The notes beneath the pieces were generated by a model that was not told the DNA's origin, did no database searches, and was given only the letters and a program-made list of their open reading frames with translations. The position numbers and the translations under genes are program-made. Positions 1-32,000 of a stretch of DNA of 32,000 nucleotides are shown here, piece after piece (within the stretch, counting starts at the first letter, position 1; every line of letters begins with the position of its first letter). Source of the DNA: Candidatus Nitrospira inopinata. GTDB taxonomy: Bacteria; Nitrospirota; Nitrospiria; Nitrospirales; Nitrospiraceae. The DNA lies in the NCBI RefSeq assembly GCF_001458695.1, contig NZ_LN885086.1, positions 570,001 to 602,000 on the forward strand, given 5' to 3'.

Positions 1-235
1 GAACGTCGGGTTATATTGGCCATGAGGAATTGCGATGCCCCCAGAGAGAGAACGTTATCCAGACCCGTGAACGGGCCGGGAAATCCTATCTCGATCGGAG
101 ACGGATTGCCAAGCCTTTGGGTCATGAACGTCCACGAATCTTGCGTTATGATTCAATGGCGTCCCGTCACACGTCGGGATCTCGGCGGACCGGCATGACG
201 AAGCGCGTCAATCGATACCAAGACGAGACGAGTGA

Positions 236-1108
236 ATGAACGGCCTCTCTTTCCGGCTGCACTGGATGCTGCCCGCACTTTTTCCGCTCGCCCTCACGGC
301 CTGTTCGTCGGCGGCATTCACCGTCGCCAATCTCCCCACGTACTTTGAAGAGATCACGGTCGTGCGGGACCAGATGTACGGACCGGACCCATCGCATCTG
401 CTGGACATCTACACGTCGGCTCATGCGTCGAATCAGCTTCGGGAAGTGATCGTCTTTTTCTACGGAGGCCGTTGGACGGAAGGGACCAAGAATGATTACC
501 GGTTCATTGGCGCAACCTTGGTCAGTCGCGGCTATATCGTCGTCATCCCCGACTACCGAAAGTATCCGGATGTCCGCTTTCCGACGTTCGTCGAAGACGG
601 AGCCAAGGCGCTCGCGTGGGTTCATGACCATATCGCCGAATGGCAAGGCGATCCTCAACGCATCCACGTCGTGGGGCATTCGGCCGGAGCTCACATCGGC
701 GCGCTGCTTGCCGCCGATGCTCATTATTTAGCCGACGCGGGAAAAGATCGATCCATCATCCGTGATGTCGTCGGGCTGGCCGGCCCCTACTCGTTCACCC
801 CAAGCGATCCCGACTTGCAAGACCTGTTCGGCCCTCCGGCCAATTACCCGAACATGCAGGTGACCACGTTCATCGACGGCGCCCAGCCGCCGATGCTGTT
901 ACTGCACGGCGAGGCCGATACGAGGGTGAAGCCGTACAATCTGGAAAAGCTCCGACAACGCATCACCGAACAGGGCGGTTGCGTGCGGGCGATCGTCTAT
1001 CCGGACGTCGGACACAGCGGCATCCTCGCCGCCTTGTCTTGGCTCAACCCCAGTTCGGCACCCGTCGTCGAGGATATCGTGCGGTTCTTTCACTCCTGCG
1101 AATCGTGA
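236..1108 (+). CDS. alpha/beta-hydrolase fold esterase/lipase-type (lipo)protein
   Basis: 290-aa ORF. N-terminal signal with lipobox-like LALTAC. FFYGGRW oxyanion-type motif, nucleophile elbow GHSAGA (GxSxG), and later HGEADTRV and DVGHSG consistent with the Asp/His of a catalytic triad. Confidence 0.85.
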   Translation: MNGLSFRLHWMLPALFPLALTACSSAAFTVANLPTYFEEITVVRDQMYGPDPSHLLDIYTSAHASNQLREVIVFFYGGRWTEGTKNDYRFIGATLVSRGYIVVIPDYRKYPDVRFPTFVEDGAKALAWVHDHIAEWQGDPQRIHVVGHSAGAHIGALLAADAHYLADAGKDRSIIRDVVGLAGPYSFTPSDPDLQDLFGPPANYPNMQVTTFIDGAQPPMLLLHGEADTRVKPYNLEKLRQRITEQGGCVRAIVYPDVGHSGILAALSWLNPSSAPVVEDIVRFFHSCES

Positions 1109-1289
1109 CGCTCGAGATGGCACTCTCGCCTCTCCTGTTTCCGATTCCGCAAGCCTCATTTTCTTGGCCGCCATGCCGTGGCTTGTTTCCATGCGTGAAT
1201 ATTGGGGCAAGAGGTGGGATCGGAGCAGCGAAGTAGATCAAACCCCCATGTGCCACTGTAAGTTCCCCGTACCTTGAGCCAGTCCTAAT

Positions 1290-1760
1290 TAGGCGGCGCC
1301 GCAAGATGTCCTCGCAAAAAGCTGGAAGACCTGCTGAACGGCGGGAGATCGTCAGTCAGATGGTCATGGTGAACGGGCTTCCGGTGCAGCGGGCCTGTCA
1401 GGGCGTGGAGCGGGGTCGCGCACCCTCCTATCGGCCTCTTGTTGCGGGGGCCCAGCGGGATGCGCCGGTGCTCGTCGCGCTCACGGCAGTCGTGACCACC
1501 TCCCCTCGCTGGGGGCTGGCAGTGTGAGCGGCGACTCCGGCTCGAGGGGCGTCCGTGGAACGCAAACCGCGTCGGGCTGGTCTATTGCCGGCCGCGCTTC
1601 AATCGAAGCGCCTGGGGGTATTCCATCCGACTGGTCAATCCTTCGGCATAGTACGGCTGCGGACTGGTTTCGATAAGGCCCCTTGCAGTTCAATGACCCC
1701 GAACAAACTTGGCGGCGGGGAAAATTCCGCAAGCGTCGCGTACCGCCTGGCTCGATGACG
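1290..1760 (+). pseudogene. degraded IS3-family transposase relic (OrfA tail plus OrfB N-terminus and C-terminus, DDE core missing)
   Basis: Patchwork across frames. DVLAKSWKT resembles the end of an IS3/IS407-group OrfA. KAGRPAERREIVSQMVMVNGLPVQRACQGVERGRAPSYRP resembles the HTH N-terminus of OrfB (compare SxRRACxxLGxSRSxYY). LRLEGRPWNANRVGLVY compares with LRxEGWxVNHKRVxRLY. FDKAPCSSMTPNKL compares with the C-terminal YNxxRPHSSLGxxTPxxF. The frames are broken and the catalytic core between these pieces is absent. Confidence 0.55.
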
Positions 1761-1884
1761 AACGCATAGAGCCGGCATTCCAGATCCCCCCTTGAAGAGG
1801 GGAAAGGTGTTTCGATGGGACGTGGCCGATGGGCTTCGGTCGAGAGGGAGTCTCTCCGAATAATAATGGGTGTCGGTTGCGCCG

Positions 1885-3135
1885 CTACGGTGTCTTGGCG
1901 CAACGGAAGCCGTAGCCGAAATGGCGATTTGCCGGCTGAGCGTTGAATCGGTGGGCCGACCGTAGGAAGTCCGCCACATAAAGCCATGACCCCCCGCGCA
2001 CCACCTTCTCGGTGCCTTTGGCCGGTCCGATAGGATTCTTCTCCGGACCGTTTTTATAAAAGTCATGGTCGTACCAATCGAACACCCATTCCCAGGCGTT
2101 GCCGGCCATATCATACGCGCCATAGGGGCTTTTCCCCGCCTCGAACGATCCTACGGGCGTCAGGGCGAAGTGGTCGTCCCACTCTTTCCTTCCGTAATTG
2201 GCGTGCAGCCGAGTGGGAGCCTCGTTGCCCCAGGGATAGATGCGCCCGTCCGTTCCCCGCGCCGCCTTTTCCCACTCCGCTTCCGTCGGGAGCCGCTTGC
2301 CCGCCCATTTGCAATAATTGACGGCGTCCTCCCAACTGACGTTGACCACCGGCCGTCTTTGGTGCTGGGGCTGATTCATGATGTTCCAATCCGGCGGCTC
2401 CTCCATGTCGGTCGCTTCCAGGTATCTGGCATATTGCCCCACCGTCACCTCATACTTGTCGATGTAAAACGCATTGAGAGAAATTTGGCGCACCGGCTTT
2501 TCATCGTCCGAGAGGTTGCTCCCCTGTGTGAATTTTCCGGCCGGGACGAAGACCATCTCCGCGTCCAGAGAATCGGCCTGCGATGCCCCCATCTCCGATC
2601 CGCTCGCGCGCTTGGAGGAGGCGGATCGTGGCCGCGGCAATTTTGCTCGCAGTTGTTGAAACAACGTTTGTTGCTCGTGCGTAATGCCCAGATCTTGAGC
2701 GCTGCTCAAGGTTTCTTCCGCTTGCTTCGTTTTTCCGCTCGCAAGGAGACGCTTCGCTTCGTTCAAGAGCCCCCACACCTTCATCTCTTCCCGCAATCGC
2801 CACACTTTCGCCTTCGTCTTTGGCAAGGAAGACATGCCGGACTCGGCATCCAGTTGCAACGCACTGTCATAATGTTCTTCCGCGCAGGTCCAGTCCTCAA
2901 GGGCTCGACAGGCCTCGGCCAAGTTGAAATGACCCTGAACGTTCGACGGATCTTTTGAGAGACCGGCTTCCAACGCCGCGCGAGCCTCGCCGTATTGTTT
3001 GCTCTTCAACAAGTCTTCCCCTTTGGTCAATTCCTTGTCTCCGGCCCTGGCCGCTTGAACGATGGTCGTCTGCCCATTCATCCCCAGTCCAGCAACACAG
3101 GTCAGCACCATTATCCTCAGCAACGTTCCGCTCAT
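1885..3135 (-). CDS. formylglycine-generating-enzyme (SUMF1/EgtB/PvdO) family protein with N-terminal TPR-like region, exported
   Basis: Start trimmed from the 427-aa ORF to ATG 3135, which follows GGGGAGGGA. Signal peptide MSGTLLRIMVLTCVAGL. TPR-like helical repeats. FGE-sulfatase signatures FYIDKYEVTVGQYARYL, NVSWEDAVNYCKWAGKRLPTEAEWEKAARG, RGGSW and GFRCAK. Confidence 0.85.
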   Translation of the reverse strand: MSGTLLRIMVLTCVAGLGMNGQTTIVQAARAGDKELTKGEDLLKSKQYGEARAALEAGLSKDPSNVQGHFNLAEACRALEDWTCAEEHYDSALQLDAESGMSSLPKTKAKVWRLREEMKVWGLLNEAKRLLASGKTKQAEETLSSAQDLGITHEQQTLFQQLRAKLPRPRSASSKRASGSEMGASQADSLDAEMVFVPAGKFTQGSNLSDDEKPVRQISLNAFYIDKYEVTVGQYARYLEATDMEEPPDWNIMNQPQHQRRPVVNVSWEDAVNYCKWAGKRLPTEAEWEKAARGTDGRIYPWGNEAPTRLHANYGRKEWDDHFALTPVGSFEAGKSPYGAYDMAGNAWEWVFDWYDHDFYKNGPEKNPIGPAKGTEKVVRGGSWLYVADFLRSAHRFNAQPANRHFGYGFRCAKTP

Positions 3136-3401
3136 GAACGCTCCCTCCCCTTTTTCGCGCGGACCCACCCCTTTTCGCCTCGGCGCCCGTGAAGGTCTTG
3201 TGCTTCTCTCTCTTGCCGCTTTCTCCCTTGTACTCCTTCAAAATCAGTGCCCGCTTTTTTAGTCTGTCATTTATTTATTGCGCGCGCATATCCGCGCATC
3301 TGCCGCAATAGGCAACAGTGCAGGGGCAAAATGAACCAGTCCATCCGGTTGTCTTTGTGCGATACTAGGGTTTTGGAAGGTTCTGGAGGGACCATTCTTC
3401 T

Positions 3402-4346
3402 ATGCAGCGCCACGCTCAATTTCCCAACGAGCAGTCAGCGACCGGCGAGTTCAAGCGGCAGGCTGACGCATTCCGTGGGTGGGTCACCGCGGACGGCAGG
3501 TCGGGGTACCCCGCCGTCCCTCATCGTTATCATCTCTACGTTTCCTGGGCCTGTCCTTGGGCCCATCGCACGATCATTGTCCGTAAGCTTAAGAAGCTGG
3601 AAGGAATTATTGGGATGACGGTCGTGGACCCGATTCGTGACAAACGTGGCTGGGCCTTCCGTGAAGGCCCAGGACACTCCCTTGATCCCATCAACGGCTT
3701 TCGCTTCTTGAGCGAAGCGTACAGAGCCACCGACCCGCGCTATCGAGGGCGCGTGACCGTTCCCGTCTTGTGGGATACGGTGACGAGCAGGATCGTCACA
3801 AACTCTGACGACGATCTTATGCGCATCTTCAACAGGGAGTTCGACCAGTTTACCGATTCCGCTCTCGATCTGTATCCGGAACGGCTGCGCGCGGAGATCG
3901 ATGATCTCAACCGTTTCATTTACGAGCGCATCAACGACGGCGTGTATCGAGCTGGCTTTGCAACGGCTCAGGCCGTCTACGAACAGGCGGTCACACGGCT
4001 TTTCGATGCACTGGACCTTCTTGAAACCCGTTTGGCCGATCGCCGCTACCTGTTCGGATCGACCTTCGTCGAGACCGATTGGCGTCTGTTCGTCACGTTG
4101 ATTCGGTTCGACGCCGTCTATCACGGCCACTTCAAATGCAACCTCCGGCGAATCGTTGATTACCCCAACCTCTTCGGATATTTGAAGGATCTTTATCAAA
4201 CACGCGACATCGCGGGGACGGTCAACTTTGACCACATCAAGCGCCACTATTACATGACCCATACGGCCATCAATCCGGCTAGGATCGTGCCTCTTGGCCC
4301 GATCCAAGACTTGATCACCCCCCACGGAAGGGAACGGCTGACATAA
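3402..4346 (+). CDS. yqjG: glutathionyl-hydroquinone reductase (Xi-class / Omega-like GST, YqjG/ECM4 family)
   Basis: 314 aa. N-terminal GEFKRQADAFRGWVTADG and HRYHLYVSWACPWAHRT (the CPWA active-site motif of Xi-class GSTs). The length and C-terminal IKxHYY motif are typical of the family. Confidence 0.9.
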   Translation: MQRHAQFPNEQSATGEFKRQADAFRGWVTADGRSGYPAVPHRYHLYVSWACPWAHRTIIVRKLKKLEGIIGMTVVDPIRDKRGWAFREGPGHSLDPINGFRFLSEAYRATDPRYRGRVTVPVLWDTVTSRIVTNSDDDLMRIFNREFDQFTDSALDLYPERLRAEIDDLNRFIYERINDGVYRAGFATAQAVYEQAVTRLFDALDLLETRLADRRYLFGSTFVETDWRLFVTLIRFDAVYHGHFKCNLRRIVDYPNLFGYLKDLYQTRDIAGTVNFDHIKRHYYMTHTAINPARIVPLGPIQDLITPHGRERLT

Positions 4347-4603
4347 GTTGCTTTTCAACCATTACACTGTCAAACAAACTGGACGGTTTTGCTGATTTTC
4401 TCCCCACTTATCTCATCGCAATACTCCATATTCTCCATAGCCCCTTCATTTTCCTAAGAGTCTTCTCGTGCGCCTTGGCTGCAAGGTCGAGCATGAGAGT
4501 TGCTGGCCCCTTTTCACCAAGAGCACGAAAGAAGGCGATTCGAAAGAAGCGCTGGGGGTCTGAATCAGGGGATAGAACAACTTAACCGAAAGGAGCATGA
4601 CCT

Positions 4604-4687
4604 ATGGACGGCAGCCTGTTGCTTTTTATCGGTGTGATGCTGGCGATGCTGATCGGCGGGTTGATCGTGTACAAGAAAAGCGCCTAA
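4604..4687 (+). CDS. 27-aa single-TM hydrophobic micropeptide (paralog of 6404..6487)
   Basis: ATG preceded by AAAGGAG 8 nt upstream. Translation MDGSLLLFIGVMLAMLIGGLIVYKKSA. Same length and architecture (MD, about 20 hydrophobic residues, YKK plus 2) as the second copy. Below the 60-aa cutoff of the ORF track. Confidence 0.45.
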   Translation: MDGSLLLFIGVMLAMLIGGLIVYKKSA

Positions 4688-4800
4688 TGGGGGCATGGCT
4701 TGAGACCCAAGGAACTTTTCCATAATTCCGACGCGCCCTTTAAACAAGATGTTCCCTTCTGCTCTCGCTGAGGGGAAAGGAGGTGTGAGGAAAAGCGCGG

Positions 4801-4845
4801 GTAGCCCTGACCGTGTCACCGGTCAGGGCTACCTCTTGTTTTATT
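4801..4845 (+). terminator. rho-independent-type terminator hairpin
   Basis: Perfect 13-bp stem GTAGCCCTGACCG / CGGTCAGGGCTAC (4801-4813 / 4820-4832) with a 6-nt loop, followed by CTCTTGTTTTATT. Confidence 0.5.
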
Positions 4846-5218
4846 GCACGACCGCCGAGTTCAACGACATTGCTGAACAAATCATGCCTGCCTCGTCTCC
4901 TTTTACTTTTCCGAAGTTCCCGCTTCAAGTCTAGCGGTTCATCGCCGAATCGCTTCATGATTTCATCGACGACCAACTCCAAGATCTAAAAGCCGCCCGA
5001 TCCGTTTGATCCGCCGATCAACCAGCGCAACGCCCTTTTCTGCGGCTCTTCCCCAGAAAGCGAAGAACGCACGGCGTGAGGCGCGATGACGGGGGAACGG
5101 TGGAAACGCGGAAAAAAGGATTGGCGGCTGTATGGACTTTTGGTAAAGTTCGGCGTTTTGTTCGGAGGCTCGACGGTCGATCCAACAACCCTTCCCAGCC
5201 CAAACGTGGAGAATAAGA

Positions 5219-6142
5219 ATGAAGGCCGGAATACAGAGAGCGACCTTTCAGACGACAGGGGGAGCGATCGGGCTTTCGCTCATCGTTATCTCTCTATCCA
5301 TTTTCGGTTGTGCCGATCTGGCAATTTCCTCGGCGGATTATGAGTCTTCTTCCAATCACTCGCCGAGCGCGGCCTTCCAGATCTCTTCGGCGGCTTCCGC
5401 GGCATCGCCGGAGACCGCCATTTCCGACGATCCGCAAGATGAGCCATTTGATCCCTTTGCCCAAGCCGGCGAATCGGATCTCGAAGAATATGATCCCTGG
5501 GAGCCCTTCAACACAAAGGTCTTTGAGTTCAATAGGCAGATCGACCGCTGGCTCCTCAAGCCGGTAGCGACCGGATACGACTTCATCATGCCGAACCTGC
5601 TTCAACAGGGAGTCAGCAACTTTTTCTACAACGCAAGGTTTGTCCCCCGGTTCGTCAATAACATCCTGCAAGGGAAGTTCCGCGGGGCGGGAATCGAGGC
5701 CGGCCGTTTTCTTGTGAACACCACGCTTGGACTCGCCGGATTCATCGATTGGGCAAGCGACATGGACTTAACAACGCCGGAAGAAGACCTGGGACAAACC
5801 CTCGGTTTCTATGGAGTCAAGCCGGGCCCCTACCTTATCGTTCCCCTGTATCCGCCGTTTACGGTCCGAGACTTGGTCGGGTACGTGGGAGATGTTTTTC
5901 TGAACCCCATTTATTGGTTGGCTCTGCCCATCATCGAAATCGATAAGATACCTTCCGCGGTCCCCCATAGCAGTCGCTTGACGACCTCGCTCATTTTGCT
6001 CAGCGCAAAGGTGACGGAAGTGGTCAACGAACGCTCGCTGAATCTTGAAAAGTATGAAGGCGTCGAAGAGTCCGCGGTCGATCTCTATAGCGCCGTCCGT
6101 AACGCCTATCTCCAAAAACGAGCAAAGGCCATTCGAGAGTAA
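5219..6142 (+). CDS. mlaA: MlaA/VacJ family outer-membrane lipoprotein (phospholipid asymmetry maintenance)
   Basis: 307 aa. Lipobox SIFGCA. Canonical VacJ core FNTKVFEFNRQIDRWLLKPVATGY...GVSNFFYN...FVNNILQGKF...RFLVNTTLGLAGFIDWA...EDLGQTLGFYGV..GPYLIVPL. Confidence 0.9.
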   Translation: MKAGIQRATFQTTGGAIGLSLIVISLSIFGCADLAISSADYESSSNHSPSAAFQISSAASAASPETAISDDPQDEPFDPFAQAGESDLEEYDPWEPFNTKVFEFNRQIDRWLLKPVATGYDFIMPNLLQQGVSNFFYNARFVPRFVNNILQGKFRGAGIEAGRFLVNTTLGLAGFIDWASDMDLTTPEEDLGQTLGFYGVKPGPYLIVPLYPPFTVRDLVGYVGDVFLNPIYWLALPIIEIDKIPSAVPHSSRLTTSLILLSAKVTEVVNERSLNLEKYEGVEESAVDLYSAVRNAYLQKRAKAIRE

Positions 6143-6335
6143 CGTATTTCCCCACAAGCTCTTTTTTGAACGACCATCGCTTACGGCTTGGAATGCCCCG
6201 TGAGGGCATCCATTTCATTGTGAGCCGGCATGGGCAGCTTTCACGAATAATCAACGGCTTCGTCAGTTGAAGTCGGAGGGAAAGGGACAGGGTGTATCAT
6301 GTCTATCGAAACAGGACACACCCACCCTCTCTGCT

Positions 6336-6367
6336 GAATCTCACGAGATCTGCGGAATCTCACGAGA
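6336..6367. repeat. 13-nt direct repeat GAATCTCACGAGA x2, 19-bp period
   Basis: Exact copies at 6336-6348 and 6355-6367. The first unit contains the mini-palindrome ATCTC-ac-GAGAT. It lies in the spacer between the mlaA 3' end and the 3' end of the minus-strand micropeptide gene. Confidence 0.6.
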
Positions 6368-6403
6368 CACGAGCGGCAGCGGGGAAAGAATCGCTCTGTG
6401 GTG

Positions 6404-6487
6404 CTACTGACCCTTTTTGTAAATGATGATTCCGGCGACCAGAAGGATAAGCATGATCACGATGAACATCAAGATTTTGGCATCCAT
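6404..6487 (-). CDS. 27-aa single-TM hydrophobic micropeptide (paralog of 4604..4687)
   Basis: Minus-strand ATG preceded by TAAGGAGGAGCC, a strong SD. Translation MDAKILMFIVIMLILLVAGIIIYKKGQ. 12/27 identical, and nearly all other positions conservative, versus the other copy. Confidence 0.5.
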   Translation of the reverse strand: MDAKILMFIVIMLILLVAGIIIYKKGQ

Positions 6488-7138
6488 GGCTCCTCCTTAG
6501 TGACTAACCATAGTTTCTACAAGGTTCATCTACGAACACCTGTTTACCGGCCGAACTAGGGAATCATCACAAATGAAAGAGTTTGAATTGGCGAGTGGCT
6601 CGGCCTCCTTTTCCACCCTTTGGCAGGTTGGTTCCCGGCGCGCAAGCTTATTCTTCTCTACCTTCCTTGTCAAGGCTCCTGAGCGATCTTGACACATCCA
6701 AACATAAGAAAATTGGCTTGTTGCGCGTGTCGATGAGACGACTTCGACGAAATCGATCGCCGAGTTCTGACTCTCAACGGCAAACAGCTTCTCGACTTCT
6801 TCTCACAGAAGACCCCTCGAACAAGATGTCCGACGATGAACAAGAATGATTGGGAGCAATTCGGTGGCATTGAATGATGAAAGATTCCACAGCACTCCTT
6901 TTGGGTCTGCCCTGTAATGCAACAGACGGCCGAACTCCTTCAGTGGCGCCTCCCCCAGATTCATAAATAATTGCAGGGAAACGACGCCTGTAGTCATGGA
7001 TGGAAGAGAAGTCGTGTCATCCATCTCATGGCATCATCGATGCAGAGGCGACATGACAGAAGTAAGTCTGACCGAAAAAGCATCGCGACAAACTGGAGAC
7101 CGTCTATCCGGTTCTCTGGAAAGAAAGGAGGGTGTATC

Positions 7139-7609
7139 ATGTCCGGACTCAGCAGGTGGGAACCGTCTCTGCGGTGGAATCCATGGAAGGATCTCGAAGA
7201 AATGGAAAAACGCCTCTCCACCTTCTTCGGACGAGCCCCGGAGGGGAGCGGCGAAAAGAAGGAGGCCCTGGCGGTCGCCGAGTGGTCGCCGGTCGTCGAC
7301 ATCACCGAAGACGACAAGGAATATCTCATCAAGGCCGAATTGCCCGAGATGAAGAAAGAAGACATCAAGATCAACGTTCAGGACGACGTGCTCTCGATCA
7401 GCGGAGAGCGGAAATACGAGAAAGACGAGAAGAGCAAGAAATATCACCGGGTCGAGCGAGCCTACGGCAGTTTTCTCCGGAGTTTTACCCTGCCGCAAGA
7501 CGCCGACGGCTCCAAGGTCAGCGCCACGTATAAAGACGGCGTGCTGGCTATTCACCTTCCCAAGTCTGAAAAGGCCAAGCCGAAGGCTATCGAAGTGAAG
7601 GTGAGTTGA
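7139..7609 (+). CDS. Hsp20/alpha-crystallin family small heat-shock protein
   Basis: Start trimmed to ATG 7139 after AAAGGAGGG. 156 aa. WSPVVDITEDDKEYLIKAELPEMKKEDIKINVQDDVLSISGER...ERAYGSFLRSFTLP...ATYKDGVLAIHLPK is a textbook alpha-crystallin domain. Confidence 0.9.
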   Translation: MSGLSRWEPSLRWNPWKDLEEMEKRLSTFFGRAPEGSGEKKEALAVAEWSPVVDITEDDKEYLIKAELPEMKKEDIKINVQDDVLSISGERKYEKDEKSKKYHRVERAYGSFLRSFTLPQDADGSKVSATYKDGVLAIHLPKSEKAKPKAIEVKVS

Positions 7610-7683
7610 GGGTGCGACCGTCATCTCGCTTCTAGGGAAGAGCGGAAAGAGGAGGAACACCTTCCCGTAAGGCGAGAGGTCTC

Positions 7684-7717
7684 CGGCGGCGGAACGTCGG
7701 CGGACGTTCCGCCGCCG
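7684..7717 (+). terminator. strong GC hairpin downstream of hsp20 (probable terminator or stabiliser)
   Basis: Perfect 15-bp stem CGGCGGCGGAACGTC / GACGTTCCGCCGCCG with a 4-nt loop GGCG. Only a weak T-tract (ACCATTTCC) follows. Confidence 0.45.
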
Positions 7718-7790
7718 ACCATTTCCGAGAAGCCGCACAAGTCGCCGAAGAAGATCAGGACTCCACAGAACGAGAGGAACGGGCGAGACG

Positions 7791-8459
7791 ATGATCTTTC
7801 AAAATCGCGAAGAAGCAGGCCGGCGGCTGGTTGAAAAGTTGATCCACTATCGCAAACAGCCTGCGGCCCTCATTTTGGCGCTTCCGCGAGGAGGCGTGGC
7901 GGTCGGTTATCAGTTGAGCGTGGGACTTCACCTGCCGTTGGACGTCTTCATCGCCCGCAAGATCGGCGCGCCGGATAATCCCGAATATGCCATGGGAGCC
8001 GTGGGTGAGTCGGGAGGGGTCTACTGGAATCCGACGGCGAGAGCGGCGTACCGCCTGAGCCCTGCCGACATCGCACGGTTAATTCAGTCGCAACAAGATG
8101 AAATCGCCAGGCGGCAAGCCTTGTATCGGCAGAACCGGCCGTTTCCCCCGCTGGAGGATCGCACGGTCATTCTCGTGGACGACGGCATCGCCACCGGCTC
8201 CACGTTTTTCGCCGCGATCCAATCGATCAGACAACTCAACCCCCATCGCCTTGTGGGAGCCATTCCTGTCGGACCGAGAGACACGCTTCAACAAGTCGAG
8301 GAGCAAGTCGATGAACTAGCGGTCCTGGCCGCGCCGGACCCCTTTTGGGCCGTGGGGAATCACTATGCGGATTTTGCGCAAGTGAGCGACCGGGAAGTCG
8401 TGGAATACCTGAATCTTGCCGAAGAAGCGTTGCGTGAACACACGCGGCTTTCTTCTTAG
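7791..8459 (+). CDS. phosphoribosyltransferase-family protein
   Basis: 222 aa. PRPP-binding loop VILVDDGIATGST. N-terminal FxNREEAGRxL...ALPRGGV typical of stand-alone predicted PRTases. Confidence 0.85.
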   Translation: MIFQNREEAGRRLVEKLIHYRKQPAALILALPRGGVAVGYQLSVGLHLPLDVFIARKIGAPDNPEYAMGAVGESGGVYWNPTARAAYRLSPADIARLIQSQQDEIARRQALYRQNRPFPPLEDRTVILVDDGIATGSTFFAAIQSIRQLNPHRLVGAIPVGPRDTLQQVEEQVDELAVLAAPDPFWAVGNHYADFAQVSDREVVEYLNLAEEALREHTRLSS

Positions 8460-8475
8460 AGGAGGTCTCGCGTTC

Positions 8476-9021
8476 ATGTCTCCCAGAAGCCGAGGTCCGC
8501 GCACCGCCGCCAGTGCGGCCGCATGGTGGCTTCTGAGCCTGATCACAATCGCGGCGTGGGCCGAGATCGTCGTTCCACCCGACTCCGCAATCGAAGTGGA
8601 TGAAGCTACGGTTCAATCCGTCGTCGCCCTGTTTGAACAGGCGGAACAGGCGATCAAATCCCATGATCTCGACGCGGTCATGTCCGTTTACTCTTCCCAC
8701 TATGACTATCACGGCCTCAAGAAGAACGATATCAGGAAGATATGGAACGACCTGTTCGATGAGTACCAAGACATCGCCAGCACTCACATTCTGACGAAAT
8801 TCACCAAGGTCGGATCGGGAAGCCAAACCGTATTGGAGGTCACCTGCACCGGCTACTTACGGGCTCTGTCCAAAACGAGCGGTCTGTATATTCCGATCGA
8901 CAGTTGGCATGAAGAAGTGCATTATTTGGTGGTCGAGGAGGGTCGATGGAGGATTCGCGGCAACCTCGGTGAGCTGCCGCGTACTCTCCCATTCGGCACG
9001 GCCCCTCATCCTCTGTTCTGA
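8476..9021 (+). CDS. exported NTF2-fold (SnoaL/DUF4440-like) protein
   Basis: ATG 8476 follows GAGGAGG. Signal peptide AAWWLLSLITIAAWA. The pattern VVALFEQAEQAIKSHDLDAVMSVYSSHY...WHEEVHYLVVEEGRWRI fits the alpha+beta cone of NTF2-like proteins. The fold assignment is by pattern only. Confidence 0.55.
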   Translation: MSPRSRGPRTAASAAAWWLLSLITIAAWAEIVVPPDSAIEVDEATVQSVVALFEQAEQAIKSHDLDAVMSVYSSHYDYHGLKKNDIRKIWNDLFDEYQDIASTHILTKFTKVGSGSQTVLEVTCTGYLRALSKTSGLYIPIDSWHEEVHYLVVEEGRWRIRGNLGELPRTLPFGTAPHPLF

Positions 9022-9045
9022 CGCGAAGAGAGAGGAGAAACTGGC

Positions 9046-9903
9046 ATGAGAATCGTGATCGGCGTCGATTGGTCGGACCAATCCTTTGCGGCGGTCTCCC
9101 ACACGTTTCAGCTCTACCGCCCGACCGACGTCACATTGGTGCATGGAGTCAACCTCGGCATGTTCAAGCAACCTATCGTGGCGGAAGCGGCCAACCTACA
9201 GGGCTATGACGACTTCCGCCACGCGATGGTCAACGCCGGACACCAACTGCTCGAACGGGCGGCGGCCATGGTGCCGCCGGAGGTGGCGACGGTGCGCAAG
9301 ATCAATGAGGTCGGCAGTCCCGCCCAAGTCATTCTCGACAGCGCCCAGACCGTCTCTGCCGATCTGATTGTCGTGGGTGCCAGAGGGCGAGGCCGGCTCG
9401 CCGAAACGGTGCTCGGCAGCGTCTCCCACCGAGTCCTCTCCCATACGTCTCGCTCCACCTTGATCGTCAAGGGATCGGTGCGCCCGATCCAGCAGGCATT
9501 GGTCGCCGTCGAAGGTCGTGACGATGCCGATCGCATTGTAGACTGGCTGACCCGCTACCGGTTCGCAACACCGGTGGAACTTCGCGTGTTGAACGTCGTC
9601 GTTCCCATTGGATTGGACAGCCCCTACGATGGGATGGAGGCGAGGACCTGGTGGGAGGGAGCGGAGGCCTATGCCGAACAGCTCGTCAAGAACACGGCGG
9701 CCAAACTGTCCGACGCCGGCTATACAACCGGCACAAAGGTGTCGATCGGCAGCCCGGCGGCTTTGATTGAGGAGGAGGCGAAAGCCATGGACCTGGTGGT
9801 CGCCTCGTCGCACGGAAGAACGGGAGTTGCGCGCTTTCTTTTGGGGAGCGTCTCTCACGCGATCGTCCATCATGTATCTTGTCCGGTGTTGGTGATCCGG
9901 TAA
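9046..9903 (+). CDS. tandem-domain universal stress protein (UspA family)
   Basis: 285 aa with two USP domains, each ending in the ATP-binding signature (VVGARGRGRLAETVLGSVSHRVL and VASSHGRTGVARFLLGSVSHAIV...CPVLVI). Confidence 0.9.
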   Translation: MRIVIGVDWSDQSFAAVSHTFQLYRPTDVTLVHGVNLGMFKQPIVAEAANLQGYDDFRHAMVNAGHQLLERAAAMVPPEVATVRKINEVGSPAQVILDSAQTVSADLIVVGARGRGRLAETVLGSVSHRVLSHTSRSTLIVKGSVRPIQQALVAVEGRDDADRIVDWLTRYRFATPVELRVLNVVVPIGLDSPYDGMEARTWWEGAEAYAEQLVKNTAAKLSDAGYTTGTKVSIGSPAALIEEEAKAMDLVVASSHGRTGVARFLLGSVSHAIVHHVSCPVLVIR

Positions 9904-9928
9904 AGAAACAGTGGCAAGGAGATCGGCC

Positions 9929-10288
9929 ATGAACATCGTAGTGGCGGCAAGTCTCATCATTCTTTTGGCGGCAACCCCCTGGGCCACCGCGCAGGTGCTT
10001 CGCGGCAATCCCAAGGCGGGAGAAACGGTGTACCAACAACAGTGTCTGCGCTGCCACGGAACCAACCTCGATGGCAACGGACCGGACAGTCGAGACTTGA
10101 TCGTGCCTCCGGCTGATTTCCGGTCTCCGGCCAGCCGATCCAAGACCGATTGGGAATTGCTCGTCTCGATCGCCAACGGCGTGCTGTTCACCCCGATGCA
10201 CAGTTTCCGCGGCAAACTGACGGACGAGCAGATGCTGGACGTGTTGTCCTACATCCGAGCCAGAATTCCGCCAGACATTGTCAGCTAA
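9929..10288 (+). CDS. monohaem class-I c-type cytochrome
   Basis: ATG 9929 after AAGGAG. Signal peptide. One CxxCH (CLRCHG). PPADFRS...MH...LTDEQMLDVLSYIRA. Close paralog of 20421..20786. Confidence 0.85.
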   Translation: MNIVVAASLIILLAATPWATAQVLRGNPKAGETVYQQQCLRCHGTNLDGNGPDSRDLIVPPADFRSPASRSKTDWELLVSIANGVLFTPMHSFRGKLTDEQMLDVLSYIRARIPPDIVS

Positions 10289-10296
10289 CATCACCC

Positions 10297-11451
10297 GTGC
10301 TCCGGCGACCGACAGCCCGGTGGCCATTCGCCCTGACGCTTGTTCTGTCTCTTGTTATCGGGCCAGCCGCTGGAGGCACAGATGTCCAAATCCACGATGC
10401 TCCGCCGGACATCGAAGTCTTCGTTCGCGCAGGCTGTCCCCATTGCGAGACCGCCAAAGTCTTCTTAGACACCCTACGCCGCGAGCAGCCGGAGCTTCGG
10501 ATCAAGTTCTATGACATCGGCGAGGATGCAGGCGCGCGACAACGGCTTGCCTCGATGGTTCACGATCGAGGCATGTCCGTCATTGGGGTTCCCACCTTCC
10601 TTATCGGAACAGACCTGATTATCGGCTTTCGCTCCAATGAGACGACCGGCGCGGACATTCGCGCGCTCGTGGCCCGCAACGCGCCGGCCACCGCAGCACC
10701 TTCGCTCATCGACAGTATCGAGACACCGTGGTTCGGTCGGCTGCACATCAAGGATTTCGGCCTTCCACTCTTCACCGTCATCATCGGCCTGCTGGACGGG
10801 TTCAATCCCTGCGCGATGTGGGTGCTGCTTTTTCTCCTGTCGCTGCTCGTCAATCTTCAGGATCGGTTCAAGATGGCGCTCATCGCCGGCACGTTCGTCC
10901 TCGTCAGTGGTCTGGTGTACTTGGCCTTCATGGCCGCATGGCTCAACGTATTTCTGGTCATCGGCTTTTCCCGCGCCATCCAGGTTGCGCTGGGCTGTGT
11001 CGCCTGCTTCATGGGAGCGGTCAACGTCAAAGATTTTGTCGCCTTCCGGCGTGGGGTCTCACTGAGCATTCCCGACTCGACGAAACCACGGTTCTACACC
11101 ATGGTTCGCCGAATCCTTCAAGCTGATCATCTCCCTGGCGCTTTGGTAGGCACCGTGGTGTTGGCTGTCTTTGTGAACGTGATCGAACTGCTGTGTACGG
11201 CTGGCTTCCCCATGCTCTATACTCAGATCCTCACCGCACAACAGCTCTCGGCTTGGGAATACTATGGCTACCTTGGTCTCTACAACCTGGCTTACATCTT
11301 CGATGACGGCCTCATGGTTGCGATTGCAGTGGTCACGCTGAGCCGAAGAAAATTGCAGGAACGAGCCGGCCGTTGGCTCAAACTCGCCGGCGGATCGCTC
11401 ATGATCGGGTTAGGGATCGTCTTGCTGTTTCGCCCTCAGTGGCTCGCCTGA
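10297..11451 (+). CDS. glutaredoxin/thioredoxin-fold domain (CPHC) fused to a DsbD/CcdA-like multi-TM thiol-disulfide transporter domain
   Basis: The frame is open from 10150, but a GTG at 10297 gives a signal-like N-terminus just after the cytochrome stop. VFVRAGCPHCETAKVFL...GVPTFLIG is the Grx/Trx fold. About 6 TM helices follow, with GFNPCAMWVLLF and ELLCTAGFP motifs resembling the DsbD_2/CcdA family. Confidence 0.65.
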   Translation: MLRRPTARWPFALTLVLSLVIGPAAGGTDVQIHDAPPDIEVFVRAGCPHCETAKVFLDTLRREQPELRIKFYDIGEDAGARQRLASMVHDRGMSVIGVPTFLIGTDLIIGFRSNETTGADIRALVARNAPATAAPSLIDSIETPWFGRLHIKDFGLPLFTVIIGLLDGFNPCAMWVLLFLLSLLVNLQDRFKMALIAGTFVLVSGLVYLAFMAAWLNVFLVIGFSRAIQVALGCVACFMGAVNVKDFVAFRRGVSLSIPDSTKPRFYTMVRRILQADHLPGALVGTVVLAVFVNVIELLCTAGFPMLYTQILTAQQLSAWEYYGYLGLYNLAYIFDDGLMVAIAVVTLSRRKLQERAGRWLKLAGGSLMIGLGIVLLFRPQWLA

Positions 11452-11469
11452 TCACAGGTGACCGTCGCC

Positions 11470-11502
11470 GTGAATCCACCCGCATTGAGCCGCTGGATTC
11501 AC
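11470..11502 (+). promoter_or_regulatory. 9-bp inverted repeat GTGAATCCA-N15-TGGATTCAC just upstream of the acetyl-CoA synthetase gene
   Basis: Perfect 9-bp arms at 11470-11478 and 11494-11502. Located 19 nt before ATG 11522 and 19 nt after the upstream stop. Either an operator or a weak terminator. Confidence 0.3.
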
Positions 11503-11521
11503 TTCGTGTAGAAGAATATCA

Positions 11522-13702
11522 ATGACCGGCTCTTCGTCCGATCACCTTGCAGGATCCCTCACGCCGTTCTTCCGCCCTCGTCGCGTCGCTGTGGTCGGGG
11601 CATCCCGTGAAAAAGGCAGCATCGGGCATCGGGTATTGGACTGTCTGCGAAGCGGAGGGTTTACCGGCTCGATCATCCCCGTCAATCCTCATGTTGACAC
11701 CATCGACAGCCTGCGCGCGTTCTCCTCTCTCTCAGCCATCCCGGACTCGATTGACCTTGCGGTCATCACCGTTCCCGCCCATCTCGCTCTGTCCGTGATC
11801 GACGAGTGTGCCGCCAAGCCGGTACGGACCGTCATCATGATCGCCGCCGGTTTTGCCGAAACGGGCGAAAGAGGAGCCAGGATCGAGCGGGAACTGCGCA
11901 CGAAGATTCAGCAACACGGCATCCGCCTCATCGGACCGAATTGTTTCGGCCTCATGAACTGTGATCCGACTCTCAGGCTCAACGCGACCTACACACCGCT
12001 TCTTCCGCCTTTCGGGTCCGTCTCCATCGCCTCAGACAGTGGAGGCGTCGGCGCCATGGTGGTCATGGCGGCCCGACGGGTCAATCTTGGCATCTCCACG
12101 TACGTGAGTCTCGGCAATCATGTGGACGTCAACGTCAACGACCTCTTGGAATATTGGGAACAGGATGCCACCACCCAGGTCATCTTGTTGTACCTCGAAA
12201 CCATCGCTGAGCCCCAACGGTTTCGACGGCTCGCCGAGAGAGTCGGCAGGCACAAACCGATCATCGCCTTGAAAGCCGGACGCACCACGGCCGGCCAAGC
12301 GGCTGCCGGCTCACATACAGCGGCCCTGGCAACCAACGACCGGGCCGTGGACGCTCTCTTCACTCAATGCGGTGTCATCCGAGCCTCGACGGTGGAGGAG
12401 TGGCTTGCGCTCGCCGTGGCGTTTTCCAACCAGCGACTCCCCGTCGGCCGCCGTGTCGGCATCCTGACCAACTCCGGCGGAGCCGGAGTCCTGTGCGCGG
12501 ACAGTTGCGGGAACGAAGGATTGCTCGTCCCTCCATTGCCGCCATCGGTCAGTGCCACACTGGCTTCGTTTCTGTCGCCACTGGCGGCGCTCACAAACCC
12601 TGTCGACATGATCGGGATCGCAACGGAAGACCAACATGCGGCCGCCGTCGAAACCCTATTACGGTCCGATGTCCTCGATGCCCTCATCATCGTGCATCTG
12701 TCGATCAATGTCGCGGACAACGATCAAGTTGCAGCCGGCATTGCGAGGGGAATCCGTGCAGCAAGGCTGGCCGGCAGTCGCAAACCCGTCTTTCTCTGTT
12801 GGATGGCCGAGGGCGATGCGGACCGCCACTTCGATATCGATGGAGCGATCATCCCAACCTCTCGCTCCCCGGAAATGCCCGCCTTCGCTATCAGCCGTAT
12901 CTTGTCTTACGAAACATGGCGAGAACTGTCAGCAAAGGGGGTGTTCCTACCGCCTGTCCGTGAGCTGCCCCATCTTGACTTGCCCCAGGCTAGGGCCATT
13001 TGCGTCAAGGCCCTCGCCGAGCGCGGGCCAGGCTGGCTCACGACAGAAGAGGTGCAGGCCCTGCTGAGCACGGTGAACGTCCCGCTTTTGGGCCACCTTG
13101 TAACCAATCCAGAGGAAGCTGTCCTGGCTGCCAAAATCATCGGCTATCCGGTGGCGGTGAAACTCGCGTCCCATCACATTCTGCACAAAACGGAGTTTGG
13201 TGCGGTGTGCCTCAATCTGACTGACGCGGAAGCCGTCACCCAGGCTTTTCATACCATCAAAAAAAGGCTCGCGCAGGCCGGCAAATCGGATGTAGATGTA
13301 ATGGAAGGCGTGTTGGTGCAACCGATGGTGTCAAGCGGCGTGGAGGTGCTGATCGGCGCGACCCGCGATCCGCATTTGGGCCCTGTGATCGCGGTCGGCC
13401 TGGGCGGTGTGCTGGTCGAACTTCTGGGTGACGTTCAACTGGGGCTCACTCCCCTCACGAAACACGACGCATCTAGGATGATTCGGAATCTGAAAGGGTA
13501 CCCCCTGCTCACCGGCTACCGAGGCAGGCCGGCAATGGATAAGCGGGCACTCGAAGATGCGCTCTTGCGGATCTCCCGCCTCGTCGAGACAATCCCAATC
13601 ATCAGCGAACTTGACCTCAACCCAATCATCGTGCTGCCTGACGGTCAGGGGTGTCGGCTCGTCGATGCACGGGTGCTGGTCCATGCACCTTCTGAACATT
13701 GA
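11522..13702 (+). CDS. ADP-forming acetyl-CoA synthetase / acyl-CoA synthetase (NDP-forming), fused alpha+beta
   Basis: 726 aa. N-terminal CoA-binding domain (FFRPRRVAVVGAS...), succinyl-CoA-ligase-like flavodoxin domain (IGPNCFG), C-terminal ATP-grasp (GYPVAVKL...HKTEFGAV). No GNAT tail, so not a Pat-type acetyltransferase. Confidence 0.9.
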   Translation: MTGSSSDHLAGSLTPFFRPRRVAVVGASREKGSIGHRVLDCLRSGGFTGSIIPVNPHVDTIDSLRAFSSLSAIPDSIDLAVITVPAHLALSVIDECAAKPVRTVIMIAAGFAETGERGARIERELRTKIQQHGIRLIGPNCFGLMNCDPTLRLNATYTPLLPPFGSVSIASDSGGVGAMVVMAARRVNLGISTYVSLGNHVDVNVNDLLEYWEQDATTQVILLYLETIAEPQRFRRLAERVGRHKPIIALKAGRTTAGQAAAGSHTAALATNDRAVDALFTQCGVIRASTVEEWLALAVAFSNQRLPVGRRVGILTNSGGAGVLCADSCGNEGLLVPPLPPSVSATLASFLSPLAALTNPVDMIGIATEDQHAAAVETLLRSDVLDALIIVHLSINVADNDQVAAGIARGIRAARLAGSRKPVFLCWMAEGDADRHFDIDGAIIPTSRSPEMPAFAISRILSYETWRELSAKGVFLPPVRELPHLDLPQARAICVKALAERGPGWLTTEEVQALLSTVNVPLLGHLVTNPEEAVLAAKIIGYPVAVKLASHHILHKTEFGAVCLNLTDAEAVTQAFHTIKKRLAQAGKSDVDVMEGVLVQPMVSSGVEVLIGATRDPHLGPVIAVGLGGVLVELLGDVQLGLTPLTKHDASRMIRNLKGYPLLTGYRGRPAMDKRALEDALLRISRLVETIPIISELDLNPIIVLPDGQGCRLVDARVLVHAPSEH

Positions 13703-13787
13703 CGATGTGGTCTTTCCGATCGAGCCTCCGCACGGACTCGCTCATCGGTCCCTGCCGGCCGTTTCACCCGAACTGTGAACGCTCCGA

Positions 13788-14540
13788 TCACCGCCAGGTG
13801 ACTTCTTCCCAATAGAGATGAACAAAGGTCTCAAAGGGAGGGAAGTTGGCTGAGTTCTGTTCTTTCGACCGAACCCACAGGTCGATCTCCATGCCGCCTG
13901 GATCCGTCTCGCCGCCCGGCAATGTCCGTGCGACGGGGTACCGAACCACGTGGGTCTGGGGATCCCGCGAGCGCTCCATCACCATGAAGTGCGCGTCATA
14001 GTCTTTGTAGAGCACCTCGTCATCCTTGTACATCGTCGCGGTGCCCCACCCGCCCAGGTACAGCCAGGTTTTCGGATAGAGAGGATCGCCGTTGTTTGAA
14101 TCGCCGTGCTCATAGATCCTGGTGGCGATGCCGCCGTCTTGAAACGGCGCTTTCTCTGTAAACCGATCGAAGACGATTCGATACCGGTGAGAACCCTCCA
14201 CAAACTCGGCCACCACCAGACCAGTGTTGGTCCTCTCGTTGATCTCGATCTCAATCGTCCCCTGCACCGGCTTGAGCCGTTTCCCCGCATAGTCGAGATG
14301 GTCCCATGGCGGCATGTCCTCCATGCTCCCGACAAGGACCGCCCGTTCCCCTCTCAAACGAAACTCACCGCTGTAATAGGGATGCTCCGTGGCTTTGAAA
14401 ATCCTGGTTCCTTCCGTCCCTTTGGGAGTTCCGAATTGCCGCTCTTGTGCCTGGACGGTCATCCAAGACCACGTCGCCATTGAACCCATTGAAACTGCTG
14501 TGGCGATCGCCCACAGGGCCACCGATATCGCGACGCGCAC
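13788..14540 (-). CDS. exported protein of unknown function (no recognisable domain)
   Basis: The frame is open to 14597, but GTG 14540 sits 6 nt after AAAGGAGG. That gives MRVAISVALWAIATAVSMGSMATWSWMTVQA-QE (signal peptide) and a 250-aa product with coding-like composition. It is convergent with the acetyl-CoA synthetase gene. Confidence 0.65.
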   Translation of the reverse strand: MRVAISVALWAIATAVSMGSMATWSWMTVQAQERQFGTPKGTEGTRIFKATEHPYYSGEFRLRGERAVLVGSMEDMPPWDHLDYAGKRLKPVQGTIEIEINERTNTGLVVAEFVEGSHRYRIVFDRFTEKAPFQDGGIATRIYEHGDSNNGDPLYPKTWLYLGGWGTATMYKDDEVLYKDYDAHFMVMERSRDPQTHVVRYPVARTLPGGETDPGGMEIDLWVRSKEQNSANFPPFETFVHLYWEEVTWR

Positions 14541-14775
14541 GGCGCACCTCCTTTGGTTGAGAGACTGGTTGGTCTTCCACAACTTTGCACCGCCCATCTT
14601 CCCATCCCATCGAAGTGACCTGCAATCGGCGGGATCAACCTGTTAAATCATACAAGAGAAACAAGGGGCCCACACGCGAACGGAGTGATTCGAATAAAAC
14701 AGCTCTCTTCTCCGTCAAAACCGACAGCCGTGAGGCATTTGCCGCGCAAGCTCCGGTCTGGTCGTCGCACACCGG

Positions 14776-15258
14776 TCAGTCTGCCATTGGATTCGGATCT
14801 TTCCGCAGAAAGGCCAGGTACATGAGCAGGTCGGCAATGTCTTGATCGGTCATGGTGAGGTCGGGAAACATGCCGGTGCCCGGATGCCCCTCTCGGATGG
14901 CGCGGGCCCGTTCTTTGTTGGTCTTGAGCCGAAGGGCGGCGGGATTGCGAAGGTCCGGCGGCGGGGGGTTGAGTCCGGCGATGAGCGCGGCCGTATCAGG
15001 TTCGAGTCTCGGCGTCCGTCCAAGATAGCCGTCGATGCCGTGGCAATAGTGGCAGGCTCCCCTGCCGTTGAAGATCTCGCGGCCCTTCGCGACATTGCCT
15101 TTGAGCCTCGGGGTCGTTGGCGAGGAGGCGGCGGCCCAGCCTGTTTCAACGGAGAAGGGGAGCAATTGCCCTCCGATCCAACAAGCGAGAATCAGTGTGC
15201 CGATGGTCATGGTGCGCCGGTGGATTCGGACGAGCCCTTTCTGCTCTCCAGGCCTCAT
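14776..15258 (-). CDS. monohaem class-I c-type cytochrome
   Basis: CHYCHG haem motif, TM/signal segment MTIGTLILACWIGG, C-terminal MTDQDIADLLMYLAFL. The start is uncertain (TTG 15279, ATG 15258 or ATG 15210). Confidence 0.8.
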   Translation of the reverse strand: MRPGEQKGLVRIHRRTMTIGTLILACWIGGQLLPFSVETGWAAASSPTTPRLKGNVAKGREIFNGRGACHYCHGIDGYLGRTPRLEPDTAALIAGLNPPPPDLRNPAALRLKTNKERARAIREGHPGTGMFPDLTMTDQDIADLLMYLAFLRKDPNPMAD

Positions 15259-15306
15259 GACGACCGTTCGTTGTCCCAACCCGTCACTCCCATACAGGTG
15301 GCTCCG

Positions 15307-15786
15307 TCAGTGATCACCGCAGCAGGCGTTATAGCGATCTTCCGGGATGGCCTCCATATCTTGAAAGACCTTCGCCCGTTCTTCTTCGCTGGTCACGTTG
15401 TCGATGGAGGGATAGAGCACTCGCTCTTCTTTCATATTGTGCGAACCAAGAACGCTGAGCAGCACCTGTTCCTCTTGATCGCTGTCGAGACTCTGCCGCG
15501 CCACCTTCTCATGGATGGATTCGAGCAGTTGCCCGATCTGCCGATGCTCATGCCGCATCACAAACGTCGGCCCGCCGTCGGTCATTCCCGTCTTCTGCTC
15601 CCACAGGGGAAACAGCAGTTCCTCCTCCCACACAATATGGCGCTGCAATCCGACTTTGAAGTCCTTGAACGCTTCCTTGGCCTTCGCGAAATCCGACCGT
15701 TTCGTCGTTTGGAATGTCTTGAACAGGTCATCGAGGCGATTGTGATCCTCTTCGTACCATGCTGTGATCGTCTTCCGTTCTCCCAT
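15307..15786 (-). CDS. hemerythrin (HHE cation-binding) domain protein
   Basis: 159 aa. Spaced His/Glu pattern (EDHNRLDDLF, LQRHIVWEEELLFP, MRHEHRQIGQLL, SHNMKEERVLYP) typical of hemerythrin-like di-iron four-helix bundles. Confidence 0.8.
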   Translation of the reverse strand: MGERKTITAWYEEDHNRLDDLFKTFQTTKRSDFAKAKEAFKDFKVGLQRHIVWEEELLFPLWEQKTGMTDGGPTFVMRHEHRQIGQLLESIHEKVARQSLDSDQEEQVLLSVLGSHNMKEERVLYPSIDNVTSEEERAKVFQDMEAIPEDRYNACCGDH

Positions 15787-15968
15787 GAGTTGCTCCCCTC
15801 TGTTATCGGTCGCGTGACCGACCTTGCGGTAACGAGCCCGCCTCCTCTTAACAGATTATGCCGGTCGCAACAAGAGCCTTTTGAGGAATGATGGCCTGCT
15901 GGGCGAGGGACATAGCTGTCAGATGACGAAGAATCTTTCAGCGGAGGAGGAGCAGATAAGCCGACCTT

Positions 15969-16481
15969 CTACTTACACTTGGCGATGGCATCAAGCTCCG
16001 CTTTGAGCTTGGCTCGATCATCGCAGAGCCGGTCGAGCGGCAATTTGAACAACGCCTCAATGCGCGCCCGCAACGTGCGATAGACCCGCTCAAACTCGGC
16101 GTCGATCTCCGCCTCTGTTCCGGTCGCTTTGGCCGGATCCTCGACACCCCAATGGGCACGCAGCGCAGGACCAAGATAAGCCGGGCAGGCTTCTCCTGCC
16201 GCATCATCACACACCGTGATCACCAGGTCCGGCGCAACCGAAAGGTCGGTCCACGACTTGCTGTGTAAGCCCTCAGTCGCAATGCCTTCCCGTCGCAACA
16301 AAGCCAACGAGCGGGGATGGACCCTGCCGGTCGGATGGCTGCCCGCGCTCATGGCGCGCCACTTTTGGCCTGCCAGCGCGTTGAACGTGGCTTCGGCCAG
16401 GATCGATCGGCAGGAGTTGCCGGTGCATAGGAACAACACAGAGCGTTGCATTGATTGTTCGTTTGGCTCAGACGGAGGCAC
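15969..16481 (-). CDS. arsC: LMW-PTP-type, thioredoxin-coupled arsenate reductase
   Basis: P-loop VLFLCTGNSCRSILAE (CX5R) plus downstream VITVCDDAAGEACP Cys pair, as in Trx-coupled ArsC. Overlaps the trxC stop by 14 nt if the GTG 16481 start is used (alternative ATG 16451). Confidence 0.8.
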   Translation of the reverse strand: MPPSEPNEQSMQRSVLFLCTGNSCRSILAEATFNALAGQKWRAMSAGSHPTGRVHPRSLALLRREGIATEGLHSKSWTDLSVAPDLVITVCDDAAGEACPAYLGPALRAHWGVEDPAKATGTEAEIDAEFERVYRTLRARIEALFKLPLDRLCDDRAKLKAELDAIAKCK

Positions 16482-16902
16482 GGACCCATCGGACGATGTC
16501 CGGCAGCCCCAGCGCCCCTGACCGCCGCGTGACCTCGCGCCCTTGGCGAAAGAGGATCAGAGTGGGGATCCCCGTAATTCCAAATCGGGCCGCCAGTTCG
16601 TGCTCCTCTTCGGTATTCACCTTGGCCAGCCGAACATGGGGTTCCAGTGTCTTCGCCGCCTGCTCAAAAGCCGGCGCCATGATCAGGCACGGCCCGCACC
16701 AGGGCGCCCAAAAATCGACCGCGACCGGAATATCATTGCGTGAGATATGGGTCTCAAAATTCGCCTTTGTCAACGTGATCGGCTGTCCCACAAACAACGG
16801 TCTATGGCACAGACCGCACTTGGGTCCTTCGCTCAGACGGGAGCCCGGCACGCGATTGATGCCTCCGCAATGGGGGCAAACGATGTGAAGCGGATCAGTC
16901 AT
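16468..16902 (-). CDS. trxC: thioredoxin 2 (Zn-finger N-terminal extension)
   Basis: 144 aa. N-terminal CPHC...CGLC zinc-ribbon, then WAPWCGPC active site and the thioredoxin fold. Confidence 0.9.
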   Translation of the reverse strand: MTDPLHIVCPHCGGINRVPGSRLSEGPKCGLCHRPLFVGQPITLTKANFETHISRNDIPVAVDFWAPWCGPCLIMAPAFEQAAKTLEPHVRLAKVNTEEEHELAARFGITGIPTLILFRQGREVTRRSGALGLPDIVRWVRASV

Positions 16903-17218
16903 CTACGTCGAGTCCCGCTCGCCGGAGCCGTTCACGAAGCCGGTCGATCTCGTTCAAGAGATCCAGCATGACCGCGACCGTCTCTATACTGGCTTCGAAG
17001 TCCCGCTGGAGACGAGCGGCTCGGCGAGCACAGACCAGGTCCGTCGCGCAGAACCGCCAGGCAGCCCGGTCGTGCCCCCGTTCGGCCAGAATTCCGACCT
17101 CAATCAATTCGGCAACCCACGTCACTTCGGCGTGACAGGCGCTTGCCAGCTCTTCGACCGTCAGCACGTCCTCGCGCCCCACGATGTTGCCCGTCAACAC
17201 GTCATCTTCCATGCTCAC
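16895..17218 (-). CDS. cbpM: chaperone modulator CbpM (MerR-like HTH)
   Basis: 107 aa, immediately downstream (6-nt gap) of cbpA. The size and helical MerR-like pattern (ELASACHAEVTWVAELIEVGIL...RLQRDFE) match CbpM. Confidence 0.75.
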   Translation of the reverse strand: MSMEDDVLTGNIVGREDVLTVEELASACHAEVTWVAELIEVGILAERGHDRAAWRFCATDLVCARRAARLQRDFEASIETVAVMLDLLNEIDRLRERLRRAGLDVDD

Positions 17219-17224
17219 ACCTCT

Positions 17225-18145
17225 TCACACACCGAGATTCTGCCGAGGATTAAACGCCAGTTCCTGCGCCATCATCCGATAGAGTTGTCGAGCACGTTCT
17301 GTGTCCGCCGGCGGCAACACCACTTCCAACATGAGATACAGATCGCCCGGCGGATCGCTGGGAATCCCACGGCCCTTGAGCCGAAGTTTCTGCCCGCTTC
17401 GCGATCCCGGCGGAATCTTGACCTCCACCACGCCGGTCGGGGTCGGCGCCTTCACGGTCGCGCCCAGCGCCGCCTCCCAAGGAGCAATCGGCAGCGTCAA
17501 CGACAGATCGTGGCCGTCCACCCTGTAGAGCGAATGGGGATCAAAATGAACCTCCAAGTACAGATCGCCGCCCGATCCCGGCGCGCCCTGGCCGGCCAGT
17601 CTGATCAGTTGGCCTTCACGGATGCCCTTGGGAATCCGGACCTTGAGCGTGTGCTCGCGGAGCGAAACTCGGCCTTGTGCGTCCAGGTCCGGAACGCGCA
17701 GCGTGATGGCGCGGGTCGCTCCATGAAAGGCGTCTTCGAGTGGAATGACGATCTTCGCGTGCCGGTCTTCTCCCCGGCCCCGCCCCGCGCCGGCGCGACG
17801 GGAAAAATTACCGAAGAGGCTGGAAAAGAAGTCGCTGAATTCGGCGGCGTCCTCCGTCGAGAATCGGCCCGGAGAAAATTCAAATCCGGCCGCCCAGTCC
17901 GGCGGCGGCGTAAATTCCTGCCCCGCCTGCCAACCGCGGCCCAGTTGATCGTAGGCGGCCCGTTTCTGCGGATCGTGCAGCACCTCGTAGGCCTCGCTGA
18001 TCTCCTTGAATCGAGCCTCCGCGCCAGGCTCTTTGTTGACGTCGGGGTGGTAGGTCCGCGCGAGCTTTCGATAGGCCTTCTTGATCTCGTCGGCCGTGGC
18101 CGTCCGCTCAACGCCGAGAATCTTGTAGTAATCCTTAAATTCCAT
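17225..18145 (-). CDS. cbpA: curved-DNA-binding DnaJ-class co-chaperone CbpA
   Basis: 306 aa. J-domain DYYKILGVERTATADEIKKAYRKLARTYHPDVN with HPD. No Zn-finger Cys repeats. C-terminal DnaJ_C beta domains. Confidence 0.9.
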   Translation of the reverse strand: MEFKDYYKILGVERTATADEIKKAYRKLARTYHPDVNKEPGAEARFKEISEAYEVLHDPQKRAAYDQLGRGWQAGQEFTPPPDWAAGFEFSPGRFSTEDAAEFSDFFSSLFGNFSRRAGAGRGRGEDRHAKIVIPLEDAFHGATRAITLRVPDLDAQGRVSLREHTLKVRIPKGIREGQLIRLAGQGAPGSGGDLYLEVHFDPHSLYRVDGHDLSLTLPIAPWEAALGATVKAPTPTGVVEVKIPPGSRSGQKLRLKGRGIPSDPPGDLYLMLEVVLPPADTERARQLYRMMAQELAFNPRQNLGV

Positions 18146-18222
18146 GACTCCCGTCGCTCCCCCGCTCGATTGTTCGCCCCATGGCTTCCGCCCGCCTTCT
18201 CGTTCGCATTATTGCTCTTGCA

Positions 18223-19893
18223 TCATTGCCATTGGGCCGCTTCCCACGTGCGGTACGACCCCGTCAAGTTCCTCGCCCGGAAACCGTGCTGACCGAGCAG
18301 GCGCGCCGCAATATACGATCGTTGTCCGGTCTGGCAATAGACGACGATGTCACGATCTCGCGGCAATTCGTCCATGCGGCTCCGCAATTCATCCAATGGA
18401 ATATGGAATGAACCGGGGATCGCCCCCCGCGCCCGCTCATCCGGCCGACGGACATCCAACACGAAGGTTGTACGGGGATCAAGCGAAGCCATCTCTCGCC
18501 ACTGTGCCACCGCCACGTCGCCCTTCACCACGTTCTGCGCCACCATCCCCGCCACATTGACCGGGTCCTTGGCTGAACCGTAGGGAGGCGCATAGGCCAA
18601 TTCCAGATCCACCAGATCGTGGACCGTCATCCCGGCTTTGAGCGCAGTCGCCAACACATCGATCCGTTTATCCACCCCTTCCCGGCCGACGGCCTGTGCG
18701 CCGAGCAGCTTCCCCGTTTCCGGCGCGAACAGAATTTTCATCGCAATCGGCTCTGCGCCCGGGTAGTAGCCCGCATGGGACCCCGGATGCAGATGAACCA
18801 CCTGGAACGGAATAGCGGCCGCACGGAGGGTCTTTTCATTGGCTCCCGTGCAGGCAGCGGTGAGGGTAAACAGCCGGAGGATGGACGTGCCAAACGTCTC
18901 AGCGTATCGAGCGGGACGGCCCAGAATGTTGTCGGCGGCGATGCGGCCTTGGCGATTGGCTGGTCCGGCCAGTGGAACCAAGGCCCATTGCCCGGTGACG
19001 CCGTCACGGACCTCGATTGCGTCGCCTACGGCCCAGATCGAGGGATCGCTGGTCCTGAGCTGTTCATCGACCCGGATACCGCCCAGCGCGCCGATTTCCA
19101 AACCGGCTTCCCTTGCCAGTGTCACCTCCGGCTTGACGCCCATGCTGAGCACGACCGTATCAGCCGGCAATCGACGCCCGTTCTTGAGGACGACAAGAGA
19201 CGATTTGGCCGGTTCTTTTTCTGAGGGGGGCTCGAACGACACGACCGGATCGTTCAGATGCAACGTGACTCCGTTCTCACGCAGCTCCCGGTGCAGCCAG
19301 GCGGCCATGTCCGGATCGAGCGGCGCCATGACTTGGGGCTGCGCTTCGACCACCGTGACCTCGTGGCCGCGTCGTCGCAATTGTTCGGCCATCTCCAGAC
19401 CGATATACCCACCCCCCACCACCACGGCCCGACAGCGACCGCACTCACTCGACCAGGCCATGATCCGTTCGACGTCGGGAATGTTCCGCAGCATGAAATG
19501 ACCGGGCCGATCAATTCCCGGAAGCGGCGGTTTGAGGGGTGACGCGCCCATGGAGAGAATCAGCGCGTCATAGGCTTCGTCATACTCCCGGCCGGTCTCC
19601 ACCTCTCGTGCACGCACGAGACGGGCCGCCCGGTCGATTCGGATCACTTCCGTCTTCACTCGCACATCCAGATTGAACCGCGCCTTGAGGCTCTCCGGTG
19701 TCTGTACCAACAAACTGTCCGGCTCGGCGATTTCGCCGCCGACGAAATAAGGGAGCCCGCAATTGGCGAACGACACGTGCGGGCCCCGCTCGAAGATGAT
19801 GATCTCGCATGCCTCGCACACCCGCCGCGCCCTGGCCGCCGCCGTGGCGCCGCCCGCGACTCCACCGATGATGATGAGGCGACGACCCATCAC
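18223..19893 (-). CDS. CoA-disulfide reductase / NADH-dependent persulfide-reductase-type flavoprotein with C-terminal rhodanese domain
   Basis: 556 aa. FAD site IIGGVAGGATAAARA. Redox Cys in SFANCGLPYF, the CoADR/Nox signature. NAD site VVGGGYIGLE. C-terminal rhodanese with active-site loop VYCQTGQRS. Confidence 0.9.
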   Translation of the reverse strand: MMGRRLIIIGGVAGGATAAARARRVCEACEIIIFERGPHVSFANCGLPYFVGGEIAEPDSLLVQTPESLKARFNLDVRVKTEVIRIDRAARLVRAREVETGREYDEAYDALILSMGASPLKPPLPGIDRPGHFMLRNIPDVERIMAWSSECGRCRAVVVGGGYIGLEMAEQLRRRGHEVTVVEAQPQVMAPLDPDMAAWLHRELRENGVTLHLNDPVVSFEPPSEKEPAKSSLVVLKNGRRLPADTVVLSMGVKPEVTLAREAGLEIGALGGIRVDEQLRTSDPSIWAVGDAIEVRDGVTGQWALVPLAGPANRQGRIAADNILGRPARYAETFGTSILRLFTLTAACTGANEKTLRAAAIPFQVVHLHPGSHAGYYPGAEPIAMKILFAPETGKLLGAQAVGREGVDKRIDVLATALKAGMTVHDLVDLELAYAPPYGSAKDPVNVAGMVAQNVVKGDVAVAQWREMASLDPRTTFVLDVRRPDERARGAIPGSFHIPLDELRSRMDELPRDRDIVVYCQTGQRSYIAARLLGQHGFRARNLTGSYRTWEAAQWQ

Positions 19894-19959
19894 TTTGCTC
19901 GCTTACACGCCCCCGGCACATAAGGCTGCCTCCGCTGCGGGCGGCCGGGTGCCGCCCAC

Positions 19960-20274
19960 CTAGCCCTCATGGCCTTTTTCCATCCTCGCTTTCATGGCCT
20001 CTCGCCCGGCCTTCACCGCCGCCTCGACGTCCGCTTTCTTTTCCGCCACGTATCGTTTGCCCCGTTCGATCATTTCATCGAGCGCGGCGCGGGCCTCTTT
20101 AGCCTTTTCAAGGATCTCTTCCTCGGTCTGTTCCGCGTAGTCTTTAATAGCCCGTCGAGTCTCCTGGCCCGACTTCGGCGTCAGTAAAATGCCGGCAACG
20201 GCTCCCACGATCGCGCCGGCGAGAAACGCGAGGGCGGTTCCCGCACCAGAATCTTCGTTGTCATAACGTGCCAT
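19960..20274 (-). CDS. YtxH-domain general-stress membrane-associated protein
   Basis: ATG 20274 after AGGAGG. LAFLAGAIVGAVAGILLTPKSGQETRRAIKDYAEQ is the YtxH signature, followed by a charged helical tail. Confidence 0.85.
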   Translation of the reverse strand: MARYDNEDSGAGTALAFLAGAIVGAVAGILLTPKSGQETRRAIKDYAEQTEEEILEKAKEARAALDEMIERGKRYVAEKKADVEAAVKAGREAMKARMEKGHEG

Positions 20275-20356
20275 GGCAATCCTCCTGGTTGAAAGCCCAT
20301 CGACTCGCACCACGACGCTGTGTCCGCGCCGTGCTTGATCGGCCCTATTGACGCAG

Positions 20357-20385
20357 ATTTAACCGTCTTCCTCAAGACCTTTCAA
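20357..20385 (-). promoter_or_regulatory. candidate sigma70-type promoter TTGAAA-N17-TTAAAT upstream of the ytxH-like gene
   Basis: On the minus strand, TTGAAA (20385-20380), a 17-nt spacer and TTAAAT (20362-20357), about 80 nt upstream of ATG 20274. By-eye match only. Confidence 0.3.
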
Positions 20386-20420
20386 CGGGAAAAGACAACC
20401 GCCTGTTACGGAACCGGCCC

Positions 20421-20786
20421 TCAGCCGATCGGATCAAACGGAGCCAAGCTCCGGATATACGACAAGATGTCCCAGATCTCTTGATCCGACAGACGATCCG
20501 CCCATCCGTGCATGGGGCTGAAAAGGACGCCGTGCTTGATCGCGAGATACAGATCCATATCCGTCTTGATTCGTGACTTGGCCGACCGGAAATTCGCCGG
20601 AGGCACGATCAGATCTTTGATGTCGGGCCCCAGTCCGTCACCGGCGGTTCCATGGCACCCGGCACAATGCCGTTCATAGAGCACCTTGCCTTCCTTAGGA
20701 ACACTCTGTTGAGACACTGCCGGCATCGGAGCGCTCATGAGCAAGACCATGGCAACAGTCAGAACGCCGAAGAGACGTGCCTTCAT
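20421..20786 (-). CDS. monohaem class-I c-type cytochrome
   Basis: ATG 20786. Signal peptide MKARLFGVLTVAMVLLMSAP. CAGCHG. PPANFRS...MH...LSDQEIWDILSYIRSL. Paralog of 9929..10288. Confidence 0.85.
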   Translation of the reverse strand: MKARLFGVLTVAMVLLMSAPMPAVSQQSVPKEGKVLYERHCAGCHGTAGDGLGPDIKDLIVPPANFRSAKSRIKTDMDLYLAIKHGVLFSPMHGWADRLSDQEIWDILSYIRSLAPFDPIG

Positions 20787-20878
20787 GCCTATCCTCTCTT
20801 TTTGAATGACCAAATGGCCAACTATAGCTCAGAAACTGGTTCTCAGGCCCTCAGGATCATCCATCGGTGCCATTGATC

Positions 20879-21484
20879 CTACCGTTCGGCGCCCAGCGGC
20901 CGTTTGATGCTCACCGCTCCCCGCAGATCGCCGGCCTGGTACCCTGTCGCTTGATCAAAGGGATATTGCGCCTTCAGCACCGTTGTTATCTCTTCCGGCA
21001 TCCGGTCGCTTGGCCCATGGCAAAGAAGACAATGGGGCTGCACCACGATCGGTTTCATAAACCGGTAGTACCGCCCGTTCGGTTCTATAACAATCTCACT
21101 GTGCGTCATTCCCATCAGATCCTCTCCCTTGGCCGCTCGCTCGGCAAATGTGGCCAGGACCTGCTGCTCCCAGACATCGGGCATGCCGAGCAGAGGATTG
21201 CGCACCCTCGTGCCCACTCTTGTCACCCGCCAGCCCTGTTCCCGCGACAATCGGCCGGCAAGTTCCGGCGCAAGATCGGCGCAGACCTTCACGACCTCCG
21301 TCGGACCTCCCTTGGCCATCTCCCTCCTCATAGCCTCGCCGAACTGCCTGATCAACGTAGTCGCCACCTCCGAAGCGGCCTTGTCGTATTCCGCGAGCTC
21401 AGCAGCTTGGCCCGTGAGGGGCGACACCGCCAACAAAGCGAAACCAGCCACCAGAAGTGTTCCTGCTCTTTCTCGTCTAATCAT
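20879..21484 (-). CDS. DUF3365 (Tll0287-like) periplasmic haem-c PAS-like domain protein
   Basis: ATG 21484 after AGGAGGGAGG. Signal peptide. RREMAKGGPTEVVKVCADLAPELA..., single CLLCHG, and C-terminal YQAGDLRGAVSI, as in DUF3365. Confidence 0.8.
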   Translation of the reverse strand: MIRRERAGTLLVAGFALLAVSPLTGQAAELAEYDKAASEVATTLIRQFGEAMRREMAKGGPTEVVKVCADLAPELAGRLSREQGWRVTRVGTRVRNPLLGMPDVWEQQVLATFAERAAKGEDLMGMTHSEIVIEPNGRYYRFMKPIVVQPHCLLCHGPSDRMPEEITTVLKAQYPFDQATGYQAGDLRGAVSIKRPLGAER

Positions 21485-21521
21485 CCCGCCCCCTCCCTCC
21501 TGAACCACCCCACCATCTCTC

Positions 21522-22301
21522 TCAATGTTCGTGCGTGGCTCCTCCGGTGGTCACGTCTCCCTCATGGTCATCGTTCCCATGCCCTTCCTGATGACCGGCG
21601 CCTGTTCCTCCATGACTTCCCTGTCCCATACTTCCATGCTCCATGCCACCCATCCCAGACTGGTGGCTGCCACCGGACTGGCCACCGTGTCCGCCATGGC
21701 CGCCTCCGCTCATTCCGCCTCCACCCATCCCACCACCCATGCCGCCGCGCCCTCGTCCTCCCATGCCGCCCATCATGCCGCCGCCACCCATGCCGCCGCC
21801 CATTCCTCCTCCACGCTGTCTCTTGCTTTCTCTTTTCATCTGCTCACGATGGGCGCGGTCCTTTTCCCGCTGATCGGGCGTCAACAGAACCTTGGCGCTC
21901 TGCTGAGCCTTGATCGCTGAAAAGAGCAAGGCTCCCTCCGATCGTTTCAGTTGCTCGATCTTTGCCTGAATCTCGGCGAGGTCGGTCTTTTCATCCTCGA
22001 GCAGCGCGTCCAGCTCAAGTTTGGCGATTTTTCGGTCGGCCTCCAATCGCGCCTCCGTCCGTTTGTAATCCAACTGAAGGGTCTTGAGCTTGGCGATTTG
22101 CTCGGCCGTGAGCCCGAACTCCTTGGCATGTTTCAACAGATGGGTAATGTAGTGTCCACTGTGGTCTGCCTGCTCCTCGGGATCGTGGCCTCCATGCCCC
22201 ATCTGCCCATGCCCCTGATCGGCCAACGCCGGCGATCCAGTCAGGCTCACGATCAAGAGGACGCTCGCCGCTTTTTGCCATGCTTTCCTCATCGATTGCA
22301 T
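21522..22301 (-). CDS. Spy/CpxP/ZraP-family periplasmic protein with His-rich N-terminus and long Gly/Met/His-rich C-terminal tail
   Basis: Signal peptide. HGQMGHGGHDPEEQADHSGH. The LTAEQIAKLKTLQLDY...LTPDQREK (LTxxQ) repeats define the Spy/CpxP/ZraP fold. The tail is RGGGMGGGMGGGGMMGGMGGRGRGGMGGGMGGGGMSGGGHGGHGG...HEGDVTTGGATHEH. Confidence 0.75.
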   Translation of the reverse strand: MQSMRKAWQKAASVLLIVSLTGSPALADQGHGQMGHGGHDPEEQADHSGHYITHLLKHAKEFGLTAEQIAKLKTLQLDYKRTEARLEADRKIAKLELDALLEDEKTDLAEIQAKIEQLKRSEGALLFSAIKAQQSAKVLLTPDQREKDRAHREQMKRESKRQRGGGMGGGMGGGGMMGGMGGRGRGGMGGGMGGGGMSGGGHGGHGGQSGGSHQSGMGGMEHGSMGQGSHGGTGAGHQEGHGNDDHEGDVTTGGATHEH

Positions 22302-22676
22302 CGTCGTTCCCTCCCTCTTGAGCTATCGGAGTGGTACGGAACCTACCAGCCTTCTCTTCCCAATAAGAGCGTTTTCGATCACATTGGATTCAACCTCGGA
22401 GTTGCGATTCCGGTGCCGCGGAGATGATCTCATGCTTTCCATTGAACGACCGTGAAACACAAAGCAGGAAGACGATCAAGCCAAGAGGAGTGTCGAGGGG
22501 GCGTCTGAATGAAGAGAAGCCTGTGGCGCAGGAATACTCAGCCCACGTGAGTCTCGTGTGGAAAAACGCACCAGCGAAAGCAGTGAAATCAGTCCGGTCT
22601 ATCGCCCCGTGATCGAGCCGAGAGAGGCCGACAGAAGACTCCCTTCCTTTCAAGGGCTCGTCGCTCACTGACGATC

Positions 22677-23115
22677 ATGTTTCCCGCACAGTTTCGCCAA
22701 GACGGCGAGAATCTCGGCCGTGCGCGGCAAGGACGGCTCGCAGAGTTGGGCGAGCCCCGACGACCAGTCATGGATCTGAAGGCCGAGCGTTTTCGTCTGG
22801 AACGCGAGTTCGCCAAGATGCGGAGGGAGCGCGCCATCGTAAAAAGCCACCGCGTACTTTGCGAAGGCGCGGCTGCTCAGTACGCCCTGATGACGACGCT
22901 GCACCACCAGTAGTCGCTGGCCTCCGGTGTCGAGCCCACGAGATGTCCCGCAGTGGACACCATGCCTGATGCACCGCCGGCCCTCGAAGCGCCCCCAGGA
23001 GAACGCACGGTTGGAAACAGCACATACGTGCCGACTGCGGAAGGCTGGTTGTCTCTCGCCAGCATCAAGGATCGTTCACTTGCAAGGTGGTCGACCACGC
23101 GATGGCGGAACTGTT
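22677..23115 (+). pseudogene. degraded IS3-family transposase relic (OrfA C-terminus plus start of the OrfB DDE domain)
   Basis: DLKAERFRLEREFAKMRRERAIVKSHRVLCEGAA compares with ELxRLRxExxxLRxERDILKKAxAYFAxE. After a stop and frame change, NSTYVPTAEGWLSLASIKDRSLARWS compares with DITYIxTxEGWLYLAxVxDLxSRxIVGWS. It is truncated after about 23115. Confidence 0.6.
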
Positions 23116-23165
23116 TCATTCCTTCTCTGGTATCAAAAAAGCAACCGCTTCTCTCCCCTTCCCTC

Positions 23166-23546
23166 TTACTCGCTCTTCCTTCCTACGGGCTCCTTCAACG
23201 TTTCTTCCCATGTAGGCATTGCCGATGATGGAACGCCATTGAGAGCGCCATTGAGATGGAGATCATATTTCCTTCCGTTCGTTGCTGTTTCCGTTACCGA
23301 CCGCTTGGAGGCACGTCGCTGACGGATGGTCTCCCCTCCCGGGACGACCGACGGCTCCTGTCGAGGTGGAGCACTTCTCTGCTCGATATCCTGCAGTCTG
23401 CTCCATATGGCGTAAGGAGTGGCGACGACACACGCTACAAGAACGGGGACCAGATACTGATTCCAGGCAACAGCCGCGACAACCAACACGATGGCCAGCA
23501 CGTACTGGATGATTTCCAACAGCCCGATTCGTTGACTTTGACTCAT
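23166..23546 (-). CDS. hypothetical small membrane protein (2 predicted TM helices, charged tail)
   Basis: The ORF is open from 23552. The second ATG (23546) has GGAGG at a suitable 7-nt spacing. IGLLEIIQYVLAIVLVVAAVAW and LVPVLVACVVATPYAIW are hydrophobic segments. No recognisable family. Confidence 0.4.
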   Translation of the reverse strand: MSQSQRIGLLEIIQYVLAIVLVVAAVAWNQYLVPVLVACVVATPYAIWSRLQDIEQRSAPPRQEPSVVPGGETIRQRRASKRSVTETATNGRKYDLHLNGALNGVPSSAMPTWEETLKEPVGRKSE

Positions 23547-24248
23547 CGACATGCCTCCAGACCTTTACATTTATGGGCTCTCTCATCTCAGGTCTCCGTG
23601 ATCCCCTCTGCGAACCACACCACAAACGACAAGCCCCGACTCATCTTTTTTCCGGCCTTTCTTGGTTTCCTTCTTTCCTCCTTCCTGATCCCTCGGCTGC
23701 AAATATCTGCTTCCTTCGACGTCCTATTGGTGGCTTGCGAAAGCCGACGACACAGCAAGATCGACGTCACGCCCTGTTGAGACGGAGCCGATGGCAATGA
23801 CAACCCAGACAGCCGAGGCAATGGTCGTATTTCTTCTCCAAAACATCCCGAACATCCTGCTCCCCCTGAGTTTTTTCGAACTCCCTAATAGAGCCCTTTG
23901 GAGGAAAATGCATGTTCGGTGCCGCAAGAAACCTCCGAACAAGTCTCGTCGCCACTCTGAATTTCTCAAATTAAAGAACTGCACTGCCATTTCGCGAGAG
24001 CCGCGAATCGTCATCACATCCCCTTACATCCCCACAACTTACACACACGACCTCGTAAGGATCAGGATTGCGCGTGCGTCCGTATGGGCTGCAGCAGAAT
24101 CGTTGGATCGCGCGTATACGCACGAACGACGGGTCGTCAAACAACTGTGTGGCGGGATTGTTGAGGCATGTTTGTCAGCGGATCAATTTTAACATCGGCC
24201 CTTGCTACTGACATGGAGCAGGCCGAGTCAGGCGACCATTAACTCCCG

Positions 24249-24785
24249 TCACTCATCTGCGGAGTCTTCTTGATCGTGAGGGCTTTCGGCTTGATGCCGA
24301 GGGCCCATTCTTGGCCCCATTCCCTCTCTAGGCCCCATGCCTCGACGGCCGTGTCTCTGGGCGAAGGTCCGTTCATACTGAATCACACTCCAAATCTCTT
24401 CGTCGGACAGCATGGTGCCGAATCCGACCATGGCCGTGCCGGGCGAACCGTGTTTGATCACCCAAAAAATCTCTCCCTCCGTGCGGTGTCGCCAAAATCC
24501 ATGGTGCCGGAAGTTCCTGGGCGGAGGGTTCAACTGAGCCGCCGCCGGGCCATTGCCATTCCCATCCACGCCGTGACAATTGAGACAGGTGCCCTTGCCG
24601 TGATAAATCGCCTTGCCTTGCTCGATGACCTCGGGAGAAAAGGGCACCGGGCTTTTGAGCGCCCGTGCCTCGGCCAGTTTATCGGGCGGTACTCTCGGCC
24701 GCATCAGGTGCCGTTCGGCGTCTGCCGGAGACGACGAAAGGGCGACCGTCGCCGCCAACAATAAGAAGCATGTTCCTTGTCTCAT
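24249..24785 (-). CDS. monohaem class-I c-type cytochrome with Met/Gly/Pro-repeat C-terminal tail
   Basis: ATG 24785 overlaps the upstream stop (ATGA). Signal peptide MRQGTCFLLLAATVALSSSPADA. CLNCHG. PPPRNF...IFWVIKHGSPGTAM...LSDEEIWSVIQY. Tail RGMGPREGMGPRMGPR. Confidence 0.85.
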   Translation of the reverse strand: MRQGTCFLLLAATVALSSSPADAERHLMRPRVPPDKLAEARALKSPVPFSPEVIEQGKAIYHGKGTCLNCHGVDGNGNGPAAAQLNPPPRNFRHHGFWRHRTEGEIFWVIKHGSPGTAMVGFGTMLSDEEIWSVIQYERTFAQRHGRRGMGPREGMGPRMGPRHQAESPHDQEDSADE

Positions 24786-25264
24786 GGTTCGGTCGCCTGT
24801 CCGTCCATTGCGAACGACCGCACGTAGCGTAGCACCAGCCACGCTTCTTCTTCCGTCAAAATGAGCGGAACAAAGGGAGCCATCGCCGTGCCCTTGCTGC
24901 CGTTCTTCAAAATCCAGAACAGCTCTCCATCGGTCCTGGCGGCCTGCCACTCCTTATCGGTGAAATCGCGAGGCAACGGCCCCCTCACCGTCCCCGGTTC
25001 GATGTCGCTGCCCAATCCTTTGCCGTCTTTTCCATGGCAGGTCACGCAGAATGCTTTTCCATGAAATAATTGCTTGCCCTTTTCGATCACCTCTTTGGTC
25101 GCCGGAAACGGATTGGTCCACGTTTTGACTTCCTCGATCTGATCCGCCGGCACCCGAGGCCTCAACACTGCTTTGTCCGCGCCAAAGGCTTGAAGGCTGG
25201 TCATTCCTATTGTCATCGCGCCGACCGTCATCACGAGCACCGTCGCCGAAAGATGGACGTTCAT
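24782..25264 (-). CDS. monohaem class-I c-type cytochrome (tandem paralog)
   Basis: ATG 25264. Signal peptide. CVTCHG. LPRDF...LFWILKNGSKGTAM...LTEEEAWLVLRYVRSF. Collinear with 24249..24785. Confidence 0.85.
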   Translation of the reverse strand: MNVHLSATVLVMTVGAMTIGMTSLQAFGADKAVLRPRVPADQIEEVKTWTNPFPATKEVIEKGKQLFHGKAFCVTCHGKDGKGLGSDIEPGTVRGPLPRDFTDKEWQAARTDGELFWILKNGSKGTAMAPFVPLILTEEEAWLVLRYVRSFAMDGQATEP

Positions 25265-25356
25265 TTCTCTTGCCTCTTCACACGCTCTCTCATGACCACC
25301 TGCAGAGGAGGACCGGCCTCCCGTTTCCGGCAAGCCGGTCCACCAGACCGGCCTCC

Positions 25357-25878
25357 TTACTTGTCCGCGTAGCCGGGGAACTTGTGTCCGAGCGACTGAG
25401 GATAGGTCACGGTGCCATCCGGAAATTCCTGGCCATGTTGCCAGAGGTGATAAATCACCCCATCCGTCTGGGCCGCAGCCTCCGCCACCTTGGCGGCCTG
25501 GTCATCGGGCATATCCAGGACTTTCACGCGGCCCGTCGCAATCTCGACCTTGTGATCGTGAAAATAGCGATGCCAATGGATGGCGGGCAATTTTCTCGTG
25601 AGATCCTTGGCGACAAAATATTCGACACCGACGAGCGGCGCCTTGGGATCGGTGGATTCGAACAGGAGACACTGAAGAATCTTGTCGGAAATGCCCTTGC
25701 AGTAATGGTGGAACGGCCCGCCCGGCGTCCCATCCGGCATCATATGCGGCGCCTGAACGTGAATCTCGTACCCCATCGCCGGACTGGCCGGCTCCCCACC
25801 GATAGCCATCGGCGGCATGGCCCCGATAGATCCCATGGCAACCATTGCAACAGCGGTGACGAACCCCTTTCTTATCAT
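25357..25878 (-). CDS. DUF1264 (OBAP-like) domain protein, exported
   Basis: ATG 25878 after GGAAGGGGG. Signal-like N-terminus. FHHYCKGISDKILQCLLFES...PLVGVEYFV...HWHRYFHDHKVEIATGR resembles the DUF1264 family. Confidence 0.7.
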   Translation of the reverse strand: MIRKGFVTAVAMVAMGSIGAMPPMAIGGEPASPAMGYEIHVQAPHMMPDGTPGGPFHHYCKGISDKILQCLLFESTDPKAPLVGVEYFVAKDLTRKLPAIHWHRYFHDHKVEIATGRVKVLDMPDDQAAKVAEAAAQTDGVIYHLWQHGQEFPDGTVTYPQSLGHKFPGYADK

Positions 25879-26014
25879 AACAGCCCCCTTCCTTTGTTTG
25901 CGGCATCCCGGCCCGGCCCATCCGGACTGAGAAACAGTTCCGCCTGTGACTGACCGTTGGAGACCGACAGGCTCAAAAGGATTCACTCGGGGGGCATTGC
26001 TCAACACGCCTCTG

Positions 26015-27088
26015 TCACAAATCCAATTCCACCATCTTGCGGTGGAACCGAACGACCACGTTCGGATCGGGCGCCAACCGGACCCGCGCATCCTCTTTTC
26101 CCTGATAGGGCAACAGGTTCAGGACGTAGCGAAGACTTTCAAGTCGCGCCGCCTGCTTGTCATTGGCCTGCACGATGATCCAAGGGCTGAACGTCGTATG
26201 GGTTTTGCTGAACATTTCCTCTTTGCAGCGGGTATAGGCGTCCCACAACTCTTGCGCCTTCTCATCGACCGGACTGAGTTTCCACTGTTTGAGTGGATTC
26301 CGGCGCCTCGCCTCGAAGCGTCTGGCCTGTTCGTCCTTCGAGATCGAGAACCAAAACTTGATGAGAATCACCCCGTCTTCGTAGAGCATATGCTCGAATT
26401 CCGGAACCTGCTGGAGGAACCGCTGATGTTCTTTCTTGGTGCAAAACCCCATCACCGGTTCGACCACGGCCCGGTTGTACCAGCTTCGATCGAAGAAGAC
26501 GATCTCGCCTCTGTTCGGCAACTGACGAATGTATCGCTGAAAGTACCATTGACCCCGTTCTTCATCGGTCGGCTTCGGCAAGGCCACAACGCGCATCGAG
26601 CGGGGATTCAGATGTTCGGTAAACCGCCGGATGGTTCCCCCCTTGCCGGCCGCATCCCGCCCCTCCACCAAAATCGCGATACGTTCTCCCGTCCGCTGAA
26701 CCCACCGTTGCAGCTTCACCAACTCCACTTGCAGTTGCTCCAGCTCGTGCTCGTACAGAAGTCTCTTGCGGACGTCCTGAAGATCGACGTTGCGGTTCCG
26801 CAGGAGCAGAAAAAGCCCCCTTCTCGTGTTGATCAACCGCAGATCTTCTTCTGTAAGGGAACCGGCTGGATCACCGATCGGTTTCAGCGACCCCGCCGGA
26901 GACCTTGCTAGTTGCGGGGAATAGCCGTCCCCCTCCCGAGGCATCCTCGTCGGAATCGTTTCCAGCTCACTCGCCTCCGGAGGTTGGGCCGGATGCAGGA
27001 GATCCTCGATGTCCGCCAGATCAGCCGTCAAGTCGGATGAATCGCTTCGTTTTTTCGGCTTTCCAATCGCGCGTTCGTCGGATTCCAT
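26015..27088 (-). CDS. ppk2: polyphosphate kinase 2 (single PPK2 domain) with about 100-aa acidic/disordered N-terminal extension
   Basis: 357 aa. SD GAGGAGG. Walker A VEGRDAAGKGGTI. FQRYIRQLPNRGEIVFFDRSWYNRA is the PPK2 lid/Walker B region. Confidence 0.9.
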   Translation of the reverse strand: MESDERAIGKPKKRSDSSDLTADLADIEDLLHPAQPPEASELETIPTRMPREGDGYSPQLARSPAGSLKPIGDPAGSLTEEDLRLINTRRGLFLLLRNRNVDLQDVRKRLLYEHELEQLQVELVKLQRWVQRTGERIAILVEGRDAAGKGGTIRRFTEHLNPRSMRVVALPKPTDEERGQWYFQRYIRQLPNRGEIVFFDRSWYNRAVVEPVMGFCTKKEHQRFLQQVPEFEHMLYEDGVILIKFWFSISKDEQARRFEARRRNPLKQWKLSPVDEKAQELWDAYTRCKEEMFSKTHTTFSPWIIVQANDKQAARLESLRYVLNLLPYQGKEDARVRLAPDPNVVVRFHRKMVELDL

Positions 27089-27116
27089 ACGAGGCGCCTC
27101 CTCTCAACCGCACGAA

Positions 27117-27476
27117 TCAGAACGCCACGACCTTGTCCCGCTCGGCCACCGCCTTGATGTAATCCGGCATCGCCTTGATGGAAGCCCCCTTGACCAGATC
27201 CGCCTCGCCGATTTGCCTGGCCACGGCGCACGCCCCGCACACCCAGATGGGCACCCCGGCCGCCTGCACGGCGGCGAGCAGGTCTTTTAGCGGCGAAAGA
27301 TTGACGCCGGTGACATGATCGGCCACGCCTTTCCGCGCCAACGTGACCGCCTCGTTCCACAGCCAGAGCGCCACGTCATGCCCCTGCTCTTTGGCCGTCT
27401 TCGCCGCCATGAACGGCAAGGTTGCCATCGTCGGATCGTCCGTGCCTCGACTTCCTGAGATGATGAATGTCGCCAT
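27117..27476 (-). CDS. DsrE/DsrF-like sulfur-relay family protein
   Basis: ATG 27476 after AAGGAG. 119 aa. MATFIISGSRGTDDP...GHDVALWLWNEAV...VCGAC pattern typical of the DsrE family fold. Its stop lies 28 nt before ppk2. Confidence 0.8.
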   Translation of the reverse strand: MATFIISGSRGTDDPTMATLPFMAAKTAKEQGHDVALWLWNEAVTLARKGVADHVTGVNLSPLKDLLAAVQAAGVPIWVCGACAVARQIGEADLVKGASIKAMPDYIKAVAERDKVVAF

Positions 27477-27667
27477 GAATGTCTCCTTCTTTACAAGTTC
27501 GTCACGTCGGCCCTCAATCCCCTTGGTTCCTTCATCCACCGCACGACTGACCTGACCGTGAACACCGCGCCGCCGCCTCTACAAAGGCGGACCTTCAGAC
27601 CCTGGATCAGAGTCGGGTAACCCCCTTCACCGCCCAGGGCCTGGGCCATCAGCTTTGACCATTCTCG

Positions 27668-27703
27668 CAGCAAAATGGGATGAAGTTCGCTTGCCGAGCG
27701 AAC
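27668..27703 (-). terminator. rho-independent-type terminator after the cupredoxin-like gene
   Basis: On the minus strand, GTTCGCT-cggca-AGCGAAC (7-bp stem, 27703-27685) followed by TTCATCCCATTTTGC. Confidence 0.4.
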
Positions 27704-27729
27704 CGTCCTCGAACGCGCTCAAGACACGC

Positions 27730-28224
27730 TCACCCCCCGCCGATCTCTCCTCGAGTTTCGATCACAAACAACTCGCCTTTCACCTCGGGATGGATATCAC
27801 ACCAAAGGGCGTGCCGGATACTTTCCGCCCCACCGGTCAGCGGGTCGAAATTCGACGGCGCCGTCGCAAAACGCAGCGTCATCGTCTTGCCGGCATCGAC
27901 GTGAAAGGACCGAAACTGTTTTCCCCGCACCTCGGTCCCACCTTCGACCTTCACGGGAATGTCCTTGAACAACGCCGATGCGAAGCCGTGTGTCACGGAA
28001 TCCTGGTTGCGGACGACAATGATCGTGTCGTGCGACGGCATCGTGATGCCAACCGTCTCATAACCGTGCTGGCGGTCCCTGATGGTGATTTCCACTTTTG
28101 AGGGCGGCGCCTCCATCCCCTTGGCCTGTGCATACGCAACATCTCTCTGACCGCTCCACGCCATCAACGGTACGATGGCAAGTGACATGGCGAACAATGG
28201 TGATCGGTATCGTCGAACGTTCAT
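27730..28224 (-). CDS. exported cupredoxin-like single-domain protein (atypical ligand set)
   Basis: ATG 28224 after AAAGGGAGGGG. Signal peptide. Beta-rich pattern VEITIRD...TIIVVRNQDSVTHGFAS...FHVDAGKTMTLRF...LWCDIHPEVKGELFV matches Cupredoxin_1-type proteins (His ... Cys-x2-His). Val occupies the position where the axial Met is expected. Confidence 0.6.
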   Translation of the reverse strand: MNVRRYRSPLFAMSLAIVPLMAWSGQRDVAYAQAKGMEAPPSKVEITIRDRQHGYETVGITMPSHDTIIVVRNQDSVTHGFASALFKDIPVKVEGGTEVRGKQFRSFHVDAGKTMTLRFATAPSNFDPLTGGAESIRHALWCDIHPEVKGELFVIETRGEIGGG

Positions 28225-28463
28225 GTTTCCCCTCCCTTTTGATAACGATAGCATTTCGCCCCCTCTTCTCCAGGGAACGTTCGGCCCCTTCGGACCGTGT
28301 CGGCCTCGACGTTTACTTCCCTCCTTTCCCCCATCTCCATCATCTGGGCCATGAGCGCCGGCGTTCAGCTATTTCGGCCTCGCTGAAGAGCGCGGCGGCC
28401 ATCGACGGGTTGCCCATTCCATCTATGGACCGCTTCCCTGAACTCAGGCCTCACACCACTTCA

Positions 28464-29876
28464 TCACTTCGCCAAGCTCCTGATGTATCGAATCAACTGC
28501 CACACCTGCTCATCCGTCAGCCCGGAAAACGCCATCATGCCGGTGCCGGGCGAGCCGTTTTTGATGATCCAGAACAATTGCCCGTCGGGAATATTCTCCA
28601 TCATCGCGCCGCATGTGAAGTTTCTCGGCGGCGGGACCAACGCGGCGCCCATCAGCCCCTTTCCATCGCCCTGCTCGCCGTGGCACATGGCGCAGACGAC
28701 GGGCTGCGCGGTTTTCAAAAACAGCGCCTTCCCCTCGGCGATCGCGGAAGCGGAAGGCGGCACCGGATTCGTCATGCGCAAGAACTCATCGGGAGCCTTG
28801 GCCGTCTTGCGGGGCTGTACGCAGCCGCCGGCCTCGCCAACGCTCGGCGCCGCCGGTTCGGGCGCCCCCTTGAACGTCGCCTTCAAATAGACGATCACGT
28901 CCACCACGCCCTGCTGTCCGATCGTCAGCCCCCAGTACGGCATGGTCGGCGATTTGCCGACGGCCCGGCCGCCGTGGTTGATCACGTTGTACAGATATTC
29001 CATCGGCAGTTTCTCAAACGGTATGTTGGCGTGAATGGCCGGTTTCGGCTCCAACCCAGACGCCGCGGGGCCGTCGCCCTTGCCCGTGAAGCCGTGGCAC
29101 TGGGCGCAATATTCCCTGTACAGCGTCTTGCCCCGATCGACGCTCGCGGTGGCAAACTCGGGACTCGTCCAGGGCTCGTAGTATTGAAAGTCGTTGACGC
29201 CTTGCACGGCGAGAAAGCCGATCAGCGACCGCAATTGTGCGTCGGTCGCGTCGGCCAAAAATTCCCCAGAATGGATGACGAAGTCCTGCGGATTCTGGCC
29301 GAAACGATACAGCCAGTCCGCGTTGTAGCGCCGACCGGCATGTTGTAAGGCGGTGCTCTGCGGACCTCCGATCAGCTTTCCATTCTCCTCGATCGTGTGA
29401 CAGCCGATGCAGGCATGTTCCTTGTAGATTTTCGCGCCGACCGTCACGTCGAACTTCGTCACCTTCGCCACGTCGAAAGCTCCGACCGTCACACGCGGAT
29501 CCTTGTTGTGTTCGGCAAAATAGTCGGCGAGGGCGTTCGCGTCAGACTCCGTCACCACCGGATGCTTCGATGGCACATTCGTGATGTCCCAAAGATACGC
29601 CTTGGCGTAGAGCGGCGGCTCCTTTCCGGTCAACCAACGAATGAGCCACGGTCGCTGATACTTGCTGCCGGCCCATATCAGATCAGGCGCATGGAGCTTG
29701 AACCGTGATTCAGCCGTTCCTTGCAGTCTGTGACATTGCACGCAGATCCGTTGAACAAGATCCTTGGCACGAGCATGAGACGGCTCACTTCCGTAAGAAA
29801 GATCCTGCCCCCACCCCAGTCCGACACAGAGCACCATGATTCCCGCCGCCGCATGCCCCGCTTTTCTCAGATTCAT
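28464..29876 (-). CDS. tetrahaem c-type cytochrome (four class-I-like domains)
   Basis: ATG 29876. Signal peptide. Four CxxCH motifs (CVQCH, CIGCH, CAQCHG, CAMCHG). The last domain carries the PPPRNF...LFWIIKNGSPGTGM...LTDEQVWQLIRYIRSL signature of the free-standing monohaem paralogs. Confidence 0.85.
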   Translation of the reverse strand: MNLRKAGHAAAGIMVLCVGLGWGQDLSYGSEPSHARAKDLVQRICVQCHRLQGTAESRFKLHAPDLIWAGSKYQRPWLIRWLTGKEPPLYAKAYLWDITNVPSKHPVVTESDANALADYFAEHNKDPRVTVGAFDVAKVTKFDVTVGAKIYKEHACIGCHTIEENGKLIGGPQSTALQHAGRRYNADWLYRFGQNPQDFVIHSGEFLADATDAQLRSLIGFLAVQGVNDFQYYEPWTSPEFATASVDRGKTLYREYCAQCHGFTGKGDGPAASGLEPKPAIHANIPFEKLPMEYLYNVINHGGRAVGKSPTMPYWGLTIGQQGVVDVIVYLKATFKGAPEPAAPSVGEAGGCVQPRKTAKAPDEFLRMTNPVPPSASAIAEGKALFLKTAQPVVCAMCHGEQGDGKGLMGAALVPPPRNFTCGAMMENIPDGQLFWIIKNGSPGTGMMAFSGLTDEQVWQLIRYIRSLAK

Positions 29877-29990
29877 TTTCCGTCCTTCCCCTCTTGAAAT
29901 CCCGTGGAAACCCATGAGGTCGCCGGTCGTTGCTTTGCGATTTCTCGTCCTCCCGGCTGGTGCGCGAAATCTTCTTGGGGCAATGTCTCG

Positions 29991-30854
29991 TTAATACGGC
30001 GCATCGGTCGGTTTTCCGCCCTTCGGCCAATCATGAATTTTTTTAGGAAAGTCCGGGCGCGGCCGGCTGTCAATGTAGGCCGCCACGTCGAACGCCTCCT
30101 CGTCCGTGATCGACCATCCTCGCCCACGCGGCATATTGGCCTTGATGAAGGACGCAGCCACGCTGACTCTCGCCATGTCCGAGCCGATCGTATAGGAGCG
30201 AGGGCCCCACACCGGCGGCGCCGCCATGGCCCCTTGCCCATCGGCGCCATGGCAAAAGGCGCATTTCTTTTCATAGACGACTTTGCCCTTCGCGACGTCC
30301 GGAGCCCTCACCGGCGTGATGGGCGGGAGTCCTCGCCAAGGCACGGAACTGCCACGCGGGACATTCTTCGACAACCAGTCGATGTAGGCGACGATTGCCG
30401 ACAGCTTCGTGCTGTCCGCCGGAAGCGCCGTCCCATTCATGTTCCGCTCGAAACAGTCGTTGATTTGGTCGATAAGCGTCACCCGCCGTCCCGCCCGTTC
30501 TCGGTATTCCGGATAGAGGATGCTGATCCCGACGAACGAGAGCGCGTTGGGATGAAGCCCGGCCTCGAGATGGCAATTGGTACAGTTGAGCCCATTGCCG
30601 ACGTACCGTTTCCCATACTGCTGCGTATCGACCACCATCAGGTAGCCCATCCGAATATCCTCGCCCCGCAAATCACCAGGAATCGTGTCCGGGGATGGAG
30701 GCAGAAACAAGGGATGGATGTCCGCCCCCGGCGGTTCCCTCTGTCCTCCAACCTGGGCCGACGGGATACACCCACCGACCAGCAGAATCAGACCAAAAAC
30801 CACGACGCCAACGCCCCTCTGTTCGCTCACAATCACAACCTCACTTCTTGGCAT
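29991..30854 (-). CDS. dihaem c-type cytochrome lipoprotein, TsdA-like (thiosulfate dehydrogenase / tetrathionate reductase family)
   Basis: Two CxxCH motifs (CTNCH, CAFCHG). A conserved-looking Cys lies in INDCFERNMNG, 39 residues after the first haem His. KANMP lies 39 residues after the second haem His. PPVWGPRSY and RPRPDF motifs. Lipobox LLVGGC. Alternative GTG starts at 30836/30830 have a better SD and would remove the 14-nt overlap with the upstream gene. Confidence 0.7.
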   Translation of the reverse strand: MPRSEVVIVSEQRGVGVVVFGLILLVGGCIPSAQVGGQREPPGADIHPLFLPPSPDTIPGDLRGEDIRMGYLMVVDTQQYGKRYVGNGLNCTNCHLEAGLHPNALSFVGISILYPEYRERAGRRVTLIDQINDCFERNMNGTALPADSTKLSAIVAYIDWLSKNVPRGSSVPWRGLPPITPVRAPDVAKGKVVYEKKCAFCHGADGQGAMAAPPVWGPRSYTIGSDMARVSVAASFIKANMPRGRGWSITDEEAFDVAAYIDSRPRPDFPKKIHDWPKGGKPTDAPY

Positions 30855-31059
30855 CGGACGACGGTCGGCACGTATTGATGCCCAACAGCGCCGTGAGCGG
30901 ACAATATTGGATCGCCCCTGTCACGAGCAACACGACTCCCACTGTCAACGTGATGCCCATTCCCACCGGAGGCAATTCCGCGAGCGCCCCGACTCCGATC
31001 AATAATAACCCCATGACAATGCGGATGGGCCTTTCAATTCCTCCGACGTTACAGGTCAT
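30841..31059 (-). CDS. DUF2892 (YgaP-type) small two-TM membrane protein
   Basis: 72 aa. NVGGIERPIRIVMGLLLIGVG...LLVTGAIQYCPLTALLGINTC matches the DUF2892 signature (NVGxxDRxxRxxxG ... CPxYxxxGxxTC). Confidence 0.8.
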   Translation of the reverse strand: MTCNVGGIERPIRIVMGLLLIGVGALAELPPVGMGITLTVGVVLLVTGAIQYCPLTALLGINTCRPSSDAKK

Positions 31060-31148
31060 GACGCTCCTCCTTGCAAAAGAGTATCGGGGGAAACACCCCC
31101 CTTTCTTCTCGGCCTATGAGAGACACCATTTGACGAATGGATTCATCC

Positions 31149-31529
31149 TCACGGACGCGCGTCGGATTCCGCGCCGAGCGTTCGCACATAGGCCACGACA
31201 TCCCAAATTTCTTCATCGGACAGCGCGTGTTGCCACGCTCCCATGGCCGTGTTGGGTTTGCCTCCGTGGATGCGTGTGAACAGCCCTCCATCAAGACGAT
31301 TCTGAACGGCGGCGGAGGTCAGATCGGCCGGCGGCGGCACGAGATTGACGCCCGTCTTCCCTTTCCCATCAATACCATGACAACGCATGCACGTATTCAC
31401 GTAAATTTCCCGCCCACTGACCGGATCGCCCTTGAGAGCGGCGCCAAGCTCTCTGACCGTCGGCCTTCCGGCAAACCCAGCCACCAGGATTCCGATGACC
31501 AGAATAAGCCATCCCTTCCTGCCTCGCAC
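31149..31529 (-). CDS. monohaem class-I c-type cytochrome (membrane-anchored or signal peptide)
   Basis: The ORF is open to ATG 31601, but GTG 31529 lies 6 nt after AGGAGG and gives MRGRKGWLILVIGILVAGFA. CMRCHG. PPPADL...NTAM...LSDEEIWDVVAYVRTL. Confidence 0.8.
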   Translation of the reverse strand: MRGRKGWLILVIGILVAGFAGRPTVRELGAALKGDPVSGREIYVNTCMRCHGIDGKGKTGVNLVPPPADLTSAAVQNRLDGGLFTRIHGGKPNTAMGAWQHALSDEEIWDVVAYVRTLGAESDARP

Positions 31530-31623
31530 CGGCTCCCTCCTGTCTTCTCCTGAGGCCCTCGTGCGAGCAGTGTGCCACAACGATCCGTCTCGCCTTTTCA
31601 CAAGATGCTTTCACAGGCAAGCA

Positions 31624-31649
31624 TTTGAACTGATCTTTTTGAACTGATC
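31624..31649. repeat. 12-nt tandem direct repeat TTTGAACTGATC x2 (14-bp period) upstream of the cytochrome gene
   Basis: Exact copies at 31624-31635 and 31638-31649. Each contains GATC. The adjacent inverted repeat ATGCTT-N8-AAGCAT lies at about 31600-31619. Confidence 0.6.
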
Positions 31650-31782
31650 ATGGAGCTGTCATGGAACCCCAAAGGAATCGTCACTGGCGCGAATGGCCAC
31701 AGAGCCCATTTCGCCGCTGGCGCAGGATGCGACAGCTCTCGTTAAGAAAAACGTATCAGCTTAATTTAAGACAAGCCGCACC

Positions 31783-31811
31783 TTGACAAAAGAGCGTCAG
31801 ACCCAGATATT
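31783..31811 (+). promoter_or_regulatory. candidate sigma70 promoter TTGACA-N17-GATATT firing toward the window end
   Basis: Perfect -35 TTGACA (31783-31788), a 17-nt spacer and a -10 GATATT (31806-31811). It is followed by about 190 nt without a convincing ORF up to the window edge. Confidence 0.35.
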
Positions 31812-32000
31812 GCGGACATTCCCGACTGAGAAGTCTTGGAGTAGGATTGATGCATCACCGGCTACAGGTGGAGCCCTTCGGCGATTTCCGTTACCAGCCA
31901 AGTGGCACGACGCAGCCGTCACGGTCATCCGGCTGAGCGGCATGTAGAGTGGAAGACAGGACGCTCAACGCTCTGGACGATTATCAGGTTCCTGGCAGCA

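Follow-up and report, generated by a model that had tools for sequence, protein, structure and literature searches.

The locus considered here raises the question of what a protein of the Spy/ZraP kind would do with a very long C-terminal tail of glycine, methionine and histidine. The open reading frame lies on the minus strand of the window (the whole 32-kb stretch of DNA that was analysed) and exists exactly as an earlier note on this DNA had delimited it (Table 1). Its product, a protein of 259 amino acids, is 100% identical to a database protein of Candidatus Nitrospira inopinata that carries the NCBI name "Spy/CpxP family protein refolding chaperone"; some sources label homologs 'periplasmic heavy metal sensor'. 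The protein is known already at the level of family annotation, and literature searches on this Nitrospira protein found no study. The mature chain of 232 residues comprises 56 Gly, 18 His and 13 Met, with no Cys and no Trp. All the peptides quoted in the earlier note were located in the translation, with the exception of one dropped residue, HEGHGNDDHEGD having been written for a string that actually reads HQEGHGNDDHEGD. Open reading frames of the plus strand that run over the tail (21525-21920, and a Pro-rich frame at 21643-21873) mirror the Gly/Met codons of the minus strand, and a 348-aa plus-strand frame at 20867-21913 is likewise a mirror image of minus-strand genes. We took these frames as shadows, because homologs and Pfam support belong to the minus-strand genes.

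Table 1. Features of the gene, its product and its downstream neighbours, with positions in the window.
Feature	Residues	Positions	Strand	Basis
Whole gene, 259 codons and TGA stop		21522..22301	(-)	ORF list and sequence
Ribosome-binding site GAGGGAGGG, ending 7 nt upstream of the ATG		22309..22317	(-)	sequence reading
Candidate sigma-54 (-24/-12) promoter CGGCAC-CGGAA-TCGCA, ~100 nt upstream of the ATG		22403..22418	(-)	pattern match
Signal peptide, Sec type, MQSMRKAWQKAASVLLIVSLTGSPALA followed by DQ	1-27	22221..22301	(-)	sequence reading
His-rich N-terminal segment	28-58	22128..22220	(-)	family alignment
Helical core	59-162	21816..22127	(-)	pLDDT, PF13801, ZraP profile, fold matches
LTAEQ motif	64-68	22098-22112	(-)	
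LTPDQ motif	140-144	21870-21884	(-)	
Proximal tail block, Gly/Met repeats (GGM, MGGGM, MM), few Arg	163-200	21702..21815	(-)	
Distal tail block, His/Gly/Ser/Gln/acidic, ending THEH	201-259	21525..21701	(-)	
Tll0287-like gene (CxxCH haem-binding motif), downstream		20879..21508	(-)	PF11845, E 9e-25
Small monohaem cytochrome c gene, downstream		20421..20813	(-)	Pfam match
YtxH-like gene, downstream		19960..20313	(-)	Pfam match

The chain begins with a signal peptide in which a basic n-region and a hydrophobic core precede an A-L-A cleavage motif (ALA, then DQ), and in which reading of the sequence revealed neither a lipobox Cys nor a twin-Arg motif. AlphaFold places a helix at residues 3-21, within the signal peptide, and A27 and D28 are conserved in at least 90% of the family alignment. 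These features predict export of the protein to the periplasm via Sec. The mature N-terminus is indeed His-rich, the string HGQMGHGGHDPEEQADHSGH that had been singled out earlier being present at residues 31-50. Seven histidines (H31, H36, H39, H47, H50, H54 and H58) are each kept in at least 90% of homologs. Among them is a HxxHxxxHxxxH ladder on helix 1, immediately ahead of the first LTxxQ motif, and each of its four histidines occurs in 95-98% of homologs. The length of the N-terminal segment is also constrained, at exactly 24 aa in 84 of 88 homologs, and both the N-terminal and the C-terminal segments were found in all 120 retrieved homologs. Such a constrained N-terminal His array is suggestive of a defined metal site.

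The core that separates the two termini is modelled by AlphaFold with pLDDT above 88. Both of its LTxxQ motifs are located at helix N-termini in the AlphaFold models, where they form helix caps, and across 90 sequences the positions L64, Q68, L140 and Q144 are invariant while T65, E67, T141, P142 and D143 are conserved in at least 90%. At a threshold of E <= 1e-3, the Pfam family PF13801 (Metal_resist, the ZraP/CnrX family) is matched by 86 of 90 homologs, the best of them reaching 2.5e-10, and a precomputed match to the same family is recorded for P0001; taken alone, the query reaches an E of 2.1e-5 and 25.1 bits, slightly under the gathering score of 29.2. PF07813 (LTXXQ) matches just 4 of the 90 homologs, and the score for the Spy equivalog model NCBIfam NF007769, 18.7 bits, is far below its cut-off of 174. 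Alignment of the family profile with E. coli ZraP (translated from NC_000913) by hhalign returned a probability of 75% and an E of 2.4e-5 over the first LTxxQ helix. In a profile search of the PDB the best match was CpxP, which with an E of 0.056 is marginal, and neither ZraP nor CnrX was among the listed matches; a PDB sequence search with the single protein yielded only low-complexity Gly-linker artefacts and a marginal match to Spy.

Structure models complement these patterns. The alignment-based AlphaFold model contains confident helices at residues 47-57, 66-138 and 142-163, the middle one a straight helix of 73 residues, and a fold search of the PDB with this full-length model gave no match, which we ascribe to the unbroken long helix. 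When residues 45-165 were modelled from the single sequence (pLDDT 87.7), the long helix instead broke at 103-107 and a hairpin formed. The top PDB matches of this second model in Foldseek were ZraP (3LAY), CnrX (3ZG1, 2Y3H, 2Y39) and CpxP (3ITF), with probabilities of 0.77-0.96 and weak E-values of 0.4-0.9. Overall, although the two models differ on the fold and the fold matches are ambiguous by themselves, membership in the CpxP/Spy/ZraP/CnrX superfamily is well supported, and the Spy/ZraP-like assignment made in the earlier note is borne out by the PF13801 matches, the alignment to ZraP, the fold matches and the NCBI name.

The tail extends over residues 163-259 and reads RGGGMGGGMGGGGMMGGMGGRGRGGMGGGMGGGGMSGGGHGGHGGQSGGSHQSGMGGMEHGSMGQGSHGGTGAGHQEGHGNDDHEGDVTTGGATHEH. 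With 48 Gly (48%), 11 Met and 10 His among its 97 residues, it is the long Gly/Met/His segment that had been claimed. AlphaFold predicts it to be disordered, with a mean pLDDT below 50 from about residue 165 to the end, and it displays MxxM and MxxxM spacings together with HGG units. It contains no Cys, which makes very tight Cu(I) or Zn sites unlikely. Measured from the DQREKDR motif, homolog tails are 48-116 aa long (median 71); Gly makes up 45% of them, Met 11.5% and His 10%, and the longest belong to the N. inopinata group. Relatives have neither lost the tail nor frameshifted it, the two sequence outcomes that the earlier note had named as refuting its reading: it is present in frame in 120 of 120 retrieved homologs, and the C-terminal end is QHQH, EHQH or THEH (H-x-H) in 106 of 109. 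The order of the blocks is fixed among the 120 homologs, Met/Gly first and His/Gly/acidic thereafter, with Met at a median relative tail position of 0.25 (Arg/Lys likewise proximal) and His at 0.75 (acidic residues likewise distal). The tail is conserved in kind, with composition and block order kept across the genus Nitrospira, and not in sequence.

The DNA that encodes the tail had been described as near-repetitive and as a likely hotspot of slippage. Repetition there is, but of a degenerate kind: the units reported by Tandem Repeats Finder, with periods of 15 and 27 nt, match at 69-75%, the 45-nt direct repeats share 64-78% identity, exact repeats reach at most 12 nt, and all four Gly codons are in use. 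When the gene is compared with its four closest relatives, all indels are multiples of 3 nt (3, 6, 9, 12 and 15) and all fall in the tail, the 279-nt core showing none. For example, a 15-nt unit coding EGHGS is present in two copies in three of these four relatives and in one copy here. An identical 259-aa protein is encoded on 28 contigs, and no length variant occurs in its 90% cluster. Since the repeats are degenerate and this cluster is without a length variant, the tail-coding DNA is not a rapidly slipping tract and does not behave as a fast contingency locus. The hotspot proposal consequently retains the in-frame variation of tail length among relatives but is weakened by the degeneracy of the repeats and the slow accumulation of indels, and is weakly supported. 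From species to species tail length changes, while purifying selection maintains its frame and composition.

The distribution of the family is centred on one genus. The homolog search found at least 358 sequences at E <= 1e-3 among 8000 candidates scored, and all organism names on the 120 listed homologs of this set are Nitrospira. A genome scan gave 65 loci, 64 of them from Nitrospira or Nitrospirota and one from a Latescibacterota MAG. A search with the core alone against 1.84 billion cluster representatives retrieved 1225 proteins at E <= 1e-3. We surveyed tails in 102 of the top 150 core matches, namely those having two LTxxQ motifs; among these, 71 carry at least three His before the first LTxxQ and 15-23 have a Met- or His-rich tail, with a median tail of 17 aa against about 95 aa here. 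The Gly/Met/His type of tail accordingly recurs in the family, the N. inopinata example lying at the long extreme. An LTXXQ protein, uncharacterised, is also abundant in the proteome of another nitrifier, Nitrosomonas europaea (PMC5960693).

Gene order around the locus recurs among the 65 loci of the genome scan. The Tll0287-like gene occupies the same position in 20 of them, a small cytochrome c gene lies downstream on the same strand in 39 and a YtxH-like gene does so in 41; upstream, cytochrome c genes (37-39 loci), DsrE (29) and PPK2 (24) recur. No terminator-like site was found between the gene and the next three co-oriented genes, and the Tll0287-like gene is probably co-transcribed with the chaperone gene. 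The gene is part of a conserved cluster of cytochrome c and stress genes. The wider window is rich in the latter, which comprise HSP20, Usp, DnaJ (accompanied by a MerR_2 regulator), thioredoxin, PPK2, a low-molecular-weight (LMW) phosphatase (ArsC-like) and a CoA-disulfide-reductase-rhodanese (CoADR); it also contains a Grx-like gene, and one related Nitrospira locus also has Cu/Zn-SOD, Dyp peroxidase and OsmC. Pfam scans of the 32-kb window, in which all open reading frames of at least 400 aa were accounted for, detected no ZraSR-like two-component system, enhancer-binding protein or metal-efflux gene, and an Rfam scan of the whole window detected no RNA family and no riboswitch or leader. 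An open reading frame of the upstream spacer (22677-22913, plus strand) was considered as an IS3 transposase remnant and set aside, there being no Pfam support.

The candidate sigma-54 promoter upstream of the gene was located by positional scoring. It fits the GG-N10-GC core of sigma-54 promoters, with C in place of T at two consensus positions. Sites scoring at least 8/11 were present in 25 of 51 orthologous upstream regions, mostly at a similar distance from the gene, as against 8% of shuffles and 3 of 51 reverse-strand controls. The spacers vary among orthologs (GGCGC-AAGAT-TCGCA, GGCAT-CAGAA-TCGCA and others), and in about half of the loci the motif is absent or unrecognisable. In a global alignment of the 51 upstream regions, the ribosome-binding site aside, almost no column attains 70% identity. 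We grade the site as a candidate only, because relatedness of the loci inflates the signal of 25 in 51. Another cytochrome c gene of the window is immediately preceded by a better sigma-54 match, TGGCAC-ACTGC-TCGCA, which is conserved at the orthologous site of a distant Nitrospira genome.

We consider it reasonably probable that the protein is a ZraP-like periplasmic, ATP-independent stress chaperone and metal buffer of the PF13801 superfamily, a reading we favour because the layout recurs in E. coli ZraP, there with a tail of 22 aa. Metal binding by the tail and the N-terminus would follow from their composition and from the analogy with ZraP. Zn(II), Cu(II) or Ni(II) could find a defined site in the N-terminal His ladder. 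The Met block, with its thioethers at MxxM and MxxxM spacings, would bind soft ions such as Cu(I), whereas the distal block with its HGG-type units would take up Cu(II), Zn(II) or perhaps Ni(II), ions to which the H-x-H end would be suited as well. The disordered tail as a whole may act as a multivalent ligand array of lower specificity. An oligomeric state like that of ZraP is probable for the protein, which would sequester metal in the periplasm and keep hold of unfolded clients, thereby protecting the enzyme-rich periplasm of Nitrospira. Transcription would probably run from the sigma-54-type promoter through the Tll0287-like, cytochrome c and YtxH genes. We put forward much more tentatively, as a doubtful though specific elaboration, that the tail, fused to a chaperone and encoded within a conserved cytochrome c cluster, is a modular and evolvable array in which the Met block serves Cu(I) and the His/Gly block serves Cu(II), Zn and possibly haem, its capacity being tuned by in-frame gain and loss of repeats. 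Such an array might meet needs specific to Nitrospira, such as buffering of copper or haem or absorption of oxidants (e.g., chlorite) near the nitrite-oxidising machinery.

The tail could be explained in other ways. That it is a functionless low-complexity product of slippage that is simply tolerated would accord with the degenerately repetitive DNA and with tail lengths that differ between species, but this is essentially excluded by the conservation data: the tail persists in 120 of 120 homologs with frame, block order and the H-x-H end conserved, indels are in frame only, and the identical protein recurs on 28 contigs. Alternatively, the Gly/Met block could be mainly client-handling in the manner of GroEL, a flexible and mildly hydrophobic extension that raises holdase or foldase efficiency, the histidines being secondary. 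The GroEL tail, (GGM)4M, assists folding, and GGM/MGG units are here attached to the core of a chaperone family in a segment predicted to be disordered. We nevertheless regard this as unlikely: without ligation of metal or haem it is difficult to account for the distal block, for the H-x-H end and for the seven N-terminal histidines, and in ZraP, the nearest relative that has been characterised, termini of this sort serve for zinc (PMC9175090).

It seems no less improbable that the Met-rich tail is above all a sacrificial, repairable sink for reactive oxygen species, chlorite and hypochlorite, with a periplasmic methionine sulfoxide reductase re-reducing the oxidised Met. Nitrospira NXR can form chlorite from chlorate. 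In E. coli, chlorite induces Spy, the activity of which is controlled by the oxidation state of its Met residues (PMC12503329), and the redox genes close to a related locus (Cu/Zn-SOD, Dyp peroxidase and OsmC) and in the window (Trx, Grx-like and CoADR) point the same way. However, no msrP/msrQ-like gene is found among the annotated neighbours, 11 Met per chain make a small sink, and the His blocks are left unexplained. The idea that the protein serves mainly in signalling, as an accessory of the CpxP, ZraP or CnrX kind whose His sites sense metal and which modulates a kinase or anti-sigma factor encoded elsewhere, has comparably poor prospects in our judgement. To our knowledge, Spy is the only characterised member of PF13801 and PF07813 without a signalling role, the 'heavy metal sensor' label of homologs and the RefSeq name of ZraP, 'signaling pathway modulator', are in line with it, and an H-x3-H pair stands just before the first LTxxQ, as the metal ligands of CnrX do. 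Yet neither the 32-kb window nor three long related loci (L001-L003) contain a kinase, response regulator, ECF sigma or anti-sigma gene, and the conserved neighbours are cytochromes c and YtxH. The GroEL-like tail, the Met oxidant sink and the signalling accessory are not mutually exclusive.

Nitrospira oxidise nitrite, and comammox species such as N. inopinata perform complete nitrification; the enzymes used for this are exposed to an enlarged periplasm and require Cu, Fe/haem and Mo. If the reading as a ZraP-like chaperone and metal buffer is true, a genus-wide chaperone bearing Met/His arrays would be a plausible part of metal and oxidative-stress homeostasis in Nitrospira, and a test case of how disordered metal-binding tails extend ATP-independent chaperone function. 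The basic principle is known already from ZraP, the tail here being an expanded version of a known type.

It is useful to set the protein beside known systems. The SilE/PcoE sponges, the Met motifs of CueO and Ctr1 and the HGGG octarepeat of the prion protein are disordered segments in which Met binds Cu(I)/Ag(I) and His binds Cu(II). They share MxxM/MxxxM spacings or HGG units with the Nitrospira tail and are functional analogies; homology to them was not detected, none of these families appeared in the Pfam scan at E values up to 1, and the Nitrospira tail is far richer in Gly than segments of the SilE/PcoE, CueO, Ctr1 or prion type. GroEL resembles the protein in bearing Gly-Gly-Met repeats at the C-terminus of a chaperone but differs in fold, compartment and length, and the canonical GroEL tail lacks a His block.

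Within the superfamily, Spy and CpxP (PF07813) are likewise periplasmic stress proteins, and in them too two LTxxQ motifs cap helices, there of a hooked hairpin such as the single-sequence model predicts for the Nitrospira protein. The spacing of about 72 residues between the motifs of the Nitrospira protein presumably agrees with that of CpxP. Two LTxxQ motifs are documented for CpxP (PMC9219993). Unlike the Nitrospira protein, Spy and CpxP are without long metal-type termini. CnrX, the Ni/Co sensor of Cupriavidus (PDB 2Y39, 3ZG1; PF13801), is matched at fold level with a probability of 0.84-0.96 and a TM-score of about 0.55-0.6. We take the H-x3-H pair that precedes the first LTxxQ to correspond to metal ligands of CnrX, and the position before the second LTxxQ to be a further CnrX ligand position, at which the protein has neither His nor Met. 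CnrX is membrane-anchored and partnered with CnrY and CnrH, whereas the Nitrospira N-terminus ends in an A-x-A signal-peptidase motif and reads as cleavable, and no such partners are found among the Nitrospira neighbours.

The closest comparison is with ZraP (E. coli b4002; Salmonella STM4172, PDB 3LAY; PF13801), the gene of which is sigma-54 dependent; a sigma-54-like candidate motif also lies upstream of the Nitrospira gene. ZraP and Spy are Zn-binding, ATP-independent periplasmic chaperones, and ZraP has two zinc-binding domains (PMC9175090). Common to both proteins are a signal peptide, a His/Gly N-terminus (with the HGGHG motif), a helical core with LTxxQ (a hairpin in ZraP and, by the single-sequence model, putatively here) and a Gly/Met/His C-terminal tail with His near its end, the ZraP tail ending in HW and the Nitrospira tail in H-x-H. 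The E. coli tail, GAGMGMGYGGCGGGGHMGMGHW, is of the same type and much shorter, as had been claimed, counting 22 aa against 97 aa here (4-5 times longer and in two blocks). Further differences are the two LTxxQ motifs here as against one in ZraP, the absence of Cys from the Nitrospira protein, unlike ZraP, and an identity of only about 25% over 52 aligned columns. Moreover, zraSR-like genes adjoin none of the Nitrospira loci examined (the window and L001-L003). Because this linkage was looked for and is absent, we regard the protein as probably ZraP-like in its working and not as a ZraP ortholog. Its architecture repeats that of ZraP with an extreme tail and a second LTxxQ motif.

Only 20 of the 65 loci carrying chaperone-gene homologs have a Tll0287-like gene, whose product bears a CLLCH haem-binding motif, between the chaperone and the cytochrome c gene downstream of it; this marks the Tll0287-like gene as a lineage-specific addition to the chaperone/cytochrome c cluster. 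Separately, the chaperone gene is duplicated in some Nitrospira MAGs, with both paralogs on a single contig (L018 and L056 on JABMDK010000012.1; L033 and L046 on JBFWZD010000005.1), at distances ranging from a few kb to ~58 kb.

On the other side of the chaperone gene, the upstream spacer spans 860 bp, whereas the corresponding gap in three other Nitrospira measures only ~80-350 bp. No Pfam-recognisable ORF was found in this spacer, which contains a terminator-like hairpin. Long ORFs, one of them Pro-rich, also run antisense to the tail-coding DNA (21525-21920, 21643-21873 and 20867-21913, all on the forward strand); these were rejected as genes, being mirror artefacts of the GGN/ATG-rich coding sequence on the opposite strand.

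Positions of the features discussed, in window coordinates unless a locus is named
Feature	Position	Strand	Remarks
Tll0287-like protein gene	20879-21508	-	
His ladder HxxHxxxHxxxH	22128-22163	-	residues 47-58; helix 1, shortly before first LTxxQ
Spacer 5' of chaperone gene	22302-23165		
Terminator-like hairpin	22641-22656	-	
Sigma-54-type motif TGGCACactgcTCGCA	31562-31577	-	10/11 consensus positions matched; strong
Orthologous sigma-54-type site TGGCACACGGCTCGCA	L002:1390-1405		distant Nitrospira genome

A small cytochrome c gene (ORF 31149-31601, reverse strand) probably starts ~35-50 nt downstream of the strong sigma-54-type motif, and in the distant Nitrospira genome the orthologous site precedes the orthologous cytochrome c gene by 44 nt. 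The occurrence of the motif at both orthologous sites hints that a sigma-54 regulon may take in periplasmic cytochromes.

Stress and redox genes are densely packed in the window (6971-20313 and 24249-31601), and much of this neighbourhood is syntenic across Nitrospira. It includes genes for HSP20, Usp, YtxH, PPK2 and a MerR_2 regulator adjoining a DnaJ/CbpA-like gene, together with a Grx-like gene, an ArsC-like LMW phosphatase, Trx2, a CoA-disulfide reductase-rhodanese, DsrE, DUF1264 and six c-type cytochrome genes.

Within the chaperone itself, 95-98% of Nitrospira homologs keep any given one of the four histidines of the N-terminal ladder; in the wider family, the fourth is present in roughly half of the members. 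The ladder occupies a position similar to that of the H-x3-H metal ligands of CnrX, the related Ni/Co sensor of Cupriavidus.

Follow-up and report, generated by a model that had tools for sequence, protein, structure and literature searches.

The genome of Candidatus Nitrospira inopinata, a complete-nitrifier (comammox) Nitrospira, carries a gene cluster that is centred on TsdA, has unusual neighbours and is conserved among Nitrospira. Judged from its sequence, the dihaem protein at the centre is a true TsdA-family cytochrome, and its most constant partners in the genus are a monohaem cytochrome, OsmC and a cytoplasmic YchN-like DsrE protein. The block around it consists of separable units, one of which, a tetrahaem-cupredoxin pair, would serve Nitrospira generally as an electron carrier and often, though not in every case, lies in the TsdA locus. 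We give an even chance to the reading that the Nitrospira tsdA locus, reduced in N. inopinata, is a modular assembly of TsdA, a cytochrome/cupredoxin route and a sulfur-handling branch.

The DNA analysed, hereafter the window, comprises 32,000 nt of N. inopinata (NZ_LN885086.1, assembly GCF_001458695.1, positions 570,001 to 602,000). A sequence-only reading of the window had listed genes for a monohaem cytochrome, a DUF2892 protein, a TsdA-like protein, a tetrahaem cytochrome, a cupredoxin-like protein and DsrE, and all six were found on the minus strand in the order claimed (Table 1). The rhodanese-fused reductase that it had placed about 8 kb away was found as well, and the overlap it had suggested between the DUF2892 and TsdA genes was confirmed and amounts to 14 nt. 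The PPK2 gene starts 28 nt past the DsrE gene, and the cupredoxin gene is bordered by gaps of 239 and 253 nt, so that several transcripts are possible. By consensus scan the cluster contains a single terminator-like hairpin, upstream of DUF2892, the fold of which is not significantly better than that of shuffles. The terminator that had been proposed after the cupredoxin gene was not reproduced, since the same scan gives none on the 3' side of that gene and the hairpins at about 27665-27730 have no U-tract and fold no better than shuffled sequences (z -1.3). The region of the cluster is rich in further cytochrome c genes.

Table 1. Features of the tsdA cluster and its surroundings in the window
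Feature	Position	Strand	Basis or remark
Rhodanese-fused pyridine-nucleotide disulfide reductase	18223-19893		7.2 kb from cluster
Monohaem cytochrome c, two genes	24782-25264 and 24249-24785	-	Pfam; downstream of DUF1264
DUF1264 gene	25357-25878	-	Pfam; downstream of PPK2
Polyphosphate kinase 2 (PPK2)	26015..27088	-	PF03976, E 9e-98; TIGR03707, 364 bits, above cut-off
DsrE-family protein, YchN-like, 119 aa	27117..27476	-	PF02635, E 3e-21
Secreted single-domain cupredoxin (predicted), 164 aa	27730..28224	-	Predicted fold; His79/Cys142/His145, Val148
Tetrahaem c-type cytochrome, 470 aa	28464..29876	-	Four CXXCH; PF13442/PF00034 repeats
TsdA, dihaem cytochrome c, 287 aa, probably lipid-anchored	29991..30854	-	PF21342; AvTsdA similarity
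DUF2892/YgaP-like two-helix membrane protein, 72 aa	30841..31059	-	PF11127, E 4e-20
Terminator-like GC-rich hairpin, between monohaem cytochrome gene and DUF2892	31086..31101	-	Consensus scan
Monohaem class-I cytochrome c, 126 aa	31149..31529	-	One CXXCH; PF13442/PF00034

The dihaem protein and the TsdA family

Enzymes of the TsdA family join two molecules of thiosulfate into one of tetrathionate, with release of two electrons, and catalyse the reverse reaction. The sixth ligand of their catalytic haem 1 is a Cys, and haem 2 has a strictly conserved Met ligand. The dihaem protein of N. inopinata matches the structures of Allochromatium vinosum TsdA (AvTsdA, PDB 4wq7/4v2k) with an E-value of 1e-54 and 45% identity over 222 aligned residues (residues 53-274), and the Pfam family PF21342 recognizes it with 49.4 bits, above the cut-off of 27. 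It shares with AvTsdA the two-domain dihaem organization, with His and Cys conserved at haem 1 and His and Met at haem 2. Its CXXCH motifs are CTNCH (residue 91) and CAFCH (residue 198), and the pairs H95/C134 and H202/M241 align to H53/C96 and H164/M209 of AvTsdA in all 23 Nitrospira orthologues. Cys134, which lies within an I-N-D-C-F-E-R motif, and Met241 correspond to Cys138 and Met255 in the Campylobacter jejuni enzyme (CjTsdA). The earlier TsdA-like label is thus upheld by a full-length alignment with characterised TsdA in which the Cys haem ligand is kept, and haem 1 would be the His/Cys-ligated, catalytic haem and haem 2 the His/Met-ligated, electron-transferring one. SoxA was considered as another identity and rejected, as the SoxA model TIGR04484 scores 35 bits on the protein against a cut-off of 110; no Sox family was present among the larger ORFs of the window that were scanned, in agreement with the statement of the sequence-only reading that no Sox genes accompany TsdA.

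The bare label 'c-type cytochrome' that NCBI gives to TsdA, for which the JGI annotation of orthologues reads 'thiosulfate dehydrogenase', would fit a mere electron-transfer cytochrome without a sulfur substrate. We regard this as highly improbable, because the similarity to the enzyme is full-length and the Cys haem ligand, which would be unusual in a pure carrier, is strictly conserved; its replacement nearly abolishes the activity of CjTsdA (PMC5146829).

Several features set the Nitrospira protein apart from AvTsdA. Its N-terminal hydrophobic signal is followed by a lipobox-like L-x-G/S-C, the Cys29 of which is kept in orthologues, and the protein is predicted to be periplasmic and probably lipid-anchored; this lipoprotein signal is a feature of the Nitrospira TsdA. 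At the position of Lys208 in AvTsdA it carries Asn240, in 23 of 23 orthologues, so that a Lys/Met ligand switch is not expected. Moreover, neither HiPIP nor another of the known acceptors of AvTsdA is encoded nearby. The resulting K-x-N-M at haem 2 is that of CjTsdA, an enzyme that also lacks TsdB and has monohaem cytochromes as its partners (PMC5146829), as is likely for the Nitrospira protein. In C. jejuni, however, TsdA serves the respiration of tetrathionate under anaerobic conditions, with the bc1 complex as feeder (PMC5146829), whereas Nitrospira is an aerobic nitrifier whose locus also holds DUF2892, the tetrahaem cytochrome, cupredoxin(s), OsmC and DsrE. The tetrathionate/thiosulfate potential is +198 mV and the residue preceding the haem-2 Met does not alone determine the direction of TsdA (PMC5146829); the protein would act as a thiosulfate dehydrogenase and/or a tetrathionate reductase.

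Cytochrome and cupredoxin neighbours

The monohaem cytochrome, with its single CXXCH (CMRCH) at residue 47, has an N-terminal hydrophobic segment that is either a membrane anchor or a cleaved signal peptide. Among solved structures it comes closest to CcoP domains, to c552/c6 and to the TsdA haem-2 domain, and it is a candidate for the direct redox partner of TsdA. The tetrahaem cytochrome has a signal peptide and four class-I domains with CXXCH at residues 45, 156, 257 and 395; its best solved match is the Kuenenia dihaem protein 6h5l_B. Its homologues number 798; identity is 74-92% in the 120 that were listed, and all of these with a named source belong to Nitrospira, so the family appears to be Nitrospira-specific.

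The cluster has in common with the TsdBA of Marichromatium purpuratum (PDB 5lo9) a homologous TsdA part (E 1e-40) and, with TsdB-type acceptors in general, the notion of a dedicated multihaem acceptor encoded beside tsdA, but it contains no protein resembling the TsdB part. None of the neighbours matches the TsdB half of 5lo9, and the tetrahaem and monohaem cytochromes match generic class-I or TsdA haem-2 domains only. The tetrahaem cytochrome was therefore rejected as a TsdB for want of similarity, and the absence of a classical dihaem TsdB, which had been pointed out before, stands.

The protein described earlier as a Met-less cupredoxin-like protein indeed has a single Cys and a Val (Val148) at the axial position. 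Its AlphaFold model (pLDDT 73.7, core about 85-95) retrieves almost only cupredoxin folds among the top Foldseek PDB matches, with probability 1.00 and modest TM-scores of 0.4-0.7, and the residues His79, Cys142 and His145 vary little or not at all among 53 family members. The Pfam family Cupredoxin_1 (PF13473) stays below its cut-off on the protein itself (14.2 bits against 27, E 0.046) and matches 35 of 47 homologues at E <= 0.01, the best at 2.4e-12. These data support a predicted cupredoxin with a Greek-key beta-sandwich and a putative type-1 copper site. The loop spacing of amicyanin-type proteins is C-x2-H-x2-M. With single-domain type-1 copper proteins (amicyanin-type loop, AcoP, auracyanin, PF13473) the protein shares the predicted fold, the upstream His and the C-x2-H loop, and the axial Met after the second His, within the family motif C-x2-H-x2-M, is present in 33 of the 53 members. 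It differs from them by the axial Val, which extends to all close relatives throughout the Nitrospira clade, by an additional invariant Glu three residues beyond the axial position and by its score below the Pfam threshold. Without an axial Met, a high potential is to be expected.

Conservation and modularity of the locus in Nitrospira

Many Nitrospira share the order cytochrome c, DUF2892, TsdA, (split YeeE-like transporter), OsmC, tetrahaem cytochrome, cupredoxin, second cupredoxin, DsrE and PPK2. This order recurs in dozens of species at 57-97% protein identity and hence is not due to chance; the N. inopinata locus is a reduced version of it. In the literature searched we found no discussion of TsdA in Nitrospira and no description of the arrangement, in accordance with its earlier presentation as undescribed; a 2025 comparative-genomics paper on Nitrospirales names SorAB and SQR alone in its treatment of sulphur metabolism.

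A monohaem cytochrome gene precedes TsdA in 28 of the 32 Nitrospira loci with enough flank and DUF2892 does so in 24 of them. Of the 24 TsdA loci for which 5.5 kb or more of downstream sequence was available, DsrE occurs in 23, the tetrahaem cytochrome in 22, OsmC in 21 and the cupredoxin in 18, although most synteny counts derive from loci fished with the cupredoxin and its linkage is thereby inflated. PPK2 follows DsrE in 17/24, frequently but not universally, and is itself followed by DUF1264 and two monohaem cytochromes in several relatives. In loci anchored on TsdA (n=10) the tetrahaem cytochrome is found in 6/10 and the cupredoxin in 1/10, and three TsdA loci without a tetrahaem cytochrome were identified. 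Seen from the other side, 34 species loci with both flanks around the tetrahaem-cupredoxin pair contain TsdA and DsrE in 17 cases, DsrE only in one and TsdA without DsrE in none, while in 12 the pair stands in a different genomic context without either; in lineage-I-like genomes the cupredoxin lies among unrelated small ORFs. The idea of five genes forming a single, indivisible module does not survive these counts. The block is syntenic in Nitrospira, as proposed, but DsrE, which had been placed outside the unit, turns out to be a constant neighbour of TsdA; the equally constant monohaem cytochrome had been listed without stress, and OsmC had escaped notice because N. inopinata has none at the locus.

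This modularity invites the possible, if doubtful, explanation that independent units lie side by side: the monohaem cytochrome would be the sole partner of TsdA, the tetrahaem-cupredoxin pair would be a general respiratory carrier of Nitrospira, for instance one linking nitrite oxidoreductase to the terminal oxidase, and would just happen to share a cytochrome-rich region, and DsrE and PPK2 would be an unrelated cytoplasmic pair. The loci in which the pair stands alone, the TsdA loci devoid of it, the large intergenic gaps and the many other cytochrome c genes of the region speak for such independence, as does the stronger conservation of tetrahaem cytochrome and cupredoxin (72-97% identity across relatives) compared to TsdA (57-88%), which is expected of core carriers. 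Against it, TsdA never occurs without DsrE around the pair in the 34 loci, the same gene order persists between species whose TsdA identity falls to about 63%, and the tetrahaem cytochrome is also present within TsdA loci from which the cupredoxin is missing.

Sulfur-handling neighbours and a proposed electron route

The DUF2892 protein (PF11127, 72 bits) has two hydrophobic stretches and consists of the membrane domain only. It shares the DUF2892 transmembrane hairpin with YgaP but its 72 residues lack the rhodanese domain that is fused to it there; C3 and C53 (in Y/F-C-P-L) are kept throughout 27 orthologues and C64 in all but one of them. DsrE (PF02635, 76 bits, cut-off 22.7) carries a W-V-C-G-A-C motif that is invariant in 34 orthologues. 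Its closest kin among solved proteins, and the only one retrieved by sequence, is E. coli YchN (1jx7, E 5e-5), a homo-oligomeric protein without known function, and its kinship to the sulfurtransferases that have been studied is no more than distant. DsrE has no signal peptide and would hence be cytoplasmic, so that it takes no part in a periplasmic electron path, as opposed to its earlier inclusion in such an arrangement. Membership of a DsrEFH/TusBCD hetero-oligomer or a DsrE3-TusA-Hdr context was rejected, since neither the locus nor its counterparts in relatives yielded genes for DsrF/H, TusA or Hdr-like proteins. For Metallosphaera cuprina, thiosulfonate transfer by DsrE3A/TusA and a reaction of DsrE3A with tetrathionate have been described (PMC4175335). 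Like that protein and YchN, the Nitrospira DsrE is a small DsrE-fold protein with a conserved Cys, and it is encoded beside a tetrathionate-making or -using enzyme, but with no TusA, Hdr-like or DsrFH genes near; that it might react with tetrathionate is a conjecture by analogy.

In relatives, two half-size PF04143 genes directly follow tsdA and, together with OsmC, precede the tetrahaem gene. They resemble YeeE/TsuA and the split, PmpAB-type halves described for the YeeE family (PMC11582611), the members of which are thiosulfate importers (PMC11073785, PMC11582611), except that the pair has no YeeD/TusA partner and is missing in N. inopinata, where neither the transporter halves nor OsmC nor detectable remnants are present at the locus. 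Such neighbours would also suit a locus that serves sulfur salvage or detoxification instead of energy conservation, in which TsdA mainly reduces tetrathionate to thiosulfate with electrons from the cytochrome pool, uptake runs via the split transporter in relatives and perhaps via DUF2892, and DsrE and OsmC lead to assimilation or thiol protection. The K-x-N-M at haem 2, shared with CjTsdA and its bias towards reduction, the import function of the YeeE family, the position of OsmC and the PF04143 halves beside tsdA in relatives and the constant linkage of a cytoplasmic DsrE to TsdA are consistent with this. We nevertheless consider it unlikely, as the N. inopinata locus has neither the transporter halves nor OsmC, the residue before the Met is not decisive for direction, and the set of multiple cytochromes and a cupredoxin exceeds the needs of an assimilatory route.

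In the modular assembly that we favour, TsdA would interconvert thiosulfate and tetrathionate on the periplasmic side of the inner membrane and exchange electrons with neighbouring c-type cytochromes. The first of these would be the upstream monohaem cytochrome, the most constant redox neighbour, and the second, in most loci, the Nitrospira-specific tetrahaem cytochrome, from which the secreted high-potential cupredoxin would lead electrons towards the terminal oxidase, at the high-potential chain end of nitrite oxidation. The sulfur branch, made up of DUF2892 and the cytoplasmic DsrE, which OsmC and the split YeeE/PmpAB-like transporter join in relatives, would take up thiosulfate or tetrathionate and process it through thiol reactions. 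That electrons pass all the way from thiosulfate to copper is plausible, yet inferred from gene adjacency, and the 'complete path' to a high-potential carrier that had been claimed goes unsupported as stated.

Our tentative proposal is that comammox and many canonical Nitrospira could draw electrons from thiosulfate as an auxiliary donor or pass them to tetrathionate, via a lipid-anchored TsdA and a lineage-specific chain of monohaem cytochrome, tetrahaem cytochrome and axial-Met-less, high-potential cupredoxin(s) to the oxidase of nitrite oxidation, coupled with the cytoplasmic YeeE-like/DUF2892/OsmC/DsrE branch, which would process the sulfur compounds. The cluster, as read from its genes, suggests a link between comammox nitrifiers and sulfur compounds and, if the proposal is true, this would be a previously unrecognised connection between sulfur and nitrogen in nitrifiers and a new set of partners for TsdA.

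Gene content and identity of the dihaem cytochrome

Every gene that the sequence-only reading had listed was found in the cluster, in the same minus-strand order, and the intergenic distances from the first monohaem cytochrome gene to PPK2 are 89, -14, 114, 239, 253 and 28 nt (see table). The stretch from 20 to 31.6 kb is unusually rich in periplasmic c-type cytochromes, with five monohaem proteins besides the dihaem and the tetrahaem one. A rhodanese-fused reductase, also announced near the cluster, is present and is 94% identical in the close relative L007 (L numbers denote loci in relatives' genomes or contigs); a link between this reductase and the cluster is unsupported, because it was not seen at most other TsdA loci.

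Features of the cluster and of the rest of the window (the first nine rows in order of transcription)
Feature	Coordinates	Strand	Remarks
Monohaem cytochrome c	31149-31529	minus	126 aa, one CXXCH
DUF2892/YgaP-like membrane protein	30841-31059	minus	72 aa
Dihaem cytochrome (TsdA)	29991-30854	minus	287 aa, 14-nt overlap with DUF2892
Tetrahaem cytochrome	28464-29876	minus	470 aa, four CXXCH
Cupredoxin-like protein	27730-28224	minus	164 aa, single Cys, secreted
DsrE-family protein	27117-27476	minus	119 aa
PPK2	26015-27088	minus	
DUF1264	25357-25878	minus	
Two more monohaem cytochromes	24249-25264	minus	
Terminator-like hairpin	31086-31101		between first cytochrome gene and DUF2892
Gap upstream of cupredoxin gene	28225-28463		239 nt
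Gap downstream of cupredoxin gene	27477-27729		253 nt
Metal_resist-like	21522-22301	minus	kept near cluster in relatives
Tll0287-like	20879-21508	minus	kept near cluster in relatives
Monohaem cytochrome c	20421-20813	minus	kept near cluster in relatives
Pyridine-nucleotide-disulfide reductase with rhodanese	18223-19893		556 aa, rhodanese domain C-terminal, CoA-disulfide/persulfide-reductase-like
DnaJ-type gene	17225-18145		follows reductase
ADP-forming acyl-CoA synthetase-like	11522-13702		CoA-binding and ATP-grasp; unrelated
ORF with glutaredoxin domain	10150-11451		433 aa; unrelated
TPR and FGE-sulfatase-domain protein	1885-3168		unrelated

The dihaem protein is, as far as can be judged from its sequence, a TsdA (thiosulfate dehydrogenase/tetrathionate reductase). 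Its residues 53-274 align with the structures of Allochromatium vinosum TsdA (E 1e-54; 45% identity over 222 residues), it matches the TsdA part of a TsdBA fusion protein from Marichromatium (E 1e-40), and it exceeds the cut-off of the Pfam model SoxA-TsdA_cyt-c; with the SoxA equivalog model it scores 35 bits, far below the cut-off of 110. Haem ligands were mapped by anchoring on the PDB chain numbering, by which the A. vinosum ligands land at their literature positions (His53/Cys96 and His164/Lys208/Met209). His53, Cys96, His164 and Met209 correspond to His95, Cys134, His202 and Met241, Lys208 is replaced by Asn240, and the residues at these positions are identical in 23 of 23 Nitrospira orthologues examined. 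The two findings that would have spoken against the assignment, a placement outside TsdA or a missing Cys ligand, were thus not encountered, and the conserved Cys makes it very unlikely that the TsdA-like protein is an electron carrier only. Presumed substrate-pocket arginines of the A. vinosum enzyme were considered as further evidence; no Arg stands at the aligned sites, and the argument was dropped.

In characterised TsdA the active-site haem is ligated by Cys, the haem-2 Met is strictly conserved and the residue preceding it varies between Lys and Asn (PMC5146829). The haem-2 motif of the N. inopinata protein, K-A-N-M, fits the K-x-N-M of Campylobacter jejuni TsdA. At the N-terminus, a hydrophobic signal ends in a lipobox-like L-x-G/S-C motif whose Cys is conserved across orthologues, so that Nitrospira TsdA is probably lipid-anchored. 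TsdA as characterised from A. vinosum and from C. jejuni is a soluble protein.

The cupredoxin-like protein and its neighbours

The cupredoxin-like protein had no Pfam match at E ≤ 0.01 (Cupredoxin_1 at E 0.046), and neither sequence nor profile comparison with the PDB gave anything meaningful (E > 0.3). A first structure model, built with 17 close homologues, was unusable (pLDDT 43). When 1.84 billion representatives were searched exhaustively by HMM, the family proved to be small (104 clusters at E ≤ 0.001), with 35 of 47 aligned members matching Pfam Cupredoxin_1 (best E 2.4e-12), and replacing the 17-homologue alignment by a deeper one gave a usable model (pLDDT 73.7, core about 85-95). 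Its top Foldseek matches in the PDB are all cupredoxin folds, among them laccase domains, AcoP, EfeO, auracyanin and a copper-bound Bacillus anthracis Cupredoxin_1 protein. Asn73, His79, Cys142, His145, Gly150 and Glu151 show no or almost no variation, and the family loop C-D-L-H-P-x-M-K-G-E has the form C-x2-H-x2-M, which we take to be the spacing of amicyanin. The axial position holds Met in 33 of 53 family sequences and Val throughout the Nitrospira clade; the description of this protein as a Met-less cupredoxin is therefore accurate, its fold being that of the model. Type-1 copper sites usually have a higher potential when the axial residue is aliphatic and does not coordinate, and a raised predicted potential would fit an organism whose main donor, nitrite, is of high potential.

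The tetrahaem cytochrome belongs to a large family of 798 homologues, the best 120 of which share 74-92% identity and, where their source is named, all come from Nitrospira. Its domains resemble generic class-I cytochromes, with a Kuenenia dihaem protein as the best solved match, and the upstream monohaem cytochrome shows similarity to CcoP domains, to c552/c6 and to TsdA's own haem-2 domain. Comparison with the PDB excluded a TsdB-like acceptor for the tetrahaem protein, the upstream monohaem protein and one of the two downstream monohaem cytochromes, which bears out, for these three, the earlier statement that the cluster has no classical dihaem TsdB. The DsrE protein has no signal peptide, carries an invariant W-V-C-G-A-C motif and has, by sequence search, a single solved relative, Escherichia coli YchN (E 5e-5); the DUF2892 protein consists of the two-helix membrane domain and nothing else, and three of its cysteines are conserved.

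A terminator that had been proposed 3' of the cupredoxin gene could not be reproduced. A consensus scan finds none at that site, the two hairpins right past the stop codon have no U-tract and are no more stable than shuffled sequence (z -1.3), and the sole terminator-like hairpin lies further upstream (see table). The intergenic gaps contain no promoter-like sites by promoter scan, their RNA folds no better than shuffles, and an Rfam scan of 24000-32000 matched no family, with one sub-threshold chance hit only. Both gaps flanking the cupredoxin gene, 239 and 253 nt in the N. inopinata lineage, align collinearly with L007 and L008, two close relatives (overall nucleotide identity about 87%), and hold no recognisable gene remnant or Rfam motif; in most other species the tetrahaem and cupredoxin genes are about 47 nt apart.

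A conserved but modular arrangement

Scanning one genome per species with the cupredoxin yielded 50 loci, all from Nitrospira. Among the 34 with both flanks, the cupredoxin is accompanied by tetrahaem cytochrome, TsdA and DsrE in 17, by the tetrahaem cytochrome only in 12 and by tetrahaem cytochrome and DsrE in one, and it stands alone in four. The lone two-gene units (L057 8493-10495; L016-L021, L025, L029, L032, L033, L039, L042, L044) encode a tetrahaem cytochrome and a Val-axial cupredoxin 45-207 nt apart, without TsdA or DsrE within 10 kb; in L057 the pair has a different context, between ispH and a methyltransferase/two-component system. The proteins of the pair are 72-97% conserved across species. 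A 135-aa ORF after the L057 pair was tested as a homologue of the second, 155-aa cupredoxin-like protein of L058 and is not homologous. At lineage-I-like loci the cupredoxin is set in a stretch of tandem paralogues and further small ORFs, preceded by a PAS-LuxR regulator. Two of these (L060 6473-10447 and L061 2075-6049) show a run of eight small ORFs without Pfam record, the cupredoxin included, of which at least four are paralogous and cupredoxin-like (35-71% identity to the two types); no tetrahaem gene is present.

As the pair also occurs on its own, it is not TsdA-specific. These lone pairs, the wide spacing between genes and the fact that the pair is better conserved suggest that the units might be functionally independent neighbours in a cytochrome-rich region, a possibility that we regard as real but doubtful, since across the 34 species loci TsdA never occurs without DsrE, the two standing on opposite sides of the pair, which argues that the pair is embedded in a functional unit and is not merely adjacent.

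To correct the sampling bias of the cupredoxin-fished set, a second set was fished with TsdA from metagenome contigs and by exact look-ups; its ten loci with enough downstream sequence, some possibly from the same species, contain DsrE in nine, the tetrahaem cytochrome in six and the cupredoxin in one. Pooling the 24 TsdA loci whose downstream sequence reaches 5.5 kb or more gave as neighbours DsrE (23), tetrahaem cytochrome (22), OsmC (21), cupredoxin (18), PPK2 (17), a second cupredoxin-like gene following the first (16) and a pair of half-size PF04143 (YeeE/PmpAB-type) genes (7). Upstream of TsdA, the monohaem cytochrome is found at 28 of 32 loci and DUF2892 at 24. The consensus order is cytochrome c, DUF2892, TsdA, (PmpA/B-like), OsmC, tetrahaem cytochrome, cupredoxin, second cupredoxin, DsrE and PPK2. 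The close linkage of DsrE and PPK2, seen again at 17 of the 24 loci, has no obvious explanation.

In relatives, two PF04143 'sulphur transport' halves and OsmC lie between tsdA and the tetrahaem gene (L058 7041-8535; L085 8910-10386; L064 11353-12832), the first gene corresponding to the Pfam model's C-terminal half and the second to that model's N-terminal half. The second secreted cupredoxin-like protein (155 aa; L058 10696-11163, L085 12514-12981) has the pattern T-H-V-F ... Y-C-P-L-H and likewise shows no obvious axial Met. At this locus N. inopinata, like its relatives L007, L008 and L010 from hot springs, has neither OsmC nor the transporter halves nor the second cupredoxin, and no remnants of them were detectable in the window. 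L085 and N. inopinata share the upstream FtsH-Mla-VIT1-OsmC context, so that their loci are orthologous. At non-Nitrospira TsdA loci of about 40% identity (L074, L076-L078) tblastn detected no accessory gene, so that the arrangement could not be traced outside Nitrospira.

The five-gene order described for this DNA proved to be conserved among Nitrospira, but not as a fixed set, given the lone pairs and the single cupredoxin among the TsdA-fished loci. The block is real and under selection, yet modular, and it is with the monohaem cytochrome upstream, with OsmC and with the cytoplasmic DsrE that TsdA is most firmly associated.

A putative electron path and its significance

We give about an even chance to the reading in which TsdA exchanges electrons with the encoded carriers and is joined by a branch for sulfur import and processing, the genes being putatively co-transcribed. 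TsdA would interconvert thiosulfate and tetrathionate, a couple at +198 mV (PMC5146829), on the outer face of the membrane and would exchange electrons with the monohaem cytochrome, for which C. jejuni TsdA, with monohaem cytochromes and not TsdB as partners, offers a precedent (PMC5146829). Where the tetrahaem cytochrome is present, TsdA would exchange electrons with it too, and the Val-axial cupredoxin or cupredoxins would then provide the link to the chain's high-potential end. The sulfur branch would consist of DUF2892, the YeeE-like halves, OsmC and DsrE; split PmpAB proteins have been proposed as YeeE-like importers (PMC11582611), and DsrE3A of Metallosphaera is described as reacting with tetrathionate to a Cys-thiosulfonate (PMC4175335). 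Catalytic direction is modulated by residues around haem 2, the identity of Lys or Asn alone not being decisive (PMC5146829); any direction assigned to the Nitrospira enzyme would be inferred. It seems improbable that the purpose of the locus is to reduce tetrathionate and salvage thiosulfate instead of to gain energy.

In the library searched, neither the NITINOP locus tags nor TsdA (thiosulfate dehydrogenase) of Nitrospira and comammox led to any paper on this locus; one paper mentions a tsdA in Nitrotoga, an unrelated nitrite oxidiser. The locus appears to have been overlooked, as the sulfur section of a 2025 comparative-genomics paper on Nitrospirales covers SorAB and SQR only (PMC12342949). 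The JGI pipeline labels Nitrospira TsdA proteins 'thiosulfate dehydrogenase'. TsdA itself is well known; its partner set here, in which a lipoprotein TsdA stands beside cytochromes of the monohaem and the tetrahaem type, cupredoxins lacking the Met, DUF2892, OsmC and a YchN-like DsrE, with neither TsdB nor HiPIP, is to our knowledge undescribed for TsdA.

Among nitrite oxidisers Nitrospira are the most widespread, and the complete ammonia oxidisers belong to them as well. The finding that they can use hydrogen, formate, urea and cyanate as alternative energy sources has already changed views of their ecology. If TsdA is functional, thiosulfate or tetrathionate would join these sources, and sulfur cycling would be tied to nitrification in the types of habitat that yielded these genomes, namely sand filters, groundwater, hot springs and wastewater. 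Because N. inopinata is available in pure culture, this central prediction is directly testable. The locus moreover gives a genetic context to stand-alone DUF2892, YchN-like DsrE and the small Val-axial cupredoxin family, all poorly understood, and it identifies a Nitrospira-wide tetrahaem-cupredoxin pair that may belong, as a general component, to the high-potential respiratory chain of these bacteria.

Follow-up and report, generated by a model that had tools for sequence, protein, structure and literature searches.

TsdA enzymes described so far

Our account of the TsdA mechanism follows Grabarczyk et al. 2015 (PMC4423706) and Kurth et al. 2016 (PMC5146829). TsdA proteins are dihaem c-type cytochromes with a mass near 25-30 kDa. 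In the enzyme of Allochromatium vinosum (AvTsdA), His53 and Cys96 belong to haem 1 and Lys208 and Met209 to haem 2; in Campylobacter jejuni TsdA (CjTsdA) the respective residues are His99/Cys138 and Asn254/Met255, together with Lys252 (PMC6879331, PMC5146829), and the numbers given in an earlier note on this DNA agree with this literature. The tetrathionate/thiosulfate couple has an E0' of +198 mV (PMC5146829). The N254K exchange failed to shift CjTsdA toward A. vinosum behaviour, and M. purpuratum TsdBA is an oxidation-biased enzyme (PMC5146829).

In the substrate pocket, Arg92 (precursor Arg119) has been described as constant across both TsdA and SoxA and Ser100 (precursor Ser127) as constant across TsdA, while the main-chain NH of Gly194 contacts thiosulfate (PMC4423706). 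In AvTsdA, R119A raised the Km 20-77 fold with activity retained, S127A raised it 5-20 fold with kcat retained, and both exchanges destabilised the thiosulfonate adduct (PMC4423706). Since R119A keeps activity, we treated Arg92 as a conserved kinetic determinant and not as a defining feature of the family.

The literature that we searched, in which only metagenomic surveys and a report on Nitrotoga were found, contained neither a link between Nitrospira and thiosulfate oxidation nor any work on a Nitrospira TsdA or on a lipidated TsdA. A 2025 comparative-genomics paper on Nitrospirales limits its discussion to SorAB and SQR.

Gene model and family assignment

A TsdA-family dihaem cytochrome c gene was identified at 29991..30854 in a stretch of 32,000 nucleotides from Candidatus Nitrospira inopinata (hereafter the window); this gene and all other features described below lie on the minus strand. 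The longest open reading frame at these coordinates encodes 287 amino acids, and its residue numbers are used throughout. The likely start is the GTG at 30830, which replaces the ATG at 30854 and gives a product of 279 amino acids: GAGG is located 8 nt upstream of the GTG, the ATG falls within the upstream gene without a ribosome-binding site, and a homologue of 94% identity (P0001) begins at the position matching the GTG.

Two Pfam domains were found, SoxA-TsdA_cyt-c (PF21342, 49.4 bits against a cut-off of 27) and Cytochrome_CBB3 (PF13442, 51.8 bits), corresponding to a two-domain dihaem layout with a SoxA/TsdA-type N-terminal domain and a class-I cytochrome c C-terminal domain. A phmmer search against PDB sequences matched AvTsdA across residues 53-274 (E 1e-54), a full-length homologue with 43% identity over 229 amino acids. 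The TsdA domain of M. purpuratum TsdBA (PDB 5LO9) was matched at E 1e-40 and 37% identity. Many close homologues carry the label 'thiosulfate dehydrogenase' from JGI, and all come from Nitrospira metagenome genomes wherever the source names the organism; the genome-collection scan used query-specific peptide patterns and is not a measure of the gene's spread in Nitrospira. Judged by its sequence, the gene product is a clear TsdA relative, which makes it a sound annotation within a known family and not a discovery. Assignment to SoxA was rejected, with 35.4 bits for NCBIfam TIGR04484 against a cut-off of 110 and no soxX, soxYZ, or soxB in the window.

An AlphaFold2 model built without haems from a shallow alignment of 39 Nitrospira sequences (64-94% identity) reached a mean pLDDT of 50.6 and a pTM of 0.46. 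A model of this quality could serve neither for a fold search nor for an analysis of pocket geometry, and thus provides no independent structural support.

Haem ligands and direction of catalysis

The frame contains six Cys residues: besides the four of the haem motifs, there are Cys29, within LLVGGC, and Cys134, within INDCFERNMNG. The haem 1 attachment motif CTNCH (residues 91-95; 30570..30584) includes the putative proximal ligand His95, which aligns with AvTsdA His53, and Cys134 (30453..30455), predicted to be the catalytic Cys and to ligate haem 1 on its distal side, occupies the column of AvTsdA Cys96 and CjTsdA Cys138. In the haem 2 motif CAFCH (residues 198-202; 30249..30263), His202 aligns with AvTsdA His164, and Met241 of the K-A-N-M-P segment (30129..30143), predicted to be the distal ligand, falls in the Met209 column. 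Asn240 stands in the column of AvTsdA Lys208, and Lys238 in that of AvTsdA Lys206 and CjTsdA Lys252. From His95 to Cys134 and from His202 to Met241 the spacing is 39 residues in each case. Cys134 is invariant (270/270 aligned homologues), and Met is found at the Met241 column in 260 of 264 aligned sequences.

These results bear out the central identification of the earlier note, which had proposed a TsdA-type ligand pattern from two CXXCH motifs with an additional Cys and a K-A-N-M-P Met each 39 residues downstream. All of these elements were recovered from the open reading frame, the match to AvTsdA at E 1e-54 shows that their arrangement did not arise by chance, and the alignment with AvTsdA, which could have overturned the proposal had the ligand columns disagreed, places Cys134 at Cys96, Met241 at Met209, and Asn240 at Lys208, CjTsdA being placed only through AvTsdA.

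We consider it probable, without being near certain, that the product is a periplasm-facing, lipid-anchored TsdA-family dihaem cytochrome with the TsdA mechanism assigned by homology and with thiosulfate oxidation as the most likely direction. By homology with the A. vinosum and C. jejuni enzymes, haem 1 with His95 and Cys134 would be the catalytic centre. Cys134 would leave the iron and form a Cys-S-thiosulfonate with one thiosulfate, two electrons passing into the two haems, and a second thiosulfate would resolve the adduct, yielding tetrathionate; catalysis in the opposite direction is possible. Haem 2, with the predicted ligands His202 and Met241, would pass electrons to the c-type cytochromes encoded alongside. 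As Asn240 takes the place of AvTsdA Lys208, a Lys/Met switch of ligands is not to be expected. For an aerobic nitrite oxidiser, thiosulfate oxidation is the likeliest physiological direction, and it would feed the same high-potential cytochrome c pool as nitrite oxidation.

The same enzyme could instead reduce tetrathionate in respiration, like its C. jejuni counterpart, taking electrons from H2, formate, or organic compounds through the neighbouring cytochromes at low oxygen. All characterised TsdAs are bidirectional, the couple, at +198 mV, accepts electrons well (PMC5146829), and the haem-2 pocket K-x-N-M resembles that of CjTsdA. The earlier note had read this motif as a C. jejuni type implying a bias toward tetrathionate reduction, and this part of its argument has to be given up. 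Asn occupies the Asn240 column in all 120 Nitrospira homologues and in the majority of the diverse representatives (106/144), of which just five have Lys, the haem-2 motif of M. purpuratum TsdBA reads A-A-N-M-P, and the C. jejuni bias was not moved toward A. vinosum by N254K (PMC5146829). Because it is the family default and is also found in the oxidation-biased TsdBA, the Asn-Met pair is uninformative on a reductive bias, and the sequence does not tell in which direction the enzyme works. Moreover, the host is an aerobic lithoautotroph, and the cluster contains no low-potential electron source. We therefore regard a respiratory tetrathionate reductase as unlikely and retain thiosulfate oxidation as the preferred reading.

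Substrate pocket

Three thiosulfate-contacting positions are altered in the protein. In the pocket segment at 30441..30497, Gln130 stands in place of AvTsdA Arg92 (precursor Arg119) and Asn138 in place of Ser100 (precursor Ser127), and in the second domain (30168..30179) Asp226 is found at the position of Gly194. The other Arg of the pocket, which some members replace by Lys (precursor Arg109, mature Arg82), is present as Arg120, with Arg in 118 of the 120 Nitrospira homologues, and AvTsdA Arg197 is retained as Arg229. The earlier note had overlooked that two pocket residues described as invariant are substituted here.

Family-wide, Arg was found at the Gln130 column in 142 of 149 representatives and Ser at the Asn138 column in 132 of 150; Gln at the former occurs in 20/120 Nitrospira homologues. 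The Q-N-D triple was restricted to the query and P0001-P0006 and was found in none of 150 family representatives, and the canonical R-S-G pocket is present in 53 of the 120 Nitrospira homologues, in the same gene context. Hence the context is not tied to the altered pocket. These positions, though among the most conserved in the family, show recurrent changes within the Nitrospira clade, which suggests that the constraint on the pocket has been relaxed or shifted in this clade. The exchange of Gly194 for Asp226 would bring an extra negative charge near the anion site. All of these pocket changes weigh against the preferred reading of a thiosulfate-oxidising TsdA. From the three substitutions, we expect thiosulfate to be bound less tightly than by AvTsdA, or the substrate preference to have shifted. 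Compensation by Arg124 for the Arg lost at position 130 was considered and rejected, as no covariation was found.

A further reading takes the protein as a TsdA-derived enzyme with a changed substrate, in which the Q-N-D pocket no longer favours two thiosulfate dianions and would act on another sulfur species, or conjugate thiosulfate to the thiol of a partner protein in a manner like SoxAX; candidate partners would be the YgaP-like membrane protein, whose gene is co-transcribed, or a pathway towards DsrE. Consistent with this are the confinement of the triple to the query and its six relatives, the variability in Nitrospira of positions conserved elsewhere, the tight coupling of the gene to a Cys-containing DUF2892 gene near a very highly conserved DsrE gene, and the destabilised adduct and raised Km of R119A and S127A (PMC4423706). 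However, these alanine variants retain appreciable activity (PMC4423706), Arg120, Arg137, and Arg229 remain in the protein, homologues with the R-S-G pocket share the same neighbours, and no alternative substrate has direct support. A changed substrate is thus improbable, and a TsdA that oxidises thiosulfate remains our preferred interpretation.

Lipobox, tether, and C-terminal tail

The N-terminus forms a predicted lipoprotein signal peptide (V/M-SEQRGVGVVVFGLILLVGG; 30768..30830), which ends in the lipobox L-V-G-G-C. It combines a hydrophobic core with a lipobox of the form [LVI][ASTVIG][GAS]C, here VVVFGLILLVGG-C. The codon of Cys29 lies at 30768-30770, and with the GTG start this Cys would be residue 21 of the precursor. 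The lipobox LLVGGC proposed in the earlier note is thus present, and it is conserved: the Cys is kept in 106 of 111 scorable close homologues, position -1 is G, S, or A in 104/106, position +2 is never Asp, and 96 of 120 homologues pass a PROSITE-like lipobox rule. These results indicate that the protein is probably lipid-anchored. MlaA, a known lipoprotein family, is encoded in the same window with a comparable IFGC lipobox. The contrast that the earlier note had drawn with soluble TsdA applies to the characterised enzymes, but not to the family as a whole, as 28 of 144 diverse representatives have a lipobox-like N-terminus.

A Pro/Gly-rich tether (IPSAQVGGQREPPGADIHPLFL; 30702..30767) leads from the putatively lipid-modified Cys to the folded domain, where the alignment with AvTsdA starts at residue 53; in homologues the tether measures 19-27 amino acids. 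After export by the signal peptide ending in L-V-G-G-C, the Cys would receive a diacylglycerol, and the tether of about 22 residues would hold the enzyme at the membrane surface. At the other end of the protein, the C-terminal tail DWPKGGKPTDAPY (29994..30032) is a subfamily motif that is not found in AvTsdA.

Gene cluster and neighbouring genes

The gene belongs to a cluster whose order across Nitrospira is cytochrome c, YgaP-like membrane protein, TsdA, tetrahaem cytochrome, DsrE, DUF1264, and two more cytochromes c. The cluster is syntenic in about 20 Nitrospira loci, with Nitrospira sp. BO4 (CP060501.1) among its carriers, and comprises haem sites worth five other c-type cytochromes as well as DsrE and the YgaP-like protein. 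The latter, a two-helix membrane protein of 72 amino acids (DUF2892; 30841..31059; Pfam PF11127, E 4e-20), has its stop codon 10 nt upstream of the TsdA GTG, and the two genes are direct neighbours in 17 of 21 Nitrospira loci that were compared. Candidate redox partners are a monohaem cytochrome c with an N-terminal hydrophobic anchor (31149..31601) and a periplasmic cytochrome c with four CXXCH motifs (28464..29915; probable start Met14 at 29876). A TsdB homologue was not found among the neighbours, the tetrahaem cytochrome having no match to 5LO9 at E <= 1e-3 and the other cytochromes being monohaem.

Farther along, a secreted protein of 174 amino acids (27730..28254) shows a faint cupredoxin-like resemblance (Cupredoxin_1, E 0.057, below the cut-off) and occurs only in four related MAG loci, namely three of the five closest and L020. 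It is followed by a DsrE/YchN-like protein without a signal peptide (27117..27539; probable start Met22 at 27476, 119 amino acids), the best-conserved gene of the cluster with 81-96% identity across Nitrospira loci, and by the DUF1264 protein, a conserved member (25357..26091). At its conserved end (24249..25333), the cluster holds two monohaem cytochrome c genes whose open reading frames overlap (24249-24950 and 24782-25333). In comammox-type MAGs, two further elements are found in the same cluster, a DsrE-like protein that is secreted and YeeE/YedE in the form of a split 'Sulphur transport' pair, which tie the cluster to the handling of thiosulfate or sulfur.

It is very improbable that the protein is a non-catalytic dihaem cytochrome serving as a periplasmic electron shuttle of the CccC-like or QcrC type, since the CccC type has Met in place of the haem-1 Cys (PMC5146829) that is invariant in all homologues here, even though the gene has many cytochrome c genes around it, a homologue bears the name 'putative quinol-cytochrome c reductase, cytochrome c subunit' in one source, and NCBIfam bc1_QcrC_actin gives a weak match of 28.8 bits. 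The QcrC/bc1 label itself was rejected, as the cut-off is 200 bits, the match covers the C-terminal class-I domain only, and neither a Rieske nor a cytochrome b gene is adjacent.

Returning to a TsdA with thiosulfate oxidation as its likely direction, we tentatively propose that Nitrospira, both canonical nitrite oxidisers and comammox members, may possess a conserved periplasmic module around a lipid-anchored TsdA with the YgaP-like protein, cytochromes c, DsrE, and sometimes YeeE/YedE. It might use thiosulfate as a supplementary donor or tetrathionate as an acceptor, and in the subclade of the window the remodelled pocket might confer a changed affinity or accept another sulfur substrate; as a whole, this broader proposal is possible but doubtful. 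The capacity of such a module for thiosulfate or tetrathionate was not considered in recent comparative genomics of Nitrospirales. If active, the enzyme would give globally important nitrifiers a one-step route to thiosulfate electrons at +198 mV, which are thermodynamically easier to draw than those of nitrite, and it would couple nitrogen cycling to sulfur cycling in soils, aquifers, and water-treatment systems. In addition, the Nitrospira clade supplies natural variants at two 'invariant' pocket residues of TsdA, and a TsdA with its own lipid anchor would be useful for testing affinity, catalytic bias, and partner wiring.

Comparison with known systems

Among more distant relatives, SoxA of SoxAX shares the Cys-ligated catalytic domain with the query (PF21342; PDB 1H31, E 5e-4), and C. 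jejuni CccC (Cj0037) shares the TsdA-like dihaem architecture, with Met and Ala where the query has Cys and Asn (PMC5146829). C. jejuni TsdA (C8j_0815) has K252-x-N254-M255 for K238-A-N240-M241 of the query, an equivalence that is transitive through AvTsdA; the His-to-Cys spacing is 39 in both, whereas the His-to-Met spacing is 48 in C. jejuni and 39 here. Unlike the query, which is predicted to be lipid-anchored, it is the soluble tetrathionate reductase of a microaerophilic pathogen.

The A. vinosum enzyme (PDB 4WQ7, 4V2K) shares with the query the two-domain dihaem fold, as judged from the alignment, the His/Cys columns of haem 1 and the His/Met columns of haem 2, and the Arg82 and Arg197 positions. 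The two differ in Lys208 against Asn240, and in Arg92, Ser100, and Gly194 against Gln, Asn, and Asp; the A. vinosum enzyme is soluble in the periplasm, while the query has a lipobox, a tether, and an extra conserved C-terminal tail. M. purpuratum TsdBA (PDB 5LO9) has the A-N-M-P haem-2 motif in common with the query, but fuses the dihaem acceptor TsdB to TsdA, whereas the query has a free-standing tetrahaem cytochrome and several monohaem ones encoded beside it. In Wolinella succinogenes, TsdA is reportedly membrane-associated through the lipoprotein TsdC, a finding said to have been made by Kurth and colleagues in 2017. As far as that account goes, the lipid anchor of the Wolinella system resides on a separate accessory protein, whereas in Nitrospira the lipobox is on TsdA itself.

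Gene structure and translation start

The TsdA-family open reading frame of Candidatus Nitrospira inopinata occupies positions 29991..30854 on the minus strand and encodes 287 aa from the longest-ORF ATG, from which residues are numbered here. Haem motifs were identified at residues 91-95 (CTNCH) and 198-202 (CAFCH), and the six cysteines comprise the four in these motifs, Cys29 (L-L-V-G-G-C), and Cys134 (I-N-D-C-F-E-R-N-M-N-G). Rechecked codon coordinates confirmed the two spacings given in the earlier note, 39 residues from His95 of CTNCH to Cys134 and 39 from His202 of CAFCH to Met241 of K-A-N-M-P. Because ATG 30854 has no ribosome-binding site and lies inside the upstream YgaP-like gene (stop TGA at 30841-30843), whereas GTG 30830 has GAGG 8 nt upstream and matches the start annotated for the homologue P0001 (94% identical), translation likely starts at GTG 30830. 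The resulting 279-aa precursor has a 20-residue signal peptide, with the lipobox Cys as residue 21. In another homologue, P0021 (360 aa), the N-terminus resembles degraded YgaP-like sequence running on into TsdA; an error of gene calling, or a frameshift where the YgaP-like and TsdA genes are tightly coupled, is the probable cause.

Family assignment and predicted haem ligands

In Pfam, residues 87-166 matched the SoxA/TsdA cytochrome c family (49.4 bits; cut-off 27), and residues 186-261, C-terminal to them, a class-I cytochrome c domain. In a phmmer search of all PDB sequences, the thiosulfate dehydrogenase of Allochromatium vinosum (AvTsdA) matched residues 53-274 (E ~1e-54), the TsdA half of Marichromatium purpuratum TsdBA (MpTsdBA) reached 1e-40, and SoxA only 5e-4. 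BLASTP gave 43% identity to AvTsdA (229 aa aligned) and 37% identity to the MpTsdBA TsdA domain. Of the PDB entries, AvTsdA K208N ranked first, since the N. inopinata protein also carries Asn at that position. NCBIfam contains no TsdA model, and its SoxA equivalog scored 35 bits, under the cut-off of 110, which rules out SoxA; QcrC was also rejected. Many homologues are annotated by JGI as 'thiosulfate dehydrogenase'. The AlphaFold2 prediction reached a pLDDT of only 50.6 and, at such low confidence, was left out of the evidence.

HMMER alignments with AvTsdA, whose numbering was verified residue by residue, were gap-free around both distal-ligand sites, with I-N-D-C-F-E-R on I-G-D-C-F-E-R (Cys96) and F-I-K-A-N-M-P on F-I-K-H-K-M-P (Lys208, Met209). 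We also built a MAFFT alignment of the protein with AvTsdA, its 120 closest homologues (all Nitrospira or Nitrospiraceae where source-named), and 150 sequences representing family-wide clusters at 50% identity. The Cys134 column contained Cys in 270/270 aligned sequences and the Met241 column Met in 260 of 264, and the CXXCH histidines of both motifs were essentially invariant. Reported ligands are His53/Cys96 and Lys208/Met209 in AvTsdA, and ligand-related residues are His99/Cys138, His207/Met255, Asn254, and Lys252 in Campylobacter jejuni TsdA (CjTsdA) (PMC6879331; PMC5146829), in agreement with the numbers given in the earlier note (His53 and Cys96; Cys138). The TsdA-type ligand pattern proposed there stands, with Cys134 on Cys96, Asn240-Met241 on Lys208-Met209, and no misalignment seen. 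The features that define the TsdA family were thus all found in this protein: the domain architecture, homology over the full length, and Cys and Met in the ligand columns.

Asn-Met motif and reaction direction

At the AvTsdA Lys208 column, all 120 Nitrospira homologues have Asn, as do 106/144 diverse representatives; only five of the 144 have Lys. On these sequence counts, Asn-Met is the default state of the family, from which the A. vinosum Lys departs. K-x-N-M had been taken for a C. jejuni type biased to tetrathionate reduction. This reading fails, since the default Asn-Met also forms the haem-2 motif (A-A-N-M-P) of MpTsdBA, which is biased to thiosulfate oxidation, and CjTsdA with Lys in place of Asn254 did not behave like the A. 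vinosum enzyme (PMC5146829). The Lys two residues before this column is common to AvTsdA (Lys206), CjTsdA (Lys252), and the N. inopinata protein (Lys238). The K-x-N-M motif is not informative about catalytic bias.

By homology, Cys134 would dissociate from haem 1 and react with thiosulfate to give an S-thiosulfonate, reducing both haems; a second thiosulfate would then free tetrathionate, and the reverse reaction would be possible. Haem 2 (His202/Met241) would hand electrons to the co-encoded cytochromes. The nitrite/nitrate couple, at about +420 mV, lies well above the thiosulfate couple. Because the tetrathionate/thiosulfate couple (+198 mV, PMC5146829) is well below nitrite/nitrate, an aerobic nitrite oxidiser could pass electrons from thiosulfate into the cytochrome c pool that nitrite oxidation also feeds. 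We infer that thiosulfate oxidation is probably the direction in this organism. Tetrathionate respiration, which would use the reverse reaction, is unlikely.

Thiosulfate pocket

In AvTsdA, thiosulfate is contacted by Arg109, Arg119, Ser127, and the main-chain NH of Gly221, with Arg119 called invariant in TsdA and SoxA and Ser127 invariant in TsdA (Grabarczyk et al. 2015, PMC4423706; precursor numbers, i.e., mature + 27). Arg109 (mature Arg82) is kept as Arg120 (Arg in 102/150 representatives), as is Arg224 (mature Arg197) as Arg229 (82/142). Arg119 (mature Arg92) is replaced by Gln130 (Arg in 142/149), Ser127 (mature Ser100) by Asn138 (Ser in 132/150), and Gly221 (mature Gly194) by Asp226 (Gly in 112/142), so that two residues reported as 'invariant' differ here. 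In AvTsdA, R119A raised Km 20-77 fold and lowered kcat 2.4-6.7 fold, S127A raised Km 5-20 fold with nearly the same kcat, and both destabilised the thiosulfonate adduct (Grabarczyk et al. 2015, PMC4423706). Because these alanine variants stay active, the two positions were treated as kinetic determinants and not as defining features of the family.

The Gln-Asn-Asp triple was found only in this protein and its six closest relatives (P0001-P0006), and in 0/150 representatives. Family-wide, positions 130, 138, and 226 are highly conserved (9th, 14th, and 22nd percentile of column entropy). On a rough neighbour-joining tree of 118 Nitrospira-clade sequences, they changed about 10, 7, and 23 times against a mean of 6.65 per site, and the haem ligands and K-A-N-M-P showed zero changes. 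Covariation between Arg124 and the loss of the Arg at position 130 was looked for, and none was found. Allowing for the rough tree and the noise of metagenomic sequences, we read these patterns as a relaxation or shift of the constraint on thiosulfate binding in Nitrospira, with the Cys-haem chemistry strictly kept. An enzyme with an altered substrate, to which the replaced residues might point while Arg120 and Arg229 are retained, seems quite unlikely. A pure electron carrier is highly improbable.

Predicted lipid anchor

Among the close homologues, 111/120 could be anchored on P-P-S-P-[DE]-[ST]-I-P-G-D, which opens the folded domain, and a Cys ended the N-terminal hydrophobic stretch in 106 of these 111. 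Position -1 was Gly, Ser, or Ala in 104/106, position +2 was Val, Ala, Ile, Thr, or similar and Asp in none, and the linker from this Cys to the folded domain was 19-27 residues. Of the five lacking the Cys, three are truncated and only two full-length. A stricter PROSITE-like rule was passed by 96/120. The MlaA copy in the window, from a known lipoprotein family, has a comparable lipobox (I-F-G-C). Conservation of the lipobox Cys among close homologues supports the predicted lipidation, and the E. coli '+2 rule', not validated in this phylum, would predict outer-membrane sorting. The tether suggested in the earlier note is thus upheld as a prediction; its contrast with soluble TsdA holds only for the characterised enzymes, since 28/144 full-length diverse representatives have a lipobox-like N-terminus.

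Gene neighbourhood

The window shares 87-94% nucleotide identity with Nitrospira MAG contigs, and every source-named homologue of the protein (64-94% identity) came from a Nitrospira or Nitrospiraceae MAG. The cluster, all on the minus strand, contains genes for a membrane-anchored monohaem cytochrome c (31149-31601), the 72-aa YgaP-like (DUF2892) membrane protein (30841-31059; 10 nt separate its stop from the TsdA GTG), TsdA, a secreted tetrahaem cytochrome c (28464-29915), a 174-aa secreted protein (27730-28254) assigned to no family, with only a faint cupredoxin-like match (E 0.057) and, towards its C-terminus, an H...C-x2-H pattern, a cytoplasmic DsrE/YchN-like protein (27117-27539) with a V-C-G-A-C motif and no signal peptide, PPK2 (26015-27088), a DUF1264 protein (25357-26091), and two monohaem cytochromes c (24249-25333). 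No homologue of TsdB, the dihaem electron acceptor of TsdA, was detectable beside the gene.

Using tblastn against 23 loci, we found the same gene order in about 20 Nitrospira loci, with the 174-aa, PPK2, and tetrahaem genes variably present; the 174-aa gene occurred only in four related MAG loci (L006, L007, L009, and L020). DsrE was the most conserved (81-96% identity, where TsdA showed only 65-88%). Several Nitrospira MAGs carry 2 kb of additional sequence between TsdA and the tetrahaem gene. This insert, located at 6902-8856 of locus L013 (Nitrospira sp. ST-bin4), codes for OsmC, a secreted DsrE-like protein, and a split YeeE/YedE pair ('Sulphur transport', PF04143), and L010, L011, L014, L016, L018, and L019 have the same gap. 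Some of the insert-bearing MAGs are described as comammox types. In contrast, the window lacks the insert and its TsdA/tetrahaem gap is short. Even apart from the TsdA annotation, the content of the insert connects the cluster with the handling of thiosulfate or sulfur.

Some 10 kb away from TsdA, another gene related to sulfur (18223-19893, minus) encodes a 556-aa CoA-disulfide-reductase-like flavoprotein fused to a rhodanese domain, an architecture known from persulfide/polysulfide reductases. Nearby are genes for thioredoxin-2 (16468-16902), an LMW-PTP/ArsC-like protein (15969-16481), a DnaJ/CbpA-like protein (17225-18145), and tandem Usp (9046-9903). Downstream of the cluster, other Nitrospira loci repeat three minus-strand genes found here at 20421-22301, which encode a further monohaem cytochrome c (20421-20813), a Tll0287-like protein (20879-21508), and a protein (21522-22301) weakly matching Metal_resist (PF13801), a CpxP/Spy-like family. 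Elsewhere the set also includes genes for Cu/Zn SOD, CBS, and hemerythrin, which suggests a larger redox or stress island. Unrelated to TsdA are a TPR and FGE-sulfatase (formylglycine-generating enzyme-like) protein (1885-3168, minus) and a 726-aa ADP-forming acyl-CoA synthetase (CoA_binding, Succ_CoA_lig, ATP-grasp_5; 11522-13702, plus).

Comparison with known systems

In the literature searched, we found no discussion of TsdA in Nitrospira and no characterised lipidated TsdA; the one related item there is TsdC of Wolinella, reportedly an accessory lipoprotein. A 2025 comparative analysis of Nitrospirales listed only SorAB and SQR for sulfur metabolism, and a tsdA region has been reported in Nitrotoga, a nitrite oxidiser unrelated to Nitrospira. 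The N. inopinata protein is an additional member of the TsdA family, relatives of which are already publicly annotated as thiosulfate dehydrogenase; its own predicted lipid anchor, remodelled pocket, and nitrifier host are the features worth testing. The C-terminal tail D-W-P-K-G-G-K-P-x-D-x-P-Y (29994-30032, minus), conserved in 109/120 Nitrospira homologues and absent from AvTsdA, may be a partner-docking element; about half of the diverse representatives reach into this region with the same core residues (D, P, K-P, D, Y). In CccC, the non-catalytic TsdA paralogue of C. jejuni, Met replaces the haem-1 Cys and Ala replaces the Asn (PMC5146829), whereas the N. inopinata protein has the TsdA states, Cys and Asn, at both discriminating positions, which rules out a CccC-like protein.
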